Assembly (NCBI GenBank): GCA_946407375.1 | Contig: CAMJNS010000004.1 | Coordinates: forward strand, 3,480 to 67,479 | Reading direction: 5' to 3' | DNA: 64,000 nucleotides | Source of the DNA: an uncultured bacterium | GTDB taxonomy: Bacteria > Muiribacteriota > Ozemobacteria > Ozemobacterales > Ozemobacteraceae | Shown here: piece by piece, positions 1 through 64,000 of the stretch | Layout of the letters: the number at the start of each line of letters is the position of its first letter | How positions within the stretch are numbered: position 1 is the first letter of the stretch | The notes under the pieces: model-generated | Databases searched by the model: none | What the model was told of the DNA's origin: nothing | The model's input: the letters and a program-made list of their open reading frames with translations, nothing else | Program-made: the position numbers and the translations under genes

Positions 1-86
1 GAAATAGACATAAGTTTAACTTCTCTATCAGAGCTTTTTAGACCTTCAATAAGTTTTTCGAAACGTTTTTTAGAAGATTCAGTCAT
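1..86 (-). CDS. partial CDS, 5' end only (runs off window start), function unknown
   Basis: ATG at 86-84 with GAGGAAAG Shine-Dalgarno upstream, 18 nt after murA stop; open to position 1 (MTESSKKRFEKLIEGLKSSDREVKLMSIS...). Confidence 0.35.
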   Translation of the reverse strand, partial: MTESSKKRFEKLIEGLKSSDREVKLMSI

Positions 87-104
87 ATTCTTTCCTCTTG
101 TATT

Positions 105-1367
105 TTATTTGTATTCTTCAATTCGTGTTATATTTGCTCCAAGTTTGCTAATTCGACCAACTAAGTCTTCATAGCCTCTATCTATATGATAAATCTGGCT
201 AATTTCTGTATGACCATTAGCTACCAAACCAGCCAGAACCATTGCAGCTCCTGCTCTTAAATCTGTTGCTTCAACAGGTGCACCATTAAGGTTCTCAACT
301 CCATGAATTACCGCTGTTCGTTCATGAATATTAATATTTGCACCCATACGAGAAAGTTCAGAAACGTGCATAAACCTGTTTTCAAATATGGTTTCAGTAA
401 CAGACGAAGTTCCATTAGCCACACACATTGCTGTCATAAGCTGAGCCTGCATGTCTGTAGGGAAACCCGGATATGGCAATGTTTTAATATCAGTTGCTTT
501 TAATCTTTCATCAGCACTAGCAATAAGATAATTATCTCCGGTTTCTATTGTTGCACCCATTTCTCTTAATTTTGCAGTAAGTGCCAACAAATGATTTGGA
601 TCACAATTTTCAACTCTGATAGGACCCTTAGCAATAGCTCCAAGCACAGCAAATGTTCCTGCTTCAATTCTATCTGGCATTATGCTATATTCACCACCGC
701 CAAGTTCTTTTACGCCTTCAATTACAATACTTGGACTTCCAGCACCTTTAATTTTTGCACCCAAAGTATTTAAAAAATCAGCTAAATCTGAAATTTCAGG
801 TTCTTGAGCAGCATTTTCTATGGTGGTTTCACCTTCGGCAAGTGTGGCAGCCATAATCAAGTTTTCCGTAGCTCCAACAGAGGGGAAATCAAGATGAATC
901 TTAGTGCCCACAAGACGATCTGCAACAGCAACAGCACAGCCATTTTCTATAGATACTTTAGCACCTAATTCTTCAAAACCTTTTAAGTGAATATTTACAG
1001 GTCTAACTCCTATTGCACAGCCACCAGGAAGCGGAACTCTAGCCTTTTTTAATCTAGCTAGTAAAGGTCCCATAACAAAAAAACTCGCTCTCATTGTTTT
1101 TACTAATTCATAAGGAGCTTCTTCGCTAATTTGTCCTGAAGCATCAAATTCATAACAGTTATTAGATACACGAGATGCTTTTATTCCAATAGAACTTAAA
1201 ACTTTTGAAATTGTAATAACATCGTTAAGAGCTGGAACATTAGTAAGTTTAACCGGTTTGGTACTTAAAATAACGCCAGCAATAATAGGTAAAGCTGCAT
1301 TTTTAGCACCACTTACTTTTATTGTTCCAGAAAGGGGCTTGCCACCATCTATTAGGATTTTCGCCAT
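105..1367 (-). CDS. murA: UDP-N-acetylglucosamine 1-carboxyvinyltransferase
   Basis: 420 aa, full-length MurA-like; active-site Cys loop LPGGCAIGVRPVNIHL; typical N-terminus MAKILIDGGKPLSGTIKVSGAKNAALP. Confidence 0.95.
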   Translation of the reverse strand: MAKILIDGGKPLSGTIKVSGAKNAALPIIAGVILSTKPVKLTNVPALNDVITISKVLSSIGIKASRVSNNCYEFDASGQISEEAPYELVKTMRASFFVMGPLLARLKKARVPLPGGCAIGVRPVNIHLKGFEELGAKVSIENGCAVAVADRLVGTKIHLDFPSVGATENLIMAATLAEGETTIENAAQEPEISDLADFLNTLGAKIKGAGSPSIVIEGVKELGGGEYSIMPDRIEAGTFAVLGAIAKGPIRVENCDPNHLLALTAKLREMGATIETGDNYLIASADERLKATDIKTLPYPGFPTDMQAQLMTAMCVANGTSSVTETIFENRFMHVSELSRMGANINIHERTAVIHGVENLNGAPVEATDLRAGAAMVLAGLVANGHTEISQIYHIDRGYEDLVGRISKLGANITRIEEYK

Positions 1368-1370
1368 GAC

Positions 1371-1874
1371 TTAATCTATTTTTATCCTTTCAAGCTTCAT
1401 ATTTACTTCTTTTAACATTTCTAAAGAGAGTTCATCGGGATATTCGCCAAGAAATACTATTCGTTTAATTCCGGCGTTAATCAACATTTTACCGCAAGTT
1501 ACGCAGGGCTGATGAGTACAATATACAACACCATCTTTTAGGGAAACTCCAAATGCAGCAGCCTGCAAAATAGCATTTTGTTCAGCATGTAAGCCTCTGC
1601 ATAATTCTTGTCTCTGACCAGAAGGAATATGTTGTGCTTCTCTCAAACAACCTTCAGGTCTTTGGAAACAATGAGCAACCCCATTAGGAGCGCCATTATA
1701 ACCTGTTGCTAATATTCTGTTTTCTCTAACAATAACAGCTCCAACTTGTCTTCTCATACAAGTGGAACGTTGAGCAACCAATTTTGCTATACGCAAAAAA
1801 TAGGTATCCCAATCCGGTCTATCTGCAAATTCATGTTCTTTTGGAGAAACTTTGCTATTTTTATCTTCCATCAT
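1371..1874 (-). CDS. deoxycytidylate (dCMP) deaminase / ComEB-type cytidine-deoxycytidylate deaminase
   Basis: Zinc motifs LHAEQNAI and PCVTCGKML; AGGAG RBS before ATG at 1874. Confidence 0.88.
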
Positions 1875-1885
1875 ATCTCCTTATA

Positions 1886-2317
1886 TCAGCTCAATTCAAT
1901 TTTCTGAATACGTTTTTCGTGACGACCGCCTTCAAATTCAGTTGCTAAGAATTTGTCGAGAGCATCTTTAGCAATTTCTTCACCTATTATTCTTCCACCC
2001 ATTACAATAACATTAGCATTATTGTGTTTTCGAGCTAGTTCTGCTTCTAACGAACAGTGAACTAGAGCTGCTCTTATACCAGGATGACGATTAGCAGCAA
2101 TAGAAATACCTATCCCTGAGCCGCAAACTAAAAGACCTTTTGAATCTGAATCTTCTAATACTTTTTGAGCAACTTTGTGAGCATAATCAGGATAATCACA
2201 AGAATCAGAAGTGTAAGTACCTAAATCTTCAACCTGATAACCAGCTTTTTGAAGGTGTGCAATAAGAATATTCTTTAAGGATAAACCAGCATGGTCTGAC
2301 CCTGCATAAATTTTCAT
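1886..2317 (-). CDS. rpiB: ribose-5-phosphate isomerase B
   Basis: MKIYAGSDHAG... and LVCGSGIGISIAANR motifs; I prefer ATG at 2317 (GGAG 6 nt upstream) over the TTG at 2329 used by the ORF track. Confidence 0.9.
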   Translation of the reverse strand: MKIYAGSDHAGLSLKNILIAHLQKAGYQVEDLGTYTSDSCDYPDYAHKVAQKVLEDSDSKGLLVCGSGIGISIAANRHPGIRAALVHCSLEAELARKHNNANVIVMGGRIIGEEIAKDALDKFLATEFEGGRHEKRIQKIELS

Positions 2318-2490
2318 TTCTTTCTCCAAATATTTATTTCAAAAACATTATAACAATATTTATCTATTTTAACATAATAAACTATTTTTTGTGCAGTAGT
2401 CACAATAATCTAAAAAAAAATACCTCTTTTGCCGATAGGCTTATGCGTATATAGTCTAAATTTTTCTATTATAAAAATTAACGGAAAAAT

Positions 2491-4548
2491 ATGCAGAAAC
2501 AAATAAATATAAAAAGGCAAAACAAACAAATCCGAGGCATAATATTCCTCGCAATTTTCTATACCTTGTTTCAAATACCCCTTTTTGCATTTGAAGTTTC
2601 TGTTGACACACAAAAATATCCAGTAGAAGTTTACGGTGATTATCTTGAATACCGCACAAAAGATGAACAGGTTATAGCCAAAGGTAAGGCTTTTATTTCA
2701 TATCAAGATATGAAAATAAGCGGTGATAATATTCAAGCAAATACAGGAACAGAAGATATATTCGCACAGGGTGACGTAGACTTTTGGAAAGGCTACGATC
2801 AAGTTAGTGGCGATTTTATAGTATATAATATGAAAACTGGGCGAGGTTGGATGAGAAATGCAGAAGTTAGAAAAAGTCGTAACTATTTCAAAGCAAAAGA
2901 TGTTTATTTGAGTCCAGAACATACTTTGGCTCATGACATAATGCAAACGACCTGTGATAATATTGAACATCCTCATTATCGTTTGGAAGCTAAATTACTA
3001 GAAAGCTATCCAGGTCATTCAATGACAATGGAAGGACTACGTGCTAAATGGCGTGGGAAAACCATTTTTTATCAAGCTATCAATAGAAGCACTGAAAAAG
3101 ATAAAGGCGGAAAATTCTTTACATCTCGTCAGGGGTCTTCAGACATTGATGGTTACTATGTTAAGCTTGCCACAGATTTGTTTGTTAATGATTATTTGTC
3201 AGGTAAGCTTAATTATGATTGGTATGAAAAAAGAGGTTACGGCTATGGTTTCAATGGAACATACTCCGTTCCACACGACAAAGGTAGTGGTTCTCTGTAT
3301 TACTACGGTTTAAGTGAAACCAAAAGAGGACATTACAATAAACAAGTAAACCTTTCATACAATCTTACATTTAAAAGCGGCGAAACTTTTAGCACAACAA
3401 TAAATTATACTGGTGACAGATATAATGGTCAGCCAGAAAACCAGGATATGACTATTACTGCTATGTTCAGACCTGTTTTAAAATTTATTAATATGACAAT
3501 TAATATGAATAAATTTTATGATCTAGACAAGGATAAATATATTCTGGATAAAGCTTACCAATTCGTAAACAGATTGCCAGAAATCAATTTCAGCCTCCCA
3601 GCTTGGACAGCTCCATTAATTCCAATTACTATAAATTTCAGTGGAATGTATGGTCACTATGAAGAAAGTGAAGGCGAAGGGAAAAAAGATACAGAAAAGA
3701 AAGATGGAAGATTGACTTTCAGTTGCCCAGCAATAGAAATTCATCCCAAAACTCAAATAACTCCATCTTATAATTTTGAAAAGAGCTACTATACAGGTGA
3801 TATTGAACGTGAAAATGGTAATACAATGGTTCGCGCCAGCCATAAGTTTTCTAATGTAACAAATCTAGAATTCAACTACAACATCTCTACCTCAAAAGGT
3901 CGCTCACCATTCAAATTTGATAATGTTACAACTATAGATCAGACATCAACCAGACTTAGATTTGCAGAAAACTCCTGGATACTTAATCCTTTAAATTTCA
4001 ACTACAATAGGGCAACTCAAAGACTAGAACAGGTATATTGGGACTATACAAGACGCTCAACTACTGATGCTTACAGACCTTGGGAATTCTTTATGAGAAT
4101 GGATTATGTAGCAGACGCAAATACTCCGTTGTCTAAAATAAATTTTGGTGCTATTAGACCCAATAACTTTAATGCTCGTTACAGAATGTCTTCTCAATAT
4201 TGGTCCTTCGATACCAGTATTTCTGTTCCTCATCAATACAAGAAGATCTCTTCTACTTCTTTCAATTATTCAACAGTTATAAGACCTCTTTGGGCAATAA
4301 ATACATCTGGAACTTATAATAACATTAATCATAAAATGAGTCCTTTAACAATAGGACTTACAAGAGACCTACACTGCTGGGAAGCAAAAGCAGAATACAA
4401 CCACGAACGAAAAGAATTTTGGGTAGAATTCTATCTTAAAGCCTTTCCAAATGATAGTGGCCGCTTCAACTATGGTATGGATGACAATAAGCTTACTGCT
4501 AAACTAGCAGCTTATGACCAAATAGCTCAAAGATACGATAATTACTAA
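2491..4548 (+). CDS. lptD: LPS-assembly outer membrane protein LptD/OstA-like
   Basis: 685 aa. N-terminal hydrophobic signal. OstA-like N-domain (VYGDYLEYRTKDEQVIAKGKAFISYQDMKISGDNIQA...GDVDFW). Long aromatic-rich beta-barrel-like C-terminal part. Confidence 0.6.
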   Translation: MQKQINIKRQNKQIRGIIFLAIFYTLFQIPLFAFEVSVDTQKYPVEVYGDYLEYRTKDEQVIAKGKAFISYQDMKISGDNIQANTGTEDIFAQGDVDFWKGYDQVSGDFIVYNMKTGRGWMRNAEVRKSRNYFKAKDVYLSPEHTLAHDIMQTTCDNIEHPHYRLEAKLLESYPGHSMTMEGLRAKWRGKTIFYQAINRSTEKDKGGKFFTSRQGSSDIDGYYVKLATDLFVNDYLSGKLNYDWYEKRGYGYGFNGTYSVPHDKGSGSLYYYGLSETKRGHYNKQVNLSYNLTFKSGETFSTTINYTGDRYNGQPENQDMTITAMFRPVLKFINMTINMNKFYDLDKDKYILDKAYQFVNRLPEINFSLPAWTAPLIPITINFSGMYGHYEESEGEGKKDTEKKDGRLTFSCPAIEIHPKTQITPSYNFEKSYYTGDIERENGNTMVRASHKFSNVTNLEFNYNISTSKGRSPFKFDNVTTIDQTSTRLRFAENSWILNPLNFNYNRATQRLEQVYWDYTRRSTTDAYRPWEFFMRMDYVADANTPLSKINFGAIRPNNFNARYRMSSQYWSFDTSISVPHQYKKISSTSFNYSTVIRPLWAINTSGTYNNINHKMSPLTIGLTRDLHCWEAKAEYNHERKEFWVEFYLKAFPNDSGRFNYGMDDNKLTAKLAAYDQIAQRYDNY

Positions 4549-4582
4549 CTTTTCTAGAAATCAGAGTGAAATCTACTAATAG

Positions 4583-6394
4583 TTAGGAATAAATATCGTC
4601 TGAATCTGGCTCATAAGTGAAATAACTATGTGCTTGTTCCGCCATAGATTTAAAATGCGGTATTATTGTTACAACAAAGAAGAAAAAATTACAAAGAAAA
4701 GCTAAAGGCTTTTTAAAAAAGTGATAATCTATCAACGAAGGCATTGTGGGAAGAAAATAGTTAAATAAATTTAGATGTTTAGGTTCCTTAGGTAGTAAAC
4801 CAGTGCAAAAAGCTACTGCAACAATAAGTACAATTATAGTTGGTAAAACTTTATTATCTTTTGGGTCATATTTTAAGAAATTCTCAGCTATAAATCTTCC
4901 AACAAAACACCAGCTAGAAATATTTAGCATAAAACCAAGCATTACATAATAACCACCCGGTAATACATCTCTTGTATAATAAGCCATCCCGGCTCTAGGC
5001 TCAAACAACCCAAAGGTTATAAAAAGAACGAACATATAAGAAAAACCTATTAATGTAAGCCAAGCAATCCCGTTAACATATCCACTTGAGAATGGAAATC
5101 TAATTAATTTTTCCATCAAATTGGCTGGTATTTCTAATTTACTTCTATTGTCATAAATTTTATCTCTGCTATGTAAATATGCGGACAAAAATACAAATAA
5201 AAAGTAGTTTAAATGTATCAAGAGAAAAGCTATGAAAGTTTTTGTAAAAATCAAAAAGAGAGCAAATACCCATATTACAGTAAACAATATTTTAATTTGT
5301 GATTCAGGACTAGTTTTAGATTTTTTTGGTTTTCTTATTCTATTTCCAAGCTTTTGATAAACCTCTAAATCGGGTGAACTAATAATAGGTGAAGATTTTA
5401 TTTTTTTATCTGTATTACCTATATCCAGATTATCTATATTTGAAGTTTTATTTATTTTTTCTTTGTCTACAACAATGTCTACTGGTTCTTTTATCTCTTG
5501 ATGAACAACCTTCGGAGCTTCGTCTATTACCTTTTTATCTGAAACAATTGGAGAACTTATATTAATATCTAGATTACTGGATTTTTGGATTTTTGCTTTT
5601 ACTGGTTTATAACGAAAAGCTTTACGAATTTTGGTGGTATCATTAACGCTAGCTTCAGACAATGGATATGTCTTAATCAAATGAGAATACAAAAATAGAT
5701 ATGTAAATAAAGCAATTATTAAGCAAACAAATCCTAAACCTAAATCTATAAGAAGCAATACAGGCTTTGGATCTAAATCACGAATGAATTCAACCATAAA
5801 TAATCTTATATAGATTAACCCATCAAACAACATAGCCAAGAAAATCATTAAATTATTTGCAGAAATAGCGATTTTAGATCCTCGGCCATCTTTAACACCT
5901 TCGTAAATACAGAATAATATAGTAGGTATAGGTATCAAACAATTGAAAAAGAAAATCCTTAATAATCTAAAAAAATCTATCGCCCCAACTAAACATATAT
6001 AAAGGTAAACAGGAATGGCAAATATAATGAATATAAAAAGATAAATTAAACCCAAAAGCATTTTTCCTCTTATAAACTTAGAGGCTGTTATGTTAGACAT
6101 GAAAATAAAAAATATATTATCATTACTAACTTCAAACAATGATAATTTACGAATTTCTAAGGGTATAGCTATAATAGCTACAAGAGAAAAAAACGCTAAA
6201 ACTCTATAACAATTTAATATATATGGTTCTTGATGTTTTGATGTTCCAACTATTAATACAAAAAAAACAAACAAATAAACAGATAAAAGGAAAAGCAATT
6301 TCATCCAAAAATCATTTGCCTTTACGGTTTTTCTAATATCGTTAAAACAAATTGGATTAATAGAATCTTCTAGTTTATCCCAGTAACTCTTCAT
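4583..6394 (-). CDS. polytopic membrane protein, probable partner of the upstream ABC ATPase
   Basis: 603 aa with many hydrophobic helices split by a ~130-aa hydrophilic K/S/D-rich linker; ATGA start/stop overlap with the ABC ATPase gene at 6391-6394. Confidence 0.55.
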   Translation of the reverse strand: MKSYWDKLEDSINPICFNDIRKTVKANDFWMKLLFLLSVYLFVFFVLIVGTSKHQEPYILNCYRVLAFFSLVAIIAIPLEIRKLSLFEVSNDNIFFIFMSNITASKFIRGKMLLGLIYLFIFIIFAIPVYLYICLVGAIDFFRLLRIFFFNCLIPIPTILFCIYEGVKDGRGSKIAISANNLMIFLAMLFDGLIYIRLFMVEFIRDLDPKPVLLLIDLGLGFVCLIIALFTYLFLYSHLIKTYPLSEASVNDTTKIRKAFRYKPVKAKIQKSSNLDINISSPIVSDKKVIDEAPKVVHQEIKEPVDIVVDKEKINKTSNIDNLDIGNTDKKIKSSPIISSPDLEVYQKLGNRIRKPKKSKTSPESQIKILFTVIWVFALFLIFTKTFIAFLLIHLNYFLFVFLSAYLHSRDKIYDNRSKLEIPANLMEKLIRFPFSSGYVNGIAWLTLIGFSYMFVLFITFGLFEPRAGMAYYTRDVLPGGYYVMLGFMLNISSWCFVGRFIAENFLKYDPKDNKVLPTIIVLIVAVAFCTGLLPKEPKHLNLFNYFLPTMPSLIDYHFFKKPLAFLCNFFFFVVTIIPHFKSMAEQAHSYFTYEPDSDDIYS

Positions 6395-7329
6395 TGTACA
6401 TTTCCTTTTGTAATTTTCATAAAGACAGTTTCTAAATTTTCTTGTTTGAAACCAAATGAAGTAAAGCTATAACCTTCTGTTAACAACTTGCTTACTAATT
6501 CTGTTGCCTGTGCTTCTGAACCTGAATATTCAAATTCAATAATATTGCCCGTAAAATAAATATTAGAAACCATAGGTTCTAAGGAAATCTTTTTGATTAA
6601 TTCTTCTTTTGGTGGTTCAATTGTCTTTATTTGATAAATATGTTTGTTTTTCTTTATCTGTTCACCAACAATATCTTCTATTTTTCCTGATTTTAGCAAT
6701 CTTCCCTGTTCTATTATAACAGCAGATGTACATATTTCTTCAAGATCACTTAGAATATGAGAACTAATAAAAATTCCCTTGCCTTGTTCACAAAGAACTT
6801 TTAGCAAATCTCTTAATTCTATTCTTGCTCTAGGATCAAGCCCAGCAGCAGGTTCATCCATTATAATAAAATCTGGGTCACTAATTAAAGCCCTTGCAAT
6901 TGATACTCTTTGTTTCATCCCTTTAGACAAAGAATCTATTTTTTTCTCTTTTATACCTGTAAGATTTGTAAATTCTTCTATATTTTTAACTGTTTCTTGC
7001 CTTACTGGAGTTTTATAACCATAAGCACAAGCAAAAAAATCTAAGTATTCATGAACAGTCATGTCTTTATTTGAAGGCAAAGTATCTGGGACATAGCCAA
7101 TATGATCTCGAATTAATTCTGGATAATCTAAAAGCGATACTCCATCTAATTTAATATCACCTTCCGTACAATTTTCAATGTTAACAATAAGCTTCATTGT
7201 TGTTGTTTTTCCAGCCCCATTTGGCCCTATGAAACCAGTTATTTCACCAGTTTCAATAGCAAAAGAAAGATTTTTAACAGCAACACAATCTTTGTACTCT
7301 TTTCTTATTCTGATAACTTCTAATTTCAT
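6391..7329 (-). CDS. ABC transporter ATP-binding protein
   Basis: Walker A GPNGAGKTTT, signature LSKGMKQRVSIARAL, Walker B FIIMDEPAAGLD; extra ~90-aa C-terminal domain. Confidence 0.92.
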   Translation of the reverse strand: MKLEVIRIRKEYKDCVAVKNLSFAIETGEITGFIGPNGAGKTTTMKLIVNIENCTEGDIKLDGVSLLDYPELIRDHIGYVPDTLPSNKDMTVHEYLDFFACAYGYKTPVRQETVKNIEEFTNLTGIKEKKIDSLSKGMKQRVSIARALISDPDFIIMDEPAAGLDPRARIELRDLLKVLCEQGKGIFISSHILSDLEEICTSAVIIEQGRLLKSGKIEDIVGEQIKKNKHIYQIKTIEPPKEELIKKISLEPMVSNIYFTGNIIEFEYSGSEAQATELVSKLLTEGYSFTSFGFKQENLETVFMKITKGNVQ

Positions 7330-7561
7330 TTAGGAACCTTCCTGTTAATAATCCTTCGAACAACAAGGAAATCAATTATAAGATGGCTATATTTTTATTA
7401 ATTAAATATTAATATATTCATAAACTCAGATTAAGCAATCTGCTTTTTCTAAATAACGATAATAAAAGCAACCCAACCAAAAACAATCAAATCAGAGTTT
7501 TTAACCTCTGATTATTTCTGAAAATTTTCTATACTTATTTCTTATTCAAAGGGGAAACTCA

Positions 7562-8059
7562 TTATTTTTGAATTCCAACTTTATTATTGTCAAACTCAAC
7601 TTCTTCGTCTATATCATATAGACCAAAATCATCCATATCCTCTGTTTTAAATTTTTCATCGTTTGAATTAGAATTTTCTAGTTTTTTTGTTTCAGATGCA
7701 CTTTGGTTAACATCTATTGTTTCAGAAGCATATTTTTTCAAAAACTCTTCTCGCCTTCTTCTCATATTTTCTTTATTGCGGAAATATCCTTCGTTAGGCA
7801 CTACTCCCGGACAACTAAATATACGTTCAGGTCTTATTTTTTCTGTTTCAGAAGCATTCTTTTTAATTTCAGGTTTTGGTTTTTGTTCTTGTTTTAAAGA
7901 ACTAGATTTGCTTTCTTCTAATTTTACTGACGGCTCAATTTCAACATCATTGTCATCAAAAACATCAATAAAATCATCATCTTGAGCCACACAAATACAG
8001 ACAGATAAACATAACAAAATAAGCAAAAATAATGTTTTTTTCTTATTCATAAAAGCCAT
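7562..8059 (-). CDS. small secreted charged protein, hypothetical
   Basis: 165 aa; N-terminal signal-like LFLLILLCLSVCICVA followed by an acidic/lysine-rich low-complexity sequence. Confidence 0.45.
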   Translation of the reverse strand: MAFMNKKKTLFLLILLCLSVCICVAQDDDFIDVFDDNDVEIEPSVKLEESKSSSLKQEQKPKPEIKKNASETEKIRPERIFSCPGVVPNEGYFRNKENMRRRREEFLKKYASETIDVNQSASETKKLENSNSNDEKFKTEDMDDFGLYDIDEEVEFDNNKVGIQK

Positions 8060-8155
8060 GAGTTCTCTCCCCTAAAAGTTTCTTTTTTTATTATAAAGCT
8101 ATCAATACTTTAAGACAATAGAAGAGAAATAGTTTTTAGGAATTAAGATTGTTTC

Positions 8156-8417
8156 GCAAGAATTACTGTTGCGCCACCGCGAACGATGTCGCCATATGTG
8201 AAGTTTTTAGTTTTTGGTAATTGTTGTTTTTTATATAAGCTGTAAGCCTTAAGCTTAAAGCTATAAGCCAGTCATTTCAGTAATGCTTTTTTCTTGCTTG
8301 CAGCTTAAAGCTTATAACTTATAGTTTTTTTTACAATAACTACAATAAAAACTAAAAAATAAGCCTGATTGGATTCAGGATTTACTTCGATTGTGCCTTT
8401 CTTGCCCTGTTTGAGTT
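8156..8417 (-). repeat. fragmented copy of nfnB-like 3' end (two pieces, 8156-8206 and 8361-8417) interrupted by CTTNNAG heptamer repeats and a boundary (J) motif
   Basis: 8156-8199 matches 21020-21063 with 1 mismatch; 8361-8417 matches 21081-21137. Confidence 0.8.
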
Positions 8418-8418
8418 A

Positions 8419-9316
8419 TTATTTCCAGACTTTAGATTTATGTGACCAAGTTTGATTGAATTGATTATTATTGCTGTTTATAGAATTGACTATTGGTGAG
8501 AGAAAAGATTGTATTGCTGCTATTGTTTCTACTAGAGATATTTGGATAGAAGTCTTTTTCTTTTTTGCAAAGTTATTCCAGCGAGATTGTCTTGTTGATT
8601 CGCTGGCAAAATCAGGCTCAAAAGCAGCAATATCATTTAAAGCAGTATTACGGTAAGAGAAAGTTTTTTTACTGCCTTCAATAAAGTTTTTCCATCAAAG
8701 TCGAACTTAGCAAGAAAGACTATATGTCGTAGAAATCTTTGAAACGACTATTTCCATAACCTAAACTAACTATTGCTTCAAATTTTTCAGCAATGCATGA
8801 ATATATAGAATAAGCATATATATTAGGAACATCGCTATTATGCAAAAGTATCGGGTAATCTATTAATGTTTTGTCTGGGTGTATTACGTCACCAAAAGCA
8901 ATATCTATAGAAATAGGAATCTTGGTTTTATCTAAATAGGCGATAATTGAGATATTTATACCATGATACTTTCTTTGTTCGGTAATACTTTTGATTGTTA
9001 AAGTTTGTAAATTATAAATTAAAGGATCATCTGTTTTTATAGAGAAAATATTTGCAAAAGCAGATTCTATTACAGATATTTGATTACTTATATTTTGGGC
9101 GAGGAAATCAATGTCTGAGGTCGCTCGTGAGAAATTGCCATTTTCTAGTGCATATAGGAATATTCCTCCTTTTAGAATAAAATGCTCTTTGTAAGAAGAA
9201 ATAGTTAATCTGTAAATTGTTCTTTCAATGGCATAAGCAATTAGAAGCTCTTGTAGGGTTTTTCCCGAAGAAATAGATAGATTTTTTAGCTTTTCTTTTA
9301 CCGAAGTAGCATTCAT
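8419..9316 (-). pseudogene. AbiEii/AbiGii-family nucleotidyltransferase toxin, frameshifted
   Basis: ATG at 9316 overlaps the abiEi stop (TAATG). N-part has ILKGGIFLY...ATSDIDFL and stops at 8720 (..RFKDFYDI*). The expected C-terminal ~100 aa (VFLAKFDFDGKTLLKAVKKTFSYRNTA...WSHKSKVWK*) continues in another frame from 8720 to 8419. Confidence 0.7.
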
Positions 9317-9903
9317 TATAGCAACACCTCTAGATAGGTATTTATAATATTTTTGCAATTGAGTAGGTTTGCATAACGATAGAGCTTATTCAAATTACGT
9401 TTTGGAGATGCTAGATAATTTTTTAGAATTTCTTTGGTTTCTTCTATTCCTATTTTATTTCGATAGAAAATTATATCTATGACTGTTTTTTCAATATCAT
9501 AAACGTGAATTTCCTGGTTGGAATTAGTAATTGTCGTTATTCCTGTTTCAAATCTTTTTGGGGAAAAATATGTAATGTTTATAGGTGGCCAATCTGGGAG
9601 TTTAGATGTTTTGTGTGTTCTCTCTATTGCTATGTTAATTTCGTTTGGTCGTGTGGTTGTAAGATCATAATAGATTGCTGCACTGATAAGGCAGATAACG
9701 CCATTAGGAACGATAGCTGACGCATAGGCAAAGTCTGAATCTTCACCTAGATAGTTATTATTTATGTATAGGCTAGTATTAAGTTTAGACAATTTACCTT
9801 CAGCAATAAGCTTATGAGTTAGATAATTTGAGATAGATAGGTTTCTTAGCTCTTTTGTGGTATAGAATTTCTTCTTGTTAGAAAGCAAATTGTTGATATT
9901 CAT
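9316..9903 (-). CDS. AbiEi-family antitoxin/transcriptional regulator (type IV TA)
   Basis: 195 aa; N-terminal wHTH-like segment (YTTKELRNLSISNYLTHKLIAEGKLSKL); position and coupling upstream of AbiEii. Confidence 0.6.
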   Translation of the reverse strand: MNINNLLSNKKKFYTTKELRNLSISNYLTHKLIAEGKLSKLNTSLYINNNYLGEDSDFAYASAIVPNGVICLISAAIYYDLTTTRPNEINIAIERTHKTSKLPDWPPINITYFSPKRFETGITTITNSNQEIHVYDIEKTVIDIIFYRNKIGIEETKEILKNYLASPKRNLNKLYRYANLLNCKNIINTYLEVLL

Positions 9904-9953
9904 AGGTTACAACCTCTATAAATAATTATAATGAAAGCCACATAAATTTCAAT

Positions 9954-9987
9954 AATTTTCTGCACTTAATAAAATATGCAGAAAATT
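9954..9987 (-). promoter_or_regulatory. candidate AbiEi operator (inverted repeat) in the abiE promoter region
   Basis: AATTTTCTGCA-N12-TGCAGAAAATT, 50-85 nt upstream of the abiEi start; a third CTGCA half-site at ~9998. Confidence 0.25.
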
Positions 9988-10145
9988 TTTATAAAAACTG
10001 CATTATTATTTAGACAACAAAATTCTTATTCTCTAATCTCTTGGCTCTTATCTCAAAAAATACAAGGAACAATACGACGTAGTAATCTAAACTCCGATTA
10101 AACAATAACTACAACAAAAACCAACTACAATAAAAACTAAAAAAT

Positions 10146-10213
10146 AAGCCTGATTGGATTCAGGATTTACTTCGATTGTGCCTTTCTTGCCCTGCTTGAG
10201 TTCTGGCAAGCAA
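10146..10213 (-). repeat. partial copy of nfnB-like 3' end
   Basis: Matches 21081-21148 with 1 visible mismatch; preceded by the same J-motif junction (..CTACAATAAAAACTAAAAAAT|AAGCCTGATTGG) as the copy at 8361. Confidence 0.85.
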
Positions 10214-10424
10214 GATAGATATATTTGATGAAGATGTTACAAAAGGAGTTGTTAAGAGTTTAAACTTTATTATTCCATCAGTTGAATATAAGGGAGGAAC
10301 AAGCAATTTTTTTGCTGCTCGTTGTATTGACATAGACAGAGACGGAATTACAGAATTAGTATTTGAAGGTGATTATGATAATGAAACAACAAAAAACTCT
10401 GCTATTATCGTAAAATTGAAATAA
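10200..10424 (+). pseudogene. orphan 3' gene fragment (DxDxDG-loop containing), no start codon
   Basis: Open frame from an in-frame TGA (10197) to TAA (10422-10424): ..IDIFDEDVTKGVVKSLNFIIPSVEYKGGTSNFFAARCIDIDRDGITELVFEGDYDNETTKNSAIIVKLK*. No ATG/GTG/TTG. Followed by a terminator. Confidence 0.3.
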
Positions 10425-10455
10425 AAAAGCTAAAAAAATATTGTTTCCACTTATT

Positions 10456-10497
10456 CACCGCTTGGAGTTTAAATAACTTCGGGCGGTGTTTTTTTTT
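10456..10497 (+). terminator. rho-independent terminator
   Basis: CACCGC..GCGGTG stem followed by T9. Confidence 0.6.
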
Positions 10498-10573
10498 CTA
10501 TTTATTTTATTCTGCCATTTATATTGCCATTTGGTGGCGTAATAAATGGTGAGATAAATCAAGCTAATAAAAT

Positions 10574-10604
10574 TAATTTGTGTCACCACTGGTGACACAA
10601 ATTA
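10574..10604. repeat. perfect 14-bp-arm palindrome
   Basis: TAATTTGTGTCACC-ACT-GGTGACACAAATTA. Confidence 0.8.
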
Positions 10605-10700
10605 GTTGGACTAATCTTTTAATAATGCCAGTTGGTAACTCTTGTTTTGAAAGCTAATTAAGACAACAAAAACAAAAACTACCAACTACAATAAAAACAG

Positions 10701-10734
10701 AAAAAGCGGTTAGACTAATGCTAACCGCTTTTTC
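10701..10734. terminator. bidirectional hairpin terminator following boundary motif J3
   Basis: AAAA-AGCGGTTAG-ACTAATG-CTAACCGCT-TTTTT; near-identical copy at 20343-20371. Confidence 0.6.
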
Positions 10735-10741
10735 TCATGTT

Positions 10742-10987
10742 TCAATTTATATTTGCTTCGTCAAAGTCTTTTTCAGAAATTCCAGTTAAATCCATTATTT
10801 CTTTTTTGTTTTTTCCTTTTAAAAGCATATTTTTAATTATTTCTTTTATTCCTTCTTTTTTACCTTTCTCATAGGCACTTCCGCGCATAAGGCTAAGAGC
10901 TATAAGACTGTTTTCTCTGTCTTCCATTCTTGCACGCATTTCTTTATCTGAATTTGATTTTTTGACACAATTTACAACTTCTGTCAT
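10742..10987 (-). pseudogene. C-terminal remnant of an Rpn-family (PD-(D/E)XK, YhgA-like) recombination-promoting nuclease/putative transposase
   Basis: Tail ..EKGKKEGIKEIIKNMLLKGKNKKEIMDLTGISEKDFDEA resembles Rpn C-termini; far too short for a full gene; matching N-terminal remnant at 11483-11575. Confidence 0.4.
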
Positions 10988-11089
10988 ACCGTCCTCACTT
11001 TCAATTTCAGAAGGTATCTTTGAATCTTTTGAAGCAAATTTCTTACTATTATACAGCAGATAAACCCATTTCTAACAATAATTTTTATT

Positions 11090-11479
11090 CGTCATTGCGA
11101 GCAGTCGTAAGACTGCGTGGCAATCCAGATATTTACTATTTCAAATTATAGAATTTTCCAATATAAATCTACCCAATTAGGATTTAGGCTTTCGATAAGT
11201 TTCAATTTATATTTTCTTGATCTAGCTTTAATTTGTTTTTCTCGTTCAATGGCATTATTGATATTGTCGTATTCCTCAAAATAACCTAACTTATCGACAG
11301 AATATTTTTTAGTAAAACCTTCATATAGTTTATTTTTATGTTCATAGACTCTACGTATTAAATCAGAAGTTGCTCCTGTATAAAGAGTTCCATTTCTTTT
11401 ACTGAACAAGATGTAAATATAACTGTTTTTATTCATATTATTTTTATCTAGATTGCCACGCCTTCGGCTCGCAATGACG
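11090..11479. mobile_element. GIY-YIG cassette bounded by inverted hairpin repeats (candidate small mobile unit)
   Basis: Left end CGTCATTGCGAG-CAGTCGTAAGACTG-CGTGGCAATC (11090-11126). Right end GATTGCCACG-CCTTCGG-CTCGCAATGACG (11451-11479), in inverted orientation. The unit sits between the two remnants of one Rpn-like gene. Confidence 0.4.
11146..11436 (-). CDS. GIY-YIG nuclease family protein (small stand-alone, UPF0213/YhbQ-like)
   Basis: 96 aa; SYIYILFSKRNGTLYTGATSDLIRRVYEHK ... EREKQIK. Confidence 0.88.
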   Translation of the reverse strand: MNKNSYIYILFSKRNGTLYTGATSDLIRRVYEHKNKLYEGFTKKYSVDKLGYFEEYDNINNAIEREKQIKARSRKYKLKLIESLNPNWVDLYWKIL

Positions 11480-11482
11480 TTT

Positions 11483-11575
11483 TTAGTTTAAAGTGTTTTT
11501 ATTAGACTCTTGACCAAAAACAGCTTTGAATAGGAAATCATTTGTTAGTCCAAAAAATTTTGTTTCTTTTTCCAT
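11483..11575 (-). pseudogene. N-terminal remnant of the Rpn-family nuclease gene
   Basis: MEKETKFFGLTNDFLFKAVFGQESNKNTLN* matches the conserved Rpn N-terminus (..TND..FK..FG.E.NK..L); the frame is cut by the hairpin repeat at 11479. Confidence 0.4.
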
Positions 11576-11703
11576 AAGAAAACCTCTTTTGATTAAAAAT
11601 ACGTGCATAAAATTTTAATCTGCACATATAGTAATCAACCGAAAACGGAAAAATGGACAAAAAAAGTGTAAAAAAATAATTTTTTTTGTTGTGGTTGTTT
11701 TTA

Positions 11704-11898
11704 GTAAATAAAACCTATGAAAATTTTTGGGATTGCCACGTTACTACGCATACTACGTATGCTTGTAATGACATATGGCTTGCGGTTTCACAATGACGGT
11801 TACGGTAGAGACTAAGGTTTTCTTTGATTCGGTCATCCCTCCGACTTGCTACGCAAGTCACCTCAGCGACTCGCTGACCTCCTGTCGCTCGCTTGCAC
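11704..11898 (+). repeat. ~195-bp direct repeat, copy 1 (copy 2 at 20381-20573)
   Basis: Copies differ only by a 2-nt indel and one substitution that I can see; the repeat contains a GATTGCCACG hairpin module plus further short hairpins. Confidence 0.9.
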
Positions 11899-11952
11899 TC
11901 CCAACCTCCTGTTGGTCGTCTAATCTCTTATCTCTGCTCTCTTTAAAAACTG

Positions 11953-11987
11953 GATTGCCACGGCTTCTACGAAGCCTAGCAATGACG
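11953..11987 (+). repeat. hairpin repeat element (GATTGCCACG-GCTTCTACGAAGC-CTAGCAATGACG)
   Basis: Conserved ends with an element-specific inner 5-6 bp stem. Confidence 0.8.
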
Positions 11988-12051
11988 AAATGGCAGAGAC
12001 TATCTTTATCGACAATAAAAACAATAACTACCGACTACAATAAAAACATAT

Positions 12052-12091
12052 AAAAAAATAGGTTAAGCTGAAAGCTTAACCTATTTTTTTT
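12052..12091. terminator. bidirectional terminator just downstream of the displaced nfnB 3' fragment
   Basis: A7-ATAGGTTAAGCT-GAA-AGCTTAACCTAT-T7. Confidence 0.65.
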
Positions 12092-12096
12092 ATTAC

Positions 12097-12320
<224 letters not shown>

Positions 12321-12349
12321 TTGAAGAGGAAAAGTTGAGGTAAGTATTT

Positions 12350-15034
12350 ATGTCTGATTTGTCTGTTTTTTATATATTAGATCTTTCTGAAAGTATGAAA
12401 GGTGAAAAACTTGATATACTTAATCATACTGTTGAAGAATGTAACGAAACCTTATTAGAATTAGCAAATGAAAAGAACGCTGAATTAAAAGTGGCAATGA
12501 TGACATTCTCAGATGGCTGTGACTGGATAACTCCACACGGACCAGAACCTATAGAAGATTTTGCTTTTAATTATTTTCAAAATACAAGTGGCTTGAGTAA
12601 TCTAGGTATTGCATTATATGAATTAAATAAAAATATTACAGACATAAATTTTTATAATATTTCTTCAAAAGATTACTTACCAGTAATAATTATTATAACA
12701 GATAAAGACAATATAGATAATTATGAAAACATTCTAAAATTTGTTAAAACAAATAATATTTATGAAAACTCTATAAAAATAGCTTATACCATAGGCAACA
12801 ATCAAAATACAGAATTATTATCTTATATTACAGATAATAAAAATTCAATAATTACTAAAAGCAATGAGAATTTTAGGGAAATTATTAAAATATTTGGAAA
12901 AACTACAAGTCAAAATAATAAAGAAATAATAAAAAATCAAATAAGAAAATTAATTCAAAAAAAGCAGTATGAAGAAGCAAAAGAATTAACCAAAGAATTA
13001 GGTAACGAAAAAGAATCTTATGAAAATGTAATTCTTGGTTGTATGTATATTGTTGGCAAAGGTGTGGAAAAGAATTACGAAGAAGCAGTTAAATATGCCA
13101 AGTTAAGTGCTGAACAAGGAAACCCTCTAGGACAATGCTTGCTGGGGCAATGTTATTATTTTGGTAATGGTGTGGAACAAAATTATGAAGAAGCTTTTAA
13201 ATACTTCAAGTTAAGTGCTGAACAAGGAGATTCAGCAGGACAAATGCGGTTAGGAATTTATTATCTTTATGATAATGGGATAGAACAAAATTACGAAGAA
13301 GCTTTTAAATATTTCAAGTTAAGTGCTGACCAAGGAGATTCAGATGGACAATGGGCTCTTGCTAAATATTATTATGAGAACAGTGTGAAACAGAATTACG
13401 ATGAAGCTTTTAAATATGCCAAGTTAAGTGCTGAACAAGGAAACCCTCTAGGACAATGCTTGCTGGGGCAATGTTATTATTTTGGTAATGGTGTGGAACA
13501 AAATTATGAAGAAGCTTTTAAATACTTCAAGTTAAGTGCTGAACAAGGAGATTCAGATGGACAATGGGTTCTTGCTGAATATTATTATGGTAACAGTGTG
13601 AAACAGAATTACGAAGAAGCAGTTAAATATGCCAAGTTAAGTGCTGAACAAGGTAATTCAAATGCACAATGTTTGTTGGGGAAATGTTATTATTTCGGTA
13701 ATGGTGTAGAGCAAAATTACGAAGAAGCTGTTAAATATTTCAAATTAAGTGCTGACCAAGGTAATTCAAATGCACAATGGGCTCTTGCTGAATATTATTA
13801 TGGTAATGATGTGGAACAAAATTATGAAGAAGCTTTTAAATATGCCAAGTTAAGTGCTGAACAAGAGAATTCTCATGGGCAATGCTTGTTGGGGCAATGT
13901 TATTTATTTAGTAATAGTACAGAACAGAATTACGAGGAAGCTTTTAAATTATTCAAGTTAAGTGCTGAACAAGGAGATTCAGATGGACAAAAGTGGTTAG
14001 GTATTTGTTATCTTAATGGAATTGGTATAAAACAGAATTACGAAGAAGCTTTTAAAAATTTCAAGTTAAGTGCAGAAAAAGAAAATGCTCACGGGCAATG
14101 CTTGTTAGGGCAATGTTATTATTATGGGAATGGTGTAAAACAGAATTACGAGGAAGCTTTTAAATATTTCAAGTTAAGTGCAGAAAAAGGACACGCTCAC
14201 GGACAATGCATGTTGGGACAATGTTATTATTATGGTAATGGTGTTGAAAAGAATTACGAAGAAGCCTTTAAATATTTTAAGTTAAGTGCGGAACAAGGAG
14301 ATTCAGATGGACAAAAGTGGTTAGGAATCTGTTATTATGATGGTGATGGTGTAGAAAAGAATTATGAAGAAGCTTTTAAATATGCCAAGTTAAGTGCTGA
14401 ACAAGGGAATTCTCATGGGCAATGCTTGTTGGGGCTATGTTATTCTTTTGGTAATGGTGTAAAACAGAATTATGAAGAAGCTTTTAAATACTTCAAATTA
14501 AGTGCTGACCAAGGGAATAAACTAGGACAACGTTATGTTGGATTCTTATGTTACTATTATGGACAAGGCATTAAAGCAAATAATGAGGAAGCTTTTAAGT
14601 ATATGAAGTTAAGTGCTGACCAAGGGGATAGCTTTTCACAATATTGGATTGGATCAAATTATTATGATGGTTTTAATGTTAAACAAAATTTTGAAGAAGC
14701 TTTTAAATACTTAAAACTCAGTGCTGACCAAGGAGAAAATCTAGCGCAATATAATCTTGGTAAGATGTATTATAATGGCGATGGAATACCTAAAAATTAC
14801 AAAGAAGCATTTAAATATATGAAGTTAAGCGCTGACCAAGGTAATGCTGATGGACAATATGAAGTTGGAAAAATGTATTTAGATGGCATAGGTGTAAAAA
14901 GAAACCAGGAAGAAGGAATAAGATACATTAAATTAAGTGCAGATCAAGGTAATTTAACAGCAAAAGGGTATTTGATAAGATCAAATATAACCAAGGGTTT
15001 CTTAAATGCAATTGGTAATATTTTTAAAAAATGA
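12350..15034 (+). CDS. vWA domain protein fused to ~18 Sel1-like (SLR) repeats
   Basis: 894 aa. N-terminal vWA with MIDAS DxSxS (FYILDLSESMKG) and a VIIIITD strand. From ~aa 205, an array of 35-36-aa units (NYEEAFKYFKLSAEQGDSDGQ..LG.CYY.GNGVEQ). Confidence 0.85.
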   Translation: MSDLSVFYILDLSESMKGEKLDILNHTVEECNETLLELANEKNAELKVAMMTFSDGCDWITPHGPEPIEDFAFNYFQNTSGLSNLGIALYELNKNITDINFYNISSKDYLPVIIIITDKDNIDNYENILKFVKTNNIYENSIKIAYTIGNNQNTELLSYITDNKNSIITKSNENFREIIKIFGKTTSQNNKEIIKNQIRKLIQKKQYEEAKELTKELGNEKESYENVILGCMYIVGKGVEKNYEEAVKYAKLSAEQGNPLGQCLLGQCYYFGNGVEQNYEEAFKYFKLSAEQGDSAGQMRLGIYYLYDNGIEQNYEEAFKYFKLSADQGDSDGQWALAKYYYENSVKQNYDEAFKYAKLSAEQGNPLGQCLLGQCYYFGNGVEQNYEEAFKYFKLSAEQGDSDGQWVLAEYYYGNSVKQNYEEAVKYAKLSAEQGNSNAQCLLGKCYYFGNGVEQNYEEAVKYFKLSADQGNSNAQWALAEYYYGNDVEQNYEEAFKYAKLSAEQENSHGQCLLGQCYLFSNSTEQNYEEAFKLFKLSAEQGDSDGQKWLGICYLNGIGIKQNYEEAFKNFKLSAEKENAHGQCLLGQCYYYGNGVKQNYEEAFKYFKLSAEKGHAHGQCMLGQCYYYGNGVEKNYEEAFKYFKLSAEQGDSDGQKWLGICYYDGDGVEKNYEEAFKYAKLSAEQGNSHGQCLLGLCYSFGNGVKQNYEEAFKYFKLSADQGNKLGQRYVGFLCYYYGQGIKANNEEAFKYMKLSADQGDSFSQYWIGSNYYDGFNVKQNFEEAFKYLKLSADQGENLAQYNLGKMYYNGDGIPKNYKEAFKYMKLSADQGNADGQYEVGKMYLDGIGVKRNQEEGIRYIKLSADQGNLTAKGYLIRSNITKGFLNAIGNIFKK

Positions 15035-15071
15035 GTTTTATTAATTTGTTTTTTCATTAAGGATATATGAT

Positions 15072-18000
15072 ATGGCAAACGACTTAGTTAAACAAAATAA
15101 ACTTATAGATAATTTAAATAAAATAGCATACACCATAGATAAAGCATATATGGCAAAATTAGATTCTGAGTATGCAGTTATACCTTTTGATGTTTTACAC
15201 AATAATAAAGATAATAGTGTTTCCTATAAACATAATATTAGAGCCTTAAAAATAGACAAGTGGGTTTTTGATAGAGATGAAAACCCTGGCAAATGTTTTA
15301 AAAACGTATTAAATGCCTTTGCAGATGGTGATCATACATTAGCACTTGTAGTAAAAAGAACTCCAACAGAAACACAAATGTATTTTGTTGTTAAAAATGA
15401 AGGCGAAGGTAGAGCATTAACTACTAAAACCAATCTTAATCTGCTAGAAGATACTATTACTGGCAATTTTCAGGGAACAAAAGCAGAAAAAATAATTAAT
15501 GAAAATAAATTAGAAGATATTTTTTCTTTTGAAAAAAACATTAGTTCTATTGCCTTAATGACTAATACTCCATCAGAATATACAGAAGATTATATCGGTC
15601 AAGGTATAGACAAGCTTTTAAATGGCGTAGTTCCAGAAAATGAATTTGAAAGTTATACTGTTGTTTTTCTTGCTGAATCCTTATCTCCAGAAAGTTTAAT
15701 GCAAATATTGTCTGGTTATGAAGAAATGGCTACAGCTATAAGCCCATTTGAACAACAACAATTTCAAATAGGAAAATCGACAACTTCTACAAAAGGAGAA
15801 AGCTATTCTGAAACTATTGGTGAAATGACTTCTTTAACCAATTCAGAAAGTACTAGTGATTCTATTTCTAAGACACATTCTGTAAATATAGGTTTAAACG
15901 GTGGAATTAATTATGGTAATACTGAGAATCGCTCATTAAATTTAAGTAAAATTTGTGATGATATTAAAGATAATTGGGAAAAAAATAAAAGTAAAGGTTG
16001 GAAAACAGCTGTTATATCTGTAGCAGGAAGTGGTTTGATAACAGCTGTTATCAATAGTTTTAGTACAAATGTTGGTTTATCTGGTGGTTACGGATATAGC
16101 TGGGGTAATACAAAAACTGACACAACAGGTGTATCTAAAACCGTTGGCAACAACAATAGTGAGACAACAGGAACAAGCACTAGCCTTGCATTAGGAGAAA
16201 GCGAAAACACTACTTTTTCATATAAAAATTATAAAATAAGCAATATGCTTGAAAAGCTTAAACTTACAATGGACCGAATAAACAAAAGCAAGGCAACAGG
16301 CTTATGGAAGTTTTCCACTTATATTATGTCTGAAAAAGCTAAAACAACAAAAAATATAGCCAATATTTTAAAAGGCATTACCCAAGGGAAAAATTCATAT
16401 ATAGAACCTGCTTTTATTCAAGAATGGACAAATTTAAATCCTAAAAAAGAGATTTTTTCGGAAATAAGAAAATATTTACATTTTTTTACTCATCCTGTTT
16501 TCTTTACTGCAGACCAGGAACTGAATAACGCAATGGCTGTAACGCCAACTTCTTTTGTTGCTACAGACGAATTATCAAATGTTATAGTTTTCCCTAAAAA
16601 ATCATTACAAGGATTGCCTGTTTTGCAGGGAACACAATTTGGTCGAGAACCTCATTCTTTATTAGATGCAAAATACGATTTGCTTTTAGGAAAAGGTTAT
16701 CATATGCATCAAACTTATCAAAAGCAAGAAATTTCTATTTCTTCAAATGATCTGCTTAACCACACTTTTGTTACAGGCTCAACTGGTGCTGGTAAATCTA
16801 ATGCTATTTATCAACTTTTGGAACAAACAACAAAATTAGGAGTTCATTTCCTTGTTATAGAACCAGCTAAGGGGGAATATAAAAGCTTTTTCGGTAAAAG
16901 AGATGATGTAAAAGTTTTTGGAACAAACCCCTTATTAAAAGATATTCAATTATTAAGAATAAATCCGTTCAGTTTCCCTATAGAAAATACTCATATTTTG
17001 GAACATTTAGACAGACTTGTAGAAATATTCAATGTTTGCTGGCCTATGTATGCTGCGATGCCTGCTGTTTTAAAAGATGCCATAGAACAGGCTTACATAA
17101 ATGCTGGTTGGGATTTGACCAAATCTGAAAATAAATATGACAACAGAATTTTCCCGACATTTGCAGATGTTTTGAAAGAAATAAAAAATGTAATGAATAA
17201 TAGCGAATACTCTGATGAAAATAAGGGTAATTATTCTGGAGCATTACAAACGAGATTGAAATCTCTTACTAACGGTATAAACGGTCAGATATTCTCAAAT
17301 GATTCTATTTCTGATGAAGAATTATTCGATAAAAATGTAATAATAGATTTAAGCAGAGTTGGCTCTACAGAAACAAAAGCTTTAATAATGGGACTTTTGA
17401 TTTTGAAACTACAAGAACACAGAATGGCTAGTCCTGAAATTAACTCTGAATTAAAACATATTACTGTTATTGAAGAAGCTCATAATCTATTGAAGAGAAC
17501 ATCTACAGAGCAGGTTTCCGAAAGTTCAAATCTTTTAGGAAAATCTGTAGAAATGCTTGCAAACGCAATAGCAGAAATGAGAACTTATGGTGAGGCTTTT
17601 GTTATTGCTGATCAGTCACCAGGATTACTTGATATGTCTGTAATCAGAAATACCAATACAAAAATAATATTAAGACTTCCTGATTATTCTGACAGAGAGT
17701 TAGTAGGAAGAGCTGCTGGCCTTAACGAAGAACAGATAATTGAACTTGGAAGACTTGAAAAAGGTGTAGCAGTAATTAGACAGAATGATTGGCTTGAACC
17801 TGTTTTGTGCAAAATTGATAAATTTAATGAAAGCAAATATTCCAATAATAATAAATCTAACAATAGTTTTAATCTGTCTAATGATAGCATTAATGAATCT
17901 GTATCTAAAGCTCTTGTGGAAGCTATAATGACAGGTAAAATCAATAATATTGAAGAAAACGTATATGAGCTTAATGAATTAAAAGAACTTATAATAAAAT

Positions 18001-18323
18001 CAAATCTTGAGACTGCTATAAAATGTGAATTTATTAATTGTCTTTTAATAAAAGACCACAATTTATCTGCTTTAACAACTCTTTGTTATGACTTTTTTCA
18101 TGCTTCAAAAGCGGTAGAATTAGCAAAAAAATGTGGCAATATTGAAAGTTGGAGTCAGTGCTTAACTTCAAATCTTGTTCCGAATGTAGAAAGTTATAAT
18201 AATGAGCAAATAAACAGATTGTTAGCTTTAATTGTTATTGAAATCAAAAACAGAGACCCTTTTTACAATAAACTCTTTTGTCGATTTACTGAGGTTTATA
18301 AAGAAAGGGGTAGTATTTTATAA
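15072..18323 (+). CDS. large HerA/FtsK-superfamily (DUF87-like) P-loop ATPase with novel N-terminal region and one hydrophobic helix
   Basis: 1083 aa. Walker A FVTGSTGAGKSN, Walker B HITVIEEAHNLL, FVIADQSPGLLD and NTNTKIILRLP. S/T/G/N-rich segments (aa ~230-390) flank TAVISVAGSGLITAVINSF. Confidence 0.75.
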   Translation: MANDLVKQNKLIDNLNKIAYTIDKAYMAKLDSEYAVIPFDVLHNNKDNSVSYKHNIRALKIDKWVFDRDENPGKCFKNVLNAFADGDHTLALVVKRTPTETQMYFVVKNEGEGRALTTKTNLNLLEDTITGNFQGTKAEKIINENKLEDIFSFEKNISSIALMTNTPSEYTEDYIGQGIDKLLNGVVPENEFESYTVVFLAESLSPESLMQILSGYEEMATAISPFEQQQFQIGKSTTSTKGESYSETIGEMTSLTNSESTSDSISKTHSVNIGLNGGINYGNTENRSLNLSKICDDIKDNWEKNKSKGWKTAVISVAGSGLITAVINSFSTNVGLSGGYGYSWGNTKTDTTGVSKTVGNNNSETTGTSTSLALGESENTTFSYKNYKISNMLEKLKLTMDRINKSKATGLWKFSTYIMSEKAKTTKNIANILKGITQGKNSYIEPAFIQEWTNLNPKKEIFSEIRKYLHFFTHPVFFTADQELNNAMAVTPTSFVATDELSNVIVFPKKSLQGLPVLQGTQFGREPHSLLDAKYDLLLGKGYHMHQTYQKQEISISSNDLLNHTFVTGSTGAGKSNAIYQLLEQTTKLGVHFLVIEPAKGEYKSFFGKRDDVKVFGTNPLLKDIQLLRINPFSFPIENTHILEHLDRLVEIFNVCWPMYAAMPAVLKDAIEQAYINAGWDLTKSENKYDNRIFPTFADVLKEIKNVMNNSEYSDENKGNYSGALQTRLKSLTNGINGQIFSNDSISDEELFDKNVIIDLSRVGSTETKALIMGLLILKLQEHRMASPEINSELKHITVIEEAHNLLKRTSTEQVSESSNLLGKSVEMLANAIAEMRTYGEAFVIADQSPGLLDMSVIRNTNTKIILRLPDYSDRELVGRAAGLNEEQIIELGRLEKGVAVIRQNDWLEPVLCKIDKFNESKYSNNNKSNNSFNLSNDSINESVSKALVEAIMTGKINNIEENVYELNELKELIIKSNLETAIKCEFINCLLIKDHNLSALTTLCYDFFHASKAVELAKKCGNIESWSQCLTSNLVPNVESYNNEQINRLLALIVIEIKNRDPFYNKLFCRFTEVYKERGSIL

Positions 18324-18988
18324 TGTTTGAAAGTATTGGTAAAATAGTAGAAGTAGCTGAGACAGCAGCAAAAGAAGTTGCTGCTAATGTTGAAAAGATT
18401 GTTCCCGAAAGTGGTATTAGTCTAAAAGAAGCTGATGAATACTGGAACAAGTTTTTTGCTCCTAAAAACAATATAGAAAAGAAATCTACTGATAGTTTCT
18501 CTAATAACTATTATGATGATAACAATGAAGTTTATCGAAAAGGTAATGATTTGGTTCCCAATCATGATTATGAAATAAACGGATACAAATATCATACTGA
18601 TGAAATTGGTAGAATATCTTCGGCAGAGGGTAATTTACATTTAAAAGATAGAGAGGGGCGTCTTCCAATAAAAGATTCTATTGAAAACATTGGGAAAGGC
18701 TATGAATTACCTAATGATGATAGAGGGCATCTTATTGCCGACCAGTTTGGCGGCTCTAATGGCTTAGAAAATCTGATTCCACAAGATGCAGAAGTAAATA
18801 GAAAAGATTTTATGAATTTTGAAAACAAACTTGCTAATGAAGTTAAGAATGGTAATGAAGTTTATATAAAAAATGAGCCTAATTATGAAGGTAATTCTAG
18901 AAGACCAAGTGAATTTATTGTAACTTATTCTGTGAATGGCACTGAAAATATAAGGATTTTCCCAAATGGCAAGGAGATTAATAAATGA
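18323..18988 (+). CDS. DNA/RNA non-specific endonuclease toxin (Endonuclease_NS_2 type, EsaD/YeeF/YqcG-like) with short helical N-terminal region
   Basis: 221 aa; NDDRGHLIADQFGGSNGLENLIPQDAEVNRKDF motif; start overlaps the ATPase stop (TAATG at 18321-18325). Confidence 0.7.
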   Translation: MFESIGKIVEVAETAAKEVAANVEKIVPESGISLKEADEYWNKFFAPKNNIEKKSTDSFSNNYYDDNNEVYRKGNDLVPNHDYEINGYKYHTDEIGRISSAEGNLHLKDREGRLPIKDSIENIGKGYELPNDDRGHLIADQFGGSNGLENLIPQDAEVNRKDFMNFENKLANEVKNGNEVYIKNEPNYEGNSRRPSEFIVTYSVNGTENIRIFPNGKEINK

Positions 18989-19314
18989 AAAATATAATGA
19001 ACGAAGAAATATACCAAAAAATATGCGATATTTTAGTTAATGTGTTGCCTGAAAAATGGGAAAATATAGTTTTTAAAGCCGAATATGGTGAAGAAAGCTA
19101 TGAAATGAAATATTGGGTCGATTCAGGAAATGGAGAGCTTAAAGACTGTTTTGAGTTAGCTGTTGTTCCCAAATCACAGATGGTGAAAACTTTTATAGCT
19201 TTAAATAAAGTTATTGCACCAGAACGAAATGCATTAGAACCAAAGCACAAATGGAAAATAATGACACTAAAGGTTTCTTCAAAAGGGAAATTCAACGCTG
19301 ATTTTGAATATTAA
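18985..19314 (+). CDS. cognate immunity protein, DUF600 (EsaG/YezG)-like
   Basis: 109 aa; ATGA overlap with the toxin stop; AAGGAG RBS. The size and the WENIVF..EYGEESYEMKYWV...KWKIMTLKVSSKGKFNADFEY pattern resemble DUF600 immunity proteins. Confidence 0.55.
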   Translation: MKNIMNEEIYQKICDILVNVLPEKWENIVFKAEYGEESYEMKYWVDSGNGELKDCFELAVVPKSQMVKTFIALNKVIAPERNALEPKHKWKIMTLKVSSKGKFNADFEY

Positions 19315-19358
19315 ATGTGTTGTTAGAATAGAAAATATTTATTAGGAGAGCAAAATAT

Positions 19359-19796
19359 TTGAAAGTATATTTGGATAATTGTTGTTTCAATAGACCTTAT
19401 GATGACCAATCTTATATCAAAATATCATTAGAATCAAAAGCCAAGCTTTATATACAGAATTTAATAAGAAAGAAGAAAATAGATTTAGTTTCTTCATACA
19501 TGATTCTATATGAAAATGGTCTAAATCCATTTTCTATGAGGAAAAATCCAATAAAAGAATTTATCAATAAAAACACATCTCTTTTTATTCCTTATGAAAA
19601 ACATGTTATAATTGAAGAAATGGCATTAGAAATAATGAATACAGGAATAAAATATAAAGATGCCTGTCATGTCGCTTGTAGTTTGTTAGGACAATGTTCT
19701 TATTTTATTACTACAGATAATAGGTTACTTAAATACAAAAATAGTAATCTCAAACCGATTAATCCTATTGATTTTGTAAGAAATTTGGAGGAATAA
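19359..19796 (+). CDS. PIN-domain ribonuclease toxin
   Basis: 145 aa; TTG start with AGGAG RBS. Acidic residues are placed as in PIN (VYLDNCCF, ..EE.., KDACHVA, ITTDNRLL). Confidence 0.65.
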   Translation: MKVYLDNCCFNRPYDDQSYIKISLESKAKLYIQNLIRKKKIDLVSSYMILYENGLNPFSMRKNPIKEFINKNTSLFIPYEKHVIIEEMALEIMNTGIKYKDACHVACSLLGQCSYFITTDNRLLKYKNSNLKPINPIDFVRNLEE

Positions 19797-19797
19797 A

Positions 19798-20031
19798 ATG
19801 GAAGCTAATACTGTTGAAATTATGAATAAAGGTATGAAATGCTTACTTGATAATCTAGGAATAGTAGAAGCAGAATATTTTATTTCTACTGTTATTAGGG
19901 AAAAATTTGATTACACTAAGTGGCAACAAGAGTATTTTGATAAAATTCCACCAAATGAATTAAATGAGAAATTAGCTGATTTTGCTAAAAATTACAAATT
20001 TGAGGGCAATCCAGAAGTATTACTCAAATAA
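19798..20031 (+). CDS. small partner protein of the PIN toxin (putative antitoxin, downstream position)
   Basis: 77 aa; starts 1 nt after the PIN stop; LGIVEAEYFISTVIREKFDYTKWQQEYF pattern recalled from small proteins paired with this PIN subfamily. Confidence 0.4.
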   Translation: MEANTVEIMNKGMKCLLDNLGIVEAEYFISTVIREKFDYTKWQQEYFDKIPPNELNEKLADFAKNYKFEGNPEVLLK

Positions 20032-20194
20032 TTTTTTATTATCTAGATTGCCACGGCGTTTTCAACGCCTCGCAATTGACGCATGACAGAGACCAAGGGT
20101 TTACTCTAGTTCGGTCACCCTCCCTTTTATTACTTCCCTCAAGGGAGGGCTTATGACAATCACACCAACCACAGCCTACGCCAGTAAAACCAAA

Positions 20195-20223
20195 AGACAC
20201 TTGCGAGTAGCAAGTGTCTTTTT
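20195..20223 (+). terminator. hairpin terminator within the mosaic
   Basis: AGACACTTGC-GAGTA-GCAAGTGTCT-TTTT; variant copy at 20654-20683. Confidence 0.5.
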
Positions 20224-20342
20224 AAGATTAAACCTAAGTTATAAAAATCCCCCAGTCACCGATTGCTTCGCAATCACCCCTCCTCAAGGAGAGGCTTTAG
20301 GACAATAAAAACCACAAAAACCAACTACAATAAAAACAAAAA

Positions 20343-20371
20343 AGCGGTTAGATTAATGCTAACCGCTTTTT
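20343..20371. terminator. hairpin terminator after boundary motif J5
   Basis: AGCGGTTAG-ATTAATG-CTAACCGCT-TTTTT. Confidence 0.55.
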
Positions 20372-20380
20372 CTCTTCTAA

Positions 20381-20573
20381 GTAAATAACCTATGAAAATT
20401 TTTGGGATTGCCACGTTACTACGCATACTACGTATGCTCGTAATGACATATGGCTTGCGGTTTCACAATGACGGTTACGGTAGAGACTAAGGTTTTCTTT
20501 GATTCGGTCATCCCTCCGACTTGCTACGCAAGTCACCTCAGCGACTCGCTGACCTCCTGTCGCTCGCTTGCAC
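20381..20573 (+). repeat. ~195-bp direct repeat, copy 2
   Basis: See 11704-11898. Confidence 0.9.
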
Positions 20574-20653
20574 GCCGCCATCCTTGGCGGTAGCCCTCTA
20601 GTGGAGGCTTTAGGACAATCACACCAACAACACATAAAATCAATAAAAATAAA

Positions 20654-20683
20654 CGACACTTGCTATTTGCAAGTGTCGTTTTT
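20654..20683 (+). terminator. hairpin terminator within the mosaic
   Basis: CGACACTTGC-TATTT-GCAAGTGTCG-TTTTT. Confidence 0.5.
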
Positions 20684-20952
20684 GATTAAATCTAAGTTAT
20701 TAAAATCCCCCAGTCAGCAAAGCTGACATCCCCCTTTATGAAAGGGGGTAGATTGCTTCGTCGCTATGCTCCTCGCATTGACGTATTGTCTGGCTTAGAG
20801 CTTTATAGCTTGAAGCTTACAGCTAAATTTTAAAATCCCCCTGTCAGCAAAGCTGACATCCCCCTTTATGAAAGGGGGTAGATTGCTTCGTCGCTATGCT
20901 CCTCGCAATGACGTATTGTCTGGCTTAGAGCTTATAGCTAGAAGCTTACAGC

Positions 20953-22440
20953 TTATTTCAAGTATTTTTCCTTGAGGTATTTATCCATACCAGCGGCGGC
21001 TCGGCGGCCGTCACCCATGGCAAGAATTACTGTAGCGCCACCGCGAACGATGTCGCCACCAGCGAAGATTTCTTCCATAGAAGCCTGATTGGATTCAGGA
21101 TTTACTTCGATTGTGCCTTTCTTGCCCTGTTTGAGTTCTGGCAAGCAAGAAGGAATCAATGGATTTGGAGAAACGCCGATAGCAACTACTACTATATCTA
21201 CGTCTAGTTCTTCGATTGCGCCTGGGATTTCTACTGGTCTGCGTCTGCCAGAAGCATCTGGTTCACCCAATTCCATCTTCTGCAAGCGAACTTTGGCAAC
21301 TCTGCCGTTTTCGCCAGCGATGTATTCGATTGGGTTGTGAAGAGTCATAAATTCAACGCCTTCTTCTTCAGCGTGTTTGACTTCTTCAAGACGGGCTGGC
21401 ATTTCATCTCTAGAACGTCTGTAAACGATGATTGATCTATCAGCACCAAGTCTCTTAGAGGTTCTTACAGAGTCCATAGCGGTGTTACCACCACCAACGA
21501 CTACAACAACTTTGCCTTTAAGAACTGGAGTGTCAGTGTCTTCACGGTTAGCACCCATGAGGTTTACACGAGTGAGGTATTCGTTAGAAGACATAACGCC
21601 GTTGAGGTTTTCACCAGGAATATTCATGAAGTTCGGGAAACCTGCACCAGAACCAACATAGAAAGCCTTGAAGCCCTGAGCCTTCAAATCATCAAATGTA
21701 GCGGTTTTTCCAACAACGAAGTTCTTTTCGAACTTAACGCCCATCTTAGAAAGGTTGGCAAGTTCCAAATCTACGATTGAGTTTGGAAGACGGAATTCAG
21801 GAATACCATATTTGAGAACGCCGCCGATTTCGTGGAGAGCTTCGAATACAGTTACATCATAACCAGCTTTTGCCATATCGCCAGCAAAAGAGAGTGCTGA
21901 TGGACCTGAACCAACTGCGGCAACCTTGATGCCGTTTTTCTTTTCCATTTTTGGAAGTTTGGGTTCGATGCCGTTTAAGCGTTCATAGTCAGCAGCAAAT
22001 CTTTCAAGATAGCCAATAGCTACAGCTGGTTTCTTCATCTTGAGGTAAGTGCACTTGGATTCGCATTGTTTTTCCTGTGGGCAAACACGACCGCAAACTG
22101 CTGGAAGAGCACTGAATTCTTTTAATGTTGCAGCAGCTTCTTCAAATTCGCCGCGTTCAATGTTTTTAACAAACTTTGGAATGTTAATGCCTACTGGACA
22201 ACCTTCAGTGCAAGGGTGATTGGGGCAATCCATACAGCGGGTTGCTTCTAATACAGCCTGTTCTTTGGTTAAACCAGTGTTAACTTCGATAGTCTGTGAT
22301 TTAATGCGTTCTGCTGGAGCGATTTCGTTCATCTTCACTCTTTCAATAGCAGTGCGTTCTTTCATCGGAGTCTTGTTGCGGAGTTCTTCTCTCCAGGTTT
22401 CTTCTCTGTCTTTTGCAAAAATATCATTCATATCTGACAT
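20953..22440 (-). CDS. nfnB: NADPH-dependent glutamate synthase small-chain family oxidoreductase (NfnB/SudA-type; often annotated gltA/gltD)
   Basis: Two Cys clusters (CMDCPNHPCTEGCPVGINIP; CGRVCPQEKQCESKC). Two dinucleotide folds (VAAVGSGPSALSFAGD; VVVVGGGNTAMD). I prefer ATG at 22440 (MSDMNDIF..), 20 nt after the nfnA stop, over the ORF-track start at 22503. Confidence 0.85.
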   Translation of the reverse strand: MSDMNDIFAKDREETWREELRNKTPMKERTAIERVKMNEIAPAERIKSQTIEVNTGLTKEQAVLEATRCMDCPNHPCTEGCPVGINIPKFVKNIERGEFEEAAATLKEFSALPAVCGRVCPQEKQCESKCTYLKMKKPAVAIGYLERFAADYERLNGIEPKLPKMEKKNGIKVAAVGSGPSALSFAGDMAKAGYDVTVFEALHEIGGVLKYGIPEFRLPNSIVDLELANLSKMGVKFEKNFVVGKTATFDDLKAQGFKAFYVGSGAGFPNFMNIPGENLNGVMSSNEYLTRVNLMGANREDTDTPVLKGKVVVVVGGGNTAMDSVRTSKRLGADRSIIVYRRSRDEMPARLEEVKHAEEEGVEFMTLHNPIEYIAGENGRVAKVRLQKMELGEPDASGRRRPVEIPGAIEELDVDIVVVAIGVSPNPLIPSCLPELKQGKKGTIEVNPESNQASMEEIFAGGDIVRGGATVILAMGDGRRAAAGMDKYLKEKYLK

Positions 22441-22460
22441 AATTTTATTCTCGCTTTCTA

Positions 22461-23273
22461 TTAGAGTTTTGCCTTGGCTTCGTCTTCTTCTGCTTTGTAG
22501 CATCTTAAGCGAGAAAGCATTTCGTCAAAGTCGATCTGGTGAGCGTCAAATTCTGGACCGTCAACGCATGTGAATTTGGTCTTTCCGCCAACGGTAACAC
22601 GACAAGCACCGCACATACCTGTTCCATCAACCATAATAGTGTTAAGGCTGCACTGAGTTGGAACGTTGTATTCTTTAGTCTTGAGGGCTGCAAACTTCAT
22701 CATGATTGCAGGACCGATAGCGATACATTCATCAACTTTTTCGCGCTTCATGACCATTTCAGCACCAACAGTAACATTACCCTTATTACCATAAGAACCG
22801 TCGTCAGTCATTATTATAACTTCATCAGAGTATTTGCGAAGTTCATCTTCAAGAATGATGAGGCTTTTGGTTCTAGCGGCAAGAACAGTGATAACTCTGT
22901 TGCCAGCTTCTTTGAAGCCTCTGACTATTGGAAGCAATGGAGCGTTGCCAACACCGCCGCCAAGAGCCAAGAAAGTGCCGACTTTCTTGATATCAGTTGG
23001 TTTGCCAAGTGGGCCAACCAAGTCAGTTAAACAATCTCCAACTTTCATATCGCAGAATTTAGTGGAAGAATAACCAACTTTTTGAGCGATGAGCATAATT
23101 GTGCCTTTTTCTTTGTCGGTATCGACGATGGTAAGAGGCATTCTTTCGCCCTTTTCGCTGATTCTTAGAATGATGAAATTCCCTGGCTTGTGTGACTTAG
23201 CAATCAAGGGAGCTTCAACGATGAACTTGAAAACGTTTTCTGAAAGCTGTTCTTTTTCAACTATTTTATACAT
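22461..23273 (-). CDS. nfnA: sulfide/dihydroorotate dehydrogenase-like FAD/NAD-binding subunit (NfnA/SudB, PyrK-like)
   Basis: 270 aa; C-terminal 2Fe-2S motif DGTGMCGACRVTVGGKTKFTCVDGPEF; adjacent to nfnB. Confidence 0.85.
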   Translation of the reverse strand: MYKIVEKEQLSENVFKFIVEAPLIAKSHKPGNFIILRISEKGERMPLTIVDTDKEKGTIMLIAQKVGYSSTKFCDMKVGDCLTDLVGPLGKPTDIKKVGTFLALGGGVGNAPLLPIVRGFKEAGNRVITVLAARTKSLIILEDELRKYSDEVIIMTDDGSYGNKGNVTVGAEMVMKREKVDECIAIGPAIMMKFAALKTKEYNVPTQCSLNTIMVDGTGMCGACRVTVGGKTKFTCVDGPEFDAHQIDFDEMLSRLRCYKAEEDEAKAKL

Positions 23274-23471
23274 TTCGTTCTCTCAAACTAGTTTTAGTTT
23301 TTCTATAGTAACGAAAGCTAGATAAAGATTCTGTTAAAAGAATCTTTGAGGGCTAACGGATTTTTAGGGGTTAGGGAGAAGGGAGGAGGGAGGAGGGAAT
23401 TGTTTTAGCCAAGAATGTTTTTCGCTATTCTTGCTTTTTACTGTTAATTTTCTTTTTAAGACTAACCTCTA

Positions 23472-23570
23472 GATTGCCACGCCACCGACTGTTACACAGT
23501 CAGCCCCCTCAGTCACTTCGTGACAGCTCCCCCACAATTCGTTGGGGAGCATCTGAGACTCGCAATGACG
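23472..23570 (+). repeat. hairpin-bundle repeat element (conserved ends enclosing three short hairpins)
   Basis: GATTGCCACG..GACTGttacaCAGTC..GTCACttcGTGAC..CTCCCCAcaattcgtTGGGGAG..CTCGCAATGACG. Confidence 0.8.
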
Positions 23571-23901
23571 GTTACCTAAGAACTTTCGCAGTATTACATA
23601 CTAAACAATTCTCTTATCTCTTAACTCTTTTCTCTTACCTCTTACCTCTAATAAAAAGTCTTTAGCCTTTTATCTGGCTTGAAGCTTATAGCTTGTAGCT
23701 TAAAGCTTGTCAATCATTCCATAGAAACTAGTTTATTGTCTTTTTAGCTTAGAACATTCTGCAACTAAATTCAACAAAGATAATTATTTCACAAGGCTAA
23801 ACAAACAAAAAATAGAGATTAGAGACAAGAGCGAAAGAGAAAAGAAGAATGTTTTGACAAACAACTTTTTTAGAGTTTATCAAGACAAGATAATAAAAAA
23901 C

Positions 23902-24789
23902 TTAAATAAACTCTTTCCAGGCTGTTGGAATAAGTTCAGCAACATTAGCTATAGTCATTCCAGATTCTGTATAAAGTTTTTTCGCTTCTAAACCTGCTTG
24001 AGAATGTAAATAAACCCCTAAATTTGCTGCAAAAAGATTATTTTTACATTGTTTAGATGCCACTAACCCAGCTATTAGACCGGCAAGCAAATCCCCACTT
24101 CCTCCTTTTGCTAAACCGCTATTATGAGTATTGCAAATATAATGTTCCTTAGAATCTGTAACTATGGTAGAAGCAGATTTTTGTACAACAATAGTTTTAT
24201 GTTTCAAAGCAAAATTTTTAGCTAATTCTAATATATTTTCTAATTCTATATCTAAGAAAGACTGTTTCAGCAATCTTGTAAATTCGCCAATATGAGGTGT
24301 AATTATAGTTTTTGATTTGCAACTGTCTAATATTTCGTAAGCATTGTTTTCAGCAATAATATTCAATGCATCCGCATCAAAAATCAAAGAAGTTTCACAG
24401 GCTTGTGAAATATTATTTAAACATTCAAGTCTAGATTGACTTTTTCCCCAGCCACAACCGACCAAAATAGAATCATAATTGCTACACAAACCAACAGCTT
24501 GAGATAACGAGAAACTGAAGCCACCATTTTTTGAAGGGAAATAACGTAAAATTATTTCTGGAGATAAATTAAAAGGTAAAAGCCCTTTCAAAACATCTGG
24601 CAAAGCAAGAGTTACTATTCCAACTCCGGAACGTAAAGCCCCATATGCAGCCATAACACCAGCACCAGGATAAATATCGGAACCAGCTATAATTAAAACT
24701 TTTCCAAAGTTACCCTTGTGACCGTTTTCTTTTCGTCCTTTAAAATTTGCCAGGCACAAAGATTTAGTTATTTCTATCGTTTTTGTCAT
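23902..24789 (-). CDS. nnrD: ADP-dependent NAD(P)H-hydrate dehydratase (YjeF C-terminal type)
   Basis: 295 aa; GHKGNFGKVLIIAGS..YPGAGVMAAYGALRSGVG and AKGGSGDLLAGLIAGL. Confidence 0.85.
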   Translation of the reverse strand: MTKTIEITKSLCLANFKGRKENGHKGNFGKVLIIAGSDIYPGAGVMAAYGALRSGVGIVTLALPDVLKGLLPFNLSPEIILRYFPSKNGGFSFSLSQAVGLCSNYDSILVGCGWGKSQSRLECLNNISQACETSLIFDADALNIIAENNAYEILDSCKSKTIITPHIGEFTRLLKQSFLDIELENILELAKNFALKHKTIVVQKSASTIVTDSKEHYICNTHNSGLAKGGSGDLLAGLIAGLVASKQCKNNLFAANLGVYLHSQAGLEAKKLYTESGMTIANVAELIPTAWKEFI

Positions 24790-24963
24790 ATTCTTCTTAA
24801 GCGTTTCAAAAGAGATATTTTATTATACTTTTTTTAGCATTTAACAGCAAGATAGAATAGTTCCTGACTTCTCTAATTTCTTGCATAGAGTATAAAAAGA
24901 GTGTAAGATAAAAAAAGCATAAAATATTGTTAAATAATAAAACCATAATTCGAGGGATGTCTT

Positions 24964-25887
24964 ATGGCTCTGATATTGGTCAGAGAAATAGTACAAGATC
25001 AAAATCTTATAGTTGTCGCTGGAAAAGAAGGTCTTGATAGAAAGATTATATCTTCTGAAGTACATCGTCCTGGTCTAGAATTGGCAGGTTTTTTTGAACA
25101 TTTTGGTTACGAAAGAATCATTGTTCTTGGTCGTACAGAACTTGCTTATTTAGGTGAACAACAGGCTGAAACAAGAAAAGTCAGATTACGCCAGTTATTA
25201 TTTTTTAACATCCCCTGTATTATCATTACAGATGATTTGCTGGTATTAGATGAACTTATCGAGCTCTGTAACCAAAAGAGCATACCACTTTTAAGAACAT
25301 CTGTCAGAACAGGCGAGTTTATTTATGAACTTTCTCGTTATTTACACAATAGATTTGCACCACGTAAAAGCGTACACGGCGTTTTCGTAGAAGTATATGG
25401 TGTTGGTATTTTAATTATGGGGGCCTCTGGAATAGGCAAAAGTGAATGTGCTCTTGAGCTTATAAAAAGAGGTCATCGTTTGGTTGCAGATGATGCTGTT
25501 CAGCTTATGAAAATAAGCGATTCAAAAATTATGGGTTCACCAGACGATATGATTAGGCACCATATGGAAATCAGAGGCTTAGGCATTATTGATATTAGGT
25601 CACTCTTTGGTATAGCAGCAACAGCAGACGAAAAAAATGTCGATATGGTCATAAATCTAGAAAAGTGGGATGACAACAAAGAATATGATAGATTAGGCAT
25701 ATTCCAGAGAACTGTTAAGTTCTTAAAGGTTGAAATTCCATCAACTACTATTCCTGTTCGCGAAGGACGAAACCTTGCTGTAGTAGTAGAGACCGCTGCT
25801 ATGAATTTCTATTTGCGGCGAATGGGAATTATGAGTGCAGAAAGATTTTCAAGGCAACTTAAAGCAAAGATGGTTGGAGACATTTAA
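24964..25887 (+). CDS. hprK: HPr kinase/phosphorylase
   Basis: 307 aa; IMGASGIGKSECALELIKRGHRLVADD, HHMEIRGLGIIDI. Confidence 0.93.
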   Translation: MALILVREIVQDQNLIVVAGKEGLDRKIISSEVHRPGLELAGFFEHFGYERIIVLGRTELAYLGEQQAETRKVRLRQLLFFNIPCIIITDDLLVLDELIELCNQKSIPLLRTSVRTGEFIYELSRYLHNRFAPRKSVHGVFVEVYGVGILIMGASGIGKSECALELIKRGHRLVADDAVQLMKISDSKIMGSPDDMIRHHMEIRGLGIIDIRSLFGIAATADEKNVDMVINLEKWDDNKEYDRLGIFQRTVKFLKVEIPSTTIPVREGRNLAVVVETAAMNFYLRRMGIMSAERFSRQLKAKMVGDI

Positions 25888-27197
25888 TGTATTTCAGTTT
25901 CCGCCGAATGATAAATCATAGGGTCAGAGCACGAAGATGGGTTTTATACTTGCTCTTAGGCCTTTTGATTATGGGGTTTGGCTTTACCATTTTTTCATTA
26001 GCAGTATTAATGCTAGCTCCAGCAACAGTAGAAACATTAAGATCCTTTCATCCATTAGCATTAGCCTTTACAGCTTTTACAGCCCTGCTAATAAGCAGTT
26101 TTTGGTTCTATAAAGGTTTTAAAATTGCATTCGAAATGATGGACAGCCGTGATGCTGGACTTTCTACAAAAATAAAAGAATTTGTTTTTCATCGTAATAA
26201 AAAAGATGACAGACCTTATTTGGTGGCTTTAGGTGGTGGAACAGGCTTAAGTTCGCTTTTAAAAGGCTTAAAAGAAGTAGATGTTCGTTTAACTGCTGTT
26301 GTCACTGTTACAGACGATGGTGGTTCATCTGGTCGTTTACGTAAAGACTTACAAATTCTTCCTCCTGGCGATATAAGAAACTGTATTGTAGCATTATCAA
26401 GATCGGAAAGTTTGCTTTCTAGACTTTTTCAATATAGGTTTTCTGAAGGTGGAGATATAGAAGGTCACAGTTTCGGGAACCTCTTTATAGCTGCTATGAC
26501 TGGTGTAATTGGCGATTTTAGTAGTGCCGTTCGAGAAGTAAGTAGTATTCTAGCTATAAAAGGTCACGTTGTGCCTGTTACAACCGAAAATGTCCAGCTT
26601 CATGCCGACTTTGAAGACGGAACAGAAATGGTTGGAGAAACAGCTATTTGTGATGTAAAAAAACGTATAAAAAAATTGTCTCTTATTCCAGCTGCTCCTG
26701 AAGCGAACCAAGAAGCCTTAAGTGCTATTGATGATGCTAATATGATTATTTTGGGACCGGGAAGTTTATATACAAGCGTAATACCAAATTTACTTGTTCC
26801 CGGAGTAGTTGAACACATAAATAAAAGTGAAGCTACAGTAGTATATATCTGTAATGTTATGACTCAACCAGGTGAAACAGATGGTTTCAATGCTTTAGAC
26901 CACGTAAAAACTATTCTTGATAAAACAGGATTAGAAAAATTAGATATAGTAGTAGTTAATTCTAGAAGAGCTGCTAAGAATTTAATGAGCAAATATGAGG
27001 CAAAGAATCAATACTGGGTTCCACCTACAGTAAAAAAGATTGAAGAATTAGGAATTAGAGTCGTTTCTTCTGATTTACTTTCTGAATCTGATATGCTACG
27101 TCATAATCCAAATACTTTAGCCAATATTATTGCTAATCTAGTTTATGAAAAGAAAAGCAATGATAGCGATATAAAAGAATTTAGTGACGAAGACTAA
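25887..27197 (+). CDS. yvcK: YvcK/CofD-like gluconeogenesis factor family protein with N-terminal membrane segment
   Basis: VALGGGTGLSSLLKGLK and TVTDDGGSSGRLRKD; the first ~80 aa contain 2-3 hydrophobic helices; TAATG coupling to hprK. Confidence 0.85.
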   Translation: MYFSFRRMINHRVRARRWVLYLLLGLLIMGFGFTIFSLAVLMLAPATVETLRSFHPLALAFTAFTALLISSFWFYKGFKIAFEMMDSRDAGLSTKIKEFVFHRNKKDDRPYLVALGGGTGLSSLLKGLKEVDVRLTAVVTVTDDGGSSGRLRKDLQILPPGDIRNCIVALSRSESLLSRLFQYRFSEGGDIEGHSFGNLFIAAMTGVIGDFSSAVREVSSILAIKGHVVPVTTENVQLHADFEDGTEMVGETAICDVKKRIKKLSLIPAAPEANQEALSAIDDANMIILGPGSLYTSVIPNLLVPGVVEHINKSEATVVYICNVMTQPGETDGFNALDHVKTILDKTGLEKLDIVVVNSRRAAKNLMSKYEAKNQYWVPPTVKKIEELGIRVVSSDLLSESDMLRHNPNTLANIIANLVYEKKSNDSDIKEFSDED

Positions 27198-27213
27198 TTT
27201 TTCCAGTTAGTTT

Positions 27214-28263
27214 TTATAAATATCGTAAAATTTCTTTTAATCGTTCTTTCCAAGTGGGTATTTCAAAGAAGCAATATTCTTTTTTATTTTCATTGAGATT
27301 ATTTAATGCTTTATTAGCCGAATCAGCATCTTTTATAAAAGTATTTATATATTTGTTAGAATAAAGAGCTTTTATATCTGGAGCCCATATCTCTAGTCCA
27401 GCAGCAGCATAATCATAAACTTTTATGGGGTCTACACCCTTTATTAATTCAATATCTTTAAATGCTAATAAACCTACTTTACATACTTTCATTAATTCAA
27501 AAAGTTGATATGTATCCAATTCTCCATGAAACTTAACATTTTTCATAGAGATTAATTGCTTAAAACCTGGTCCACGACCTTTACCTGCAATATGTAACTC
27601 TACATTATCCAAACCAGCTATCATTTTTAGCCAATCTATATCAACCCATTCATAATGAGCACCAGAAGATAATATTTTTATCTTTCCATCATTTGCTAGC
27701 GATTCTTGCTTTTTTTCTACCTGGAAGAATGTAGCGTTTGGAATTAAAAGGCATTTCTTTTGTGTTTCTTTGTAAAAATGTTCTTTTATATATAAATGAG
27801 ATAGAGTTATTAAATTAGCTTTTTCAGTTATTTTTTCTTCATATTGCTGCCATATTCTTTTTTTCTGATTTGGGAAAAAGCCATGCAAATCACAGCAATC
27901 ATATATTATTTTTTCCCAATTATACTCTGTAAGCTTTGCACAAGAAGGCTCCGCCAGCCATAAAATATATTTTGCAGGGTCTATATGCAGTTTTTTCTTT
28001 AATAATTTGAAAGCTAAACTAACTGCAAAATTTTGTATTATTGGGTATGAGACAGCTTTAAATGGTATTTTGATGTCTATAATTTTAATATTTTTTGCCA
28101 ATTCATTTGTTTTTTCAACAAATTGAAACCCATTTGAAATTATAGGATTTAAAAAGTAAACAAAATAACCATTTTTAGATAGCTCTATTGATAGTCCTTG
28201 ATGTCGCTGTTTTAATGCGTCAAATCTAACTGGTGAAACAAATAATATCTTTTTCATAATCAC
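27214..28263 (-). CDS. glycosyltransferase (GT1/GT4-like)
   Basis: 349 aa; MKKILFVSPVRFD... N-terminal Rossmann-like start; C-terminal HIAGKGRG..PIKVYDYAAAGLEIWA pattern. Confidence 0.5.
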   Translation of the reverse strand: MIMKKILFVSPVRFDALKQRHQGLSIELSKNGYFVYFLNPIISNGFQFVEKTNELAKNIKIIDIKIPFKAVSYPIIQNFAVSLAFKLLKKKLHIDPAKYILWLAEPSCAKLTEYNWEKIIYDCCDLHGFFPNQKKRIWQQYEEKITEKANLITLSHLYIKEHFYKETQKKCLLIPNATFFQVEKKQESLANDGKIKILSSGAHYEWVDIDWLKMIAGLDNVELHIAGKGRGPGFKQLISMKNVKFHGELDTYQLFELMKVCKVGLLAFKDIELIKGVDPIKVYDYAAAGLEIWAPDIKALYSNKYINTFIKDADSANKALNNLNENKKEYCFFEIPTWKERLKEILRYL

Positions 28264-28383
28264 TTTCTAACAATAACACCTAGCATAATCATCAACAAGT
28301 AATAAGTATTTTTTTTCTAAAACCTTTTTTTAAGAATTAATAGTTTAGATGTCGATAAATAATATAAGCATTAGGAGGCAACC

Positions 28384-28938
28384 ATGAATTATCAGAAAAA
28401 TAAAAATAAAAGCAAATCCAGAACACAAATTGGTTTATTCCTGTTTTTTTTAAGCGGTTTATTCTTATTGCAGATTGTTTTTTCTTTTACAATACACGGT
28501 GATATTGGACCACGTACAGATATTATTCCTGGAATAGAAAAACCTGCTTCTCCTGTTCTAATTGGAAAAATAGACAGTTTAATAGACAAAAATTATAAGG
28601 TTTCTAGAGTAGCTCCAGAAGGTGCTTTTGCTCCAGCTACAAGAAATCTAGCTTCAGAAAATTTACAAGTTTCTGCCCATATAGATACTCATACAGCAGA
28701 AAGTCTCGAAAAAGAAAAGAACACTTTACATAGCACTGATATAGATAGATTTGCAGAATATCGTATACAAAAAGGCGATACTTTACAGAAGATATCTCGC
28801 AAGCTTTACGGAAATAACAATATGATTCAACCTATTGTTAGACTTAACAGAATTACTGATGAACGAGCATTAAAACTTGGTTCAACACTTAAGGTTCCTC
28901 GCACAGGTCTTGTTGCCTCTATAAAAGTAGAAGATTAA
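28384..28938 (+). CDS. LysM domain-containing membrane-anchored protein
   Basis: N-terminal TM helix; C-terminal LysM YRIQKGDTLQKISRKLYGNNNMIQPIVRLNRI..LKLGSTLKVP. Confidence 0.8.
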   Translation: MNYQKNKNKSKSRTQIGLFLFFLSGLFLLQIVFSFTIHGDIGPRTDIIPGIEKPASPVLIGKIDSLIDKNYKVSRVAPEGAFAPATRNLASENLQVSAHIDTHTAESLEKEKNTLHSTDIDRFAEYRIQKGDTLQKISRKLYGNNNMIQPIVRLNRITDERALKLGSTLKVPRTGLVASIKVED

Positions 28939-28960
28939 TTTAAGCGAGGAAAATTCTTTT

Positions 28961-30640
28961 ATGTTATCACGATTTCTAAAGCCCCATAACATAGTATGTT
29001 TTCTTTGTTACATATTATTTATGTGGTTTGCCTTTAATTCAAAAATAGTTGACGCCTTAGTCCTTTATGTTTCTGAAAAAAATGGCAAACCTGTTTATGT
29101 TACAAAAAAGAAAGAATATGCAGCTATAACAGGGCAAGATAAAAATTCAAGACCCATTTTGGCTATAAGATATAAAACCAAAAGACAAAATGAAGAAACA
29201 AACGAAGAATTGAATGAACAATCTTCTTTGATGAGTGGCCTAGAAGATAATGATGGAAAAGATTTAGTTGATAACGAAGAAGAAAACACTGATATTCCTC
29301 AAGACACAGAAGAAGACTCTACCTCTCCTAATGCAAAAGAGTCTTCGGTTCCAGCCATTGTTCCTGAAGATGAAATAAAATTAGAAAGCAGTATTACCAA
29401 ACTTCCAATATCAGAAAATAAAGAAAAAGAAAAGGAAGAAAAAGAAGAAGAAAAAGTAGAAAAGGTTACTTCCAAAAACCCAATTGATGAAATAAAAGAA
29501 GTAAAAATTGCCAAGAAAAAGAATGACTCTCCATCTGATGACACTCCTGCATCAGCTAAAGCTTATATAGATGCTATTTATAAAATGAAATGGGAATATT
29601 CTGAAATAAGTGACAAATATATTGTCGAATATGACCCAGATACTCAAATCGTTTTAACAATTAGACCTGGTCTTCAAAGAATGTTGGAAAACATCCTTGC
29701 AAAATATAGTACAAGAATATCTGCTGCTATTATTGAAGACCCCTATACTGGAGAAATTTTGGCTATTGCTTCAAGTCATAAAAATAAAGTTTTAAACATT
29801 CAAGATGAAGCTTTTAAAACAAATAACTGGGCTTTTAAAGCAACTTTCCCAGTTGCGTCTATTTTTAAGATAATTACAGCTTCTGCCGGAATAGATACAG
29901 GGAAAATAACTTCAAATAGCAATTTCTTAGCTTATAAGAAATCTTATATGAAAGTTTGGAAAGCATTTGCAAGCTCTCACAATGGTGTTTTTGGCTCTGT
30001 AGCTAAAAAAGCAGGAAGAGAAACAGTAAAGAAATACGCTTCTGCTTTTGGTTTCAATAAAAATTTCTTCTTCGACCTTCCAGTTGGGAAATCTATTTGC
30101 AGCCTTTCTACCAATAATGTAAAAATGGGACAGGATGCTGCAGGCTTAAATAAAGATTTCCTTGTTAGTCCTATGCACGTTGCAAGTATTGTTTCAACAG
30201 TATTAAATCGTGGAAAAACTTTGAAACCTTATCTTGTTGATTATGTTGAAAGAAAAGGAAAAGTTGTATTTAAACGTCGCCCATTCCAACTTGCTCAGCC
30301 TATAAAAGAATCTACAGCAAGAGAAATATATAAAATGATGTATGCAACTACTGCTGTTGGAACAGGCAAAAAAGGTTTCGGCGGCTACAAAAAATGCCCG
30401 AATCTTTCAAAATATTGCGGTGGTAAAACAGGAACTTTAACAGGAGATTCACCTAATTATTTATATACTTGGTTTGGTGGATTTACAAAAGTTACAGGTC
30501 GTGATCTTTGCATTGTTACTTTATCAGGACAAAAAGATCATTCTGGAACAAAAGCTGCTTCTATCGCAGGTCAAATTGCTTATGAACTTTATATGAAGCG
30601 TCACGAAGCCGAAGAAGAAGAAGTAATAGCTTCAAAGTAA
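28961..30640 (+). CDS. penicillin-binding protein, transpeptidase domain (class B-like)
   Basis: SxxK (ASIFK), SxN (SSHNG), KTG (GGKTGTL); N-terminal anchor; acidic E/K-rich insert. Confidence 0.82.
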   Translation: MLSRFLKPHNIVCFLCYILFMWFAFNSKIVDALVLYVSEKNGKPVYVTKKKEYAAITGQDKNSRPILAIRYKTKRQNEETNEELNEQSSLMSGLEDNDGKDLVDNEEENTDIPQDTEEDSTSPNAKESSVPAIVPEDEIKLESSITKLPISENKEKEKEEKEEEKVEKVTSKNPIDEIKEVKIAKKKNDSPSDDTPASAKAYIDAIYKMKWEYSEISDKYIVEYDPDTQIVLTIRPGLQRMLENILAKYSTRISAAIIEDPYTGEILAIASSHKNKVLNIQDEAFKTNNWAFKATFPVASIFKIITASAGIDTGKITSNSNFLAYKKSYMKVWKAFASSHNGVFGSVAKKAGRETVKKYASAFGFNKNFFFDLPVGKSICSLSTNNVKMGQDAAGLNKDFLVSPMHVASIVSTVLNRGKTLKPYLVDYVERKGKVVFKRRPFQLAQPIKESTAREIYKMMYATTAVGTGKKGFGGYKKCPNLSKYCGGKTGTLTGDSPNYLYTWFGGFTKVTGRDLCIVTLSGQKDHSGTKAASIAGQIAYELYMKRHEAEEEEVIASK

Positions 30641-30645
30641 TATTT

Positions 30646-31368
30646 TTACAATAAACCCGTTGCTTTTAACAAAGCTTTTTCTTCTTCTTCTGTTACAGGT
30701 CGTAACTTACCGGATTGTAAATCACCTATTTTAATAGTTCCAAAAGCAACACGGTGTAAGTTAATTACTTTTCTTCCAAAATAATCAAACATTCGTCTTA
30801 CTTGACGTTTTCTGCCTTCTTTTATTATTACGGAATAGGTATTTGGAGCTCTATGTGGTTTAATAATACATGGAGCAGTAACACCGTCTTCAAGCATAAT
30901 ACCTGAAGAAAAGAGTTTTAGCTCTTCTTTAGTAAGCATTTCTCCCTGTATTTTTACAATATATTCCTTTGGAATTTTATAAGAAGGATGCAAAAGCCTG
31001 TTTGTCAGTTCTCCATAATCAGTTACAAGCAAAAGACCAGAAGAATCGTAATCTAAACGACCTACAGGATATAAACGTTTATCTTTAGGCAGATAATCAG
31101 CTAAACAACAACGACCTTTTTCATCTTTTAAGCTCGTAATAACTAATTTAGGCTTATTAAACAATAAAATAGTATATTCTTTTTTTGCCGGAGGTGTTAT
31201 TTTCTTTCCATCTAAAAAAATAGAAGGAAGATTATCTTCATCAACGATAAAGCCTTGCTCTTCCAACTTTACGCCGTCAATAGAAATACGGCCATCTTCT
31301 ATATATTTTTCAATACTTCGTCTTGAAGCAACTCCCCAAGAAGCTAAAAGCTTTTGAATTCTTACCAT
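30646..31368 (-). CDS. rluB: pseudouridine synthase, RsuA/RluB family
   Basis: S4 domain RIQKLLASWGVASRR; catalytic VGRLDYDSSGLLLVTD. Confidence 0.85.
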   Translation of the reverse strand: MVRIQKLLASWGVASRRSIEKYIEDGRISIDGVKLEEQGFIVDEDNLPSIFLDGKKITPPAKKEYTILLFNKPKLVITSLKDEKGRCCLADYLPKDKRLYPVGRLDYDSSGLLLVTDYGELTNRLLHPSYKIPKEYIVKIQGEMLTKEELKLFSSGIMLEDGVTAPCIIKPHRAPNTYSVIIKEGRKRQVRRMFDYFGRKVINLHRVAFGTIKIGDLQSGKLRPVTEEEEKALLKATGLL

Positions 31369-32114
31369 TTACATCTCAGGGTAAAAACCATATATCTACC
31401 AACTTTAGAATTTTCCTTGTAAGTGCCACGTTCAAAAAACGGTTGACCATTTATTCCGGTATCGTTATCAGAATAGGTTTCTCTTGTAAACATTTTACTT
31501 CTATCAAAGTTACTTTTTGAAGCAAATCTATCTGAGTCAAGATTTTCTAAATCAGCACCAATTCTACTAATTTTAGGAGACAAATTTTTAAAAATAAGCC
31601 CAGATTTAACAGTTTCACCTTTTACGAGAAAATCTTCACCAAAATCTGTTTCTATATGAGTTACATAAGCATCTTTATCATCTAATTCAAGTGGTTTCCA
31701 AGGCAAAACTCCAGGAGCACAAAGCTTTCCTAATACTCTGAAATGTCTAGGAGAATCATTTTGTTTTTTTGACAACTTAAGATAAACTGCTACATTAGTT
31801 CCGTCTCCTACGCTTTGAATAACCAAAGATTTTGGATACCAACCATCTGTTAGAGACATATTTAACATACTTTCTATTTCTCCTCGAGGAACAGAAAGAG
31901 TCAGATTCACTGCCGATGGATCTTTGTCGCTTTCAACAATAACATTTCCATAGAGTTTTTTAAGAAAACTTGCTGCAGAACACTTTATAGATTCTTCAGC
32001 AAAACCCTCTTCGATAAATTCTTCTTCTAAATCGCTGTCATCATCCTGTGCATAAACAGAGGGTGACAAAGCAATCAAGCAAGCAAGAATCAAGGAAAGC
32101 TTATACTTTTTCAT
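31362..32114 (-). CDS. secreted hypothetical protein
   Basis: 250 aa; signal peptide MKKYKLSLILACLIALSPSVYA. Confidence 0.5.
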   Translation of the reverse strand: MKKYKLSLILACLIALSPSVYAQDDDSDLEEEFIEEGFAEESIKCSAASFLKKLYGNVIVESDKDPSAVNLTLSVPRGEIESMLNMSLTDGWYPKSLVIQSVGDGTNVAVYLKLSKKQNDSPRHFRVLGKLCAPGVLPWKPLELDDKDAYVTHIETDFGEDFLVKGETVKSGLIFKNLSPKISRIGADLENLDSDRFASKSNFDRSKMFTRETYSDNDTGINGQPFFERGTYKENSKVGRYMVFTLRCKW

Positions 32115-32153
32115 AATAATCTCCTTATTATCGGCAGATAAACAAAGCAGTTT

Positions 32154-35100
32154 TTATGCTGCTGCAGGTAATTCTATAGAAACAAGCGTACTTGTGTTTG
32201 GTGTGCTCTTTATTGTTATTTTACCTTTAAGAGCGGTCAATAACTTCTGTGCAACAGCCAAACCAAGACCTAAAGAATTTTTACCAGCACTACCAAAAGG
32301 TTTAAACAAAGTCTTCTGTTTTTCAAGAGGAATACCAGCACCGTTGTCAAAAATAACAAGTTCAACAATATTAGTTGTTTTTGGTTTCAATCTTGTTACA
32401 ACTTTAATTTCTCCACCCTTAGCTCCAAGACCTATAAGAGAATTAATAAAAACATTTGAAACTATGGTTGAGAAAGCTTCCATATCAACCTTTATCGGAG
32501 GAAGGTTTTGAGGAAGATTTTTTGATAATTTAAGATTCTTGCCTATTTCTTTTACGCCAGACAACAATCTTGCTGTAACTACATGACTTTTTACATTGGC
32601 AAATATTTCTTTTTCAACAAGCTGATTAATTTGGTATTTTGCAACCTTAGGTGCAAATTCAGAAAATTGAGAAATAAGGTTTTTAACATTATGTTCCATT
32701 TTCTGACCCTGAGCTTGTATTATAGGTAATACTTTTGTAGCTTCGTCAGATTTTGCTGCATAAGCTTTTATTGCATTTAATGGAGCAGCAATATTGCTTT
32801 TAAGAATAGTATCACTAACTTTTATGTTGGAAGAATCGCTAGAAGTCTGAACTCCTGAAACTTTGGCAAGTATAGAATTAAATTCGTGTAATTCTTTAGT
32901 TAAAGCATCTACGTTCGCAATACTTGTTGCTGAACCTGCTGTCAAAAGTGCTGCTCGTTCTTCTTCTAATCTAGCTTTTTCAGCAGCTTCTTTAGCTTTC
33001 TGGGAAGCAGCCATAGTTTTTTCATTTGATTCTTCGGCCATCTTTGGCTTTTTGTTATCTTCATCATCTTCGCGGCCACCAGAGTCAACTGTGGTTCCAA
33101 CAACTTCACTAACAGTTGTTCTTCCTGTAATTAACTTATATAAAGCAGATTCACGCAAAGAAAGCATACCGTCTTTTATTGCTTGACGACGCATTTCTTC
33201 AGTGTTGGCATTTCTTTCTATAAGTTCTCTGAATTTAGGTGTGATTTCAAGAACTTCGTAAATTCCCTGACGACCTTTTAATCCAGTATTGTCACAGTCT
33301 GGGCAACCTTTACCCTTCTTGAAAGTCAGTGTATCTATTGAATATTGATCAGCCAATCTTAATCTTTCAAGAGTCTTTTGATTAATATTCAATGACTGTA
33401 AAAGGTCTGGCTCTGGTTTGTATTCTTCAGCACAGGATTTACAAACACGTTTGACAAGACGTTGTGCCTGAACAATACGTAAAGAAGAGGAAAGAGAGAA
33501 AGGTTCAATACCCATATTAAGCAAACGGGCAACTGTTGCTGGAGCATCGTTTGTGTGCAGTGTAGAAATAACCAAATGCCCTGTTAATGCTGCTTTAATA
33601 GCTATGCTTGCTGTTTCAAAGTCACGAATTTCTCCGAGCATGATTACGTCCGGGTCTTGTCTCAAGAAAGAACGCAAGGCTGCACCGAAATCCAAACCTA
33701 TATCAGCATGACACTGAACTTGGTTTATACCCATCAAGTTGTATTCAACAGGGTCTTCTGCGGTCATAATATTTTCAGTTGGTTTATTCAACAGGAACAA
33801 CGAAGAATAAAGTGTTGTAGTTTTTCCTGAACCCGTTGGACCAGTAACAAGAACAATTCCGTTAGGAGACTGAACACCAGCCATGAATTTATCTAAAACA
33901 AAAGGTTCGAAACCAAGGTCTTTAAGGTCAACCTTCAAGTTACCCTGGTCACATATTCTCATAACTATTTTTTCGCCCCAAACGCATGGAATACAAGAAA
34001 CACGAAGGTCTATCTTTCTGTTCTGCATAGACAGCTTAATACGACCGTCTTGAGGTCTTCTTGTTTCTGCAATATCAAGGTTTGACATAACTTTAATACG
34101 GCTGACCAAACCTGAATGAGCTGCTCTTGCAGGAGTCATGAAGAGTTTCATTGTACCATCTTGTCTGAATCTGATACGGAATTCACTTTCATAAATTTCT
34201 ATGTGAATATCAGAAACATTCAGGACTACAGCTTGAGTTAAAATCATATTAACAAGCTTAATAATAGGAGCGTCATTTTCGCTTAAATCTCCTAAGCCTT
34301 CGTCCTCTTCCTTCTTTTCTTCTCCACCAATTGAATTAGCTAATGTATCAACGTTTTCACCAAAAAGTTTATCTAACGAGGCAATAATAGAAAGTTCTGA
34401 ACTAACAACAACAGAAACTCTCATACCTGTAATCATTTCTATCTGATCTATGGTAATAATATCTGTCGGGTCTGTTGTTGCTAAAACTAGTTTTCCATTT
34501 TCTTTCTTTACTGGACAAACAATATGATCTTGACAGAATTTTTGAGTTAAAAGACTACCAACAACTGGGTCAACAAGGCTTTCATCCAAGTCGATAAAAG
34601 GAACATCATACTGTTTAGACAAAGCTATTGAAAGCTGTTTGTTAGTAACTATATTATTTTTAACTAAGTAAACTCCCAATCTTAGTTTTTGTTCCTTAGC
34701 CTTTTTTAAAGCTTCATCGATTTGTTCAGCTTTACAATAATTTGATTCTACAAGGATGTCACCAATTCTTTTTCTTTGTTGTCTTTTTTTATGAACCTTG
34801 GCACCTGTTAATTGGGCAATTTTAGCTTCTAATTTGTCTCCTAATACTTTAGCAGGCTTTATAGCCATAGATGGATGAAGACCAGTTAAAATACTAGAAT
34901 CAGCAGGAGCTGTTGTACCTACCATTAATTCAGCGCCATTTAATTTTATAGGAATAACTTTGCGACTTTTTATAAGATTTACATCTATTAATTTAAAAAT
35001 TTCATTAGTTATCTGTGTTTCATCTACTTTAATAAATGGAACCTTCAGAATTTCTGCTTCAATATTAGCTAATAACTCAGGAGTAACTTTTTCTAGTTTT

Positions 35101-35267
35101 GCTACTGCTTCAACAAAATCAAGAGCTGTTTCTGATTTGCCTTGAAGATTATTTAATTCTTCTTCAGTAGATACTCCTTCCTTAACAATTAAAAGCTTCA
35201 AAGTATTAATAGATTCTTCATCTATCGGAAAAGCAGGAAATGATTGTTTAAATGTCGCTTGATCCAT
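32154..35267 (-). CDS. GspE/PilB-type secretion ATPase fused to a C-terminal histidine-kinase-like ATPase (HATPase_c) module
   Basis: 1037 aa. Two N-terminal MshEN/GspE_N-like segments. Core motifs VTGPTGSGKTTTLYS, DPDVIMLGEIRD, ISTLHTNDA, CKSC..CPDC. Coiled linker, then IFDNGAGIP and SLGLGLAVAQKL. Confidence 0.85.
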   Translation of the reverse strand: MDQATFKQSFPAFPIDEESINTLKLLIVKEGVSTEEELNNLQGKSETALDFVEAVAKLEKVTPELLANIEAEILKVPFIKVDETQITNEIFKLIDVNLIKSRKVIPIKLNGAELMVGTTAPADSSILTGLHPSMAIKPAKVLGDKLEAKIAQLTGAKVHKKRQQRKRIGDILVESNYCKAEQIDEALKKAKEQKLRLGVYLVKNNIVTNKQLSIALSKQYDVPFIDLDESLVDPVVGSLLTQKFCQDHIVCPVKKENGKLVLATTDPTDIITIDQIEMITGMRVSVVVSSELSIIASLDKLFGENVDTLANSIGGEEKKEEDEGLGDLSENDAPIIKLVNMILTQAVVLNVSDIHIEIYESEFRIRFRQDGTMKLFMTPARAAHSGLVSRIKVMSNLDIAETRRPQDGRIKLSMQNRKIDLRVSCIPCVWGEKIVMRICDQGNLKVDLKDLGFEPFVLDKFMAGVQSPNGIVLVTGPTGSGKTTTLYSSLFLLNKPTENIMTAEDPVEYNLMGINQVQCHADIGLDFGAALRSFLRQDPDVIMLGEIRDFETASIAIKAALTGHLVISTLHTNDAPATVARLLNMGIEPFSLSSSLRIVQAQRLVKRVCKSCAEEYKPEPDLLQSLNINQKTLERLRLADQYSIDTLTFKKGKGCPDCDNTGLKGRQGIYEVLEITPKFRELIERNANTEEMRRQAIKDGMLSLRESALYKLITGRTTVSEVVGTTVDSGGREDDEDNKKPKMAEESNEKTMAASQKAKEAAEKARLEEERAALLTAGSATSIANVDALTKELHEFNSILAKVSGVQTSSDSSNIKVSDTILKSNIAAPLNAIKAYAAKSDEATKVLPIIQAQGQKMEHNVKNLISQFSEFAPKVAKYQINQLVEKEIFANVKSHVVTARLLSGVKEIGKNLKLSKNLPQNLPPIKVDMEAFSTIVSNVFINSLIGLGAKGGEIKVVTRLKPKTTNIVELVIFDNGAGIPLEKQKTLFKPFGSAGKNSLGLGLAVAQKLLTALKGKITIKSTPNTSTLVSIELPAAA

Positions 35268-35294
35268 ATTTTATAACTCTTCTGATACGATACT

Positions 35295-36713
35295 TTAACT
35301 CAATTTTTCTTCTTTAAGAAATTGTTCAACTATTTTAACAAAAGATGGACGAAGATTCAACGTTAAAGCTTTTTTAAAATATTCCGCTGCTTGCTTTTTT
35401 GATTTTGATTTAGAAAGAAGTCCTAATTGAAAATAAGCATCAGCATAATTAGGATTTAACTCTATTGCTTTTTTCAATAATTCTTTTGCTTTTGTAGATT
35501 TTTTTACTTGAACTAAAGTAAGTGCTGTCCAGTAATAAGCATCGGGATAATTACTATTAATACGCATTGCTTCTTCAAAATGTCTCAAAGCATCAACCCA
35601 GAGGCAATCTTCAAAATATTTAATTCCGATATTAATTCTACTTGAAGCTATATCTAGTTCAACTACTGCAACTTTTTTTAATTCTGCAATTGCTTCTTCT
35701 ACGAAACCTTGTTCTCTAAGATTTTCATAGTTTTTATATTCAGAAGTGTTTTCCTTTTTTGCTTTCTTTACTAATTCAACATAGCATTCTATTGCATCAT
35801 CGAAATTGTGGTTGATTTCATAAATAGATGCTAAATAAAACCATGCCGCCAAAAGATTTGGGTTCTTTTTCAAAATACTTCTAAATACACTTTTAGCTTC
35901 AGAATAGAAACCTCTAAAAAATAGATTTTTGCCTAGATTTAAACCAATATCAAGATAATCAGGGTGTTTATGATACTCTTCTCTTATTTCCTCAATATTT
36001 TTCTCTAAGATTTCCATTCGTTTTGCAAGATGTTCAAGGTTCTTTCTTGGGGTTTTCCATTGAGGAACAAGCTTAGCTGCTTTTCTAAAAAGATTCTCTG
36101 CATCATCTAAATTGTTGGTTTGCATACGAAGAACACCTAAATTGTTTAACATTCTAGGGTCATCGCGCATTCCTCGCATAGCCGTTCTGTACGCTTCTTC
36201 TGCGTCAGTATACATACCTTTGGCCATATAAATATTACCTAAATTATTAAGCAATTCGCTGTCTTCTGGATAAATAACTCTAGCTCGCTTTAAGACCTGT
36301 TCGGCATCATCAAGCATACCAAGTCTTCTATAGGTATTTCCTAAAAGCATTAACAAAGGTCTAGAATCTGGAATAATAGATTCTGCAACTTTTAACTCTT
36401 TGAGAGCTTCATTAAATTTTCCAATTTTTAAAAGACGTTGAACTTTGGGACCTAAATGTGAGGAATTTTCAATATTCAATTCTTCAGAAAGCTCTTGAAT
36501 TTCTTTATCAAAATTCTCCTCAATGAAATTGCTGATTTGTCCAGCAACTTCATCATTCTTTTTTGTTGCAGCTTCAATAATATAATCAATATTAGGATAA
36601 TCTGGTTCGATTTTCTTAACTTGATAAAATTCGTTAAGTGCTGATGAGTAGAAACCTGCTCTGAAATAGTTTATACCACGGTCAAAAATTTCTTCTGATT
36701 CTTTAGAGTTCAT
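35295..36713 (-). CDS. tetratricopeptide (TPR) repeat protein
   Basis: 472 aa; repeated 34-aa A/Y/L-pattern units (e.g. LGNIYMAKGMYTDAEEAYRTAM). Confidence 0.8.
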   Translation of the reverse strand: MNSKESEEIFDRGINYFRAGFYSSALNEFYQVKKIEPDYPNIDYIIEAATKKNDEVAGQISNFIEENFDKEIQELSEELNIENSSHLGPKVQRLLKIGKFNEALKELKVAESIIPDSRPLLMLLGNTYRRLGMLDDAEQVLKRARVIYPEDSELLNNLGNIYMAKGMYTDAEEAYRTAMRGMRDDPRMLNNLGVLRMQTNNLDDAENLFRKAAKLVPQWKTPRKNLEHLAKRMEILEKNIEEIREEYHKHPDYLDIGLNLGKNLFFRGFYSEAKSVFRSILKKNPNLLAAWFYLASIYEINHNFDDAIECYVELVKKAKKENTSEYKNYENLREQGFVEEAIAELKKVAVVELDIASSRINIGIKYFEDCLWVDALRHFEEAMRINSNYPDAYYWTALTLVQVKKSTKAKELLKKAIELNPNYADAYFQLGLLSKSKSKKQAAEYFKKALTLNLRPSFVKIVEQFLKEEKLS

Positions 36714-36814
36714 ATTTATAGGTATTGCCTTGTTTTTATGTTAGTGATACAATAACTGTACTCTATTAACAGTTTACTTGTCAATGGGGAAAATGTACCC
36801 CTAGGAGGGTTCTC

Positions 36815-38281
36815 ATGGATTCCACAGTCGGAATCAAAATGAAATTCTGTGAATCACTTGATCGCTTCGTTTCAATCAGGGCTTTTACGCCTGAACAAAA
36901 ACAGCAGCTTTTTAAGAACGTAAAAATCACTGATAAAAAATCTTATAAGCGGCTAATAATAAATGCCTCAGTAGTCAATTATCTTGACGAAATTGCACCT
37001 TTGGTATTTGGAAACAACGAATATCCGCTTCTTGGCGAAATAATCGAACAAGAACTTTATAATCTCTGCGTAAAGGTTAATCCTTCGTTAGACATAAAAG
37101 AAGTTACTATTCAAATTGATGAACAAGAAGCCGCTGGTTCTTCTATTCCTGTTTTAAGTGCTGAAAGTGCAAAAAATTCAGGTCAAGATCGCTTCCTTGG
37201 TATAGAAGAACATTTGCGCAAACGCATTGTGGGACAAGATGAAGCTGTTTCTGCTGTAGCTCAAGCTATTCGTAAAGCTAAAGTAGGTTTAAAAAATCCC
37301 AAAAGACCTGTCGGAAGTTTTATTTTTGTTGGTCAAACAGGTGTTGGGAAAACAGAACTTGCTAAAGCTTTGTGCGAATTTATGACAGGCAGCGAAAATG
37401 ATATAGTTCGTATTGACTGTTCAGAATACGCAATGAGTCACGAATATGCTAAGCTTATTGGTGCGCCCCCAGGCTATATTGGCCATAGTGAAGGTGGTTA
37501 TCTTACCGAAGCTGTTAAAAACAAACCTAACGGTGTAGTTGTTTTTGACGAAATCGAAAAAGCTCATGAAAAAGTCCATAATCTTTTGCTTCAACTTCTT
37601 GACGAAGGTATTCTAACCGACAGCAAAGGTGAAACAGTAAGTTTTAGAGAAACCATTATTATTTTAACGACTAATATTGGTGTTTCTGATATTACTACAG
37701 AAGAAACCAAACCTGGTTTCAGAGTAGTAGATACTACCGCAGGAAAAACCACTGAAAAACTTGATGACCTTTCTCATGAAAAGAAAGTCAAAATTACTCG
37801 TAAAAGTCTTGAAAAAAGCTTTCCACCAGAATTTCTTAACAGAATTGATGATGTAATCGTTTTCAGACAGCTCGACAAAAATGATAATTTGCAAATTTTA
37901 AGCATATTACTCAAAGAAGTCTCTTCAAGAATAGAAGCTTTAAATATGCATCTTGATTTTGCAGATGAGTTAAAGAACTGGCTTGTAGACAAAGGCACAG
38001 ACTTAAAATATGGTGCAAGACCATTAAGAAGAACTATTCAAAGATATATTGAAAATCCTCTTGCAGAACAGATTCTTAAAGGTGATTTCAATAAAGGTGA
38101 CGACATTCTTGCTGAAGTAGGCAAAGATGAAGACGGTGATGAATGCACTGTTTTCAGAATAGTAGGCAAAATAGAAATCAAAGAAGCTAAGGTTGAAGAA
38201 CCACTTCAACTAGAAGCTCCTAAAAAACCTGCTAAAAAAACGAAAAAGAAAGAACCAACTAATCCTACAGAAATGGAATAA
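36815..38281 (+). CDS. Clp/Hsp100-family AAA+ ATPase with only the D2 module
   Basis: IVGQDEAVSAVAQAIRKAKVGL, FVGQTGVGKTELAKAL, VVVFDEIEKAH, YGARPLRRTIQ; the ~130-aa N-terminus is unrelated to ClpA/B N or D1. Confidence 0.8.
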   Translation: MDSTVGIKMKFCESLDRFVSIRAFTPEQKQQLFKNVKITDKKSYKRLIINASVVNYLDEIAPLVFGNNEYPLLGEIIEQELYNLCVKVNPSLDIKEVTIQIDEQEAAGSSIPVLSAESAKNSGQDRFLGIEEHLRKRIVGQDEAVSAVAQAIRKAKVGLKNPKRPVGSFIFVGQTGVGKTELAKALCEFMTGSENDIVRIDCSEYAMSHEYAKLIGAPPGYIGHSEGGYLTEAVKNKPNGVVVFDEIEKAHEKVHNLLLQLLDEGILTDSKGETVSFRETIIILTTNIGVSDITTEETKPGFRVVDTTAGKTTEKLDDLSHEKKVKITRKSLEKSFPPEFLNRIDDVIVFRQLDKNDNLQILSILLKEVSSRIEALNMHLDFADELKNWLVDKGTDLKYGARPLRRTIQRYIENPLAEQILKGDFNKGDDILAEVGKDEDGDECTVFRIVGKIEIKEAKVEEPLQLEAPKKPAKKTKKKEPTNPTEME

Positions 38282-38366
38282 GTAAAGTTCTTTTTCAAAG
38301 TATCGGCTCAAAAGTTCGGCCCTAAAAGTTCTTTAAGTTTGGCTCAAAAAGGACGGCTCAACAAAA

Positions 38367-38396
38367 ATGCGATGCTTTCTTAGCATCGCATTTTTT
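38367..38396 (+). terminator. rho-independent terminator
   Basis: ATGCGATGCT-TTCTT-AGCATCGCAT followed by a T-run. Confidence 0.75.
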
Positions 38397-38425
38397 GTAT
38401 AATAACAGCTTAAGGGAAATAACTA

Positions 38426-38860
38426 ATGGATAGAGTAGAAAAGGCTAAGGAACTCTTTTTAAAAGGATTTAATTGTAGTCAAGCAGTATTTGTTGCCTTT
38501 GCAGATAAATATAACATTCCAGAAGAAACAGCACTTAAACTTTCCGGAGCATTTGGTGCTGGTTTCGGAGGAACAAGAGAAGTTTGCGGTGCTGTTAGCG
38601 GTATGACTTTGGTTTGCGGGCTAGAATGTGGAGCCACAACAGGAGACCAAAGCGCAAAAAAGGCATGCTACCTAAAAGAACAGGAATTAATAGAAAAGTT
38701 TAAAAAGTTACATGGCACGATTATTTGCAAAGAACGTTTAAAAATAGGTAACACAAAAGAGTTTCCTATGGCTTCAGAAAGAACCATAGAATACTATAAA
38801 ACAAGACCTTGCTTAAAAGTAATAATGGATGCTGCTCAAATCATTGAAGAAACTTTTTAA
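38426..38860 (+). CDS. C_GCAxxG_C_C family protein
   Basis: 144 aa; GFNCSQAVFVAF and EVCGAVSGM motifs. Confidence 0.8.
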   Translation: MDRVEKAKELFLKGFNCSQAVFVAFADKYNIPEETALKLSGAFGAGFGGTREVCGAVSGMTLVCGLECGATTGDQSAKKACYLKEQELIEKFKKLHGTIICKERLKIGNTKEFPMASERTIEYYKTRPCLKVIMDAAQIIEETF

Positions 38861-38868
38861 TAAAAAAA

Positions 38869-38898
38869 GAAGCTCTTAACTAAGAGTTTCTTTTTTTT
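38869..38898. terminator. bidirectional terminator between convergent genes
   Basis: GAAGCTCTTA-AC-TAAGAGTTTC flanked by an A-run and a T-run. Confidence 0.65.
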
Positions 38899-38910
38899 GT
38901 TTAATTATTA

Positions 38911-39798
38911 TTAGTATCTAACTCTGCCATTAGCAACTGCTTTTAGGTGCAATCCATAAGGACTTTTCCCATATCGTTCAGAAGATTCAATAAGTTTTGT
39001 TTTGCTTATCCAATGATTTACATAAGCTATTTCTTCTGGAGCAGATATTTTTATGCCCTGTCTTTTTTCAATCATTCTAACATAATCTGCAGCTTCAACT
39101 AAGCTTTCAACAGTTCCAGTATCAAGCCAAGCAAAGCCACGACCCAATAATTGAACATCTAATTTTTCAGCTTTTAAATACATTTCATTTAAAGTTGTTA
39201 TTTCTAGTTCCCCTCTAGCACTGGGTTTTACTAATTTCGCAACTTGGCTAACACCTTCTGGATAAAAATATAATCCAGTAACAGCGTAGTTACTTTTTGG
39301 TTCTTGAGGTTTTTCTTCTATAGAAAGAACTTTACCACTTTCATCAAATTCAACAACCCCAAAACGTTCCGGATCGGTAACATAATATCCAAAGACTGTT
39401 GCTCGACCACGTTTTTCAGCATTTCTTACTGCTTCAACCAGTAACTTCTTAAAACCGTTTCCATAAAAAATATTATCACCCAAAATCATAGCACCTGCTT
39501 CACCAGAAAGAAATTCTTCGCCTAAAATAAAAGCTTGTGCTAGTCCATCAGGAGAAGGTTGAACTTTATAACTAAGTTTTATTCCAAATTGATTTCCACT
39601 ACCTAAAAGATTTTCAAATCTAGGAGTATCTTCAGGTGTTGAAATAATCAGTATATCTTTTATTCCCGCAAGCATTAATGTAGACAATGGATAATAAATC
39701 ATTGGTTTATCGTAAACCGGTAAAAGTTGTTTTGATGTTACCATCGTTAACGGATAAAGTCTTGTTCCTGCGCCCCCAGCCAATATAATGCCCTTCAT
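38911..39798 (-). CDS. rfbA: glucose-1-phosphate thymidylyltransferase
   Basis: 295 aa; [18 protein letters not shown]..; full-length RmlA-like. Confidence 0.93.
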
Positions 39799-39992
39799 TT
39801 ATATTCCCCCATAATTTTATTTTGATAATTATTATTCTAATTATAGTTAAAATAAAATCAAGCAATTTAGTTTTACAAATACCTATCTCTTGTCAACAAA
39901 AGTAAAAAACAACAATCGTTACTTAAAAGAATGGTTAAAATTCTTATGATTAGTTTAGTAAATGTCGATATTTAAGATAGAGCTAGCTAACT

Positions 39993-40673
39993 ATGAAAAA
40001 CGATTTATCAAAAAAGAACCATCAATCTTGTTCCGGATGGCATTGTAGCCACTGTGGAGCATTTAATAAATTAGTAGCCGCAAAGTTTTGCGGTAATTGT
40101 GGTTCTCCAAATGAAGCGAAGCAAGAAGAACAGCCTGTTTTAAAAGCTGTAAGCAAGAAAAAAAGCTTCAAAATTCGTTTACGTAAAGGATATAAGAAAT
40201 TATTAAAGTATATAAAATACTTATTATTACCCTCTAACGATAGATTCTTTAAAAGAGTTGTTGCCTCCGCTTTTTTATTGCTTGTTTTATCCGTAATTGT
40301 AGGTTACAGAATGTATACAAACATTAATACGATACATTTGGCTAAAGTAAAATTTTCTGATGTTTCTGTAGACCATCCTGTTTATGCTGTTTGTAAGAAT
40401 TTATTATGTATAGATGCTATTAGTTTCAGAAAAAATCTGGAATTGGCTCCCTATGAAAAAATATCTGCTACAGAATGGAATTATGCTTTGAATCAAGCCT
40501 CTAAGCATCTAAACCGTAAGTATTCTTCCTCAGCATATTTCTCTAAAAATGACCCTATTTCTGTAGAAAGCATTAATAATAAATTAAGAGCTCTAAATTC
40601 AAATTCATCTGACATTATAGATACTAGTCGCATACAGAGTTTTTATATATTAGAACAAACATTATTTAATTAA
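39993..40673 (+). CDS. zinc-ribbon membrane protein, hypothetical
   Basis: CSHCGAFN..CGNCGSPN ribbon followed by one TM helix. Confidence 0.5.
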   Translation: MKNDLSKKNHQSCSGWHCSHCGAFNKLVAAKFCGNCGSPNEAKQEEQPVLKAVSKKKSFKIRLRKGYKKLLKYIKYLLLPSNDRFFKRVVASAFLLLVLSVIVGYRMYTNINTIHLAKVKFSDVSVDHPVYAVCKNLLCIDAISFRKNLELAPYEKISATEWNYALNQASKHLNRKYSSSAYFSKNDPISVESINNKLRALNSNSSDIIDTSRIQSFYILEQTLFN

Positions 40674-40685
40674 AGGAACAAACAA

Positions 40686-41414
40686 ATGAAACACAAGTAT
40701 ATATATATGTTTTATCTTATAATACTTTTTTCAGCTATATCATGGCGTGTTACCAAAGCTTATCCTAGTCTTTCAGAACTAAAAGAAGTAAATATAGCAG
40801 AGTCAGAAAACCAAACAATGGTAACAATAAATCTATCAAAATCAACCAAAGTTGTTCCCTATTTAAAAGGGACGGAAAACTGCATAGTTCTTGAATTTGA
40901 TAAAGCTATAATTTCAGAAGACTTAAAGAAAAAAGCTTTTGCCAGTCGTGATATAAAATTAGCATACTTAAGCATAGCTAACAATGAATCTAATAAAGAC
41001 AAAGATAAAAATACAAAAATAAAACAGAATAAAAAAGTTAAAGCAAAGATTTTCTACAAAGCCGATTGTTTGCCATCTGTAAAATACTCAAAAGATAAAG
41101 TAGCATTAAAACTTTCTGTAAAAGACAATTTAGCTAAAGCTTTACAGAAACCATCCAACACATTGTTACATCCTAACGAAGAAAAATATGCTCCTGTAGT
41201 TATAAGTTTGGAAGATGCTCCATTTAAACCTGTAGTGTCTGAAATAGCATCTCAAGCAGGCATGGATTTGAAATTCAAAGGGAATATGCCTGAAACTTTC
41301 TCTATAGAATTACAGTCTGAAGATCCATTTGAAGCAATTTGTGCAATTGCAGTTAAAACAAAAATGAAATTTTATAGAGATGGGAAAATCTGGTATCTAG
41401 AAGGAGAAGCTTAA
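40686..41414 (+). CDS. secreted hypothetical protein
   Basis: 242 aa; N-terminal signal/anchor; no recognisable motif. Confidence 0.45.
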   Translation: MKHKYIYMFYLIILFSAISWRVTKAYPSLSELKEVNIAESENQTMVTINLSKSTKVVPYLKGTENCIVLEFDKAIISEDLKKKAFASRDIKLAYLSIANNESNKDKDKNTKIKQNKKVKAKIFYKADCLPSVKYSKDKVALKLSVKDNLAKALQKPSNTLLHPNEEKYAPVVISLEDAPFKPVVSEIASQAGMDLKFKGNMPETFSIELQSEDPFEAICAIAVKTKMKFYRDGKIWYLEGEA

Positions 41415-41421
41415 ATAAGCA

Positions 41422-42216
41422 ATGAATAAGCTTTCATTGAAAAACCATATTTCAAAAATAATTGCTGTGGTTTTTCTATGCCTAAGTTTCTTCTCTTTAT
41501 CTGCTTTTACCTACCAAAAAGAATCTAAATATCTAACTAGATTAGAATTAGCCATTTTATTTGAAAAAATATTAGATGACAATTCAATTAAAGTTGAACA
41601 AAACGCTTCCTTATCTTTTTCAGACCTTTCAAAGAACCAGTTTAAGACTATTGAAAAAGTAATGAAAAGCAAATTGATGGAAGGCTATCCAGATAATACA
41701 TTCAGACCCAATCAAGCTTTGCATAATTTAGAAGTAATTTCTTATTTACAGAAACTTACAGAATATTTGAGAAACAACAAACCTAATACTTATCAAGCTA
41801 AACAATTATTTAGATTTCTTTCCTATAGCGAAGATCCAACTATTGCTTTTGAATATAGTCCTCAGAACTTTCCTAAAGGATTAGAACAACCTAATGGATA
41901 CACACCAAAATCATTTTCAAAAGATATTTTAAATCTCTTGACTTCTAGTCAAAATGAAGCCTCTAATTTCGTATTTTCAGGGAAAATTATAGACAGTATA
42001 AATAATAAACCAGTGGGTAATGCTTATGTTTCAGCGAACAATAAAGCTATTGCTGCTGAAACAGATGGAAAATTCAGTTTTGTATTATCTAATGATACAA
42101 AAACTGCTGATATTTTCGCTGCTGCCGATGGATACCAACCCATGGAAATACGTAAAGACCTTAAATTTAGCAGAAATATAATTATAAGACTTAAGCCAAT
42201 AGTTGAAAAAAATTAA
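41422..42216 (+). CDS. SLH-domain-like secreted protein with C-terminal carboxypeptidase-regulatory-like domain
   Basis: LTRLELAILFEKIL and MEGYPDNTFRPNQALHNLEV (SLH-like); C-terminal SGKIIDSINNKPVGNAYV...TDGKFSF. Confidence 0.5.
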   Translation: MNKLSLKNHISKIIAVVFLCLSFFSLSAFTYQKESKYLTRLELAILFEKILDDNSIKVEQNASLSFSDLSKNQFKTIEKVMKSKLMEGYPDNTFRPNQALHNLEVISYLQKLTEYLRNNKPNTYQAKQLFRFLSYSEDPTIAFEYSPQNFPKGLEQPNGYTPKSFSKDILNLLTSSQNEASNFVFSGKIIDSINNKPVGNAYVSANNKAIAAETDGKFSFVLSNDTKTADIFAAADGYQPMEIRKDLKFSRNIIIRLKPIVEKN

Positions 42217-42941
42217 CTATTCCTCTTCTTTGCAATAGCTGCAACAGCTCCTAATACCAACAAACCAAGCACTTTCGAAACAATTTTCCAAAGAGCACCA
42301 CCATGAATATATGCATTTACAGTAGTTGGATTATAGTCTTTGGCTTTAAAAGAACTTACAAAATCTTTATAAGGTTTTAATGAATCTATATCTGTATTTT
42401 TAGCATAGGTAAATTCAATAACATAAGTATAATTTAACTTAACAACAACAAAACGCCTAATAAATATAGTTCCTATTAAAAATTCGATAGTATGTGCTTT
42501 TGAATTACCTATATTCTTATAAGAAGTTGATTTTATTCCAGAATCAGAAAAAATCTCCTTCACCATTTCTTCGCGTTGTTTTTTAGAAGAATTAGGTAAC
42601 CTATTTTCTAAAGATTCAATTACACCAGCTTTAAAATCGTTATAGTAATCTTTATATGCTTTTTTTTCTATTGATGATTTAAAAGTATTTAGTTCTTCTT
42701 GAGTATATTCAACAACAGTGGGTTTTTCATTTTTTTCTATTTTTACCCCCACATTAGGAACAATAAAATTTTCATTATCCTTTTCAAAATCTTCAATTTC
42801 AAAAAGAACAACTTCATCTGTTTTTTTAGTAATTTTCCAACCATTTTCTTTTACAGAAAAATGTTTATTGTCAAACGCATAAAGATTTGAATTAATTATG
42901 AAAACAAAAAGAATCAATAATAGGGGGAAAAATCTTTTCAT
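42213..42941 (-). CDS. secreted/anchored hypothetical protein
   Basis: 242 aa; signal peptide plus C-terminal TM helix. Confidence 0.45.
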   Translation of the reverse strand: MKRFFPLLLILFVFIINSNLYAFDNKHFSVKENGWKITKKTDEVVLFEIEDFEKDNENFIVPNVGVKIEKNEKPTVVEYTQEELNTFKSSIEKKAYKDYYNDFKAGVIESLENRLPNSSKKQREEMVKEIFSDSGIKSTSYKNIGNSKAHTIEFLIGTIFIRRFVVVKLNYTYVIEFTYAKNTDIDSLKPYKDFVSSFKAKDYNPTTVNAYIHGGALWKIVSKVLGLLVLGAVAAIAKKRNS

Positions 42942-42990
42942 CTATATATTCTCCAATATATTTTTTTTAATATATATTAAATTTTAGACA

Positions 42991-43024
42991 AAAAAAAGCC
43001 CTTTAACAATAAAGGGCTTTTTTG
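42991..43024 (-). terminator. rho-independent terminator after rplI
   Basis: GCCCTTTA-ACAA-TAAAGGGC flanked by A/T runs. Confidence 0.7.
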
Positions 43025-43045
43025 TTAATTTTACTACAAAAGAGA

Positions 43046-43504
43046 TTAGTCGACTTTAACTTCTTCTGCAACAACAACAACTTTAAGGTGAGCTTTTACA
43101 TCGCCAGTGAAGCGAATAGTAACTGCATGTTCACCAGTTTCTTTGATGTGGTCAGCAACGATAAGCTTTTTGTCAACATCAACTTTAGCAAGTTTGCTAA
43201 TTTCATCTGCAAGTTCTGCACTTGTAACAGAACCAAACAAGCGACCTTTGTCACCTGCTCTTTTAGTGATTGTAACAGTAAGACCTTCAATCTTAGCAGC
43301 CATATCACTATACATAGCTTTTTCACGAGCAGCTTGTTTTTCCCAAGATGTTTTCATTAATTGGAGATGCTTTTTAGCACCTTCAGTTGCTAATATAGCA
43401 AGATTTCTTGGGAATAGATAATTTCTAGCAAATCCTTCTGTAACGTTCTTTAATTCACCTTTTCTACCGACTCGGGGAACGGTATTTATCATTAATACTT
43501 CCAT
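43046..43504 (-). CDS. rplI: 50S ribosomal protein L9
   Basis: MEVLMINTVPRVGRKGELKNVTEGFARNYLFPRNLA; ATG at 43504 has an AGGAG RBS (the ORF-track start at 43528 is less likely). Confidence 0.92.
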   Translation of the reverse strand: MEVLMINTVPRVGRKGELKNVTEGFARNYLFPRNLAILATEGAKKHLQLMKTSWEKQAAREKAMYSDMAAKIEGLTVTITKRAGDKGRLFGSVTSAELADEISKLAKVDVDKKLIVADHIKETGEHAVTIRFTGDVKAHLKVVVVAEEVKVD

Positions 43505-43524
43505 TTTTTTCTCCTGAGTAATTG

Positions 43525-44352
43525 TCAATAATCAAAAAAATCATCGTCATCAGAATTGTCTGAGACTTCTGGCGTTGTCTTTTTCAATCTAAATTCAGCC
43601 CAAACATCTATTAGTCCAAGCCAAACTGTAAACTGAGAAAAAATCAACGCAATAACCGATAAACCAAATCTAGTTAATGGATCAATCTTATATTTGTCAT
43701 ACATGAAGAACAACAAAGAAAAGCCTATTATTAGATACAATATGTTGCTTATAATAAAACAATTGGCCCCAAAAATCTGTATAATTTTAGCTCCTGGAAT
43801 GTCTTTCATACTTCCGATAAGGAAATACATTGCCCAGCCCAAAATATAAAGCCATACCAAATTCCAATCGAATACCCAATCCTTAAATGCAGGAAAAGGC
43901 TCTATTTTGAAACCAACTAGTGACCCTATATGGACAGCTAGTGCGTATAACACACCAAGAGAGACCAAATGCCATAAAAACATCATCGTATTAGGAACTA
44001 GAAACAAAAATCTATCAGCCATTTCATTGTAATTACCATTGAAACTTTCTTTCAGAATCTGCATTGATTTCGAATAGTTCGCATGCATAATCCGATAAGC
44101 CTGACCATTTTTGCCTTCTTGTTCTTTTAGCTGCTGTTCTGCTATGACTAATTGCCTAGAAAACCATTCTTTAAAATACTTAGCACCATCTAAGACAGCC
44201 CAACAACCACTAGAAAAGGCTGTTGAAGTTAAAAGAGCTAAGCATACTGCATTAAGTGGTGCCAACTTAAGTCTAACAGCAATAAACAAAAATACTACAG
44301 GCATTATTATTAATGCTATAAGTATAAATAATGCAAAAAGACCTGTTGACAT
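43525..44352 (-). CDS. DUF2232 (YybS-like) membrane protein
   Basis: 275 aa polytopic; sits between rpsR and rplI as yybS does in Bacillus. Confidence 0.5.
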   Translation of the reverse strand: MSTGLFALFILIALIIMPVVFLFIAVRLKLAPLNAVCLALLTSTAFSSGCWAVLDGAKYFKEWFSRQLVIAEQQLKEQEGKNGQAYRIMHANYSKSMQILKESFNGNYNEMADRFLFLVPNTMMFLWHLVSLGVLYALAVHIGSLVGFKIEPFPAFKDWVFDWNLVWLYILGWAMYFLIGSMKDIPGAKIIQIFGANCFIISNILYLIIGFSLLFFMYDKYKIDPLTRFGLSVIALIFSQFTVWLGLIDVWAEFRLKKTTPEVSDNSDDDDFFDY

Positions 44353-44370
44353 ATTAATGAGTTTTAAGAA

Positions 44371-44598
44371 TTAAACGTTAGCAAAAGGAAGAAGAGCCAT
44401 ATTGCGAGCACGCTTAATAGCTGTGGTTAAATGCTTCTGATGAGCAGTGCAAGTACCAGTTGATCTGCGGCTAGTGATCTTGCCACGATCGTTGATGTAT
44501 CTTTTTAAGCGAGCAACGTCTTTATAATCGATAAATGTAACTTTGTCTTTACAGAAATGACATACTTTTCTGTGTCTATGTCTTTTAAATTCGGTCAT
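44371..44598 (-). CDS. rpsR: 30S ribosomal protein S18
   Basis: 75 aa; ..[32 protein letters not shown]. Confidence 0.93.
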
Positions 44599-44645
44599 TT
44601 TATTTCCTCCGATAAACCGTAAATAACATATAATTAATTGTCCAT

Positions 44646-45083
44646 TTAGAATGGAACAGCGTCATCATCATCTGTTGGTGCAAAATCTGCAGAGAATCCA
44701 ACTTCATCTCCACCAGCACTAGCTCCGTCATCTATAGTATCTCGACCAGAAGCGCCACTTAAGAATTGAACGTTATCTGCAACGATTTCTGTAACAGTAC
44801 GTTTTTGTCCATCTTGTGTTTCATAGGTGCGGTTTTGCAATCTTCCTTCAACAAGAACTGGTCTACCTTTTGAAAGGTATTTTGCACAATTTTCACCTAT
44901 TCTACCCCAAACTATAATGTTAAAATAACTGGTTTCTTTTTTGAAGTCACCGTCATTTCCTTTATAGGTTCGGTTAACAGCTATGCTGAAATTTGCAACG
45001 GAAGTGCCTTGCGCAGTATGTCGCAATTCTGGATCTCTAGTGAGATTGCCTAGTAAAAATACTTTATTAAGATTACCAGCCAT
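44646..45083 (-). CDS. ssb: single-stranded DNA-binding protein
   Basis: [19 protein letters not shown]-fold start; acidic tail DDDDAVPF. Confidence 0.93.
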
Positions 45084-45097
45084 AACAGATATTACTT

Positions 45098-45385
45098 TTA
45101 CTGACCGCGAACGGTAGTCATGAATCGAAGAATAGTCTGATTAATCAGATATGTTCTTTCTAGTTCTTTTAAAGCTTCGCCAGTAGCCTGGAAATTAATA
45201 AGAACATAATTTCCTTCAGTATGCTTTTCTACTGGATAAGCCAGAGGACGGCGACCCCATTTGTCGATTTTTTCGACTTGACCGCCATTTTTGGTAATAG
45301 CATTTTCTACTTTACCAATTAAGGCATCGAGAGCTTCGTTTTCGATACCGGGTTCGGTAAAAAACAATGTTTCGTAAGGTTTCAC
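45098..45385 (-). CDS. rpsF: 30S ribosomal protein S6
   Basis: 95 aa; GTG start with GGGAGG RBS; first gene of the rpsF-ssb-rpsR order. Confidence 0.9.
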   Translation of the reverse strand: MKPYETLFFTEPGIENEALDALIGKVENAITKNGGQVEKIDKWGRRPLAYPVEKHTEGNYVLINFQATGEALKELERTYLINQTILRFMTTVRGQ

Positions 45386-45533
45386 TAATAAAAACCTCCC
45401 TTCGGATAAATTTAGCCCTTGCTATTTTTCACGAGCAAGAGCAGGGATGTACCCTTTAATATACCATAGACCAAACATTAAATCAACAAATAAATTAATT
45501 AGCTACAGTATTTCTTGAATTTATCATTATTTA

Positions 45534-46664
45534 ATGATATTCTTTAACCCTTGGAGTTTAGAGAATATGATATTTCAAATTTTAAAAGCAATATTAGTAC
45601 TTACAGGCACAATTACTGGTGTTTCATTAGCCTATTCATTAGTAGACAAATATCCAGATGCTGTAAAAGAATTAGTTCCTTTTGATAATTCGTATTTAAT
45701 TTTGGCGGCTTTATTAGGTTGTATTGGTTATTTGATTTGTTCTTTACTTGGAAGAGGAATCAATGAATGGTTAGAAAAGAAAATAGAAGAAACCAATGTT
45801 TTTAATCTGACTTGGAGTGCCATGGGGTTTACACTTGGAACAATAGTTGCAAATCTATTGTTTATTCCTGTTTATATTCTTATGTTTAAAGGAATAGGCA
45901 AAATAGAAACTCAAGACCAATATTTAAATTCTCTTATATCTATGTTTTATTTGGTCTTTCCTTTAATTTTCAACCTTATTTTTGCATATATTGGTGTAAA
46001 AATCGTGCTTAGATATAAAAAGTATCAAAACATGGCAAAGGGTGAAGAAGTTAAGGTTTTGCCGAAGATTATTGATTCTGCCGCGATCATTGATGGTCGT
46101 TTTGCTGATTTGTTCAAACTCGGCTTTATCGAAGGCAATATTATAGTTCCTAATTTTATTATAAATGAACTTATGTATTTGAATAACTCTAACGACGTAA
46201 ATAAAAAGAATCGTGGGCAAAAAGGCTTAGAAACAGTTGAAAAGCTGAGAAAGACTTTCCCTGATAATTTTATGATTATCAACAATGACTTTGAAGATAT
46301 TAATGAAGTTAATAGCAAATTAGTCAAACTAGCAACAGAATTAAAAGCTTCATTAATCACTCAAGACTTTAACACAAAAAAGCTTGCCGAGCTAGAAAAC
46401 GTCAAGGTTTTAAATTTAAATGATCTTTCTAACGCCTTGAAACCAATATTTGTCAGTGGAGAAGATATAGAAATACAAATTGTTAAAAAAGGGAAGGAAT
46501 CATATCAAGGTGTTGGATTCCTATCTGATGGAACAATGGTAGTAATAGAAGACGGCGGAGACCATGTTGGTGAAATTGTTAAAACCAAAGTTAACAATAT
46601 TTTACAAACAGGAGCTGGTAGAATAGTCTTCTGTAGAATTGGCGATAAAAAAGAAAGTAATTAA
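45534..46664 (+). CDS. PIN/TRAM domain membrane protein (YacL-like)
   Basis: N-terminal TM helices, central PIN-like region, C-terminal TRAM (GEDIEIQIVKKGKESYQGVGFLSDGTMVVIEDG). Confidence 0.7.
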   Translation: MIFFNPWSLENMIFQILKAILVLTGTITGVSLAYSLVDKYPDAVKELVPFDNSYLILAALLGCIGYLICSLLGRGINEWLEKKIEETNVFNLTWSAMGFTLGTIVANLLFIPVYILMFKGIGKIETQDQYLNSLISMFYLVFPLIFNLIFAYIGVKIVLRYKKYQNMAKGEEVKVLPKIIDSAAIIDGRFADLFKLGFIEGNIIVPNFIINELMYLNNSNDVNKKNRGQKGLETVEKLRKTFPDNFMIINNDFEDINEVNSKLVKLATELKASLITQDFNTKKLAELENVKVLNLNDLSNALKPIFVSGEDIEIQIVKKGKESYQGVGFLSDGTMVVIEDGGDHVGEIVKTKVNNILQTGAGRIVFCRIGDKKESN

Positions 46665-46682
46665 TATTAAAGAGGAACTTAT

Positions 46683-47465
46683 ATGGGTTTACAGGTTAAA
46701 GAAATAATGGACAAAAATCCCATTGTCGTTACAGAAGATTATACAATATTTGGGATTCGAGAAATTATTATTCTAAGACAACCTGATTGTATTTTGGTTA
46801 CCAATGAAGAAAAAAAGCTAAAAGGAATACTAACAAATGCCCATTTAGCTGCTGTCGATGAAATAGATAGCAATGATAAAGTTTCTAGCATAATGATTCG
46901 CAATTTTATGCGTGTCGATTCAAATATGTCCGTAAGAGAAGCTGCAGCATTACTTTCTGCTAGTGAATTAGAAGCTTTGCCAGTAATTGACGAAAATGAC
47001 GAAATAGTAGGAGTTGTAACTTACAAAGATATTGTGAAAGATCTGGTAGAAGATCATGAAACAGCACTTACTCCTGAATCTGCAGTAATATACTTAGCTA
47101 TGACAAAAGATTCAGAACAAGAAGAATACTGGTTACAAAAAGTTACAAACAAAGGCTATAGAGCAGCTATAACTCAAGTAGGAGCTACAGCAGAAAAGCT
47201 TCCAATAAAATTAAGAGAAGCAGCAATCGTAGCATCAATTGCCCATTCTGTAATCAGAGAAGATGCCAGAGAAAAATATGCTGTTAGCACAGCAGTTCGA
47301 GATATTTACAGTCAATGTTATACTATTAACCCAGGTTTGGGTGGTGGTTTTAAAGTCGCAATAGTCCGTGGCGAAGGCAGAATAGCTGTTGCCGCTTTTG
47401 GTCGCTGCGGTCACGCTCTATCTAATGGTAATGAGCAAATTTTTATGGGGAGCAATATAATTTAA
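46683..47465 (+). CDS. CBS-pair domain protein with an uncharacterised C-terminal domain
   Basis: Two CBS-like units in aa 1-125; the C-terminal ~130 aa is unassigned. Confidence 0.6.
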   Translation: MGLQVKEIMDKNPIVVTEDYTIFGIREIIILRQPDCILVTNEEKKLKGILTNAHLAAVDEIDSNDKVSSIMIRNFMRVDSNMSVREAAALLSASELEALPVIDENDEIVGVVTYKDIVKDLVEDHETALTPESAVIYLAMTKDSEQEEYWLQKVTNKGYRAAITQVGATAEKLPIKLREAAIVASIAHSVIREDAREKYAVSTAVRDIYSQCYTINPGLGGGFKVAIVRGEGRIAVAAFGRCGHALSNGNEQIFMGSNII

Positions 47466-47466
47466 A

Positions 47467-48927
47467 ATGTCTGAAGAAATTCGTGTTCGTTTTGCACCAT
47501 CTCCAACAGGCTATTTACATGTTGGCGGAGCTAGAACAGCCTTGTTTAACTGGCTTTGGGCCAGAAAAACTGGTGGAAAGTTTGTTTTACGTATAGAAGA
47601 TACAGATGAAGCTCGTTCTACTGTTGAATCAGTTAACGGTATGCTTCATGATTTGAAGTGGCTTGGTTTAGATTGGGATGAAGGTCCTGAATATGGCGAT
47701 GGAATAGACCCATATAAACAGCAAAAAGGCGATAAAGGACCATATTTCCAGTCTCAGCGTTTGGAAATCTATCAAAAAATCGCTCATGAACTTATGGATA
47801 AAGGAATAGCTTATCCATGTTTCTGCACTGATGAAGAATTAGAAGAAAAACGTAAAAAAGCAGAAGAAGAACATAGAAGTGTTCATTATGATGGAACCTG
47901 CCGTAACCTCACCAAAGAAGAAGCACAAAGAAGAATTGATGCTGGTGAACCTTACACAATCAGAGTAAGAGTTCCTCAAAAAGACTACGTTCTAGAAGAT
48001 GAAGTTCGTGGTCGCGTTGAATGGAAAGCCGGCACTTTAGGCGATTTCATTATTCTTCGCTCAAGCGGAATGCCTGTTTACAATTTCTGCGTTGTTGTAG
48101 ATGATGCTCTTATGGGAATTACACACGTTGTCAGAGCAGAAGAACATCTTACAAACACTCATCGTCAGCTTATTCTTTATGAAGCTTTGGGAATGAAGCC
48201 ACCAAGATTCAGTCATGCTTCGTTAATTCTTGGTCCAGATAAGTCTAAGTTGTCAAAGCGTCATGGAGCTACTTCTGTTGGTCAATATGCAGAAGAAGGT
48301 TTCTTACCAGAAGCAATGATTAACTTCTTAGCTTTGTTAGGTTGGAACGAAGGCAACGATAGAGAAATATATTCTGTTAAAGAATTGATAGAATGCTTTG
48401 AATTAAGCCATATAAGCAAATCACCTGGCGTTTTCGATAAAGACAAGTTAGTTTGGATGAACGGTCAGCATTTACGTGCAATGCCTGTTGACGAACTTAT
48501 TCCATTGGTTGCTCCATTGCTGAAAAAAGCTATGCCAGACGATAAGCGTTTGGATGACCCAGTAATAATGCACAAGCTTGTCGAACTTATTCAGGTAAAG
48601 ATGACTCTGTTAACAGATGCTCCAGAAGTAGCTAAGACTTTCTTTGAAGCTAGTGAACCAGAAAACGACGAAGCTAGAGCAATGATTGAAACAGAAAAGT
48701 CTAAAAAGCTTTTCGAAGCCCTCGCTGCTGAATTTGAAAAGTGCGAATGGGTTAGAGAAGGCTATAATGCTTCAATAAAAGCTGCTAGTAAAATAGCTGA
48801 AGTAAAAGGCAAAGATTTGTATATGCCAATAAGAGTAAAAATTACTGGTTCTTGCCACGGCCCAGAATTAGTCGGAATCTTAGATGTTCTTGGACGTGAA
48901 GAAACCATAGCCCGTCTGAAAAAGTAA
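47467..48927 (+). CDS. gltX: glutamate--tRNA ligase
   Basis: HIGH (PTGYLHVGGARTAL) and KMSKS (KLSKRHG) motifs; 486 aa. Confidence 0.95.
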   Translation: MSEEIRVRFAPSPTGYLHVGGARTALFNWLWARKTGGKFVLRIEDTDEARSTVESVNGMLHDLKWLGLDWDEGPEYGDGIDPYKQQKGDKGPYFQSQRLEIYQKIAHELMDKGIAYPCFCTDEELEEKRKKAEEEHRSVHYDGTCRNLTKEEAQRRIDAGEPYTIRVRVPQKDYVLEDEVRGRVEWKAGTLGDFIILRSSGMPVYNFCVVVDDALMGITHVVRAEEHLTNTHRQLILYEALGMKPPRFSHASLILGPDKSKLSKRHGATSVGQYAEEGFLPEAMINFLALLGWNEGNDREIYSVKELIECFELSHISKSPGVFDKDKLVWMNGQHLRAMPVDELIPLVAPLLKKAMPDDKRLDDPVIMHKLVELIQVKMTLLTDAPEVAKTFFEASEPENDEARAMIETEKSKKLFEALAAEFEKCEWVREGYNASIKAASKIAEVKGKDLYMPIRVKITGSCHGPELVGILDVLGREETIARLKK

Positions 48928-48934
48928 AGACAAT

Positions 48935-48966
48935 AAAAAAGCTTGGGTTTATCCCAAGCTTTTTTA
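48935..48966. terminator. bidirectional terminator between gltX and radA
   Basis: A-run, GCTTGGG-TTTAT-CCCAAGC, T-run. Confidence 0.7.
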
Positions 48967-48968
48967 TT

Positions 48969-50324
48969 TTAGTCAAAAATATGTTTTATAGCATCTCTTA
49001 TTGTTCTGACTCTTATTATACCTTTTTCATCATTTAATTCTGTGCCCTGAGCAACTATAAACCGCTTGAAACCAAACCTTTTGCCTTCAGCTATTCTTCT
49101 ACTTATTTGTGATACAGGTCGGATTTCACCAGCCAATGTTATTTCACCAATTGGCATTACATCTGCCGGAACTGGTCTATCATGAAAGCTTGCAACCAAA
49201 GCCGCAGCTAATCCTAAATCACCACCAGGTTCATTTAATTTCATTCCACCGGCTACATTTGTAAAAACATCACGGTTGTAGAATTTCATTCCAGCATGCT
49301 TTTCTAATACCGCCAAAATCAAGCTAAGTTTATTATAATCAACTCCAGCAACAACTCGTCTAGGAACTTCCAAAAAAGATTGTGTGACCAAAGCTTGTAA
49401 CTCAGTTAAAATGCATCTAGAGCCCTGCATTACTGGTGTAACAATAACTCCAGAAGTTTCAGAACGATTTTGACTTACAAATAAGTCTGAGGGGTTGATA
49501 ACTGGTGATAAGCCTTTTTCTGTCATATTAAAAACCGCAACTTCGCCAGTAGCTCCATATCGGTTTTTAAAAACACGCAATATTCTAAAGTTTGAGTTTA
49601 CTTCACCCTCAAAATAAAGAACCGTATCAACAATGTGTTCTAAAATCTTAGGACCAGCTATAGAACCTTCTTTGGTAACATGACCAACAATAAAAACAGG
49701 TAAACCACGGTCTTTTCCATATTTAGTGATAATAGCTGCACATTCTCTGATTTGTGAAACAGAACCAGGTGTGGCTTCTATTTGAGGAGTATAAACAGTC
49801 TGAATTGAGTCTACTACAAGCATTCTTGGTAAATATGAAGCAAGACCGTTTAAGGCAGAATCAAGGTTTTGTTCCGCAACCAAAATAATATCGCTTCCGT
49901 TTCCGATTCTAAGCCTTTCGGCACGAAGTTTTATTTGAGTAGCAGATTCTTCGCCTGAAATATAAGCTACAGGTTTAATATTAACCCCTAATCTTGAAAT
50001 TAATTGTAACATAAAGGTTGATTTTCCAACCCCTGGTTCACCGCCTATAAGAGTTATTCCGCCAGGGACTAACCCACCACCAATTAATTCATCAAAAATA
50101 TCAATACCTGTCGGCCAGCGTTTGGTGTGTTCTACTGCTATATCATCTAAAGTTTGAATTACAGATAAACTACCAGTAGTCTGAACAGGCATACGTCTTG
50201 AAGAAGGCTGTTCTGGTTCTAATTCTAAAGTATTCCATTCTCCGCAGCCACTACACTGCCCTTGCCATTTAGGGAAACTCTGACCGCATTTTTGGCATAC
50301 ATATTTGCTTCTTGATTTTGCCAT
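48969..50324 (-). CDS. radA: DNA repair protein RadA
   Basis: Zinc finger CQKCGQ..CSGCGEWN, Walker A GEPGVGKST, KNRYG, Lon-like C-terminus. Confidence 0.95.
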   Translation of the reverse strand: MAKSRSKYVCQKCGQSFPKWQGQCSGCGEWNTLELEPEQPSSRRMPVQTTGSLSVIQTLDDIAVEHTKRWPTGIDIFDELIGGGLVPGGITLIGGEPGVGKSTFMLQLISRLGVNIKPVAYISGEESATQIKLRAERLRIGNGSDIILVAEQNLDSALNGLASYLPRMLVVDSIQTVYTPQIEATPGSVSQIRECAAIITKYGKDRGLPVFIVGHVTKEGSIAGPKILEHIVDTVLYFEGEVNSNFRILRVFKNRYGATGEVAVFNMTEKGLSPVINPSDLFVSQNRSETSGVIVTPVMQGSRCILTELQALVTQSFLEVPRRVVAGVDYNKLSLILAVLEKHAGMKFYNRDVFTNVAGGMKLNEPGGDLGLAAALVASFHDRPVPADVMPIGEITLAGEIRPVSQISRRIAEGKRFGFKRFIVAQGTELNDEKGIIRVRTIRDAIKHIFD

Positions 50325-50397
50325 ATTTACTATCCATATTTAATTTGCTAATAGATTAACATTTTTTATAAATTAAGTGAAGATTTCACCAATCTCA

Positions 50398-52020
50398 TTA
50401 CCCATTACTAATTTTAATAAGCTGCTCTTTTTCTTTTAAAATACGCTTCACAATCTGATTATCTACAGAGTATTCTGAAGGCAAAGCTGATTTATTTTCA
50501 AAAGCTAAGAGCCTCAAAAGCAGGTCTGGGTCTACAATACCCTCATTGCGATCAGTTGTTAAACTACGTGGCAATCCAGTATTACATTTTAAAAAATCTT
50601 TTTCTTCGATAATAGCTGTTGCTAAAGCAGCTTCTTCTAAACAACCCGTTTCTTTAGCCTTAATAAGCATAGATGCTAATCTAGGTTCTGCAGGAATAGA
50701 ATTTATTTTTCTGCCAAGTTCAGTTATAGAGCCTTTTTCATCAACAGCACCCAGCATTTTAAGCAATTCAATCGAGTGCTCAATACTTTCCTCGCTTGGG
50801 CTTTCAAACCAATTAAAATTAAATATGTCTTTTATTCCCCAAGAATAAAGTTCTAGGATAGATGATGTTGGGTCAGAACGTAGAATTTCAGGAATTTCAT
50901 TTTCTGCAAAGTTTTCAAATTCAGCTTTGCTATATAATCTTATAGCTCTGCCCGCTCTTAACCTGCCGGCACGTCCTGCACGCTGTTTTGCAGAAGCTTT
51001 GCTGATTCTTACCTTTTCTAGCTTATTTAATCCTGTTTCCGGATTAAACTTGTTTTGTCTTGCATAACCACTGTCTATTACTGTTGTAATGCCTTCTATG
51101 GTGATAGAAGTTTCGGCGATATTCGTGGATAAGATTATACGAGGTTTGTTAATATTACTGGATTGCCACGCCTCTATTAGAGGCTCGCAATGACGACTAC
51201 ACAAACCTGGTTTACCATTATTAAAACAACCTGTTACTAACACTCGTTGTTGGTCCTTTAAATTCATCGAGCCGTGAAGAATCAAAATATCGTGAGTCTG
51301 CCATAGAGAAGTACTATCTAAATAATCTTTAACTCTATTTATTTCTCCTATCCCTGGCAAAAAAACCAGATATTCTTCGGTTTTATCGCTAGAAGTCACA
51401 ATTTCATAAATTGCTTTGGCCGCATTATCAAAATAAGTTTTTCCTGCCCCAATACTCTTATATTCAATATTTACTGGGTATAAAAAGCCTTTTCCACTTA
51501 TGACTTCTGAGTTTTTCAAATAATTACTTATCAACTCAGTGTCAATCGTTGCAGACATCACCATAAGCCTTAAATCAGGTCGCACCTCTCTTTTTATTTC
51601 ATAACAAAGAGCTAAGCCCAAATCAGCATGAATACTTCTTTCATGAAATTCATCAAAAATTACTAAGCCAACATCTTCTAAAAATGGGTCTTTTTGTATG
51701 CGTTTAGTCAAAATGCCCTCTGTTAAAACTTCTATTTTTGTTGAAGGCTTAATATTTGAACTGAATCTTACCGAATAACCAATAATTTTTCCAGGTTCTG
51801 AGCCATGGGTTTCTGACATTCTGTTAGCTACGGCTACAGCAGCAACTCTCCTAGGTTGTAGCATTACTATCTTCTTGCCTTCCAACCAAGATTCATTTAT
51901 TAAAGATAATGGAACAACAGTAGATTTACCTGCACCCGGCTCGGCTGTTAAGATCAAATCTTTATTGGCTGCAAGAGCCTGTTTTATTACTTCTAAACTA
52001 GATTCTATAGGATATGTCAT
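50398..52020 (-). CDS. hrpB: DEAH-box ATP-dependent helicase, HrpB-like, short form (540 aa)
   Basis: AEPGAGKST, FDEFHERS, STNIAETSITIEG, QRAGRAGR; carries an in-frame hairpin-repeat insertion (see 51161-51195). Confidence 0.8.
   Translation of the reverse strand: MTYPIESSLEVIKQALAANKDLILTAEPGAGKSTVVPLSLINESWLEGKKIVMLQPRRVAAVAVANRMSETHGSEPGKIIGYSVRFSSNIKPSTKIEVLTEGILTKRIQKDPFLEDVGLVIFDEFHERSIHADLGLALCYEIKREVRPDLRLMVMSATIDTELISNYLKNSEVISGKGFLYPVNIEYKSIGAGKTYFDNAAKAIYEIVTSSDKTEEYLVFLPGIGEINRVKDYLDSTSLWQTHDILILHGSMNLKDQQRVLVTGCFNNGKPGLCSRHCEPLIEAWQSSNINKPRIILSTNIAETSITIEGITTVIDSGYARQNKFNPETGLNKLEKVRISKASAKQRAGRAGRLRAGRAIRLYSKAEFENFAENEIPEILRSDPTSSILELYSWGIKDIFNFNWFESPSEESIEHSIELLKMLGAVDEKGSITELGRKINSIPAEPRLASMLIKAKETGCLEEAALATAIIEEKDFLKCNTGLPRSLTTDRNEGIVDPDLLLRLLAFENKSALPSEYSVDNQIVKRILKEKEQLIKISNG
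51161..51195 (+). repeat. hairpin repeat element inserted in frame inside the hrpB-like CDS
   Basis: GATTGCCACG-CCTCTATTAGAGG-CTCGCAATGACG; translated on the minus strand as ..LCSRHCEPLIEAWQSS.. Confidence 0.85.
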
Positions 52021-52046
52021 GTAAGGCTTTAGGGTAACTCCACCTC

Positions 52047-52373
52047 TCAGTTTTCAACTTCCTCTTCCTCTTCTTCATCATCTTCATAACGACCTTCTAA
52101 ATGATCCTTTATTAAAGTATATAATCCGTAAAAATCTCTAAAAAAGGGTAATACAACAAGCCCAAGAATGAAAAAAATAACTGATACTAAAAGTATTACT
52201 ATTCTTAAAACAGTATATTCTGGCATTTTACCCAAATAAAAAACGAGTATAGCACCAGCAATAGCTATACCAAAAAAAACAATGCCTAACGAACCTATTT
52301 CTATAACAATTCTTCTTGCTTCGTTTAAGTCTTTTTCTGTAACTTTTTCATTATCCATGGATTTATTATACAA
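52047..52373 (-). CDS. small two-TM membrane protein with acidic tail, hypothetical
   Basis: 108 aa; two hydrophobic helices; C-terminal DDEEEEEEVEN. Confidence 0.45.
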   Translation of the reverse strand: MYNKSMDNEKVTEKDLNEARRIVIEIGSLGIVFFGIAIAGAILVFYLGKMPEYTVLRIVILLVSVIFFILGLVVLPFFRDFYGLYTLIKDHLEGRYEDDEEEEEEVEN

Positions 52374-52456
52374 GAAAATAGGATATTCGGTAAAGATGTA
52401 CTCTTTGAGATTAAATAAAGATACAACAAAGAAAACCCTAAGCTTAACTTAGTCTT

Positions 52457-53563
52457 TCAATACAATTTAAACTCAACAGAATTTTCCGATTCATCTATTT
52501 TAATCGGAATAAGTATTTTAGAAAGCATTTTCAAGGATATATCTTTTATTGATGCATTTTGTAATTTTTCAAAAATGTCTTTATTGAAGCCTTCTGAAAT
52601 AAATTTCATTTTAAGGTCTTTGCCTTCTTCTAATGCATTGATATAAATATAGATGTTGTGCTTATTCCCTTCTGAATCTGTTGGGAATAGTATATCTGTA
52701 GTAACTAATTCTTCGATTGCAAGTTTCAATCTATTTAAGCGCTTAGGAGTAAGATACTGTTTTATCGCAAAGTTTTCCAAAGAACCCATCATTGCGTGAT
52801 AATCATTGTCATTGCCATTTATAATCCATTCCCAGTTGCGTATTCTGAAAATAAATTTTTTTGTTAGTTCTTTTTGAGGATTTTCAAAAATCTGAGCAGG
52901 GGTACCTTCCTCATAAATAACACCTTCATCCATATAAAATACTCTGGTGGATATTTCTTTTGCAAAACGCATCTCATGAGTAACAATCATCATTGTTAAG
53001 CCCTGTTTAACTAACATTTTAATAACAGAAAGAACTTCGGAAACCATAGTAGGATCTAATGCTGAAGTAGGTTCATCAAATAGAACAATTTGAGGTTTCA
53101 TAGCCAAAGCTCTAGCAATAGCTACACGCTGATTTTGTCCGCCAGAGAGTTCATCGGGATAATTAAAAGCTTTGCTCTTTAAACCTACCATTTCAAGCAA
53201 TGATAAAGCTTCGTCGTAAGCTTCTTGAGGATTGATTCCGAGCAGATCTATAGGCGCCATCATAATATTTTCTATAACCATTTTATGAGGGAAAAGATTA
53301 AAATCGTGAAAAACCATCCCAATTTTTTGCCTAATTTTAGCCAAATCTACATCGGGAGATGTAATATTTACTCCATCAATAAATATTTCACCTTCGGTTG
53401 GAGCTTCGAGCATATTCAAGCAACGTAAAAATGTTGTTTTGCCTGTTCCTGAATATCCGATTATAGAAATAATATCACCTTTGTTTATTTCAGCGCATAC
53501 GTCTTTAAGAGGAATAACGCCATCATAAACTTTTTTCAAATGATTGACTTTTATTAATGCCAT
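52457..53563 (-). CDS. amino acid ABC transporter ATP-binding protein (polar amino acid type) with extra C-terminal domain
   Basis: [39 protein letters not shown]; ~120-aa C-terminal extension. Confidence 0.9.
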
Positions 53564-53568
53564 AATGT

Positions 53569-55491
53569 TTATGCCCTCCTACTCTTCTTTGACGAATGCT
53601 TCTTCTTGGTAGAATGTTTTTTATTTAGTGATTGTTTATTATCAGACAACTGCTTTTCTTCAGTTACTTGCTTTTCGTCAACTAATTTCTTTTCTTCGGG
53701 CAATTTCTTTTCTTCTTCTAATTTATTTTTAGATAACTGCTTTTCTACACTTAATTGCCTTTCATCAACCAAGTTTTTTTCTTCAGGCAATTTCTTTTCC
53801 TCTTCTAATTTTTTTTCAGATAACTGCTTTTCTACACTTAATTGCCTTTCATCAACCGATTTCTTTTCTTCAAGCAAATGCTTTTCCTTAGCAAATTGCT
53901 CTTCTTTCATTAATTTTCCAACATAATTAATTCCTGGCAATTTGCGTTCTCTGCGCTTAGGGTCTAAGCTGATTTCGAACTTATTTAGAGCTAAAAGCAT
54001 TAAGTTAGCTATTATAAAATAAATGATTGCTGTTATTATTAAAGGGAAAAATGCTTCCATTGTGCGCGCGCGAATGATATCTGATGCTTTGGTCAAATCT
54101 ATGCAGGATACATATCCTACAACAGCAGTAGATTTAACCATTGAAATAAACTCTCCTCTCACTAAAGGAAGAAAGTGTATTGTTGCCTGCGGAAATACTA
54201 TTTTATAAAATGATTGAAATTCATTGTAACCGAGAGCCTTAGCAGCTTCATCCTGACCTATATTTACAGCATCTAAGCCGTTTCCGATAAAACCATAACA
54301 AGCGGCACCAAAAGTTAAGGTAAAAGCTATAATTGAAACATATATTGGTGCTATATCTACAGAACCCAAAATAACATAATACAGTAGCAACAGCAAAACA
54401 ACAGAAGGTATTCCATTTATAAGAATAACAAAAGCATTAATTAACCAAGATATAAATTTTATGTTTTTCCTATAAATTGTTATTAATATGAAACCTAATA
54501 AAAATCCAAAACAGCCTGATGCTATAGAAATAGCTATAGTTACTCCTAACCCTTTTAAAACCAGCAACCATCTGTTTTCTTCAATAAAGGTTTTGTAGAA
54601 ACTATCTTTTAAGCTTTGGGAAAAGGTCATGTCGCTAACACTGAGTCCATCCTTAACAAGTGCTCTAAGCGAAGAATGGTAATAAGGAACCATATCCACA
54701 TTTCTTTGTCGTTCTTCAGTAATTGAAAGACAAGCAGCAACAACATCTGCTTTTCCGCATTGCAAAGCAGGAAGCAACGAATCAAACTGTGCAACGGTTG
54801 TTTCAACTTTCATATCTAGTTCTTTAGCAACCAGATAAATTAAATGAACATCGTAGCCTATTAAGGTTTGATTTTTCCCAAAATAGCATAAAGGTTCGGC
54901 GTCTGCACTAGTGTAATACTTTAATGTTCCGTTTTTTCCTTCCCAGTTTTGTACAGGAATGGATTCTATTGTTTTTTTACTATCATCTTTTCCAAGCCAA
55001 AGCTCTTTTAAATTATCAAGAACTCCCTGTTTTTCAAAATCAGATATGATTTTTGATATTTTCAAAGTTAGTGGGCTATCTTTTTTTAAAGCTATACCAA
55101 ATTCGAAATTATCTATAACAAGCGGAGCTATTTTTACTCCAATGTTTTGATTTGCAAAACCAGAAAGAACAGGCTCATCATCAATGTAACAGTCTATTTT
55201 ATTTGATCTTAATGCAGAAACCCCATCTACATTTGTATTGTAATAATAAAATTTATTGGCCTTAGGAGCTTTTTTAAGTAATATTTCTCTATTCACATAT
55301 GAAGACAAAACTCCTATGCGCATTTTTTCAATTTGTTCAAAAGTTGTCAGTTCTTGAGAGGAACTAGCATTAAAATTATCACTTTCGGCATAAAGAACAG
55401 AGTTTGTCAAAAAGATAAATAAAAAGAATAAAAACAAAAAAGCTTTTATTTCTATAGAAAAGAAATGCTTTTGTAAAAATAACCTACCCAT
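53569..55491 (-). CDS. fused amino acid ABC transporter: two substrate-binding domains + permease + K/E-rich repeat tail
   Basis: 640 aa. Signal peptide, two SBP type-3-like halves, permease with EAA loop ([22 protein letters not shown]). C-terminal 29-aa tandem repeats. Confidence 0.8.
53643..53880 (-). repeat. in-frame 87-bp tandem repeat (~2.7 copies) encoding the K/E/L-rich C-terminal tail
   Basis: Unit [29 protein letters not shown]; DNA units start near 53646, 53731 and 53818. Confidence 0.8.
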
Positions 55492-55585
55492 TTATAGTTT
55501 CTAACCGAATGTGAATTTTATCACTATAATAAATTAGAACAATACATATTTCAAGAAATATGTACCCTTCTTCCAAGTTAAAAGC

Positions 55586-55625
55586 AAAAAAAGAGAATTG
55601 AATCATTTCAATTCTCTTTTTTTTC
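55586..55625 (-). terminator. rho-independent terminator after aspS
   Basis: AAGAGAATTGAA-TCA-TTCAATTCTCTT flanked by A/T runs. Confidence 0.75.
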
Positions 55626-55639
55626 AGTTTTCAAAAAAC

Positions 55640-57406
55640 TCAGTCTTCGACTATCTTCAAGTGAAGTTCCTTTAGTTGTTTTTCTGTAGCTTCGGCAGGT
55701 GCTTGCATTAACAAGTCTTGAGCCTTCTGATTCAATGGGAAGCAGATAACTTCACGAATGTTCTGTTCGTTAGCAAGCAACATTGTGATTCTATCAATTC
55801 CAGGTGCAATACCGCCGTGAGGTGGAGCACCAAACTTGAATGCTCTAATCATGCCGCCAAATTTTTCATCAACAACTGATTTGTCATAACCAGCAATTTC
55901 AAAAGCCTTATACATGATTTCTGGCTTGTGGTTTCTTATAGCACCGGAGCTTAATTCGATACCATTGCAGACTATATCATACTGATATGCCTTGATTGTT
56001 AATGGATCTTGATTTAAAAGAGCATCTAAGCCACCTTGTGGCATTGAGAATGGGTTATGGCTGAATATTGTCTGACCAGTTTCTTCGTCTTTTTCAAACA
56101 TTGGGAAATCGTTAACCCAGCAGAATCTGAAAGCATTCTTTTCACGCAAATCAAGTTCGTCTGCAAGTTTTATTCTCAATTTTCCTAAGATTACAGAAGC
56201 TTTTAGCTTTTCGTCTGCAACCATCAATATTGCAGAACCTGCTTCTGCTTTCATTCTCGCTTTAAGTTCAGCTTTAACTTCATCATTTAAAAGCTTTGTT
56301 ACTGTGCCTTTAACTTCGGTATCAGTATAAATCAAAGTTGCAAGGCCAGCAGCACCGTTTTCTTTGCAAGAAGCTTCTAAGTTAGAATAGAACTTTCTAG
56401 ACTTGTCACCAACATTGTTAACGCAAATTGCTCTAACTGCTTTACCGCTATCAACAGCACCTTTGAGGAAATTTCCTTCGGTTTTTGCGATTATATCAGA
56501 GACATCTTCGATTTCGAGACCATAGCGAAGGTCTGGCTTGTCGCAACCCCATCTGTTCATAGCCTGTTCATAGCTGATACGTGGGAATGTCGGACCAGTA
56601 ACTTTAGCCCCAGGAGCGAGTTCTGTGAACAAGCTTACAAAGAGTTTTTCCATAGCTTCAAAAACTTCGTCCTGAGTACAGAAAGACATTTCAACATCTA
56701 ACTGGTAGAATTCTCCAGGAGAACGGTCTGCACGAGCATCTTCGTCTCTGAAACATGGAGCAATCTGGAAATATTTGTCGAAACCAGAAACCATAAGCAG
56801 TTGTTTGAACTGTTGTGGAGCCTGTGGTAATGCGTAGAATTTGCCAGGATAAAGTCTTGAAGGAACAAGATAGTCTCTAGCACCTTCTGGAGAGCTGCTT
56901 GTTAAAATAGGAGTCTGAAATTCTGTGAATCCCATTTCAATCATGCGCTTACGAATTCCAGCTATAACTTTAGAACGTAAAAGAATGTTCTTGTGAAGCT
57001 TTTCACGGCGCAAATCCAAGAATCTGTAAGTAAGTCTAGTTTCTTCTGGAGCGTTGTCATCATCAGCAACCTGCATTGGAAGAACATCTGCAGCACTCTG
57101 AACAATAACGGAAGTAGCTTCTACTTCAATTTCGCCTGTTGGCATATCTTTGTTAATGTTTTCGCCACGGCTTAAAACCTTGCCTTCAACAGTTACTACT
57201 GATTCAATTCTAGTATCGTTAAAAACTTTATATGCATCTGTGCCTGGGTTGGCAAGAACCTGAGTAATACCATAATTGTCACGAAGAGTAACAAAAAGCA
57301 TACCGCCTAAGTCACGTTTGCGGTGTATCCAGCCGGATAGTTTTACTTCTTTACCGACATCTGAACCACGAAGTTCACCACATGTATGGGTTCGATAAAT
57401 ATTCAT
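55640..57406 (-). CDS. aspS: aspartate--tRNA ligase
   Basis: 588 aa; class II motifs incl. CFRDEDARADR and GGIAPGIDR. Confidence 0.95.
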   Translation of the reverse strand: MNIYRTHTCGELRGSDVGKEVKLSGWIHRKRDLGGMLFVTLRDNYGITQVLANPGTDAYKVFNDTRIESVVTVEGKVLSRGENINKDMPTGEIEVEATSVIVQSAADVLPMQVADDDNAPEETRLTYRFLDLRREKLHKNILLRSKVIAGIRKRMIEMGFTEFQTPILTSSSPEGARDYLVPSRLYPGKFYALPQAPQQFKQLLMVSGFDKYFQIAPCFRDEDARADRSPGEFYQLDVEMSFCTQDEVFEAMEKLFVSLFTELAPGAKVTGPTFPRISYEQAMNRWGCDKPDLRYGLEIEDVSDIIAKTEGNFLKGAVDSGKAVRAICVNNVGDKSRKFYSNLEASCKENGAAGLATLIYTDTEVKGTVTKLLNDEVKAELKARMKAEAGSAILMVADEKLKASVILGKLRIKLADELDLREKNAFRFCWVNDFPMFEKDEETGQTIFSHNPFSMPQGGLDALLNQDPLTIKAYQYDIVCNGIELSSGAIRNHKPEIMYKAFEIAGYDKSVVDEKFGGMIRAFKFGAPPHGGIAPGIDRITMLLANEQNIREVICFPLNQKAQDLLMQAPAEATEKQLKELHLKIVED

Positions 57407-57560
57407 TTGATCTTCCTTACTATATAAGATTAGTAATAGATTAAAGTATTATAAAGCTATTATAATAACAAATACATTTATAGCTTTACTCTAAGCTATA
57501 AAGATGAGAAATTCTACCTCAACCCTAATAAAACTTCAAGAGGTTAAAGAAAAGAGGGCA

Positions 57561-57849
57561 GGGCAAACGCAAACTTTTTTAGCTACTAATCTATATTTTA
57601 GAAGTAGCGTCCTTTTTGGACGCTTTAGTTTTTTAGTATCTATTCCTAGGGCATCTTCGATGCCCTAGGTTATTAATGTAGTGACCTTTCGGTCACTTTA
57701 TATGTCCGAAAGGACATTACTTTATTAACCTAGGGCGTTGAAAACGCCCTAGGGACAGATGATATATACCCACTCGTCCGATAAGGACGACACAAAAAAC
57801 AGATACTTTATAACACTGATCAATAAACGAAAAAAGTTTGCGTTTGCCC
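57561..57849. repeat. 289-bp element: 20-bp perfect terminal inverted repeats enclosing six short stable hairpins (MITE-like or structured RNA)
   Basis: GGGCAAACGCAAACTTTTTT (57561-57580) and its complement AAAAAAGTTTGCGTTTGCCC (57830-57849). Hairpins at 57606-24, 57645-69, 57681-96, 57702-17, 57729-53 and 57775-89. Confidence 0.7.
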
Positions 57850-57935
57850 TAGAAAAGATGGAACTAGATTCTTGATAAAAAATGAATAACAATTATACTA
57901 ATAATATATTCTTTAATATTTGAGAAAAACTATAT

Positions 57936-58445
57936 ATGAAAAAAATAATAATACTCTGTTTTTTATATTTATTGACTCTTACTTCAATAGCATTAGCTTA
58001 TAAACCATATCGTCCTCTTTCAAGATATAAAGCCTGCTTGTCTAACATACATGTTATACAAGGAGCTGTAGAAATGTACAATATGGATTCACCATTGATG
58101 TTAAAAGATTTGAATGAAAAATCTCTAGATAATTTAGTAAATGGTCATTATTTAAAGCAAGTTCCTATGGGACCAGATTATTCTTGCAAATATTCTTCTA
58201 AAGGTGATCTTTCAGAGGATGGCGAGGTTTATTGTGAATATCATGGAGGACTAGATAGAAACAAAATAAGACCTTCTTCTATTGTTGAACAAGAAATAGA
58301 AGAATATCTTGATGGTGAAAGAAAAAAAAGAATAATTACAAATATTTTTTATAGCATTCTTGTATTGCTTATCCTGTATTGTATTTATAGATTTTTTAGA
58401 TTTATTTGTCCACCAAAAGAAAAAAGAATTATTGATAAGAATTAA
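57936..58445 (+). CDS. hypothetical protein with N-terminal signal/anchor and C-terminal TM helix
   Basis: 169 aa; the segment KACLSNIHVIQGAVEMYNMD is faintly pilin-like but lacks a prepilin cleavage motif. Confidence 0.45.
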   Translation: MKKIIILCFLYLLTLTSIALAYKPYRPLSRYKACLSNIHVIQGAVEMYNMDSPLMLKDLNEKSLDNLVNGHYLKQVPMGPDYSCKYSSKGDLSEDGEVYCEYHGGLDRNKIRPSSIVEQEIEEYLDGERKKRIITNIFYSILVLLILYCIYRFFRFICPPKEKRIIDKN

Positions 58446-58651
58446 ACTTTTAGCCATTAATAAGAACATGGCAAAAAGAATGTTGCTCTTGATATTTAAA
58501 TTAAATTATGGCATATTAACGCAAAGCTTTTGCTTTTAAATAATAGTAAATATACTTAAAATAGCTTATGTAGATAAAATTGTTAGATAATAACACTTTT
58601 ATTAAGATAGGTTATTCTAAAAATAATAAATAATAAGGTTGGCACAAATTC

Positions 58652-61600
58652 ATGCATCTAAAGTCACTAGAGCTGATGGGCTTTAAGTCTTTTGGCCGCA
58701 AGACTGTTTTTGATTTTACACCAGGACTTACTGCTATAATAGGTCCAAATGGCTCAGGAAAGAGTAACGTATGTGACGCAATACGTTGGGTTTTAGGAGA
58801 ACAAAGCGCGAAAGCTCTTCGTGGCACAAAAATGTCCGAAGTAATTTTTGCTGGTTCTTCTGAATATAGACCATCTGCTTTTGCTCAAGTAAAGCTGATT
58901 TTAGACAATGAAGACCATTCGATGCCCGTTGATTTCTCTGAAGTAGGAATCGGCAGACAACTTTTCCGTTCTGGAGAAAGCAATTACATTCTAAACAACA
59001 CCAGAACCACCATGAGCAGTATCAAAGAACTTCTCATGGATACAGGCATAGGGAAAGACGGCTATTCAGTAATTGGTCAAGGCGATATAGATGACATTAT
59101 TTTCCAAAGAACTCAGCCTAGGCGAGTATTAATAGAAGAAGTCGCAGGAATCACAAGATTTAAGCATCGCAAAGAAAACGCTTTAAAGAAACTAGACCAT
59201 ACTCGTGTTAATATGACCCGTATAACAGATATTATTTCTGAAATAGAAAGTCAGTTGGGTCCCTTAGCTGAACAAGCTGAAAAGACAAGACAATATCAAG
59301 CGCTAGCTGCAGAAATACGCCAACTAGAAATAGATTTGATTCTATTTGATCTTAACTCTCTTTATGGAGAAAGAGACAACATCAATTCAATGAGAGTTGG
59401 TCTTTTAGCCAGAATTGAAGAAATTGAAAAATTTATAGCTGAAGTTGATGAAAAGAAAGCTGGAGCAAAAATTAAATTTGATGATTTTGACTCAGTTTTA
59501 AAAAGTCGCCAAACAGAAGTAAATAGCATAAACACAGAAATTGAAGGTCGTCGTGACAACATAAATCAGCTTTTGCAGGAAATCAAAGAAAAACAAGCTC
59601 GTAGTGGCAGACTTAAAGAAGAATTAGATGAAATTGAAAAATACCTATTAGACGGAAATGCAGAAATAACTGATGCTGGCAATAGGTTAAGAGATGAAGA
59701 AACCCAGGAATCAGAGCTTTCTGAAAAATTAGAAGAACTCAACGCTAATGTTTCGAGTGTAAAAAAAGAATATGATTCACATATTGCAGCTCTTGCCAAA
59801 GATAAAGACACTTCTGTAAAACTTGCTTTCAAAGTTGCTGAATTAAGATCTAGCAACAACATAGCTCAACAGCAGATATCTTTATACGAACAACAATTAG
59901 CAAGAGGCGAATCTAATGTTGCCAATGCTCAAGCTAATATCGATAGTATAAAAGAAAAAATAGCTAAGATAGAAAAAGAAATAGCAACGATTGAGTCAGA
60001 AATAGAACTGAATAAAAATCAGTTGAATAATGATTTCACAAGACTTGCAACAGTAGAAAAAGAATGCAAAAGCACAGAAGAAGAACTTAATTCCATTGCT
60101 GACCAAATAAAAATAAACAATAGCCGTAAAGCAATTACCGAAGAATTAATGCACAACGACAAAAGTGGCATTTATAGAGGTGTTCAAGCAGCTTTAGCAC
60201 TTAAAGATTCAGGAAGATTACCTGGTATTTGTGGCATAGTTGGAGAATTAATTAAGGTTCCAAACGGTTATGAAGTTGCATTAGAAACAGCATTAGGCGG
60301 AAGTATTCAGAGTATTATCACTCGAGATGCAGAAACAGCAAAATCAGCTATTTCCATATTAAAACAGAATAAAGCTGGTAAAGCTACTTTCTTGCCATTA
60401 GACTTAATGAAAGCTCCTCCAACAGTAGACAAGCCAAATTTCAAAGGCTGTCTTGGCGTAGCTCTTCAGATAATTCAATTTGATGCTAAATACTATACCG
60501 CTTTAAGCAATCTGTTAGGTCGTGTTCTAGTTTTTGATAACATTGACAATGCAGTTGCCTATACAAGAGTTAGTAGAAACTTTAACAGAATTGTTACTCT
60601 TGATGGCGAAACAGTCAGTGCCTCTGGTGCTATGACAGGCGGCGGAGAAGAAAAGAAATCTTCTGGTATTTTAAGCCGTAAAAGAGAGTTAGAAAATCTT
60701 ATTTCTTTGATTACTTCTCTGGAAAGCAAACAGAGAAATGTTAAAATTCAGTATAGCAAACTTACTGCTGAACGACAGAAACTTTCAGAATCTGTCAGAA
60801 CAAGAGAAACAACTATTGCTCAACGCGAAAACTCTCTTAGTTTCTTCAAGAGCCAATATGAAGTTTCTTCTTCAGAACTTAGTTCTAAGCAAAATGATTT
60901 TAATAATATCACAGCAGACCGTGAAGCTATTATAGAAGGTCTTTCTCGCTATAAAAAGGAATTATCCGACAATACTGCTGAATTATCTAATTTGGAAAAA
61001 CAGGATAAAGACTTAAAAGAAGCCTTAGAAAGCCAAAAAGATGCAGAAAATGCTATTTTAGCTAGATTGAATGCTCTTAACGAAATGATTAGCAACAAAA
61101 AAATTGAATTAGCCCAAGTTTCCGAAAGGAAAAAAGCTATTCAAAAAGAAATTGATGCTGCTAATAGACGTAGACGAGACAATGAAGGTCGTAAGAAACG
61201 AGCTACAGACGAAGCAACAGAATTAGACCAACAAAGTCAGGAAAGTCAACGAAGCGTTACTGCTTTACAAGCTGAAATAGATGAACTTACTAAAAAACGT
61301 GACACCATTACTCAAGCTATTGAAGCTGTTCAAGAGGAATATTCCAGAATGTCCAAAGAACTGGAAGTTTTGGATAGAACTTATCAAAGTAGAGTTAAGA
61401 TTATTGAATCTACTAGGAAAAAGCTTAGCGAGCTTGATGTAAAACTTGCTGAAATAAATACTCATATCAGCACAAAAGAAGGTATTCTCAATGGAGATTA
61501 CGCTTACAATCAAGATCCTGCTTTGTTCAATCCTAAAAAATATGAAAGTCGTGAAGATTTAGCTGGAAGTATTAATAGCAAACATTTTGAACAAATGGCT

Positions 61601-62278
61601 TTAGGTACAGTAAATCCTCTTGCTATAGAAGACTATGAAAAAGCTAAAGAAAGATTTGATTTCTTAAATTCACAGCTTTCTGATTTAAAAGAAGCTGCAA
61701 CTTCCTTAGAAGACCTAATTGATGAGATAGAAAAAACTTCTTCAGAAAAATTCTTAGAAGCTTTTAATCTTGTTAACACTGCTTTTGAACATATTTTTGA
61801 AATTCTTTTCCCTGGTGGAAGTGGAACATTAAAGCTTTCTAATAAAGAAGATGTTTTAACTTCAAATGTTGATGTTGTATGTAAGTTGCCAGGTAAAAAA
61901 CTCACCACTCTAGAATTATTCTCTGGTGGTGAAAAATCTATGATTTCTTTAGCTTTACTTTTCTCTATATTAGAAGTTAAACCACCCGCTTTCTGTTTGT
62001 TAGACGAAGTTGAAGCTGCATTAGATGAAGCAAATGTTAAGCGATTTAATAGAATGCTACGTAATTTTGCCGATAAAACTCAATTTCTTGTTATTACTCA
62101 TAACAAAGAAACAATGCAGACTGTTGACGTTATTTACGGTGTTACTATGCAAAAAGGCGGTATATCTAAGCCAATATCTATCAGACTTGAAGATAACGAT
62201 AAAATTAAAGAATTTTCATTTGATGGCAAAGGATCACCCAAAGAACGCAATATAAAACTCACAGAAAAAGCGGCATAG
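58652..62278 (+). CDS. smc: chromosome segregation protein SMC
   Basis: 1208 aa; GPNGSGKSNV, long coiled coils with central hinge, FSGGEKSMISLALLF, CLLDEVEAALD. Confidence 0.95.
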   Translation: MHLKSLELMGFKSFGRKTVFDFTPGLTAIIGPNGSGKSNVCDAIRWVLGEQSAKALRGTKMSEVIFAGSSEYRPSAFAQVKLILDNEDHSMPVDFSEVGIGRQLFRSGESNYILNNTRTTMSSIKELLMDTGIGKDGYSVIGQGDIDDIIFQRTQPRRVLIEEVAGITRFKHRKENALKKLDHTRVNMTRITDIISEIESQLGPLAEQAEKTRQYQALAAEIRQLEIDLILFDLNSLYGERDNINSMRVGLLARIEEIEKFIAEVDEKKAGAKIKFDDFDSVLKSRQTEVNSINTEIEGRRDNINQLLQEIKEKQARSGRLKEELDEIEKYLLDGNAEITDAGNRLRDEETQESELSEKLEELNANVSSVKKEYDSHIAALAKDKDTSVKLAFKVAELRSSNNIAQQQISLYEQQLARGESNVANAQANIDSIKEKIAKIEKEIATIESEIELNKNQLNNDFTRLATVEKECKSTEEELNSIADQIKINNSRKAITEELMHNDKSGIYRGVQAALALKDSGRLPGICGIVGELIKVPNGYEVALETALGGSIQSIITRDAETAKSAISILKQNKAGKATFLPLDLMKAPPTVDKPNFKGCLGVALQIIQFDAKYYTALSNLLGRVLVFDNIDNAVAYTRVSRNFNRIVTLDGETVSASGAMTGGGEEKKSSGILSRKRELENLISLITSLESKQRNVKIQYSKLTAERQKLSESVRTRETTIAQRENSLSFFKSQYEVSSSELSSKQNDFNNITADREAIIEGLSRYKKELSDNTAELSNLEKQDKDLKEALESQKDAENAILARLNALNEMISNKKIELAQVSERKKAIQKEIDAANRRRRDNEGRKKRATDEATELDQQSQESQRSVTALQAEIDELTKKRDTITQAIEAVQEEYSRMSKELEVLDRTYQSRVKIIESTRKKLSELDVKLAEINTHISTKEGILNGDYAYNQDPALFNPKKYESREDLAGSINSKHFEQMALGTVNPLAIEDYEKAKERFDFLNSQLSDLKEAATSLEDLIDEIEKTSSEKFLEAFNLVNTAFEHIFEILFPGGSGTLKLSNKEDVLTSNVDVVCKLPGKKLTTLELFSGGEKSMISLALLFSILEVKPPAFCLLDEVEAALDEANVKRFNRMLRNFADKTQFLVITHNKETMQTVDVIYGVTMQKGGISKPISIRLEDNDKIKEFSFDGKGSPKERNIKLTEKAA

Positions 62279-62290
62279 GAGTGTTTTATT

Positions 62291-63748
62291 ATGAGTGAAG
62301 ATCCCAAGATAACTGAAAAATCAGAAAATAAAGAAATTGTTAATACTGTTGAAAACAAAAGAGTTCCTGTTCCTGAAAAACCTTGGGATGAAGCTCGAGT
62401 AGTCGTCTTTTTAATTGGTATATGTTTATTAATTGAAGGCTTACTTATATTTTATCAAGCAGGCTCTTCACAGGTATTAGTTGCTTCTGTTACTGGCTTA
62501 GGCGGTCTAGTTATGATGCTCATGGCTTGGTTATTGCCTTTTGACATCGAACAACTAGAAGAAGTCGATGAAGAAATAATAGAAGAAAAAGAAACAAAAG
62601 CCATTTCCGAAGAAAAGAAAGTCAAACTTACCCAAGAAGTAAAATCCGAACAACAAACAACAGCTCCACCTGAAACTAAAAAAGCTGAAACAAAAGAAGA
62701 AGTAACCGAAAAAAAAAATCTAGAGACTAAAAAAGAAGATTCCTCTGCCACTTCAGAAAAAGCGGAAACAGAATCTAAGCCAGAACCAGAACTAAGCTGG
62801 TTCCAAAGGCTTACAAATGGTTTAGCGAAGACTAGAACAGGTTTTATCGGGAAGTTAAAAAAGCTTGTTCTAGGTTCAACAAAAATAGATGATGATTTAA
62901 TTGATGAAATTGAAGAAACCTTATTTGAAGCAGATGTTGGAGTAAAAACAACAGAAGAGGTTTTAAATAACTTACGTAAAAAAGTTGAAGAAGAAGACAT
63001 AAAAGATTCAAAACTAATCTATGATGACCTTCGAAATCAACTTAGAAACAAGTTAGCCAAGTATACTGAACCCCCGAGAATGAATCCTAACGGTTTAACC
63101 GTTTTCATTATTATCGGCGTTAATGGTGTTGGAAAAACTACAACAATTGCAAAACTTGCTAATAAATACAAGAAAGACGGCAAAAAGGTTATTTTAGCCG
63201 CAGGCGATACTTTTAGAGCTGCAGCTATCGATCAAATAGGTATTTGGGGCGAACGAGCCGGAGTAGAAGTCATCAGAGGCCAAGAAGGTGGAGATCCTGG
63301 TGCTTTAGTATTTGATGCAATACACGCAGCAAAGAAACGTGAAGCAGAACTTCTAATAATTGACACCGCCGGAAGAATGCACGTAAAAGCCAATTTAATG
63401 GCTGAACTGAACAAAGTTATGAAGATAGTTCAGAAGGAAAGCGATGGCGGTCCACACGAAATATTCTTAGTATTAGATGCTACTACAGGTCAGAATGCTG
63501 TCCAGCAGGCAAAACAGTTCAATGAAATACTTCCTATTACTGGTTTAATCGTTACCAAACTTGATGGAACAGCTAAAGGTGGAGTGTTATTCGCAGTTGA
63601 AGAAGAGCTTAACGCCCCAGTTAAATTCATTGGTGTTGGTGAAAAAATGGAAGATTTGATGCCATTTGATCCAGAAAAATTCTTAGAAGCTCTATTTGCT
63701 GACGAAACAGACAAAAAGAAAGAAAGCGACTATAAAGTAGTTAAATAA
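62291..63748 (+). CDS. ftsY: signal recognition particle receptor FtsY
   Basis: N-terminal TM plus acidic A-domain; NG domain with IGVNGVGKTTTIAKLA, IIDTAGR, VTKLDGTAKGG. Confidence 0.95.
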   Translation: MSEDPKITEKSENKEIVNTVENKRVPVPEKPWDEARVVVFLIGICLLIEGLLIFYQAGSSQVLVASVTGLGGLVMMLMAWLLPFDIEQLEEVDEEIIEEKETKAISEEKKVKLTQEVKSEQQTTAPPETKKAETKEEVTEKKNLETKKEDSSATSEKAETESKPEPELSWFQRLTNGLAKTRTGFIGKLKKLVLGSTKIDDDLIDEIEETLFEADVGVKTTEEVLNNLRKKVEEEDIKDSKLIYDDLRNQLRNKLAKYTEPPRMNPNGLTVFIIIGVNGVGKTTTIAKLANKYKKDGKKVILAAGDTFRAAAIDQIGIWGERAGVEVIRGQEGGDPGALVFDAIHAAKKREAELLIIDTAGRMHVKANLMAELNKVMKIVQKESDGGPHEIFLVLDATTGQNAVQQAKQFNEILPITGLIVTKLDGTAKGGVLFAVEEELNAPVKFIGVGEKMEDLMPFDPEKFLEALFADETDKKKESDYKVVK

Positions 63749-64000
63749 ATCTGGTATTTCTAAATATTGTTAAGCCTAACAAAATGAAAACAGGAGAAAA
63801 AAAGAATTCAAAATATTTTTCTGGGAAATCATGAAATATTTTGGTTTTCAAAACCTCATCTCTTTTTTCTTCTGTTAATCTTACTACATATTTTCTGTGT
63901 TTTTCACTAAAAGGGCTAGAACTATCTCCTGGACTAACACCCATAACTTCATAGTTCCACGGCTGAGATGAACTACCGTGCCAAGTACAATAAACTTCAG
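63741..64000 (-). CDS. partial CDS, 3' end only (enters from beyond the window end), function unknown
   Basis: The frame of the listed 67-aa ORF stays open upstream to position 64000 (..EVYCTWHGSSSQPWNYEVMGVSPGD..); convergent with ftsY, 8-nt overlap. Confidence 0.35.
   Translation of the reverse strand, partial: EVYCTWHGSSSQPWNYEVMGVSPGDSSSPFSEKHRKYVVRLTEEKRDEVLKTKIFHDFPEKYFEFFFSPVFILLGLTIFRNTRFI

Follow-up and report, generated by a model that had tools for sequence, protein, structure and literature searches.

The window analysed here, a stretch of 64,000 nucleotides from an uncultured gut bacterium, contains directly downstream of the nfnAB genes a variable island of about 12.8 kb (8156-20952), which carries defence and toxin genes and is integrase-free. 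In order to denote positions within the anchor gene, we use a coordinate g, which counts nucleotides from the last base of the nfnB stop codon (20953). The locus is composed of the following features:

7562..8059, minus strand: first core gene past the island, 165 aa, no assigned function
8156..8207, minus strand: copy A', decayed; nfnB g67 to about g118 (BLASTN match, 88%)
8208..8360: MITE-like insert of 153 nt with D2-type inverted ends (read from sequence), splitting an old nfnB copy between A and A'
8361..8417, minus strand: copy A; nfnB g128-g184, fused to a shortened D2 at g128 and to the AbiEii end at g184
8419..9903, minus strand: AbiE module, consisting of AbiEi (9316-9903) and an AbiEii pseudogene (8419-9358)
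10082..10145, plus strand: repeat of family D2 between AbiEi and copy B
10146..10215, minus strand: copy B; nfnB g128-g197, fused to D2 at g128 and to a truncated plus-strand gene at g197
10216..10488, plus strand: 3' fragment of that gene (..DIDRDGITELV..; FG-GAP/VCBS-like by eye) with terminator, abutting copy B
10742..11573, minus strand: debris region with an 81-aa ORF (10742-10987; no significant match), a GIY-YIG gene (11146-11436; inverted hairpin repeats on both sides) and a PDDEXK_2-like, i.e. PD-(D/E)XK-transposase-like, N-terminal fragment (11480-11573; E 0.0025)
11703..11901: repeat of 199 nt; second copy at 20380-20576 (98%)
12052..12090, minus strand: terminator hairpin of copy C (18-pair stem and T run), followed by a D2 repeat
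12097..12276, minus strand: copy C, a complete displaced 3' end; nfnB g0 to g175/179, terminus ..KEKYNL*
12350..20031, plus strand: six-gene cargo with a vWA/Sel1 protein (12350-15034), a HerA/DUF87 ATPase (15072-18323), an Endonuclease_NS_2 protein (18323-18988), a YezG-like immunity protein (18985-19314), a weakly PIN-like protein (19359-19796) and a 77-aa ORF (19798-20031)
20035..20952: repeat-filled spacer from the cargo to the nfnB stop, with Z1, T-D2, the 199-nt repeat, Z2 and an X-Y duplication
20953..22503, minus strand: intact nfnB/gltD/sudA-like gene with Fer4_20 and Pyr_redox_2 domains, the anchor of the island
22461..23273, minus strand: nfnA/sudB-like partner gene with DHODB_Fe-S_bind and FAD_binding_6 domains

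Further D2 copies are found at 8327-8360, 10643-10701, 11992-12050 and 20282-20340, D2-like copies at 20136-20194 and 20595-20653. A Z-type repeat consists of a small hairpin, a D2-like spacer and a terminator hairpin; Y is a short repeat.

The likely start of the nfnB-like gene is M22, which results in a protein of 495 aa ending in ..KEKYLK*; the identical protein is also encoded in L081 and L082 (L numbers designate relatives and contigs from other samples). The nfnA-like gene is kept beside nfnB in all relatives, and the nfnAB DNA is very conserved among them (91-96% identity). At the opposite end of the island, the flank at the core gene has a 99.6% identical counterpart in L083. The intact nfnB end (..YLK*) and the adjacent Y repeat are arranged as in L081, L165 and L167, which places the working end in its ordinary chromosomal context and not beside element DNA. 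In L167, only a Z-type repeat and then Y lie between the cargo and the nfnB stop; in L081, the order is Y and then a Z-type repeat, and L165 possesses Y and a different terminator hairpin without the D2-like spacer.

The preliminary description of this DNA had listed an AbiE module, Rpn/GIY-YIG debris, a vWA operon with a PIN pair and the intact gene, and this layout proved accurate. The AbiEii pseudogene contains one nonsense mutation and one frameshift. Relatives of the AbiE module occur in L181 (89%), on the plasmid-like contigs L175/L176 (84%) and in L183 (80%), there inside a pair of 54-nt inverted repeats. For the gene fragment at 10216..10488, a Pfam match was sought and none was found. 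The six-gene cargo also adjoins the nfnB end in L167 (94% DNA identity), and further relatives are present both in other genomes and on contigs of plasmid-like character. The window contains neither a tRNA nor an Rfam match. As had been noted before, an integrase is lacking: among the ORFs from 105 to 55491 of the window, none contains an integrase or transposase domain. The search for a recombinase covered the island and positions 1-55.5 kb of the window and gave none; a recombinase encoded elsewhere in the genome could still act in trans. In L081, L165 and L167, the available sequence beyond the nfnB end is likewise without an integrase.

A BLASTN search with 20600-21500 against the whole window confirmed four same-strand partial copies of the nfnB 3' end essentially where they had been described, with E-values in the range of 1e-13 to 1e-79. 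Copy C (12106-12276) matches 20962-21132 with 97.1% over 171 nt (E 4e-79), copy B (10146-10215) matches 21081-21150 with 98.6% over 70 nt (E 1e-29), copy A (8361-8417) matches 21081-21137 with 100% over 57 nt (E 3e-24), and copy A' (8156-8207) matches 21020-21071 with 88.5% over 52 nt (E 2e-13), of which only about 40 nt match well. A separate repeat search of the window recovered the copies as families D3, D5 and D7. The alignment of copy C agrees with the earlier claim of synonymous changes, a different final dipeptide and an own terminator: all three internal nucleotide differences are synonymous, the termini are KEKYNL* versus KEKYLK*, and the terminator stem comprises 18 bp. A run of 123 nt is identical to the intact gene, and solid homology stops at 21128 (g175), not at 21132. 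The terminator and D2 of copy C recur in L166 at 3129-3187 (95%). In L168, nfnB g175 is likewise joined to the vWA upstream region, and this junction is common to both (97% identity). Copy C behaves as a complete displaced gene end on the far side of the vWA/HerA cargo, which on its other side abuts the intact end.

Copies A and B share an 80-nt repeat (8338-8417 and 10123-10202, 99%), which includes, as previously reported, one identical junction between nfnB 21081 (g128) and the AT-rich D2 motif; due to this junction, A and B are to be regarded as copies of each other. Both are devoid of the last 42 codons and the stop, so that the notion of elements each restoring the gene does not apply to them. 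The junction of copy A' at which ..ACCAAAAACTAAAAACTTCACATAT meets GCGACATCG is common to L166 and L083. The latter contains the left flank, A', the insert, D2 and the start of A, and extends 7 nt into copy A. In L166, the A' junction is followed by the full gene end, and the right junction of the 153-nt insert also occurs there with a much longer displaced nfnB fragment. A/B and A' are halves of one older displaced copy, which was split at one point and part of which was duplicated around AbiE. The number of displacement events recorded by the copies is about two and not four; the term "four nested copies" had overstated their independence. Of the proposed serial accretion at the gene 3' end, the growth of the island stands; four successive restoring elements are not supported. 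These findings support that the nfnB fragments are real relics of rearrangements, through which cargo was gained in the interval from nfnB to the next core gene. L081 and L165 each possess a single gene end.

The gene-internal boundaries of the fragments all differ: g175 in C, g184 in A and g197 in B; in L166, an nfnB fragment of 1.04 kb borders on a DUF4417 cargo gene, with the boundary at about g1193. What lies next to the boundaries is in every case a gene end or a promoter, namely the AbiEii stop, the truncated plus-strand gene or the vWA upstream region. Integrase-encoding islands accrete in tandem at the 3' ends of tRNA or protein genes, and the locus resembles them in that repeats of the target-gene 3' end bound the cargo, the gene is intact and the oldest material lies farthest away. 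Elements whose attP carried the nfnB 3' end could have been integrated serially by a tyrosine/serine recombinase, which has since been lost or is encoded elsewhere. Such a history would explain the direct repeats of the gene end flanking the cargo, the clustering of three boundaries within 22 nt, and the 48-nt core g128-g175, which is shared by all copies and includes an inverted repeat of 5 bp around a 6-nt spacer. We nevertheless hold it to be quite improbable: a recombinase is found neither in the regions searched here nor downstream of nfnB in the three relatives, there is no constant crossover position, and one boundary lies about 1.2 kb inside the gene. Moreover, A and B, being without stop, cannot have restored the gene, the intact end has kept its lineage-typical chromosomal flank, and L081 and L165, in which the content downstream of nfnB differs (AAA_23/MC2/CTD6/DUF4417 in L165), are without a duplicated end. 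A structured att-like site is missing as well: single-strand folding of A, B and the L168 unit gave nothing significant (z -1.3 to +0.5) and no attC-like fold. The last result also bears on the parallel with integron cassette arrays, which has been drawn for other loci too (PMC5361080). Serial cargo units with a recurring short unit between them (D2, alone or joined to an nfnB piece), the older ones farther from the entry point, are common to both; unlike integron arrays, the island is without intI, and its unit boundaries are not at a fixed base.

The D2 repeats suggest a second explanation. A D2-ended, non-autonomous transposon or MITE family, moved in trans by a transposase, might have inserted after the nfnB hairpin g131-g146 and taken a stretch of neighbouring nfnB sequence, differing in length from case to case, along with AbiE or other cargo to new sites within the island. 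The 54-nt D2 terminal inverted repeat (91%) that surrounds the AbiEi/AbiEii' module as a 1.35-kb unit in L183 is in agreement with this proposal, and so are the D2-type inverted ends of the 153-nt A/A' insert and of a 295-nt insert in L166, the position of D2 upstream of AbiEi in the window, L181 and L183, and the D2-g128 junction, which is identical at three places (A, B and unit U2 of L168), each with a different distal end. In addition, the small nfnB hairpin obtains, in combination with the T run of D2, a terminator-like score, which is also true of five further sites where a hairpin adjoins D2. Inverted AT-rich ends, often beside a hairpin, are also the feature that relates these units to MITEs and palindrome-associated elements; in contrast to MITEs, neither a target-site duplication nor a cognate transposase was identified. 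All good D2 copies in the window have the same orientation and do not form inverted pairs, most being solitary; a convincing hairpin precedes about half of the D2 copies in relatives; and copy C, a complete gene end whose junction to the cargo is free of D2, is left unexplained. We consider this mechanism unlikely.

The nfnB 3' region could also have been duplicated, in tandem or segmentally, inside a single genome, and deletions and the insertion of unrelated cargo could have followed; horizontal acquisition linked to the gene end would then not be required. A tandem duplication of 1.8 kb with subsequent internal deletion is compatible with the A/B pair, a tandem 130-nt X-Y duplication exists at 20686-20953, and recent intragenomic copying or gene conversion is suggested by the 199-nt repeat (98%; related copies in L166 and L081) and by the identical run in copy C. 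However, the last codons of C and its entire flank are not those of the intact end, and the vWA cargo, of which relatives are known from other genomes and from plasmid-like contigs, is located exactly between C and the intact end and lies beside nfnB in other strains at 94-97% identity. We consider purely local rearrangement unlikely.

The order of the copies on one molecule rests on one short-read-type assembly, and the source, with a length of 68,819 nt, has the appearance of a contig from a metagenome assembly. Variants of the island from co-occurring strains might have been strung together via repeats, in which case no genome would contain all four copies; the independent contigs L082, L083, L003 and L036 indeed end in or near repeats or inside nfnB. 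All exact repeats are shorter than 141 nt (134, 123, 72), so that reads or k-mers of ordinary length can span them, and for every junction type, one or more independent samples provide confirmation, the junctions of the island copies recurring in L168, L167, L083 and L166. As four different left and four different right neighbours of the shared core have to be present in the population anyway, we regard an assembly chimera as very improbable.

The preliminary description had named homologous exchange of flanks or duplication as a fallback, and a mechanism of this type is the better reading. To the best model, homology-anchored and illegitimate recombination followed by recombination between the fragments, we assign an even chance of being correct; we infer the mechanism and the order of events from the copies, their junctions and differing boundaries, their presence in other samples and the absence of a recombinase. 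DNA arriving from related strains or plasmids would pair with the conserved nfnAB on one side and be joined illegitimately on the other, either by homology-facilitated illegitimate recombination or by a single homologous crossover of a circular fragment carrying a piece of nfnB. If the illegitimate join fell inside the recipient's nfnB, the donor would supply a working 3' end, and the recipient's own 3' end would remain beyond the new cargo in the form of a fragment. This displacement would have happened at least twice. An old event may have left a long nfnB fragment, which was later split at g128/g118 by a small D2-ended element and trimmed, B/A and A' being its presumed remnants; a later event would have introduced the vWA/HerA/nuclease module, with copy C as its relic. 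The fragments might then have served as direct repeats for homologous recombination or tandem duplication, giving rise to the A/B pair around AbiE and to a hybrid fragment in L168. The latter combines the left junction of A/B (D2) with the right junction of C (vWA), as expected from crossing-over between direct repeats. Note that no donor haplotype was found in which the vWA cargo has another left junction, that three of the four boundaries lie within g175-g197, which is tighter than predicted by random joining along a 1.5-kb gene, and that the recurrent D2-g128 junction requires secondary recombination or duplication in this model; alternatively, it could result from targeted insertion.

Integrase-free defence hotspots between core genes are exchanged by flanking homologous recombination. 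The island shares with them defence and toxin-antitoxin cargo of varying content (window, L081, L165) between housekeeping genes; unlike simple flank exchange, which leaves no duplicated ends, one-sided or single-crossover events would have left them here. In the preferred model, the copies of the nfnB end record island growth by integrase-free recombination, and processes of this type are known. For rhs and T6SS effector loci, where orphaned 3' ends likewise form strings, this mechanism has already been put forward (PMC5361080), namely C-terminal displacement in rhs (Jackson et al. 2009, as cited in Kirchberger et al. 2017) and sequential displacement by homology-facilitated illegitimate recombination in T6SS effector-immunity arrays (Kirchberger et al. 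2017, PMC5361080). There, too, the conserved upstream part of a gene is the homologous anchor beside which new DNA is added, the earlier 3' parts move downstream, where they form a series of orphans on the same strand, and no integrase is involved (PMC5361080). In contrast to these systems, the anchor of the nfnB island is the gene of a housekeeping redox enzyme instead of a polymorphic toxin, the displaced ends do not constitute alternative toxin domains but are near-identical to the end in use, between the cargo (AbiE, vWA/HerA, a nuclease/immunity pair) and the anchor there is no relationship, and the orphan fragments themselves appear to have been reused as repeats.

The gene whose end recurs in the island and its partner are an NfnAB/SudAB/GltD-type pair, lying in an AT-rich window (GC 33.6%).

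Genes of the anchor operon
20953-22503, minus strand: nfnB/gltD/sudA-like ORF of 516 codons with Fer4_20 and pyridine-nucleotide-disulphide oxidoreductase domains (Pfam)
22461-23273: partner gene, upstream of nfnB, with DHODB-Fe-S and FAD_binding_6 domains

The start of nfnB is likely M22, because a 495-aa product is recorded in public assemblies. Housekeeping genes lie on both sides of the region: an EPSP-synthase-like gene, a deaminase, rpiB, an ABC ATPase and a 165-aa protein on the left; NAD(P)HX dehydratase, HPr kinase, CofD, a PBP and others on the right. MAGs under the labels Candidatus Avigastranaerophilus (90% at the amino acid level), which is placed in the Gastranaerophilales, Melainabacteria, and 'Candidatus Riflebacteria' (99%) come closest to the window. 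Among the relatives examined, only nfnAB itself matches, and the surrounding gene order is kept in none. The operon with its promoter region (20953-23794) is 91-96% identical in DNA and 97-100% in protein to the related contigs L081, L165, L003 and L036, which have no other gene in common with the window on either side; this points either to unusual conservation of the operon while its surroundings were heavily rearranged, or to exchange of the operon itself between lineages. Several independent assemblies of close relatives are broken inside nfnB, namely L003 (residue 404), L036 (residue 251) and the P0002 contig (..EEIFAGGD), which is what a lineage rich in displaced nfnB fragments of different lengths would be expected to give.

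The island (8156-20952) lies downstream of nfnB. BLASTN of the nfnB end against the window, cross-checked by repeat finding, bore out the preliminary description in that four partial copies of this end lie there on the same strand. In the following list, g counts nucleotides from the last base of the nfnB stop codon (20953).

Partial copies of the nfnB 3' part, all on the strand of nfnB
12106-12276: copy C, g9-g179, 97% identity, E 4e-79
10146-10215: copy B, g128-g197, 98.6% identity, E 1e-29
8361-8417: copy A, g128-g184, 100% identity, E 3e-24
8156-8207: copy A', g67-g118, 88% identity, E 2e-13

Copy C runs on to its own stop at 12097. As had been described, it differs from the gene by synonymous changes and an altered terminus and keeps a terminator: 55 residues are the same, with three synonymous changes, the terminus reads ..YNL-stop versus ..YLK-stop in the intact gene, and a terminator hairpin was found. 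C and the intact end form a 171-nt direct repeat (97%) which brackets cargo, and the gene is restored. Copies A and B lack g0-g127, so they have no stop and do not restore the gene end. The claim that both are fused at one and the same junction is confirmed by a shared 80-nt repeat (99%), which includes the fusion of g128 to the AT-rich repeat D2. The nfnB-internal boundaries differ (g175, g184 and g197 in the window and ~g1193 in the related contig L166), the first three falling within 22 nt. Nearly all dispersed repeats of the 64-kb window are inside the island. A comparison of the alleles of C, the intact end and the relatives, meant to identify the foreign end, was uninformative with just three variable sites. 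Directly after the nfnB stop (20686-20953), a 130-nt unit consisting of X (a REP-like hairpin) and Y (CCCCCTTT.TAAAGGGGG..) is duplicated in tandem (94%); Y is single after nfnB in L081, L165 and L167.

The four copies had been taken for the marks of four successive integrations. They record instead about two displacement events and later local events, since A' and A (or B) belong to a single old displaced nfnB copy, of which they form opposite sides, A and B are duplicates of its left side, and C is another displaced end, a complete one, that goes with the vWA cargo. The old copy is interrupted between g128 and ~g118 by a small D2-ended element (8208-8360). Junctions of these copies recur in three other contigs. 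L083, which comes from another sample and matches window 1-8367 at 99.6% identity, contains A', the insert and D2 and ends 7 nt inside A. L166, also from another sample, has, in order along the contig, a DUF4417 cargo gene, a 1.04-kb nfnB fragment (window 22146-21109, 94%), a 295-nt insert with D2-type inverted ends, the same junction as at A', and finally the remaining gene through ..YLK-stop, a 199-nt-type repeat and a copy-C-type terminator with D2; the right junction of the 8208-8360 insert probably predates the split from this lineage. In the MAG contig L168, the 5' part of the vWA gene (97%) is joined to nfnB g175 as in copy C; the opposite end of this nfnB piece is at g128, where D2 is fused to it exactly as in A and B. 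A second, decayed unit of L168 lies beside a terminator and a 'GCCATTT' repeat, both of which are found to the right of B in the window; the two units of L168 are separated by an HTH gene and a RhuM gene. The copy C junction is likely to predate the split from L168. An arrangement of two whole nfnB-downstream haplotypes in tandem, first read from a collinear T-D2, 199-nt repeat and gene end, was dropped, because L167 lacks the T-D2/199-nt block beside nfnB and because the 199-nt and D2 repeats are present elsewhere in relatives.

The cargo is a cluster of recognised defence and toxin-antitoxin genes. Its order of copy, AbiE, copy, debris, copy, vWA operon and intact gene is as first described; the assignment of an Rpn protein found no support from Pfam, and the PIN match is weak. 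PADLOC recognised AbiEi and AbiEii (E 5e-76 and 6e-68), which A and B flank as 80-nt direct repeats; AbiEi is intact, and AbiEii is a full-length pseudogene with one nonsense mutation and one frameshift, ending right at copy A. Copy B adjoins the remnant of a plus-strand gene, a 3' fragment that keeps its terminator. The interval from B to C holds an 81-aa ORF, a GIY-YIG gene within inverted hairpin repeats and a 30-aa N-terminal fragment with a weak PDDEXK_2 match (E 0.0025). The likeness of the 81-aa ORF to an Rpn-type C-terminus was by eye and had no significant Pfam match. Within 11085-11485, the GIY-YIG gene (96 aa) lies between inverted REP-like hairpin copies (..GATTGCCACG..CGCAATGACG..), with which it looks like a small mobile unit, and a broken PDDEXK_2-type nuclease/transposase gene appears to enclose it.

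Cargo between copy C and the intact gene
12350-20031, plus strand: six-gene module of vWA/Sel1, HerA/DUF87, Endonuclease_NS_2, YezG-like immunity, weak PIN-like and 77-aa proteins

On this module, PADLOC reported no named defence system beyond 'HerA' (E 1e-18). The HerA/DUF87 ATPase has 1083 aa, the N-terminal 540 of them with no assigned domain, and more than 200 homologues at ~55%, mostly unnamed and a few labelled Clostridium or Marvinbryantia; the Endonuclease_NS_2 is accompanied by the YezG-like protein. All six genes are kept at 94% DNA identity in L167 (1-6931), a contig from another sample with the order cargo, one Z-type repeat (small hairpin, D2-like spacer, terminator hairpin), Y and nfnB stop; therefore, this cargo adjoins nfnB in a second strain. 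L081 and L165, whose nfnAB is 94-96% identical to that of the window, have one gene end each (..YLK-stop), then Y as after the window's intact gene, then a terminator hairpin, beyond which the contents of all three diverge. L165 continues with another conflict-type cargo (AAA_23, MC2, CTD6, DUF4417); no integrase and no second gene end lie downstream of nfnB in either of the two contigs.

Island growth at the 3' end of a gene is mostly described as involving integrases. Serial integration of such elements at the nfnB end would leave direct repeats of the target end flanking cargo, as seen for C and the intact end, but it also depends on a recombinase, on a crossover at a fixed place and on a gene end supplied by the element, and none of the three was found. 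Consistent with the initial statement that the window has no integrase, Pfam, PADLOC and weak-match scans of the ORFs from 105 to 55491 gave neither a tyrosine/serine recombinase nor a transposase domain; scans of the island gave no tRNA or Rfam family. Moreover, the boundaries at g175, g184, g197 and ~g1193 leave no constant crossover position, the working end retains the chromosomal flank typical of the lineage, and the unit of D2 and nfnB piece has no significant single-strand structure. The integrase part of the original interpretation is thus not supported; its displaced ends stand, and most likely the defence island was built by recombination in which no integrase took part. Neither a donor haplotype nor an empty site turned up among the relatives examined. 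A metagenome scan with the last 77 aa of NfnB gave, among the matches listed, distant relatives (at most 81%) and no new haplotype, and viral sequence scans with the nfnB end, the shared core and the D2 18-mer gave nothing relevant.

The recurrent junction of D2 with g128 requires separate consideration. D2 is a lineage-specific AT-rich repeat of ~45 nt with the motif ACAATAAAAAC, ~14 nt, ACAATAAAAAC (in gene orientation GTTTTTATTGTAGTTGGT..TTATTGTC), which gave 14 matches at up to 2 mismatches in the window versus 1.9 expected.

D2 and Z-type repeats
8327-8360, 10082-10145, 10643-10701, 11992-12050 and 20282-20340, plus strand: D2 copies
20136-20258 and 20595-20716: Z-type repeats
9412-9465 and 10819-10872 of L183: inverted pair of hairpin plus D2

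Exact copies in the window are confined to the island and to the plus strand; all point in the same direction and follow a hairpin and T run. As a general rule, this position behind a hairpin failed, being true of only about half of the copies overall. Relatives of the AbiE genes occur in three contexts: on the plasmid-like Rep_3/ParA contigs L175 and L176 (84%, AbiEii intact), on L181 beside the same terminator and GCCATTT repeat lacking B (89%), and on L183 inside a 54-nt terminal inverted repeat (91%) of hairpin and D2. These contexts, including the L183 repeat, make it probable that D2 also terminates a family of non-autonomous mobile units. Its ends in L183 and L166 (26 nt, 88%) are MITE-like terminal inverted repeats, and a transposon-type origin of the recurrent junction is kept as a less likely alternative; at the ends of 8208-8360, the inverted match as read from the sequence is limited to ~12-24 nt, and the g128/g118 insertion point has no clear target duplication, ~9-13 nt of nfnB being missing instead. 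L175 and L176, from other samples, are 10-11 kb long and carry Rep_3, ParA, LytTR, SLFN/AlbA_2, AbiJ-like and intact AbiEi/AbiEii genes and one D2; they probably represent small plasmids from the same lineage, which make a plausible source pool for island cargo.

Integrons consist of intI and attC sites with imperfect hairpins, whereas the island has neither: no intI was found in ORFs 105-55491, and the single-strand DNA of the D2-nfnB unit folds no better than shuffles (z -1.3 to +0.5). This is why we rejected integron membership. An enzyme encoded in the rest of the genome could act in trans. We consider it improbable that an integron-like cassette system with such an enzyme uses D2, with or without 48-70 nt of nfnB, as its recombination site, taking up AbiE, RhuM and GIY-YIG/PDDEXK units and reshuffling them at the D2 sites that lie downstream of nfnB, with the nfnB piece hitch-hiking.

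For the preferred, recombination-built island, one-sided homologous pairing in nfnAB would be combined with an illegitimate join at the cargo side; a single crossover of a circular fragment bearing part of nfnB would be equivalent. Only products retaining a complete nfnB would persist, and the leftover fragments could then function as direct repeats. The putative illegitimate joins, for which short microhomology would be expected, lie at variable positions; no donor sequence spanning one of them was found. The hybrid unit of L168 would be the expected crossover product of a D2-g128 copy and a C-type copy, and the A/B pair may go back to an AbiE circle that bore the unit and became integrated, or to a 1.8-kb tandem duplication followed by deletion. 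Weak points of this model are that neither a donor haplotype nor an empty site was found among the relatives examined, that an enzyme from the rest of the genome could be acting in trans, that the identical D2 junction at three places is accounted for by secondary events only, and that three boundaries cluster within 22 nt.

The same mechanism has been proposed for the orphaned 3' ends at rhs loci and in T6SS effector-immunity arrays (PMC5361080). Like these C-terminal displacement or HFIR-type arrays, the island is a same-strand string of orphaned 3' fragments downstream of an intact gene with cargo in between, a pattern also present in L166 and L168. In the arrays, however, the displaced ends are alternative toxin tips with immunity genes, whereas here they encode the same NfnB C-terminus and the cargo is unrelated to nfnB; the logic proposed for the arrays would thereby be extended to a non-toxin gene. 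If the model is true, any very conserved gene can be a landing anchor, and its leftover fragments become repeats driving later gain, loss and reshuffling of cargo. Note that a duplicated gene end is not always an att site. Integrase-free hotspots are usually scarless; in this island, scars survive, can be matched between strains of different samples, and are a readable record of defence cargo accumulating beside a highly conserved housekeeping operon of an uncultured lineage.

Gross misassembly is unlikely, because no exact repeat reaches 141 nt (134, 123, 72) and every junction type is present in at least one independent sample; the full order of the copies on one molecule rests on the assembly. 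Two further repeat regions of the window are unrelated to the island copies: a ~290-nt imperfect palindromic region (57560-57850, 68% self-complementary), to which copies in L165 and L168 are related, and tandem ~87-nt repeats (53635-53888) inside the ORF at 53569-55491.

What the first reader, a model, noticed from the sequence alone, without database searches (positions are those of the whole stretch)
11090..11479. GIY-YIG gene bounded by inverted hairpin repeats and sitting inside a disrupted Rpn-like gene: possible autonomous unit of the hairpin-repeat family
The 96-aa GIY-YIG gene (11146-11436) is flanked by two copies of the GATTGCCACG..CTCGCAATGACG element in inverted orientation (11090-11126 and 11451-11479). 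This gives the 390-bp unit 12-bp perfect outer inverted ends (CGTCATTGCGAG / CTCGCAATGACG). Immediately outside lie an N-terminal remnant (11483-11575, MEKETKFFGLTNDFLFKAVFGQESNKN..) and a C-terminal remnant (10742-10987) of one Rpn-family nuclease gene on the same strand. The reading frame is cut exactly at the repeat. This looks like an insertion (plus deletion) of the cassette into that gene. Inference: the small GIY-YIG nuclease may mobilise or maintain the solo hairpin elements scattered elsewhere, by analogy with REP elements and their RAYT transposases. I know of no demonstrated mechanism for this.
Basis: partly seen in the sequence, partly recalled or inferred. Interest (0 to 1): 0.62.

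Follow-up and report, generated by a model that had tools for sequence, protein, structure and literature searches.

The report
Ssn nuclease gene with hairpin repeats
The small nuclease gene and its two flanking hairpins belong to the Ssn family, described in 2025, whose enzymes cut single-stranded DNA next to such hairpins. In this genome the gene-plus-hairpin unit has replaced the catalytic core of an Rpn toxin gene and left that gene's antitoxin-like tail intact.

Summary
A 96-aa GIY-YIG gene (11146-11436, minus strand) lies between two inverted hairpin repeats whose CGTCATTGCGAGC ends face outwards.

The two neighbouring fragments are the two ends of one Rpn-family gene. A same-genus genome has the intact 302-aa orthologue. 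About 452 bp of its nuclease core is replaced here by 422 bp: the 390-bp cassette plus a 16-nt linker on each side. There is no target duplication.

This is not a new kind of system. It matches the Ssn/SRM system of Chenal et al. 2025 (PMC11893778). That system is a single-domain GIY-YIG enzyme that binds hairpin repeats (CGTCATT...AATCYRG) in single-stranded DNA and cuts just upstream of them, with repeats on both sides of its own gene.

New details found here:
- The repeat subtype has a nested, variable inner hairpin. It has about 85 full copies in this genome and escapes the published search motif.
- The same disrupted-Rpn composite is conserved across the genus.
- The Rpn C-terminal part, which resembles the RpnS antitoxin, still appears to be under purifying selection.

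Whether Ssn mobilises the repeats is still unproven.

The parts
11146..11436 (-). ssn gene: 96-aa single-domain GIY-YIG nuclease of the Ssn family. The catalytic residues Y8, Y19, R29, H33, E66 and N85 are all present.
   Evidence: PF01541 at E=1.3e-14. 57-88% identical to homologues in many phyla. E=8e-23 and 44% identity to an NTS-flanked Neisseriaceae homologue. The named residues are invariant or near-invariant among 83 homologues. dN/dS is 0.04-0.10.
11447..11479 (-). Upstream SRM hairpin (sense on the minus strand): CGTCATTGCGAG-CCGAAGG-CGTGGCAATCTAGA. It ends 10 nt before the ssn ATG.
   Evidence: Predicted DNA fold -4.5 kcal/mol. It has the same 5' CGTCATT and 3' AATCYRG ends as the published NTS.
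11090..11129 (+). Downstream SRM hairpin (sense on the plus strand): CGTCATTGCGAG-CAGTCGTAAGACTG-CGTGGCAATCCAGA. It is inverted relative to the upstream copy.
   Evidence: Predicted DNA fold -9.2 kcal/mol: an outer 5-bp stem ATTGC/GCAAT plus a nested inner stem.
11480..11495 (-). 16-nt linker (CACTTTAAACTAAAAA on the minus strand) between the Rpn 5' fragment and the SRM. It is not derived from the Rpn gene.
   Evidence: Breakpoint comparison with the intact orthologue L082 and with L001.
11074..11089 (-). 16-nt linker (AATAAAAATTATTGTT on the minus strand) between the SRM and the Rpn 3' fragment. It is conserved in every disrupted copy and in the second copy on contig C11.
11496..11608 (-). 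Rpn-family gene, 5' fragment (about 37 codons: MHVFLIKRGFLMEKETKFFGLTNDFLFKAVFGQESNK). Its upstream region is homologous to the intact gene up to about 11674.
   Evidence: 96% nt identity to the intact orthologue over 179 nt. The intact gene matches TIGR01784 Rpn at E=2.6e-41.
10742..11073 (-). Rpn-family gene, 3' fragment (last ~109 codons). It corresponds to the RpnS antitoxin-like C-terminal domain. An 81-aa ORF runs from the ATG at 10987.
   Evidence: 87% nt identity to the intact orthologue. The frame is open in all disrupted copies and dN/dS is 0.18-0.30. The RpnS concept comes from PMC10400941.
10699..10735 (-). Intrinsic terminator after the Rpn stop codon. It is shared with the intact orthologue's locus.

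Best explanation
The 96-aa protein is an Ssn-family enzyme: a single-domain GIY-YIG, site-specific, single-stranded-DNA endonuclease. The GGATTGCCACG...CTCGCAATGACG elements are its cognate Ssn-related motifs (SRMs).

How it works, inferred from characterised homologues: when DNA is single-stranded (incoming transforming or conjugating DNA, replication, repair), the strand that reads CGTCATTGCGAG-[inner hairpin]-CGTGGCAATCYAG folds into a hairpin. Ssn binds it with both sequence and structure specificity and cuts a few nucleotides 5' of CGTCAT. The complementary strand is not a substrate. The roughly 85-150 copies in the genome therefore mark sites of strand-specific ssDNA cleavage. That cleavage can restrict or shorten recombining DNA. 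It may also seed spread of the repeats.

The gene sits between two SRMs in inverted orientation with the CGTCAT ends pointing outwards. This is the family's typical architecture.

Shown here: in an ancestor of this genus, the SRM-ssn-SRM unit with a 16-nt linker on each side replaced about 150 codons (the PD-(D/E)XK nuclease core) of an Rpn toxin-antitoxin gene. What remains is the promoter-proximal ~37 codons and the C-terminal RpnS-like part. That part is still open and evolves under constraint, so it probably survives as an orphan antitoxin.

Inferred only: ssn may now be transcribed from the Rpn promoter.
For: Family identity
- GIY-YIG domain.
- Thousands of 90-100-aa homologues.
- 44% identity and E=8e-23 to a Neisseriaceae homologue flanked on both sides by canonical NTS repeats.
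- The residues equivalent to the published catalytic mutants Y6/Y17/E64 (here Y8/Y19/E66) are invariant or near-invariant (99-100%) in 83 homologues.
- Strong purifying selection on ssn, dN/dS 0.04-0.10.

Repeat identity
- The 5' CGTCATT and the 3' AATC-CAG (C 72%, A 88%, G 80%) match the NTS consensus CGTCATT...GGGAATCYRG.
- 74 of 85 copies fold with at least 8 bp, and there are 46 different inner segments.
- Only 15 of 85 copies lie in ORFs of 120 aa or more, although such ORFs cover 90% of the genome.

Link between gene and repeat
- 64 of 80 homologue loci have a correctly oriented hairpin within 150 nt, and 36 of 80 have one on both sides. The published figures are 71% and 42%.
- Ssn-positive genomes of other phyla carry 30-262 copies of the same variant. 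Pelotomaculum carries only the two copies that flank ssn.
- Within this genus, the two genomes without repeats also lack ssn.

Biochemistry of homologues
- ssDNA-only binding, cleavage upstream of the hairpin, and strand specificity (PMC11893778).

Rpn replacement
-.

RpnS-like retention
-.
Against: - No biochemistry exists for this protein or for this repeat subtype.
- The published degenerate SRM pattern matches neither flanking element. It finds only 1 site in the genome, against 3-4 expected by chance, so this subtype lies outside the motif as published.
- Direct comparison with N. meningitidis SsnA itself was not possible. CDD cd10448 assignment could not be run.
- Three repeat-bearing genomes of the genus show no ssn. 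Two of them are 69-78% complete, but one is 96% complete.
- The low dN/dS of the Rpn C fragment could come from gene conversion by intact paralogues. The window copy is visibly mosaic.
Confidence: 0.8

Rival explanations
1. Autonomous transposon. SRM-ssn-SRM would be a minimal insertion sequence whose GIY-YIG nuclease acts as transposase. Solo SRMs and gene-less SRM doublets would be its non-autonomous derivatives, as REPINs are for RAYT.
For: - The cassette lies inside a gene for which an intact orthologue exists.
- Ssn and the same SRM variant occur together in unrelated phyla at 64-77% protein identity, which implies joint horizontal transfer.
- Pelotomaculum has only the two flanking SRMs, in a segment that a sister genome lacks.
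- An Oscillospiraceae MAG has about 60 gene-less doublets with the same outward-facing ends.
- An SRM-containing block is inserted between two genes that abut in same-genus genomes.
Against: - There is no target-site duplication, and there is no clean empty site. The event here is a replacement with a 452-bp deletion and 16-nt linkers of unknown origin.
- All disrupted copies share the same junctions, so this is one old event and not recurrent insertion.
- Each strand carries only one sense SRM at the cassette, so an enzyme that cuts only the sense strand cannot release a single strand by two cuts. This is inference.
- The Pelotomaculum insert also carries a toxin-antitoxin pair, so it is not cassette-only.
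- GIY-YIG chemistry has no known strand-transfer step.
Confidence: 0.22
2. Coincidental flanking. The hairpins are simply abundant in this island, and the GIY-YIG gene happens to lie between two of them with no functional link.
For: Further copies lie close by at 11730-11798 and 11952-11987, and the region is a repeat-rich variable island.
Against: - The same arrangement recurs at most of 80 homologue loci in many phyla: 47 upstream and 53 downstream hits in the correct orientation, against 17 and 24 in the opposite orientation.
- Pelotomaculum has exactly two copies, both flanking ssn.
- The published association statistics point the same way.
Confidence: 0.02
3. Free-standing homing endonuclease. 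The GIY-YIG protein would cut double-stranded Rpn genes and copy itself into them by repair.
For: - It sits inside a gene of a multicopy family.
- The window copy's flanks resemble an intact paralogue more than they resemble other disrupted copies, which hints at recombination among Rpn genes.
Against: - At 96 aa there is no DNA-binding domain, which GIY-YIG homing enzymes need. Homologues show no dsDNA activity.
- Homologues elsewhere are intergenic and are not in Rpn genes.
- The Rpn interior is deleted, not interrupted.
Confidence: 0.03
4. The hairpins act mainly at RNA level, as terminators or mRNA stabilisers like REP elements, and the nuclease is unrelated to their maintenance.
For: The copies are intergenic, often just after stop codons, and their inner stems covary.
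Against: - No Rfam family matches.
- Most copies have no T-tract.
- SsnA homologues bind the DNA form and not RNA.
- Conservation of the unpaired CGTCAT and CAG ends is not explained by a plain stem-loop role.
Confidence: 0.08

Closest known systems
Ssn nucleases with NTS/SRM hairpin repeats (SsnA of Neisseria meningitidis; CDD cd10448; Chenal et al., Nat Commun 2025, PMC11893778)
   Same: - A single-domain GIY-YIG protein of about 95 aa with the same catalytic residues.
- A hairpin repeat with a 5' CGTCATT and a 3' AATCYRG.
- Tens to hundreds of copies per genome, mostly intergenic.
- An inverted copy on each side of the gene.
- Distribution across many phyla.
   Different: - The stem is ATTGC/GCAAT with an internal mismatch and a nested, freely varying inner hairpin, where NTS has the simple ATTCCCGCG palindrome.
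- The published degenerate SRM pattern does not match it.
- The host is an AT-rich gut or rumen bacterium labelled Riflebacteria, not a proteobacterial symbiont.
- Here the cassette lies inside a disrupted gene.
REP/REPIN elements and their RAYT (IS200/IS605-like HUH) transposases
   Same: - Short hairpin repeats in high copy.
- A single-copy gene flanked by inverted copies of the repeat.
- Gene-less inverted doublets.
- Recognition of the folded single strand.
   Different: - The enzyme is a GIY-YIG hydrolytic nuclease, not an HUH tyrosine transposase.
- No covalent intermediate or strand transfer is known for it.
- Mobilisation has not been shown.
Rpn (YhgA-like) toxin with intragenic RpnS antitoxin (Zhong et al., PNAS 2023, PMC10400941)
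   Same: - The disrupted host gene is a TIGR01784 Rpn-family member.
- Its retained C-terminal part has the four-amino-acid repeat region (a 12-nt indel relative to the intact orthologue) and internal Met codons, as RpnS does.
   Different: - The gene belongs to the PDDEXK_2 branch, not the E. coli Transposase_31 branch.
- The toxin core is deleted and replaced by the ssn cassette.
- Translation and antitoxin function of the remnant are untested.

Membership tests
Ssn nuclease family (cd10448) | Single-domain GIY-YIG protein of about 90-100 aa with no extra DNA-binding domain | tested here: met
   The ORF is 96 aa, and PF01541 covers residues 5-75 with no other domain.
Ssn nuclease family (cd10448) | Catalytic Tyr (GIY), Tyr (YIG) and metal-binding Glu, as mutated in SsnA (Y6, Y17, E64) | tested here: met
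   Y8 and Y19 are present here and 100% conserved, and E66 is present and 99% conserved, among 83 homologues. R29, H33 and N85 are also invariant.
Ssn nuclease family (cd10448) | Sequence homology to Neisseria SsnA (the paper's criterion is E<1e-10) | tested here: inconclusive
   E=8e-23 and 44% identity to a Neisseriaceae homologue flanked by canonical NTS repeats (L122). The N. meningitidis protein itself could not be retrieved, and the CDD assignment could not be run.
Ssn nuclease family (cd10448) | Gene flanked by cognate hairpin repeats on both sides | tested here: met
   Inverted copies lie at 11090-11129 and 11447-11479. The same holds in 36 of 80 homologue loci.
Ssn nuclease family (cd10448) | Site-specific cleavage of single-stranded DNA only, next to the hairpin | not testable with these tools
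   This needs purified protein and oligonucleotide assays. It has been shown only for four homologues.
SRM / NTS repeat | Oriented element: conserved 5' CGTCAT(T), hairpin core, conserved 3' AATCYRG | tested here: met
   Consensus of 82-85 genomic copies. Predicted folds.
SRM / NTS repeat | Match to the published degenerate pattern HGTCWYN(0-2)YYVSBRHN(0-5)WNVSBRGN(0-2)RNCYNB | tested here: not met
   Neither flanking element matches. The genome has 1 match, against 3-4 in simulated sequence. This is a limit of the search pattern and not of the biology.
SRM / NTS repeat | High copy number, far above chance, mostly outside genes | tested here: met
   85 full copies against about 3 expected, and 146 terminal 12-mers. 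18% of copies fall in long ORFs that cover 90% of the genome.
Rpn family (TIGR01784) for the disrupted host gene | Both fragments derive from one full-length Rpn gene | tested here: met
   The intact 302-aa orthologue L082 scores 142 bits against a cut-off of 52, and aligns to both fragments and to the flanking non-coding DNA.
Insertion sequence / transposon | Target-site duplication, or a precise empty site compared with the occupied site | tested here: not met
   452 bp was replaced by 422 bp with no duplication. The Pelotomaculum comparison is not cassette-only.

The most novel reading that the evidence does not exclude
SRM-ssn-SRM is a self-mobilising element of a transposon class built on a roughly 95-aa GIY-YIG single-strand nuclease, with solo SRMs and gene-less doublets as its miniature derivatives. 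In this lineage it destroyed an Rpn toxin and now forms a stable three-part module with that gene: Rpn promoter, then ssn, then an orphan RpnS antitoxin.
Probability: 0.2. Interest if true: 0.7.

Novelty: new member of a known kind. Interest (0 to 1): 0.3.

Why it matters
The finding is mainly a re-discovery of a system published in 2025, so its value is incremental.
- It extends the Ssn/SRM pairing to another phylum.
- It identifies a widespread repeat subtype, CGTCATTGCGAG...GCAATC with a nested variable hairpin, that the published search pattern misses. Published counts of how many Ssn genes have cognate repeats are therefore probably underestimates.
- It gives a mapped case in which the cassette replaced the interior of an identifiable gene. 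This is circumstantial evidence for the authors' untested idea that the cassette is, or once was, mobile.
- It links two systems that shape genome plasticity. An Rpn toxin lost its nuclease core to the cassette, while its antitoxin-like tail stayed under constraint.

Tried and rejected
- Searching NTS-rich Neisseriaceae genomes with the window protein found nothing. The Pfam model found only UvrC and a UPF0213-type protein there. A bridge through the Neisseriaceae MAG homologue then worked.
- No supplementary files of the Ssn paper are held, so accession lists could not be checked.
- PDB gave only a weak hit to UPF0213 BH0048 for Ssn, and nothing for the Rpn protein. PADLOC and NCBIfam have no specific Ssn model.
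- Rfam has no family for the hairpins.
- A literal search of the literature for the repeat sequence returned only unrelated primer matches.
- Two searches for a clean empty site did not give a cassette-only or SRM-only boundary. At solo SRMs in same-genus genomes I found one composite insertion and one unalignable intergenic region. At the Pelotomaculum cassette the extra segment also contains a toxin-antitoxin pair.
- The consensus promoter scan found no sigma-70-like site upstream of ssn.
- The 20 nt upstream of the solo repeats are only AT-rich and not conserved, so the 16-nt linkers are not a regular part of the repeat.

Full report
**1. What is in the sequence**

The minus strand between 11436 and 11146 encodes a 96-aa protein with a GIY-YIG domain (PF01541, E=1.3e-14). 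It is bracketed by two copies of a hairpin element in inverted orientation.
- On the plus strand, 11090-11129 reads CGTCATTGCGAG-CAGTCGTAAGACTG-CGTGGCAATCCAGA.
- On the minus strand, 11479-11447 reads CGTCATTGCGAG-CCGAAGG-CGTGGCAATCTAGA.

The outer 13 nt are perfectly complementary and the inner 17 nt are 94% complementary. With DNA parameters each element folds into an outer 5-bp ATTGC/GCAAT stem, a mismatch, and a nested inner stem (-9.2 and -4.5 kcal/mol).

The element is far above chance.
- In the window there are 12 near-matches to the terminal 12-mer, against 1.6 expected.
- In the 2.97-Mb draft genome (33.7% G+C) there are 146.
- There are 85 full elements, against about 3 in simulated sequence.
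- Of these, 74 fold with at least 8 bp, and they carry 46 different inner segments.
- Only 15 of 85 lie inside ORFs of 120 aa or more, although such ORFs cover 90% of the genome.
- The conserved ends are CGTCAT at the 5' side and AATC-CAG at the 3' side. The 20 nt upstream are only AT-rich.

**2. The flanking gene fragments**

A genome of the same genus (G005; its gyrA is 88.7% identical at nucleotide level) carries an intact 302-aa orthologue. This is L082, which matches TIGR01784 Rpn at 142 bits, E=2.6e-41.
- The window aligns to it from the 5' untranslated region down to 11496 (96% identity).
- It aligns again from 11073 through the stop codon and the terminator (87% identity).
- Between these points, 452 bp of the gene (about 150 codons, the PD-(D/E)XK core) is replaced by 422 bp. 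These are a 16-nt linker, the 390-bp cassette, and a second 16-nt linker.
- There is no target-site duplication, and the linkers match neither the gene nor the sequence next to solo repeats.

The same composite, with the same junctions, occurs elsewhere.
- It is in G005 itself (L001, 78% nt over 849 bp).
- It is in several gut or rumen metagenome contigs (79-81%), in different neighbourhoods.
- A further copy of the repeat plus the C fragment, without ssn, lies on contig C11.

So the disruption is one old event that has since been carried around, not a recent insertion. The window's C fragment is a mosaic. Its last ~130 nt are almost identical to the intact G005 gene, while the part next to the cassette shares a 12-nt deletion with the other disrupted copies. 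This points to recombination among Rpn paralogues.

**3. What the system is**

A literature search found Chenal et al. 2025 (PMC11893778). They describe Ssn, a family of single-domain GIY-YIG proteins (CDD cd10448; SsnA of N. meningitidis is 94 aa).
- These proteins bind a hairpin repeat only when the DNA is single-stranded, and cut a few nucleotides upstream of it. The complementary strand, duplex DNA and RNA are not substrates.
- The repeat is NTS, CGTCATTCCCGCGMAVGCGGGAATCYRG, generalised as SRM.
- The repeats occur in hundreds of copies and flank the ssn gene. 71% of homologues have at least one repeat nearby, and 42% have one on both sides.
- In Neisseria the system lowers transformation by DNA that carries the repeat.
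- The authors note that NTS-ssnA-NTS looks like an insertion sequence and compare it with RAYT/REP, but they do not show mobility.

**4. Membership tests**

Protein:
- Thousands of homologues of 90-100 aa exist.
- 80 loci from many phyla are 57-88% identical to the window protein.
- A Neisseriaceae homologue that is itself flanked on both sides by canonical NTS repeats gives E=8e-23 and 44% identity.
- The residues that correspond to the published catalytic mutants (here Y8, Y19, E66), and also R29, H33 and N85, are invariant or near-invariant among 83 homologues.
- dN/dS of ssn between the window and its closest relatives is 0.04-0.10.

Repeat:
- The oriented ends and the hairpin match NTS.
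- 64 of 80 homologue loci have a hairpin with a 5' GTCAT-type end in the correct orientation within 150 nt, and 36 of 80 have one on both sides. That is 47 upstream and 53 downstream hits, against 17 and 24 in the opposite orientation.

One formal test fails. The paper's degenerate SRM pattern matches neither flanking element and finds only 1 site in this genome, against 3-4 expected. The reason is that the stem here begins TGCGAG, where the pattern requires pyrimidines. This subtype is nevertheless common. Ssn-positive genomes of other phyla carry the following copy numbers.

| Genome | Copies of the variant |
|---|---|
| Neisseriaceae MAG | 262 |
| Oscillospiraceae MAG | 127 |
| Cyanobacterium | 126 |
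| Five further genomes | 55, 39, 32, 30 and 5 |
| Pelotomaculum terephthalicicum | 2 (the pair that flanks ssn) |
| One further Ssn-positive genome | 0 |

I could not retrieve N. meningitidis SsnA itself or run the CDD assignment.

**5.

- Census of paralogues. The genome has one Ssn-type gene. A second GIY-YIG gene on C17 is 35% identical, of the UPF0213/YhbQ type, and has no repeats. It is a different subfamily and does not bear on the hypothesis.
- Repeat number against gene presence, within the genus. The two repeat-free genomes lack ssn, and two of the five repeat-bearing genomes have it.

| Genome | Strict repeat matches | ssn | Completeness |
|---|---|---|---|
| G000 | 31 | present | 86% |
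| G001 | 58 | not found | 78% |
| G003 | 23 | not found | 96% |
| G004 | 10 | not found | 69% |
| G005 | 21 | present | 95% |
| G002 | 0 | not found | 97% |
| G006 | 0 | not found | 96% |

- Outside the genus the variant is essentially absent in 34 relatives.
- Insertion point: mapped as described in section 2.

**6. Mechanism**

By homology, the protein should bind the folded sense strand of each repeat and cut just 5' of CGTCAT.

In the cassette the two sense copies lie on opposite strands, with their cut sites outside the cassette. A strictly sense-specific enzyme could therefore not release one strand by two cuts, as IS200/IS605 transposases do. The geometry is that of RAYT genes between inverted REPs. 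This is my inference.

Evidence for past movement is circumstantial:
- the replacement inside Rpn;
- joint horizontal spread of the gene and its cognate repeat across phyla;
- gene-less doublets with the same outward-facing ends;
- the two-copy state in Pelotomaculum, within a segment absent from a sister genome, although that segment also holds a toxin-antitoxin pair;
- a ~190-nt hairpin block that includes an SRM, inserted between two genes that abut in same-genus genomes.

None of these gives a clean boundary.

**7. An added observation**

Rpn genes are toxin-antitoxin 'genes within genes'. The C-terminal domain, RpnS, is translated separately and blocks the nuclease. It varies by four-amino-acid repeats (PMC10400941).
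- The fragment retained here is that part.
- It is open in every disrupted copy. It evolves with dN/dS 0.18-0.30 at dS 0.6-1.0.
- It differs from the intact orthologue by one 12-nt repeat unit.

It is probably kept as an orphan antitoxin. Gene conversion from intact paralogues is the alternative explanation.

**8. Verdict**

This is a new member of the known Ssn/SRM kind, with a repeat subtype outside the published motif. Its genomic setting is informative but does not prove mobility.

Noticed in passing
window 10742-10987 (minus strand): The retained Rpn C-terminal fragment looks like a stand-alone RpnS-type antitoxin. Its frame is open in all disrupted copies, dN/dS is 0.18-0.30, and it differs from the intact orthologue by a 12-nt (four-residue) repeat unit.
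   Followed up: partly
own genome C11:37834-38084: A second copy of the downstream SRM, the 16-nt linker and the first ~70 codons of the Rpn C fragment (83% aa identity). It has no ssn gene and sits among other repeat types.
   Followed up: partly
L001 (= G005:C176) about 2990-3030: In the same-genus genome the ssn start codon is followed by an A9 run with 2 extra bases, which puts the ATG out of frame. Databases annotate an 87-aa product that lacks the GIY strand. This could be a pseudogene, an assembly error or slippage-prone expression.
   Followed up: no
whole own genome: The SRM search pattern published by Chenal et al. finds 1 site here, whereas an adapted pattern finds 85. This repeat subtype would have been scored as absent by the published pipeline.
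   Followed up: yes
G104 (Oscillospiraceae MAG holding L004): About 60 regularly spaced pairs of the same repeat variant (plus copy at x, minus copy at about x+90). These are gene-less ~115-nt doublets with outward CGTCAT ends, like REPINs.
   Followed up: no
L002 2892-4019 (Pelotomaculum terephthalicicum JT): The only two copies of the repeat in that genome flank ssn. The 1.1-kb segment that holds them plus a small toxin-antitoxin pair is missing between the same neighbours in a sister genome (G134).
   Followed up: partly
own genome C1:96964-97141: A ~190-nt block of several unrelated GC-rich hairpins plus an SRM separates two genes. In G005 and G003 the stop and start codons of those genes abut (12-14 nt apart).
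   Followed up: partly
window 11730-11798 and 11952-11987: Further SRM copies, one of them composite with two ATGACG ends, lie just upstream of the Rpn fragment. All are in the orientation of the 11447-11479 copy. They are part of a 195-bp block repeated at 20381-20573.
   Followed up: no
own genome C17:17827-18060: The second GIY-YIG gene, of the UPF0213/YhbQ type (GKGAKYTR motif), has no hairpin repeats around it.
   Followed up: yes
own genome, many contigs (e.g. C5:44289-44338, C8:11104-11154, C11:37651-37701): Frequent tail-to-tail pairs of two different repeat subfamilies (GGATCGCCACG..CTCGCGATGACG and CGTCATTGCGAGCGATAGCGTGGCGTTGCTGAAAGCAAAACGAAGTCCATC) have inward-facing CGTCAT ends about 27 nt apart. 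This is the opposite geometry to the ssn cassette.
   Followed up: no

Follow-up and report, generated by a model that had tools for sequence, protein, structure and literature searches.

The window considered here, the whole 64,000-nt stretch that was analysed, belongs to a metagenome-assembled genome of Candidatus Riflebacteria, a diderm (Riflebacteria carry LptD), and contains a string of tightly coupled genes whose first four open reading frames, all on the + strand, match the coordinates of the initial annotation exactly. These genes and the landmarks around them are as follows.

12106-12294, - strand: displaced copy of the 3' end of an oxidoreductase gene (20953-22503), direct repeats D4 and D5
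12350-15034, + strand: g1, open reading frame of 894 aa
15072-18323, + strand: g2, open reading frame of 1083 aa
18323-18988, + strand: g3, open reading frame of 221 aa
18985-19314, + strand: g4, open reading frame of 109 aa
19359-20031, + strand: g5 (145 aa, PIN-like by eye only) and g6 (77 aa), open reading frames
20192-20222, no strand assigned: first terminator-like hairpin past the gene string, with A-runs on one side and T-runs on the other

The coupling of the genes is as first described, with a 37-nt gap between g1 and g2, a single base shared by the stop of g2 and the start of g3 (TAATG), and a 4-nt overlap between the stop of g3 and the start of g4 (ATGA). The promoter proposed for the operon does not rise above chance: 41 sigma-70-like sites occur in 12000-20400 versus 41.6 expected, and the proposed site is not among them. 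No terminator-like site lies on the + strand between 12350 and 20031, and g5 and g6, which share the orientation of g4 and start 44 nt past its end, are probably co-transcribed with g1-g4. They are nevertheless outside the conserved family, as neither matches any family in Pfam, PADLOC or NCBIfam, phmmer found no homologue of either in the other 80 loci, and their place after g4 is kept only in a close relative, a second contig (L088) that carries g1 to g6 in the same order at 71-89% protein identity, the counterpart of g1, also upstream of the ATPase, being 71% identical. Given that this order repeats, and that the order of ATPase, effector and immunity genes recurs in about 75 of 80 unrelated loci, the arrangement is not a product of chance. 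The displaced oxidoreductase end has its matching copy at 20962-21150 (direct repeat D4, 171 nt, 97%) and is the left edge of an inserted segment bearing the operon. Among the defence neighbours listed for this island, AbiE (AbiEii, 8723-9358) and GIY-YIG (11149-11436) hold, whereas the PIN module, g5, is without a family match.

The first gene combines two regions.

12350-12859, + strand: vWA-like N-terminal domain of g1, with DxSxS (DLSES) at 12380-12394
13007-14965, + strand: Sel1 array of g1 (Pfam Sel1), period about 36 aa (108 nt)

Some 18 Sel1 repeats had been noted, and Pfam Sel1 returns 18 stretches (E 2.6e-164); in the DNA the array is mirrored by repeat family D1, with 13 registered copies at 105-108 nt spacing across 13046-14959. 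Of the intact MIDAS vWA domain claimed for the N-terminus, the DxSxS motif (aa 11-15) is present, whereas the vWA assignment itself is plausible but not proven. The match to Pfam VWA_2 (22.1 bits, E 2.5e-4) is below the cutoff of 27; the AF2 model is of low confidence (pLDDT 51), with a beta-alpha-beta topology whose best Foldseek matches are vWA/I-domains at E 7e-3 to 0.1; and the one distant homologue (P0122, 47% identity) bears a precomputed PF00092 match. Homology searching with this domain returned only two proteins, one partial and 96% identical, the other of 169 aa and 47% identical, and phmmer found it in none of the 80 related loci. Neither a signal-like N-terminus nor a TM-like segment is present in g1 at a Kyte-Doolittle score of 1.6 or more (best 19-residue window), and the gene product is a predicted cytoplasmic protein.

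The second gene, g2, encodes an ATPase of the HerA/FtsK/VirB4 superfamily with an N-terminal half specific to its family.

15159-15746, + strand: N-terminal alpha/beta domain of g2, aa 30-225 (AF2 blocks, pLDDT 60-84)
15750-16235, + strand: Ser/Thr/Gly/Asn-rich region of g2, aa 227-388 (AF2 pLDDT 21-29)
16674-17876, + strand: P-loop ATPase domain of g2, aa 535-935 (Walker A 16776-16802, Walker B 17457-17483)
17883-18311, + strand: all-helical C-terminal domain of g2, aa 938-1080 (AF2 helices, pLDDT 80-89)

The HerA/FtsK-type P-loop read from the sequence is borne out by Pfam (DUF87/HerA central domain, aa 549-776, E 3.9e-14; also TrwB_AAD_bind) and by 26 homologues in which Walker A (G569-N577), Walker B (T798-H804) and D847/Q848/P850 are invariant, in the strings G569-S-T-G-x-G-K-S-N577, T798-V-x-E-E-A-H804 and D847-Q848. 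PDB HerA 4d2i aligns with aa 552-919, and the top Foldseek matches are HerA 4d2i, VirB4 4ag6, DndH-C 7es4 and SIR2-HerA 8wiv; NCBIfam matches to CedD, HerA and ser_rich_anae_1 are all below cutoff, the best being CedD. In keeping with the novel N-terminal region proposed earlier, no relative of the alpha/beta domain was detected in Pfam, and a PDB profile search gave nothing at E <= 5. The domain is also conserved, with many invariant residues (e.g. D85-G-D-H88, A201-E-S203). The N-terminal half as sole query retrieves 456 clusters at E <= 1e-10, the majority of whose proteins are 1000-1250 aa long; relatives of g2 occur in at least 586 species genomes. The C-terminal helical domain has no Pfam match. 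As for the hydrophobic helix ascribed to g2, a segment is present (aa 312-330, 16005-16061) but marginal, with a Kyte-Doolittle maximum of 1.58 against the threshold of 1.6, which most family ATPases likewise do not reach. It occupies the position of a glycine-zipper block in homologues (GGxxGGxxGGPxGAxxG), flanked by the conserved blocks SVFKTHSVNxGxNG, GYGYSWG and GTSSSISxGxSENTxYTYKSY. Most family members combine this block with a tail-anchored membrane protein adjacent to the ATPase, a pairing that points to a membrane-bound machine.

The third gene encodes a predicted effector, in which a leader precedes an EsaD/YeeF-type beta-beta-alpha-Me nuclease.

18335-18460, + strand: leader of g3, aa 5-46 (...KEVAANVEKIVPESGISLKEADEYWNKFF), an HMM match; family-wide N-terminal effector tag
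18557-18937, + strand: Endonuclease_NS_2 domain of g3, aa 79-205 (Pfam PF13930)

The nuclease assignment is secure at E 3.5e-31 (108.6 bits versus a cutoff of 27), and the catalytic DRGH (aa 133-136) and N150/N159 block, placed at 18719-18799 from the translation, aligns with 20 other NS_2 effectors. The leader, covered by no Pfam family and absent from the initial annotation, links the toxin to the ATPase. An HMM seeded with 38 other effectors, g3 excluded, matches g3 at E 4.5e-8, and among the 1667 open reading frames of all loci it matches only N-termini of proteins directly 3' of the ATPase. The likeness of g4 to DUF600 also holds (Pfam YezG-like, E 3.3e-9, 37.5 bits versus a cutoff of 21.7), and g4 is a predicted immunity protein of the YezG/DUF600 type; in related loci, either a homologue of g4 or a protein of some 120 aa comes after each NS_2-type effector examined.

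Beyond the window, the conserved unit is not the four genes first grouped together; its core is the ATPase, effector and immunity protein. An ATPase of about 1100 aa with a unique N-terminal half is translationally coupled to one or two small effectors. In about 75 of 80 loci it is followed by a protein of 190-290 aa and then one of 95-150 aa, usually with start/stop overlap, and in 77 of the 81 loci with usable context a protein of 150-340 aa comes directly after it (the overlap is typically 1-4 nt; in some loci the figure is 28 or 46 nt). Pfam on 73 first effectors gave Colicin-DNase/WHH (24), Endonuclea_NS_2 (21), LHH (9) and Ntox15 (1); nucleases, among whose swapped domains HNH also figures, exceed 75% of those scanned. 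The second gene after the ATPase (n=63) is SUKH (15), YezG-like (15), DUF6985 (12) or Tdi1_C (1). Effectors pair an acidic, conserved N-terminal leader of about 45 aa with an interchangeable toxin domain, and each has an immunity gene of its own after it. Leader type tracks ATPase clade while toxin/immunity cassettes are shuffled: variant leaders that escape the HMM are confined to two ATPase clades, one including Treponema and other spirochaete MAGs and one Streptococcus, and toxin types T1 to T4 spread over all ATPase clades and partner types. In twelve loci the leader also occurs on a second effector, a DUF6782/SprT-like peptidase that has a small partner to itself. Most copies are chromosomal; others are carried by plasmids of Lactococcus, E. 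coli and Bacillus that are conjugative or large.

The neighbourhood check first suggested is positive for the core: variable toxin/immunity pairs almost always follow the ATPase. Genes for vWA-repeat proteins are rarely linked to it. In most related loci the slot held by g1 is occupied by dynamin-family GTPases, with or without a tail-anchored membrane protein: dynamin-like GTPases at 65 loci, paired MMR_HSR1/AIG1/IIGP-like GTPases at 8 and Sel1 arrays at 4. Those 4 of 81 fall in two separate ATPase clades and have differing N-terminal domains; one matches Pfam TPR-S ('Tetratricopeptide Repeats-Sensor'), and those of L023 and L059 carry a C-terminal hydrophobic segment. The vWA-Sel1 partner is rare and found in the lineage of the window, and because g2 nests within a dynamin-type ATPase clade this partner has the look of a secondary replacement. 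Upstream WYL-domain proteins occur at 17 loci or more, and also at the Lactococcus and Bacillus plasmid copies. Flanking genes are heterogeneous, with defence-related ones a minority: Abi_2 and UvrD adjoin locus L001, and among the genes sampled beside other loci are AbiLi, AriA, a CBASS-type cyclase, DrmMII, type II methyltransferases and several PDC candidates. As had been expected, no named system was found to fit. PADLOC v2 recognises none (weak HerA/mad8 matches to g2; nothing for g1, g3 and g4), and neither a name nor a description for this widespread cluster was found in the literature searched.

From gene content and linkage, the leading interpretation, at a probability of roughly 0.45, is that the ATPase gates a step inside the cell in which the nuclease is freed from its immunity protein, in the manner of abortive infection. 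This is essentially the first of the two models in the initial annotation, generalised to the whole family; that model and the second, a minimal export route in a diderm, are both possible. The nuclease would be made as an inert complex with its YezG-type immunity protein, and its leader would dock onto the ATPase ring. The partner module (in the window a cytoplasmic scaffold of vWA-Sel1 type, in other loci a GTPase of dynamin or another immune type) would perceive a signal, perhaps a phage protein or damage to the envelope or to DNA, and many relatives would have the operon under a WYL regulator as well. ATP hydrolysis would pull the effector off the immunity protein via the leader, and the free nuclease would degrade nucleic acid within the producing cell, causing abortive infection or growth arrest. 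In SIR2-HerA and DUF4297-HerA, both of which figure among the structural neighbours of g2, effectors are scaffolded and activated by hexamers of HerA. Pointers to such a sensor-gated role are the swapping of the partner slot among three kinds of module, the TPR-S match, the upstream WYL proteins, the window operon without a clear transmembrane protein, and the defence genes in its island and in flanks. Likewise, no outer-membrane component occurs in the family gene sets, effectors consist of leader and catalytic domain with no receptor-binding or translocation domain, and no immunity-only arrays were seen, immunity clusters occurring solely at position +2. Against it stand the toxin-type effector and immunity families, the leader with its shuffled cassettes, the two-pair loci, the pump ATPase superfamily, the glycine-zipper and tail-anchored protein, and the heterogeneous flanks.

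Much of that counter-evidence favours a close rival, possible though somewhat less probable, in which the cluster is an export route for polymorphic antibacterial toxins and the leader is recognised by the FtsK/HerA-type ATPase as a signal for secretion. The ATPase would strip the immunity protein, much as the T7SSb ATPase strips EsaG from EsaD, and push the toxin across the cytoplasmic membrane while immunity protects sister cells; the path might be the glycine-zipper/beta-rich segment of the ATPase, the tail-anchored partner or vesicles made by the dynamin GTPase. To our knowledge all the effector and immunity families of the cluster have counterparts among secreted interbacterial toxins (EsaD/EsaG, SUKH, Tdi1), and effectors in defence ordinarily work without a dedicated immunity protein. 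Exported polymorphic toxins are classically marked by a constant leader, shuffled toxin/immunity cassettes and two-pair loci, and a leader that co-varies with ATPase clade fits an export signal. The superfamily of g2 includes protein and DNA pumps (VirD4, VirB4, EssC), and g2 resembles VirB4, TrwB and DotL-type coupling ATPases as well as HerA. The conserved Gly-zipper and Ser/Thr-rich block, the strong C-terminal TM helix shared by every small protein encoded between dynamin and ATPase (clusters 5 and 10), and the hydrophobic C-termini in L023 and L059 also favour export, as do the ETEC LeoA dynamins, which have been linked to vesicle-associated toxin release (PMC4159319). Set against export is an identical gene set, lacking an outer-membrane component, in monoderms and diderms (Riflebacteria, an E. 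coli plasmid, Treponema, Thermoguttaceae, Selenomonadaceae), as are the effectors without entry domains, the absence of orphan immunity arrays, the common WYL regulators, and a partner slot swapped among unrelated modules, which would be unusual in a structural conduit. Most ATPases, that of the window included, lack a segment at the 1.6 threshold, and the window operon has neither dynamin nor tail-anchored protein. For the window the export model is weakened, since g1 and g2 show no clear transmembrane segment in the Kyte-Doolittle scan and g3 and g4 are small and hydrophilic.

It is unlikely that g2 is a DNA translocase feeding invading or damaged DNA to a leader-tethered nuclease, with the immunity protein as safety catch. 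The CedD match (a DNA-translocating ATPase; E 1.3e-28, below cutoff), its structural neighbours HerA-NurA, TdpAB and DndH-C, all of which handle DNA in partnership with nucleases, and the prevalence of nucleases suit such a machine, but the same leader is found on peptidase-like second effectors, the nucleases are non-specific toxin types with tight-binding immunity families rather than NurA-, Cap4- or REase-type partners, and Pfam and PDB profile searches detected no DNA-binding domain in g2 beyond the ATPase core. An addiction module, in which the toxin/immunity pair eliminates cells from which the island or plasmid has been lost while ATPase and partner only modulate immunity turnover, would suit the plasmid copies and the inserted segment between duplicated gene ends, but is highly improbable given the chromosomal location of most copies, an ATPase of 1100 aa and a partner of 800-900 aa that exceed the needs of post-segregational killing, and a conserved, co-varying leader left unexplained.

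The best explanation is that g2-g3-g4 would represent one copy of a widespread conflict module, which may serve either anti-phage suicide or the killing of rival bacteria, with g1 as a lineage-specific partner.

The conserved unit to which this operon belongs consists, on the evidence of its relatives, of an ATPase, one or more effectors tagged with a common leader, an immunity protein, and an exchangeable partner encoded upstream of the ATPase. The initial annotation had proposed an undescribed conflict system made up of four coupled genes; its core reading holds, whereas a four-gene unit with a vWA-Sel1 protein is not borne out, the partner being exchangeable. The operon, the two genes that follow it, and the first terminator-like site behind them are as follows.

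12350-15034, + strand: g1, vWA-like/Sel1 protein, 894 aa (ORF list)
15072-18323, + strand: g2, HerA/FtsK-type ATPase, 1083 aa (ORF list)
18323-18988, + strand: g3, nuclease effector, 221 aa (ORF list)
18985-19314, + strand: g4, immunity protein, 109 aa (ORF list)
19359-20031, after g4: g5 and g6, 145 aa and 77 aa
20192-20222, after g6: first hairpin with a T-run (terminator-like site scan)

The genes are closely spaced: g1 and g2 lie 37 nt apart, and translational coupling follows at the next two junctions, where g2 and g3 have one base in common (TAATG) and g3 and g4 overlap by 4 nt (ATGA). In all of this, coordinates included, the ORF list agrees exactly with what had first been read by eye. 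On the + strand the hairpin scan finds no terminator-like site inside 12350-20031. The promoter once assigned to the operon finds no support: promoter-like sites are no commoner there than in shuffled sequence and the claimed site is absent from the list. Likewise, g5 had been called a PIN protein, an assignment for which Pfam, PADLOC, and NCBIfam offer no profile support; by eye its N-terminus (MKVYLDNCCFN) is PIN-like, and a TTD motif is present. The two small genes are kept beside the operon in a close relative on a second contig (L088), where g1 to g6 stand in identical order with an ATPase 89% and a g1 71% identical, and are absent from every other related locus examined; possibly they form a toxin-antitoxin pair of their own that shares the operon transcript.

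The HerA/FtsK-type P-loop seen at first in g2 is upheld by Pfam, in which the DUF87/HerA central domain (PF01935) matches aa 549-776 with 53.7 bits against a cutoff of 23.2, together with TrwB_AAD_bind, and the Walker A, Walker B, and DQxP motifs are invariant across 26 homologues. An AF2 model of mean pLDDT 62 divides the protein into five parts.

aa 30-225: alpha/beta N-domain (AF2)
aa 227-388 (window 15750-16235): Ser/Thr/Gly/Asn-rich stretch, unmodelled by AF2
aa 390-495: second alpha/beta domain (AF2)
aa 535-935: P-loop core (AF2)
aa 938-1080: helical C-terminal domain (AF2)

Foldseek places the core among HerA (4d2i, E 3e-11), VirB4, DndH-C, SIR2-HerA, TdpA, and TrwB, and for the N-terminal and middle domains neither profile searches of the PDB nor Pfam turn up a sequence relative. 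The unmodelled stretch is far from random: it holds the invariant blocks SVFKTHSVNxGxNG, GYGYSWG, and GTSSSISxGxSENTxYTYKSY, which in homologues flank a glycine-zipper block, at whose position g2 has WKTAVISVAGSGLITAVINSF, the segment formerly described as a hydrophobic helix. That description is weakened: Kyte-Doolittle hydropathy peaks at 1.58 over aa 312-330, no segment of g2 reaches the threshold of 1.6, the segment is not conserved as a transmembrane one in the family, and a clear transmembrane helix in g2 is not supported. The segment could be a membrane-active element, and the region of aa 227-388 could form structure solely in an oligomer or a membrane. For the window proteins NCBIfam returns nothing but below-cutoff matches, among them 'ser_rich_anae_1' for g2, showing only that a related serine-rich ATPase has caught curators' attention. 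Fusions of effector and ATPase were sought among the long family members, with none found.

The family reaches far beyond this genome. A word-indexed search with the window ATPase gives 248 matches, most of them at 50-57% identity and from Clostridia MAGs, and a pattern scan in which each species is represented by one genome places relatives in at least 586 species, including Lachnospiraceae, Ruminococcus, several Streptococcus species, Carnobacterium, and Bifidobacterium ruminantium, as well as Treponema and other spirochaetes, Selenomonadaceae, Thermoguttaceae, and one Alistipes MAG. With the N-terminal half of g2 alone (540 aa), 695, 456, and 89 clusters at 50% identity are matched at E <= 1e-3, 1e-10, and 1e-30, respectively, and since nearly all of these matches are proteins of 1000-1250 aa, the architecture of the family is fixed. 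Plasmid copies occur in Lactococcus cremoris, a Bacillus sp., Exiguobacterium, and one ETEC strain of E. coli. The last of these (L086; TW10590, NZ_CP035852.1, 49932-58331) is a complete copy of the dynamin type, with two dynamin-family genes, one hypothetical gene, the ATPase, an HNH/ENDO VII nuclease, and an SMI1/KNR4 immunity protein; it sits on an IncI conjugative plasmid, and it is the one copy among 5426 complete E. coli genomes. A phage origin was considered and rejected: relatives turn up at just 9 loci across 2.9 million viral contigs and on two unannotated 'Bacteriophage sp.' contigs.

What follows the ATPase is variable in kind and constant in plan. ORFs were called in 85 loci for neighbour clustering, and in 77 loci the first gene 3' of the ATPase encodes a protein of 150-340 aa, mostly overlapping the ATPase stop by 1-4 nt (28 or 46 nt in some), and is followed by a gene for a protein of 95-150 aa. 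Pfam assigns the first proteins (n = 73) to Colicin-DNase/WHH (24), Endonuclea_NS_2 (21), LHH (9), Ntox15 (1), and HNH (1), a further 13 being HNH-like by eye, and the second proteins (n = 63) to SUKH families (15), YezG-like (15), DUF6985 (12), and Tdi1_C (1). By these family assignments, the two-gene cassettes after the ATPase are toxin and immunity pairs. The window pair had been read in the same way, and correctly so: g3 matches Endonuclea_NS_2 (PF13930) over aa 79-205 with 108.6 bits against a cutoff of 27 (E 3.5e-31), its DRGH...N...N signature is intact in translation (D133-R-G-H136, N150, N159), and g4 is the expected DUF600 protein (PF04634, Pfam YezG-like, 37.5 bits against 21.7, E 3.3e-9), with TIGR01741 of NCBIfam matching below its cutoff. 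Neither a signal peptide nor a known trafficking domain is found in g3 in a Pfam-level search.

Alignment and N-terminal extraction reveal a leader of about 45 aa common to the effectors (..E(I/V)...PE..N(F/Y)K.IKPE.GMT..EA..FW...F), an acidic segment that stands ahead of all toxin domain types, is represented by no Pfam model, and in g3 draws no Pfam match even at E <= 10. An HMM of the leader from whose seed g3 was left out matches aa 5-46 of g3 (E 4.5e-8), and in a search of all 1667 ORFs its matches are confined to the N-termini of proteins encoded directly 3' of the ATPase. A homotypic adaptor domain common to effector and NTPase was also entertained and is rejected, as the leader HMM matches no ATPase, GTPase, or Sel1 protein. 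In 12 loci the leader recurs on a second protein, about 230 aa long, which shows weak matches to DUF6782, SprT-like, and Peptidase_M76 metallopeptidases and has its own conserved downstream partner of about 97 aa that has no family match.

L016, 14124-14822: second leader-bearing protein
L024, 8397-9382: second leader-bearing protein
L034, 9071-10066: second leader-bearing protein
L043, 5554-6529: second leader-bearing protein
8 more loci: second leader-bearing protein

The leader therefore tags effectors other than nucleases too, or the second protein is possibly a processing peptidase. On a neighbour-joining tree of the ATPase, toxin types T1 to T4 are spread over all clades, whereas variants negative with the leader HMM are limited to two, one including Treponema and other spirochaete MAGs and one of Streptococcus. 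Consequently, the leader co-varies with the ATPase while toxin/immunity cassettes are shuffled freely among ATPases. Orphan immunity arrays or cassettes were not seen in the related loci.

Upstream of the ATPase the gene content is swapped outright. The partner is a dynamin-family GTPase of about 820-920 aa, present once or twice (Dynamin_N), in 65 loci, a pair of smaller MMR_HSR1/AIG1/IIGP-like GTPases in 8, and a Sel1-repeat protein in 4 (the window, L023, L035, and L059), and a WYL-domain protein is often found further upstream. The neighbourhood of the ATPase thus answers the earlier expectation by halves: variable toxin/immunity pairs are indeed linked to it, whereas a vWA-repeat gene is rare. 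Between dynamin and ATPase, many loci encode small proteins (neighbour clusters 5 and 10), all with a strongly hydrophobic C-terminal helix (hydropathy 2.5-3.8), which look like tail-anchored membrane proteins by this hydropathy profile.

L001, 9577-9969: small dynamin-ATPase spacer protein (hydropathy scan)
L002, 8885-9334: small dynamin-ATPase spacer protein (hydropathy scan)
L022, 8765-9463: small dynamin-ATPase spacer protein (hydropathy scan)
Others: further spacer proteins of the same kind (hydropathy scan)

The window operon has no counterpart of this protein, and no GTPase either. Its g1 carries the Sel1 array first attributed to it (18 stretches of PF08238, 528 bits) and, at the C-terminal end, a conserved tail that is amphipathic by eye (ITKGFLNAIGNIFKK). 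Less firm is the vWA domain: the DLSES motif is present, whereas the VWA_2 score of the N-terminus (22.1 bits) stays below the Pfam gathering cutoff of 27. The assignment rests on that weak match, on the motif, on a precomputed PF00092 match in a rare N-terminal homologue (P0122), and on a low-confidence AF2 model (pLDDT 51) whose top Foldseek matches are vWA/I-domains, at only E >= 6.7e-3. The N-domain finds only 2 matches among 5.8 billion proteins, and the window ATPase falls on the neighbour-joining tree within the clade of the dynamin and tail-anchored type. Both observations mark the vWA-Sel1 gene as a lineage-specific replacement of the usual partner. The three remaining Sel1-linked ATPases group in a clade of their own, and the N-terminal domain of their Sel1 proteins is of another kind, with a hydrophobic segment at the C-terminal end. 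It seems that the partner slot has taken up a Sel1 scaffold on two occasions. One repeat-array partner matches the Pfam TPR-S 'sensor' model.

Exact sequence matching identifies the host as a Candidatus Riflebacteria MAG; it is a diderm, since the window encodes LptD, and the window holds a rare vWA-Sel1 variant of the module acquired by that diderm. Two copies of an oxidoreductase gene's 3' end bracket the operon along with g5 and g6, and the repeats of this region are as follows.

20953-22503, - strand: intact oxidoreductase gene, with three 3'-end copies in the window
12106-12294: copy of the oxidoreductase 3' end
20962-21150: copy of the oxidoreductase 3' end
10146-10215: third, partial copy of the oxidoreductase 3' end
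11712-11901 and 20387-20576: 190-nt repeat, 99% identical

The duplicated 3' ends and the 190-nt repeat mark an accretion site for inserted cassettes, and AbiE, GIY-YIG, and the operon look like serial insertions at the 3' end of one gene, as far as the repeats indicate. No integrase was found at the site among the ORFs, and no tRNA or Rfam element. Of the neighbours named in the initial annotation, AbiEii and GIY-YIG are both confirmed. The AbiEii-type ORF (8720-9903 region) is of 212 aa, spans only positions 3-165 of a 238-position Pfam model, and has 43 nt in common with an upstream ORF of 195 aa; this toxin is perhaps a truncated one. A 10-mer repeat element, GATTGCCACG, occurs 9 times against 1.3 expected (11116-11962, 20046-20415, 23472-23481, and 50567-51170), mostly in intergenic DNA of the island, and several copies lie in imperfect hairpins (GATTGCCACG...GCAATGACG).

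How does this module stand to named systems? With T7SSb it has in common that g3 is a genuine EsaD/YeeF nuclease, g4 a genuine EsaG/YezG family protein, and that the toxin must be freed of its immunity protein. In contrast to EssC, with its several ATPase domains, g2 has one P-loop domain, no FHA, and no clear transmembrane pair; the g3 leader is a different acidic segment, g3 matching NS_2 only; and the family occurs in diderms and has dynamin GTPases or Sel1 proteins as partners. The operon has no WXG100, LXG, EssA/B, EsaA, or YukD match in Pfam, PADLOC, or NCBIfam, and it shows neither the EssC-type ATPase (FHA, two transmembrane segments, several ATPase domains) nor the WXG100 or LXG proteins by which T7SSb is recognised. 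WXG100, LXG, EssA/B, EsaA, and YukD are likewise not among the 25 commonest of 156 Pfam families in 144 sampled flanking ORFs of related loci, which leaves room for rarer occurrences. SIR2-HerA (Nezha) and DUF4297-HerA similarly set a HerA-type hexameric ATPase gene beside a toxic effector and are structural neighbours of g2. Their HerA, however, is of about 550-690 aa, whereas g2 is about double that size with a unique N-terminal half, and here the effectors are polymorphic, leader-bearing nucleases with dedicated immunity and an extra GTPase or Sel1 partner; PADLOC HerA models match g2 partially and weakly (<= 65 bits), and no SIR2 or DUF4297 is found in the operon.

Polymorphic toxin systems come closer in architecture, as the constant N-terminal region, the swapped C-terminal toxin (WHH, LHH, Colicin-DNase, NS_2, Ntox15), and the immunity gene directly 3' (SUKH, DUF600, and others) that define them are all present here (PMC3482391). 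They differ in that the toxins of this family are very short and lack repeats, a releasing peptidase, and a signal peptide, and in that no orphan cassettes accompany them. Within the portions of the 2012 survey by Zhang, Aravind et al. available to us, the trafficking routes include T2SS, T5SS, T6SS, PVC, T7SS, and TcdB/TcaC, and the terms HerA, FtsK, GTPase, and Sel1 lead to no comparable ATPase, dynamin, or Sel1 context (PMC3482391). Eleos (LeoA/LeoBC) and DynA recall the one or two dynamin-family GTPases upstream in most family members; Eleos, however, includes neither a HerA-type ATPase nor genes for effector and immunity protein, a GTPase is missing from the window copy, and the family dynamins match the PADLOC LeoA and LeoBC models at only E 1e-6 to 4e-9. 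In vWA-MoxR and TerY-P, a cytoplasmic vWA-like domain with DxSxS likewise adjoins an NTPase in a conflict context, whereas the operon lacks a MoxR AAA+ protein, a PP2C phosphatase, and a kinase, and its vWA domain is below the Pfam threshold and not conserved in the family. With all six proteins of g1 to g6 as queries, and with homologues from E. coli, Clostridia, and Streptococcus, PADLOC v2 gives only weak HerA, mad8, LeoA, and LeoBC matches and, as had been predicted, no named system; neither PADLOC v2 nor NCBIfam has a model of the module. What defines T7SSb, SIR2-HerA, DUF4297-HerA, Eleos, HerA-NurA, vWA-MoxR, and TerY-P is not found in the cluster. No description of it was found in the literature searched, the coverage of which is incomplete, so that absence is not proof. 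The reading of the cluster as a conflict module with no prior description found holds, and it belongs with polymorphic toxin/effector or HerA-linked conflict systems.

Whether the module acts inside the cell or beyond it is the more difficult question. The effector would be docked on the ATPase via its leader, and ATP hydrolysis would part it from the immunity protein. Subsequent release inside the cell, with abortive infection or growth arrest as the outcome, is the preferred reading, held tentatively at a probability of about 0.45. The lean toward it comes from a partner slot that resembles an exchangeable sensor, filled by immune-type GTPases or by repeat arrays of which one matches TPR-S, from the WYL regulators common upstream, from the service of one gene set in monoderms and diderms, from effectors that have no entry domain, from the lack of orphan immunity arrays, from a window operon with no clear membrane protein, and from defence genes in the window island and some flanks. 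For defence-island enrichment the sampled flanks of related loci carry little weight, as they contain some defence genes and lack a matched background.

A close rival, itself rather doubtful, is the export of polymorphic toxins by a membrane-bound delivery machine. What fits such a machine is the kind of effector and immunity families found, a leader that stays constant while toxins are shuffled, and loci with several effectors, together with a pump-type ATPase, a glycine-zipper block, tail-anchored partners, and dynamins. It is unlikely, in turn, that the family is an unrecognised protein-delivery pathway in which a single-ring HerA/FtsK-type ATPase, with the Ser/Thr-rich glycine-zipper insert as its own hexamer membrane conduit, would recognise the leader, strip the immunity protein, and send out polymorphic nucleases and peptidases of small size. 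In that reading dynamin-type GTPases, or else Sel1 scaffolds, would reshape the membrane so that the cargo is released or passed from cell to cell, and the pathway would serve monoderms and diderms alike. Improbable, too, is a DNA translocase-nuclease machine of the HerA-NurA kind, from which the operon differs in having no NurA match, and an addiction module would be a considerable surprise.

The module unites parts that have mostly been studied apart: a HerA/FtsK pump, immune-type GTPases or repeat scaffolds, and toxin/immunity cassettes with a private leader. It is not confined to one MAG, being found in human oral and gut streptococci, Lachnospiraceae, Treponema, dairy Lactococcus plasmids, and an ETEC plasmid. 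If it serves defence, interbacterial toxin cassettes would have been redeployed as gated suicide effectors, and the ATPase would represent a new mode of licensing a toxin; if it serves export, it would be a new secretion route. Under either reading the leader is a simple sequence handle by which effectors can be found. Finally, the E. coli and Lactococcus plasmid copies open the module to direct testing, and the E. coli copy offers a convenient experimental model.
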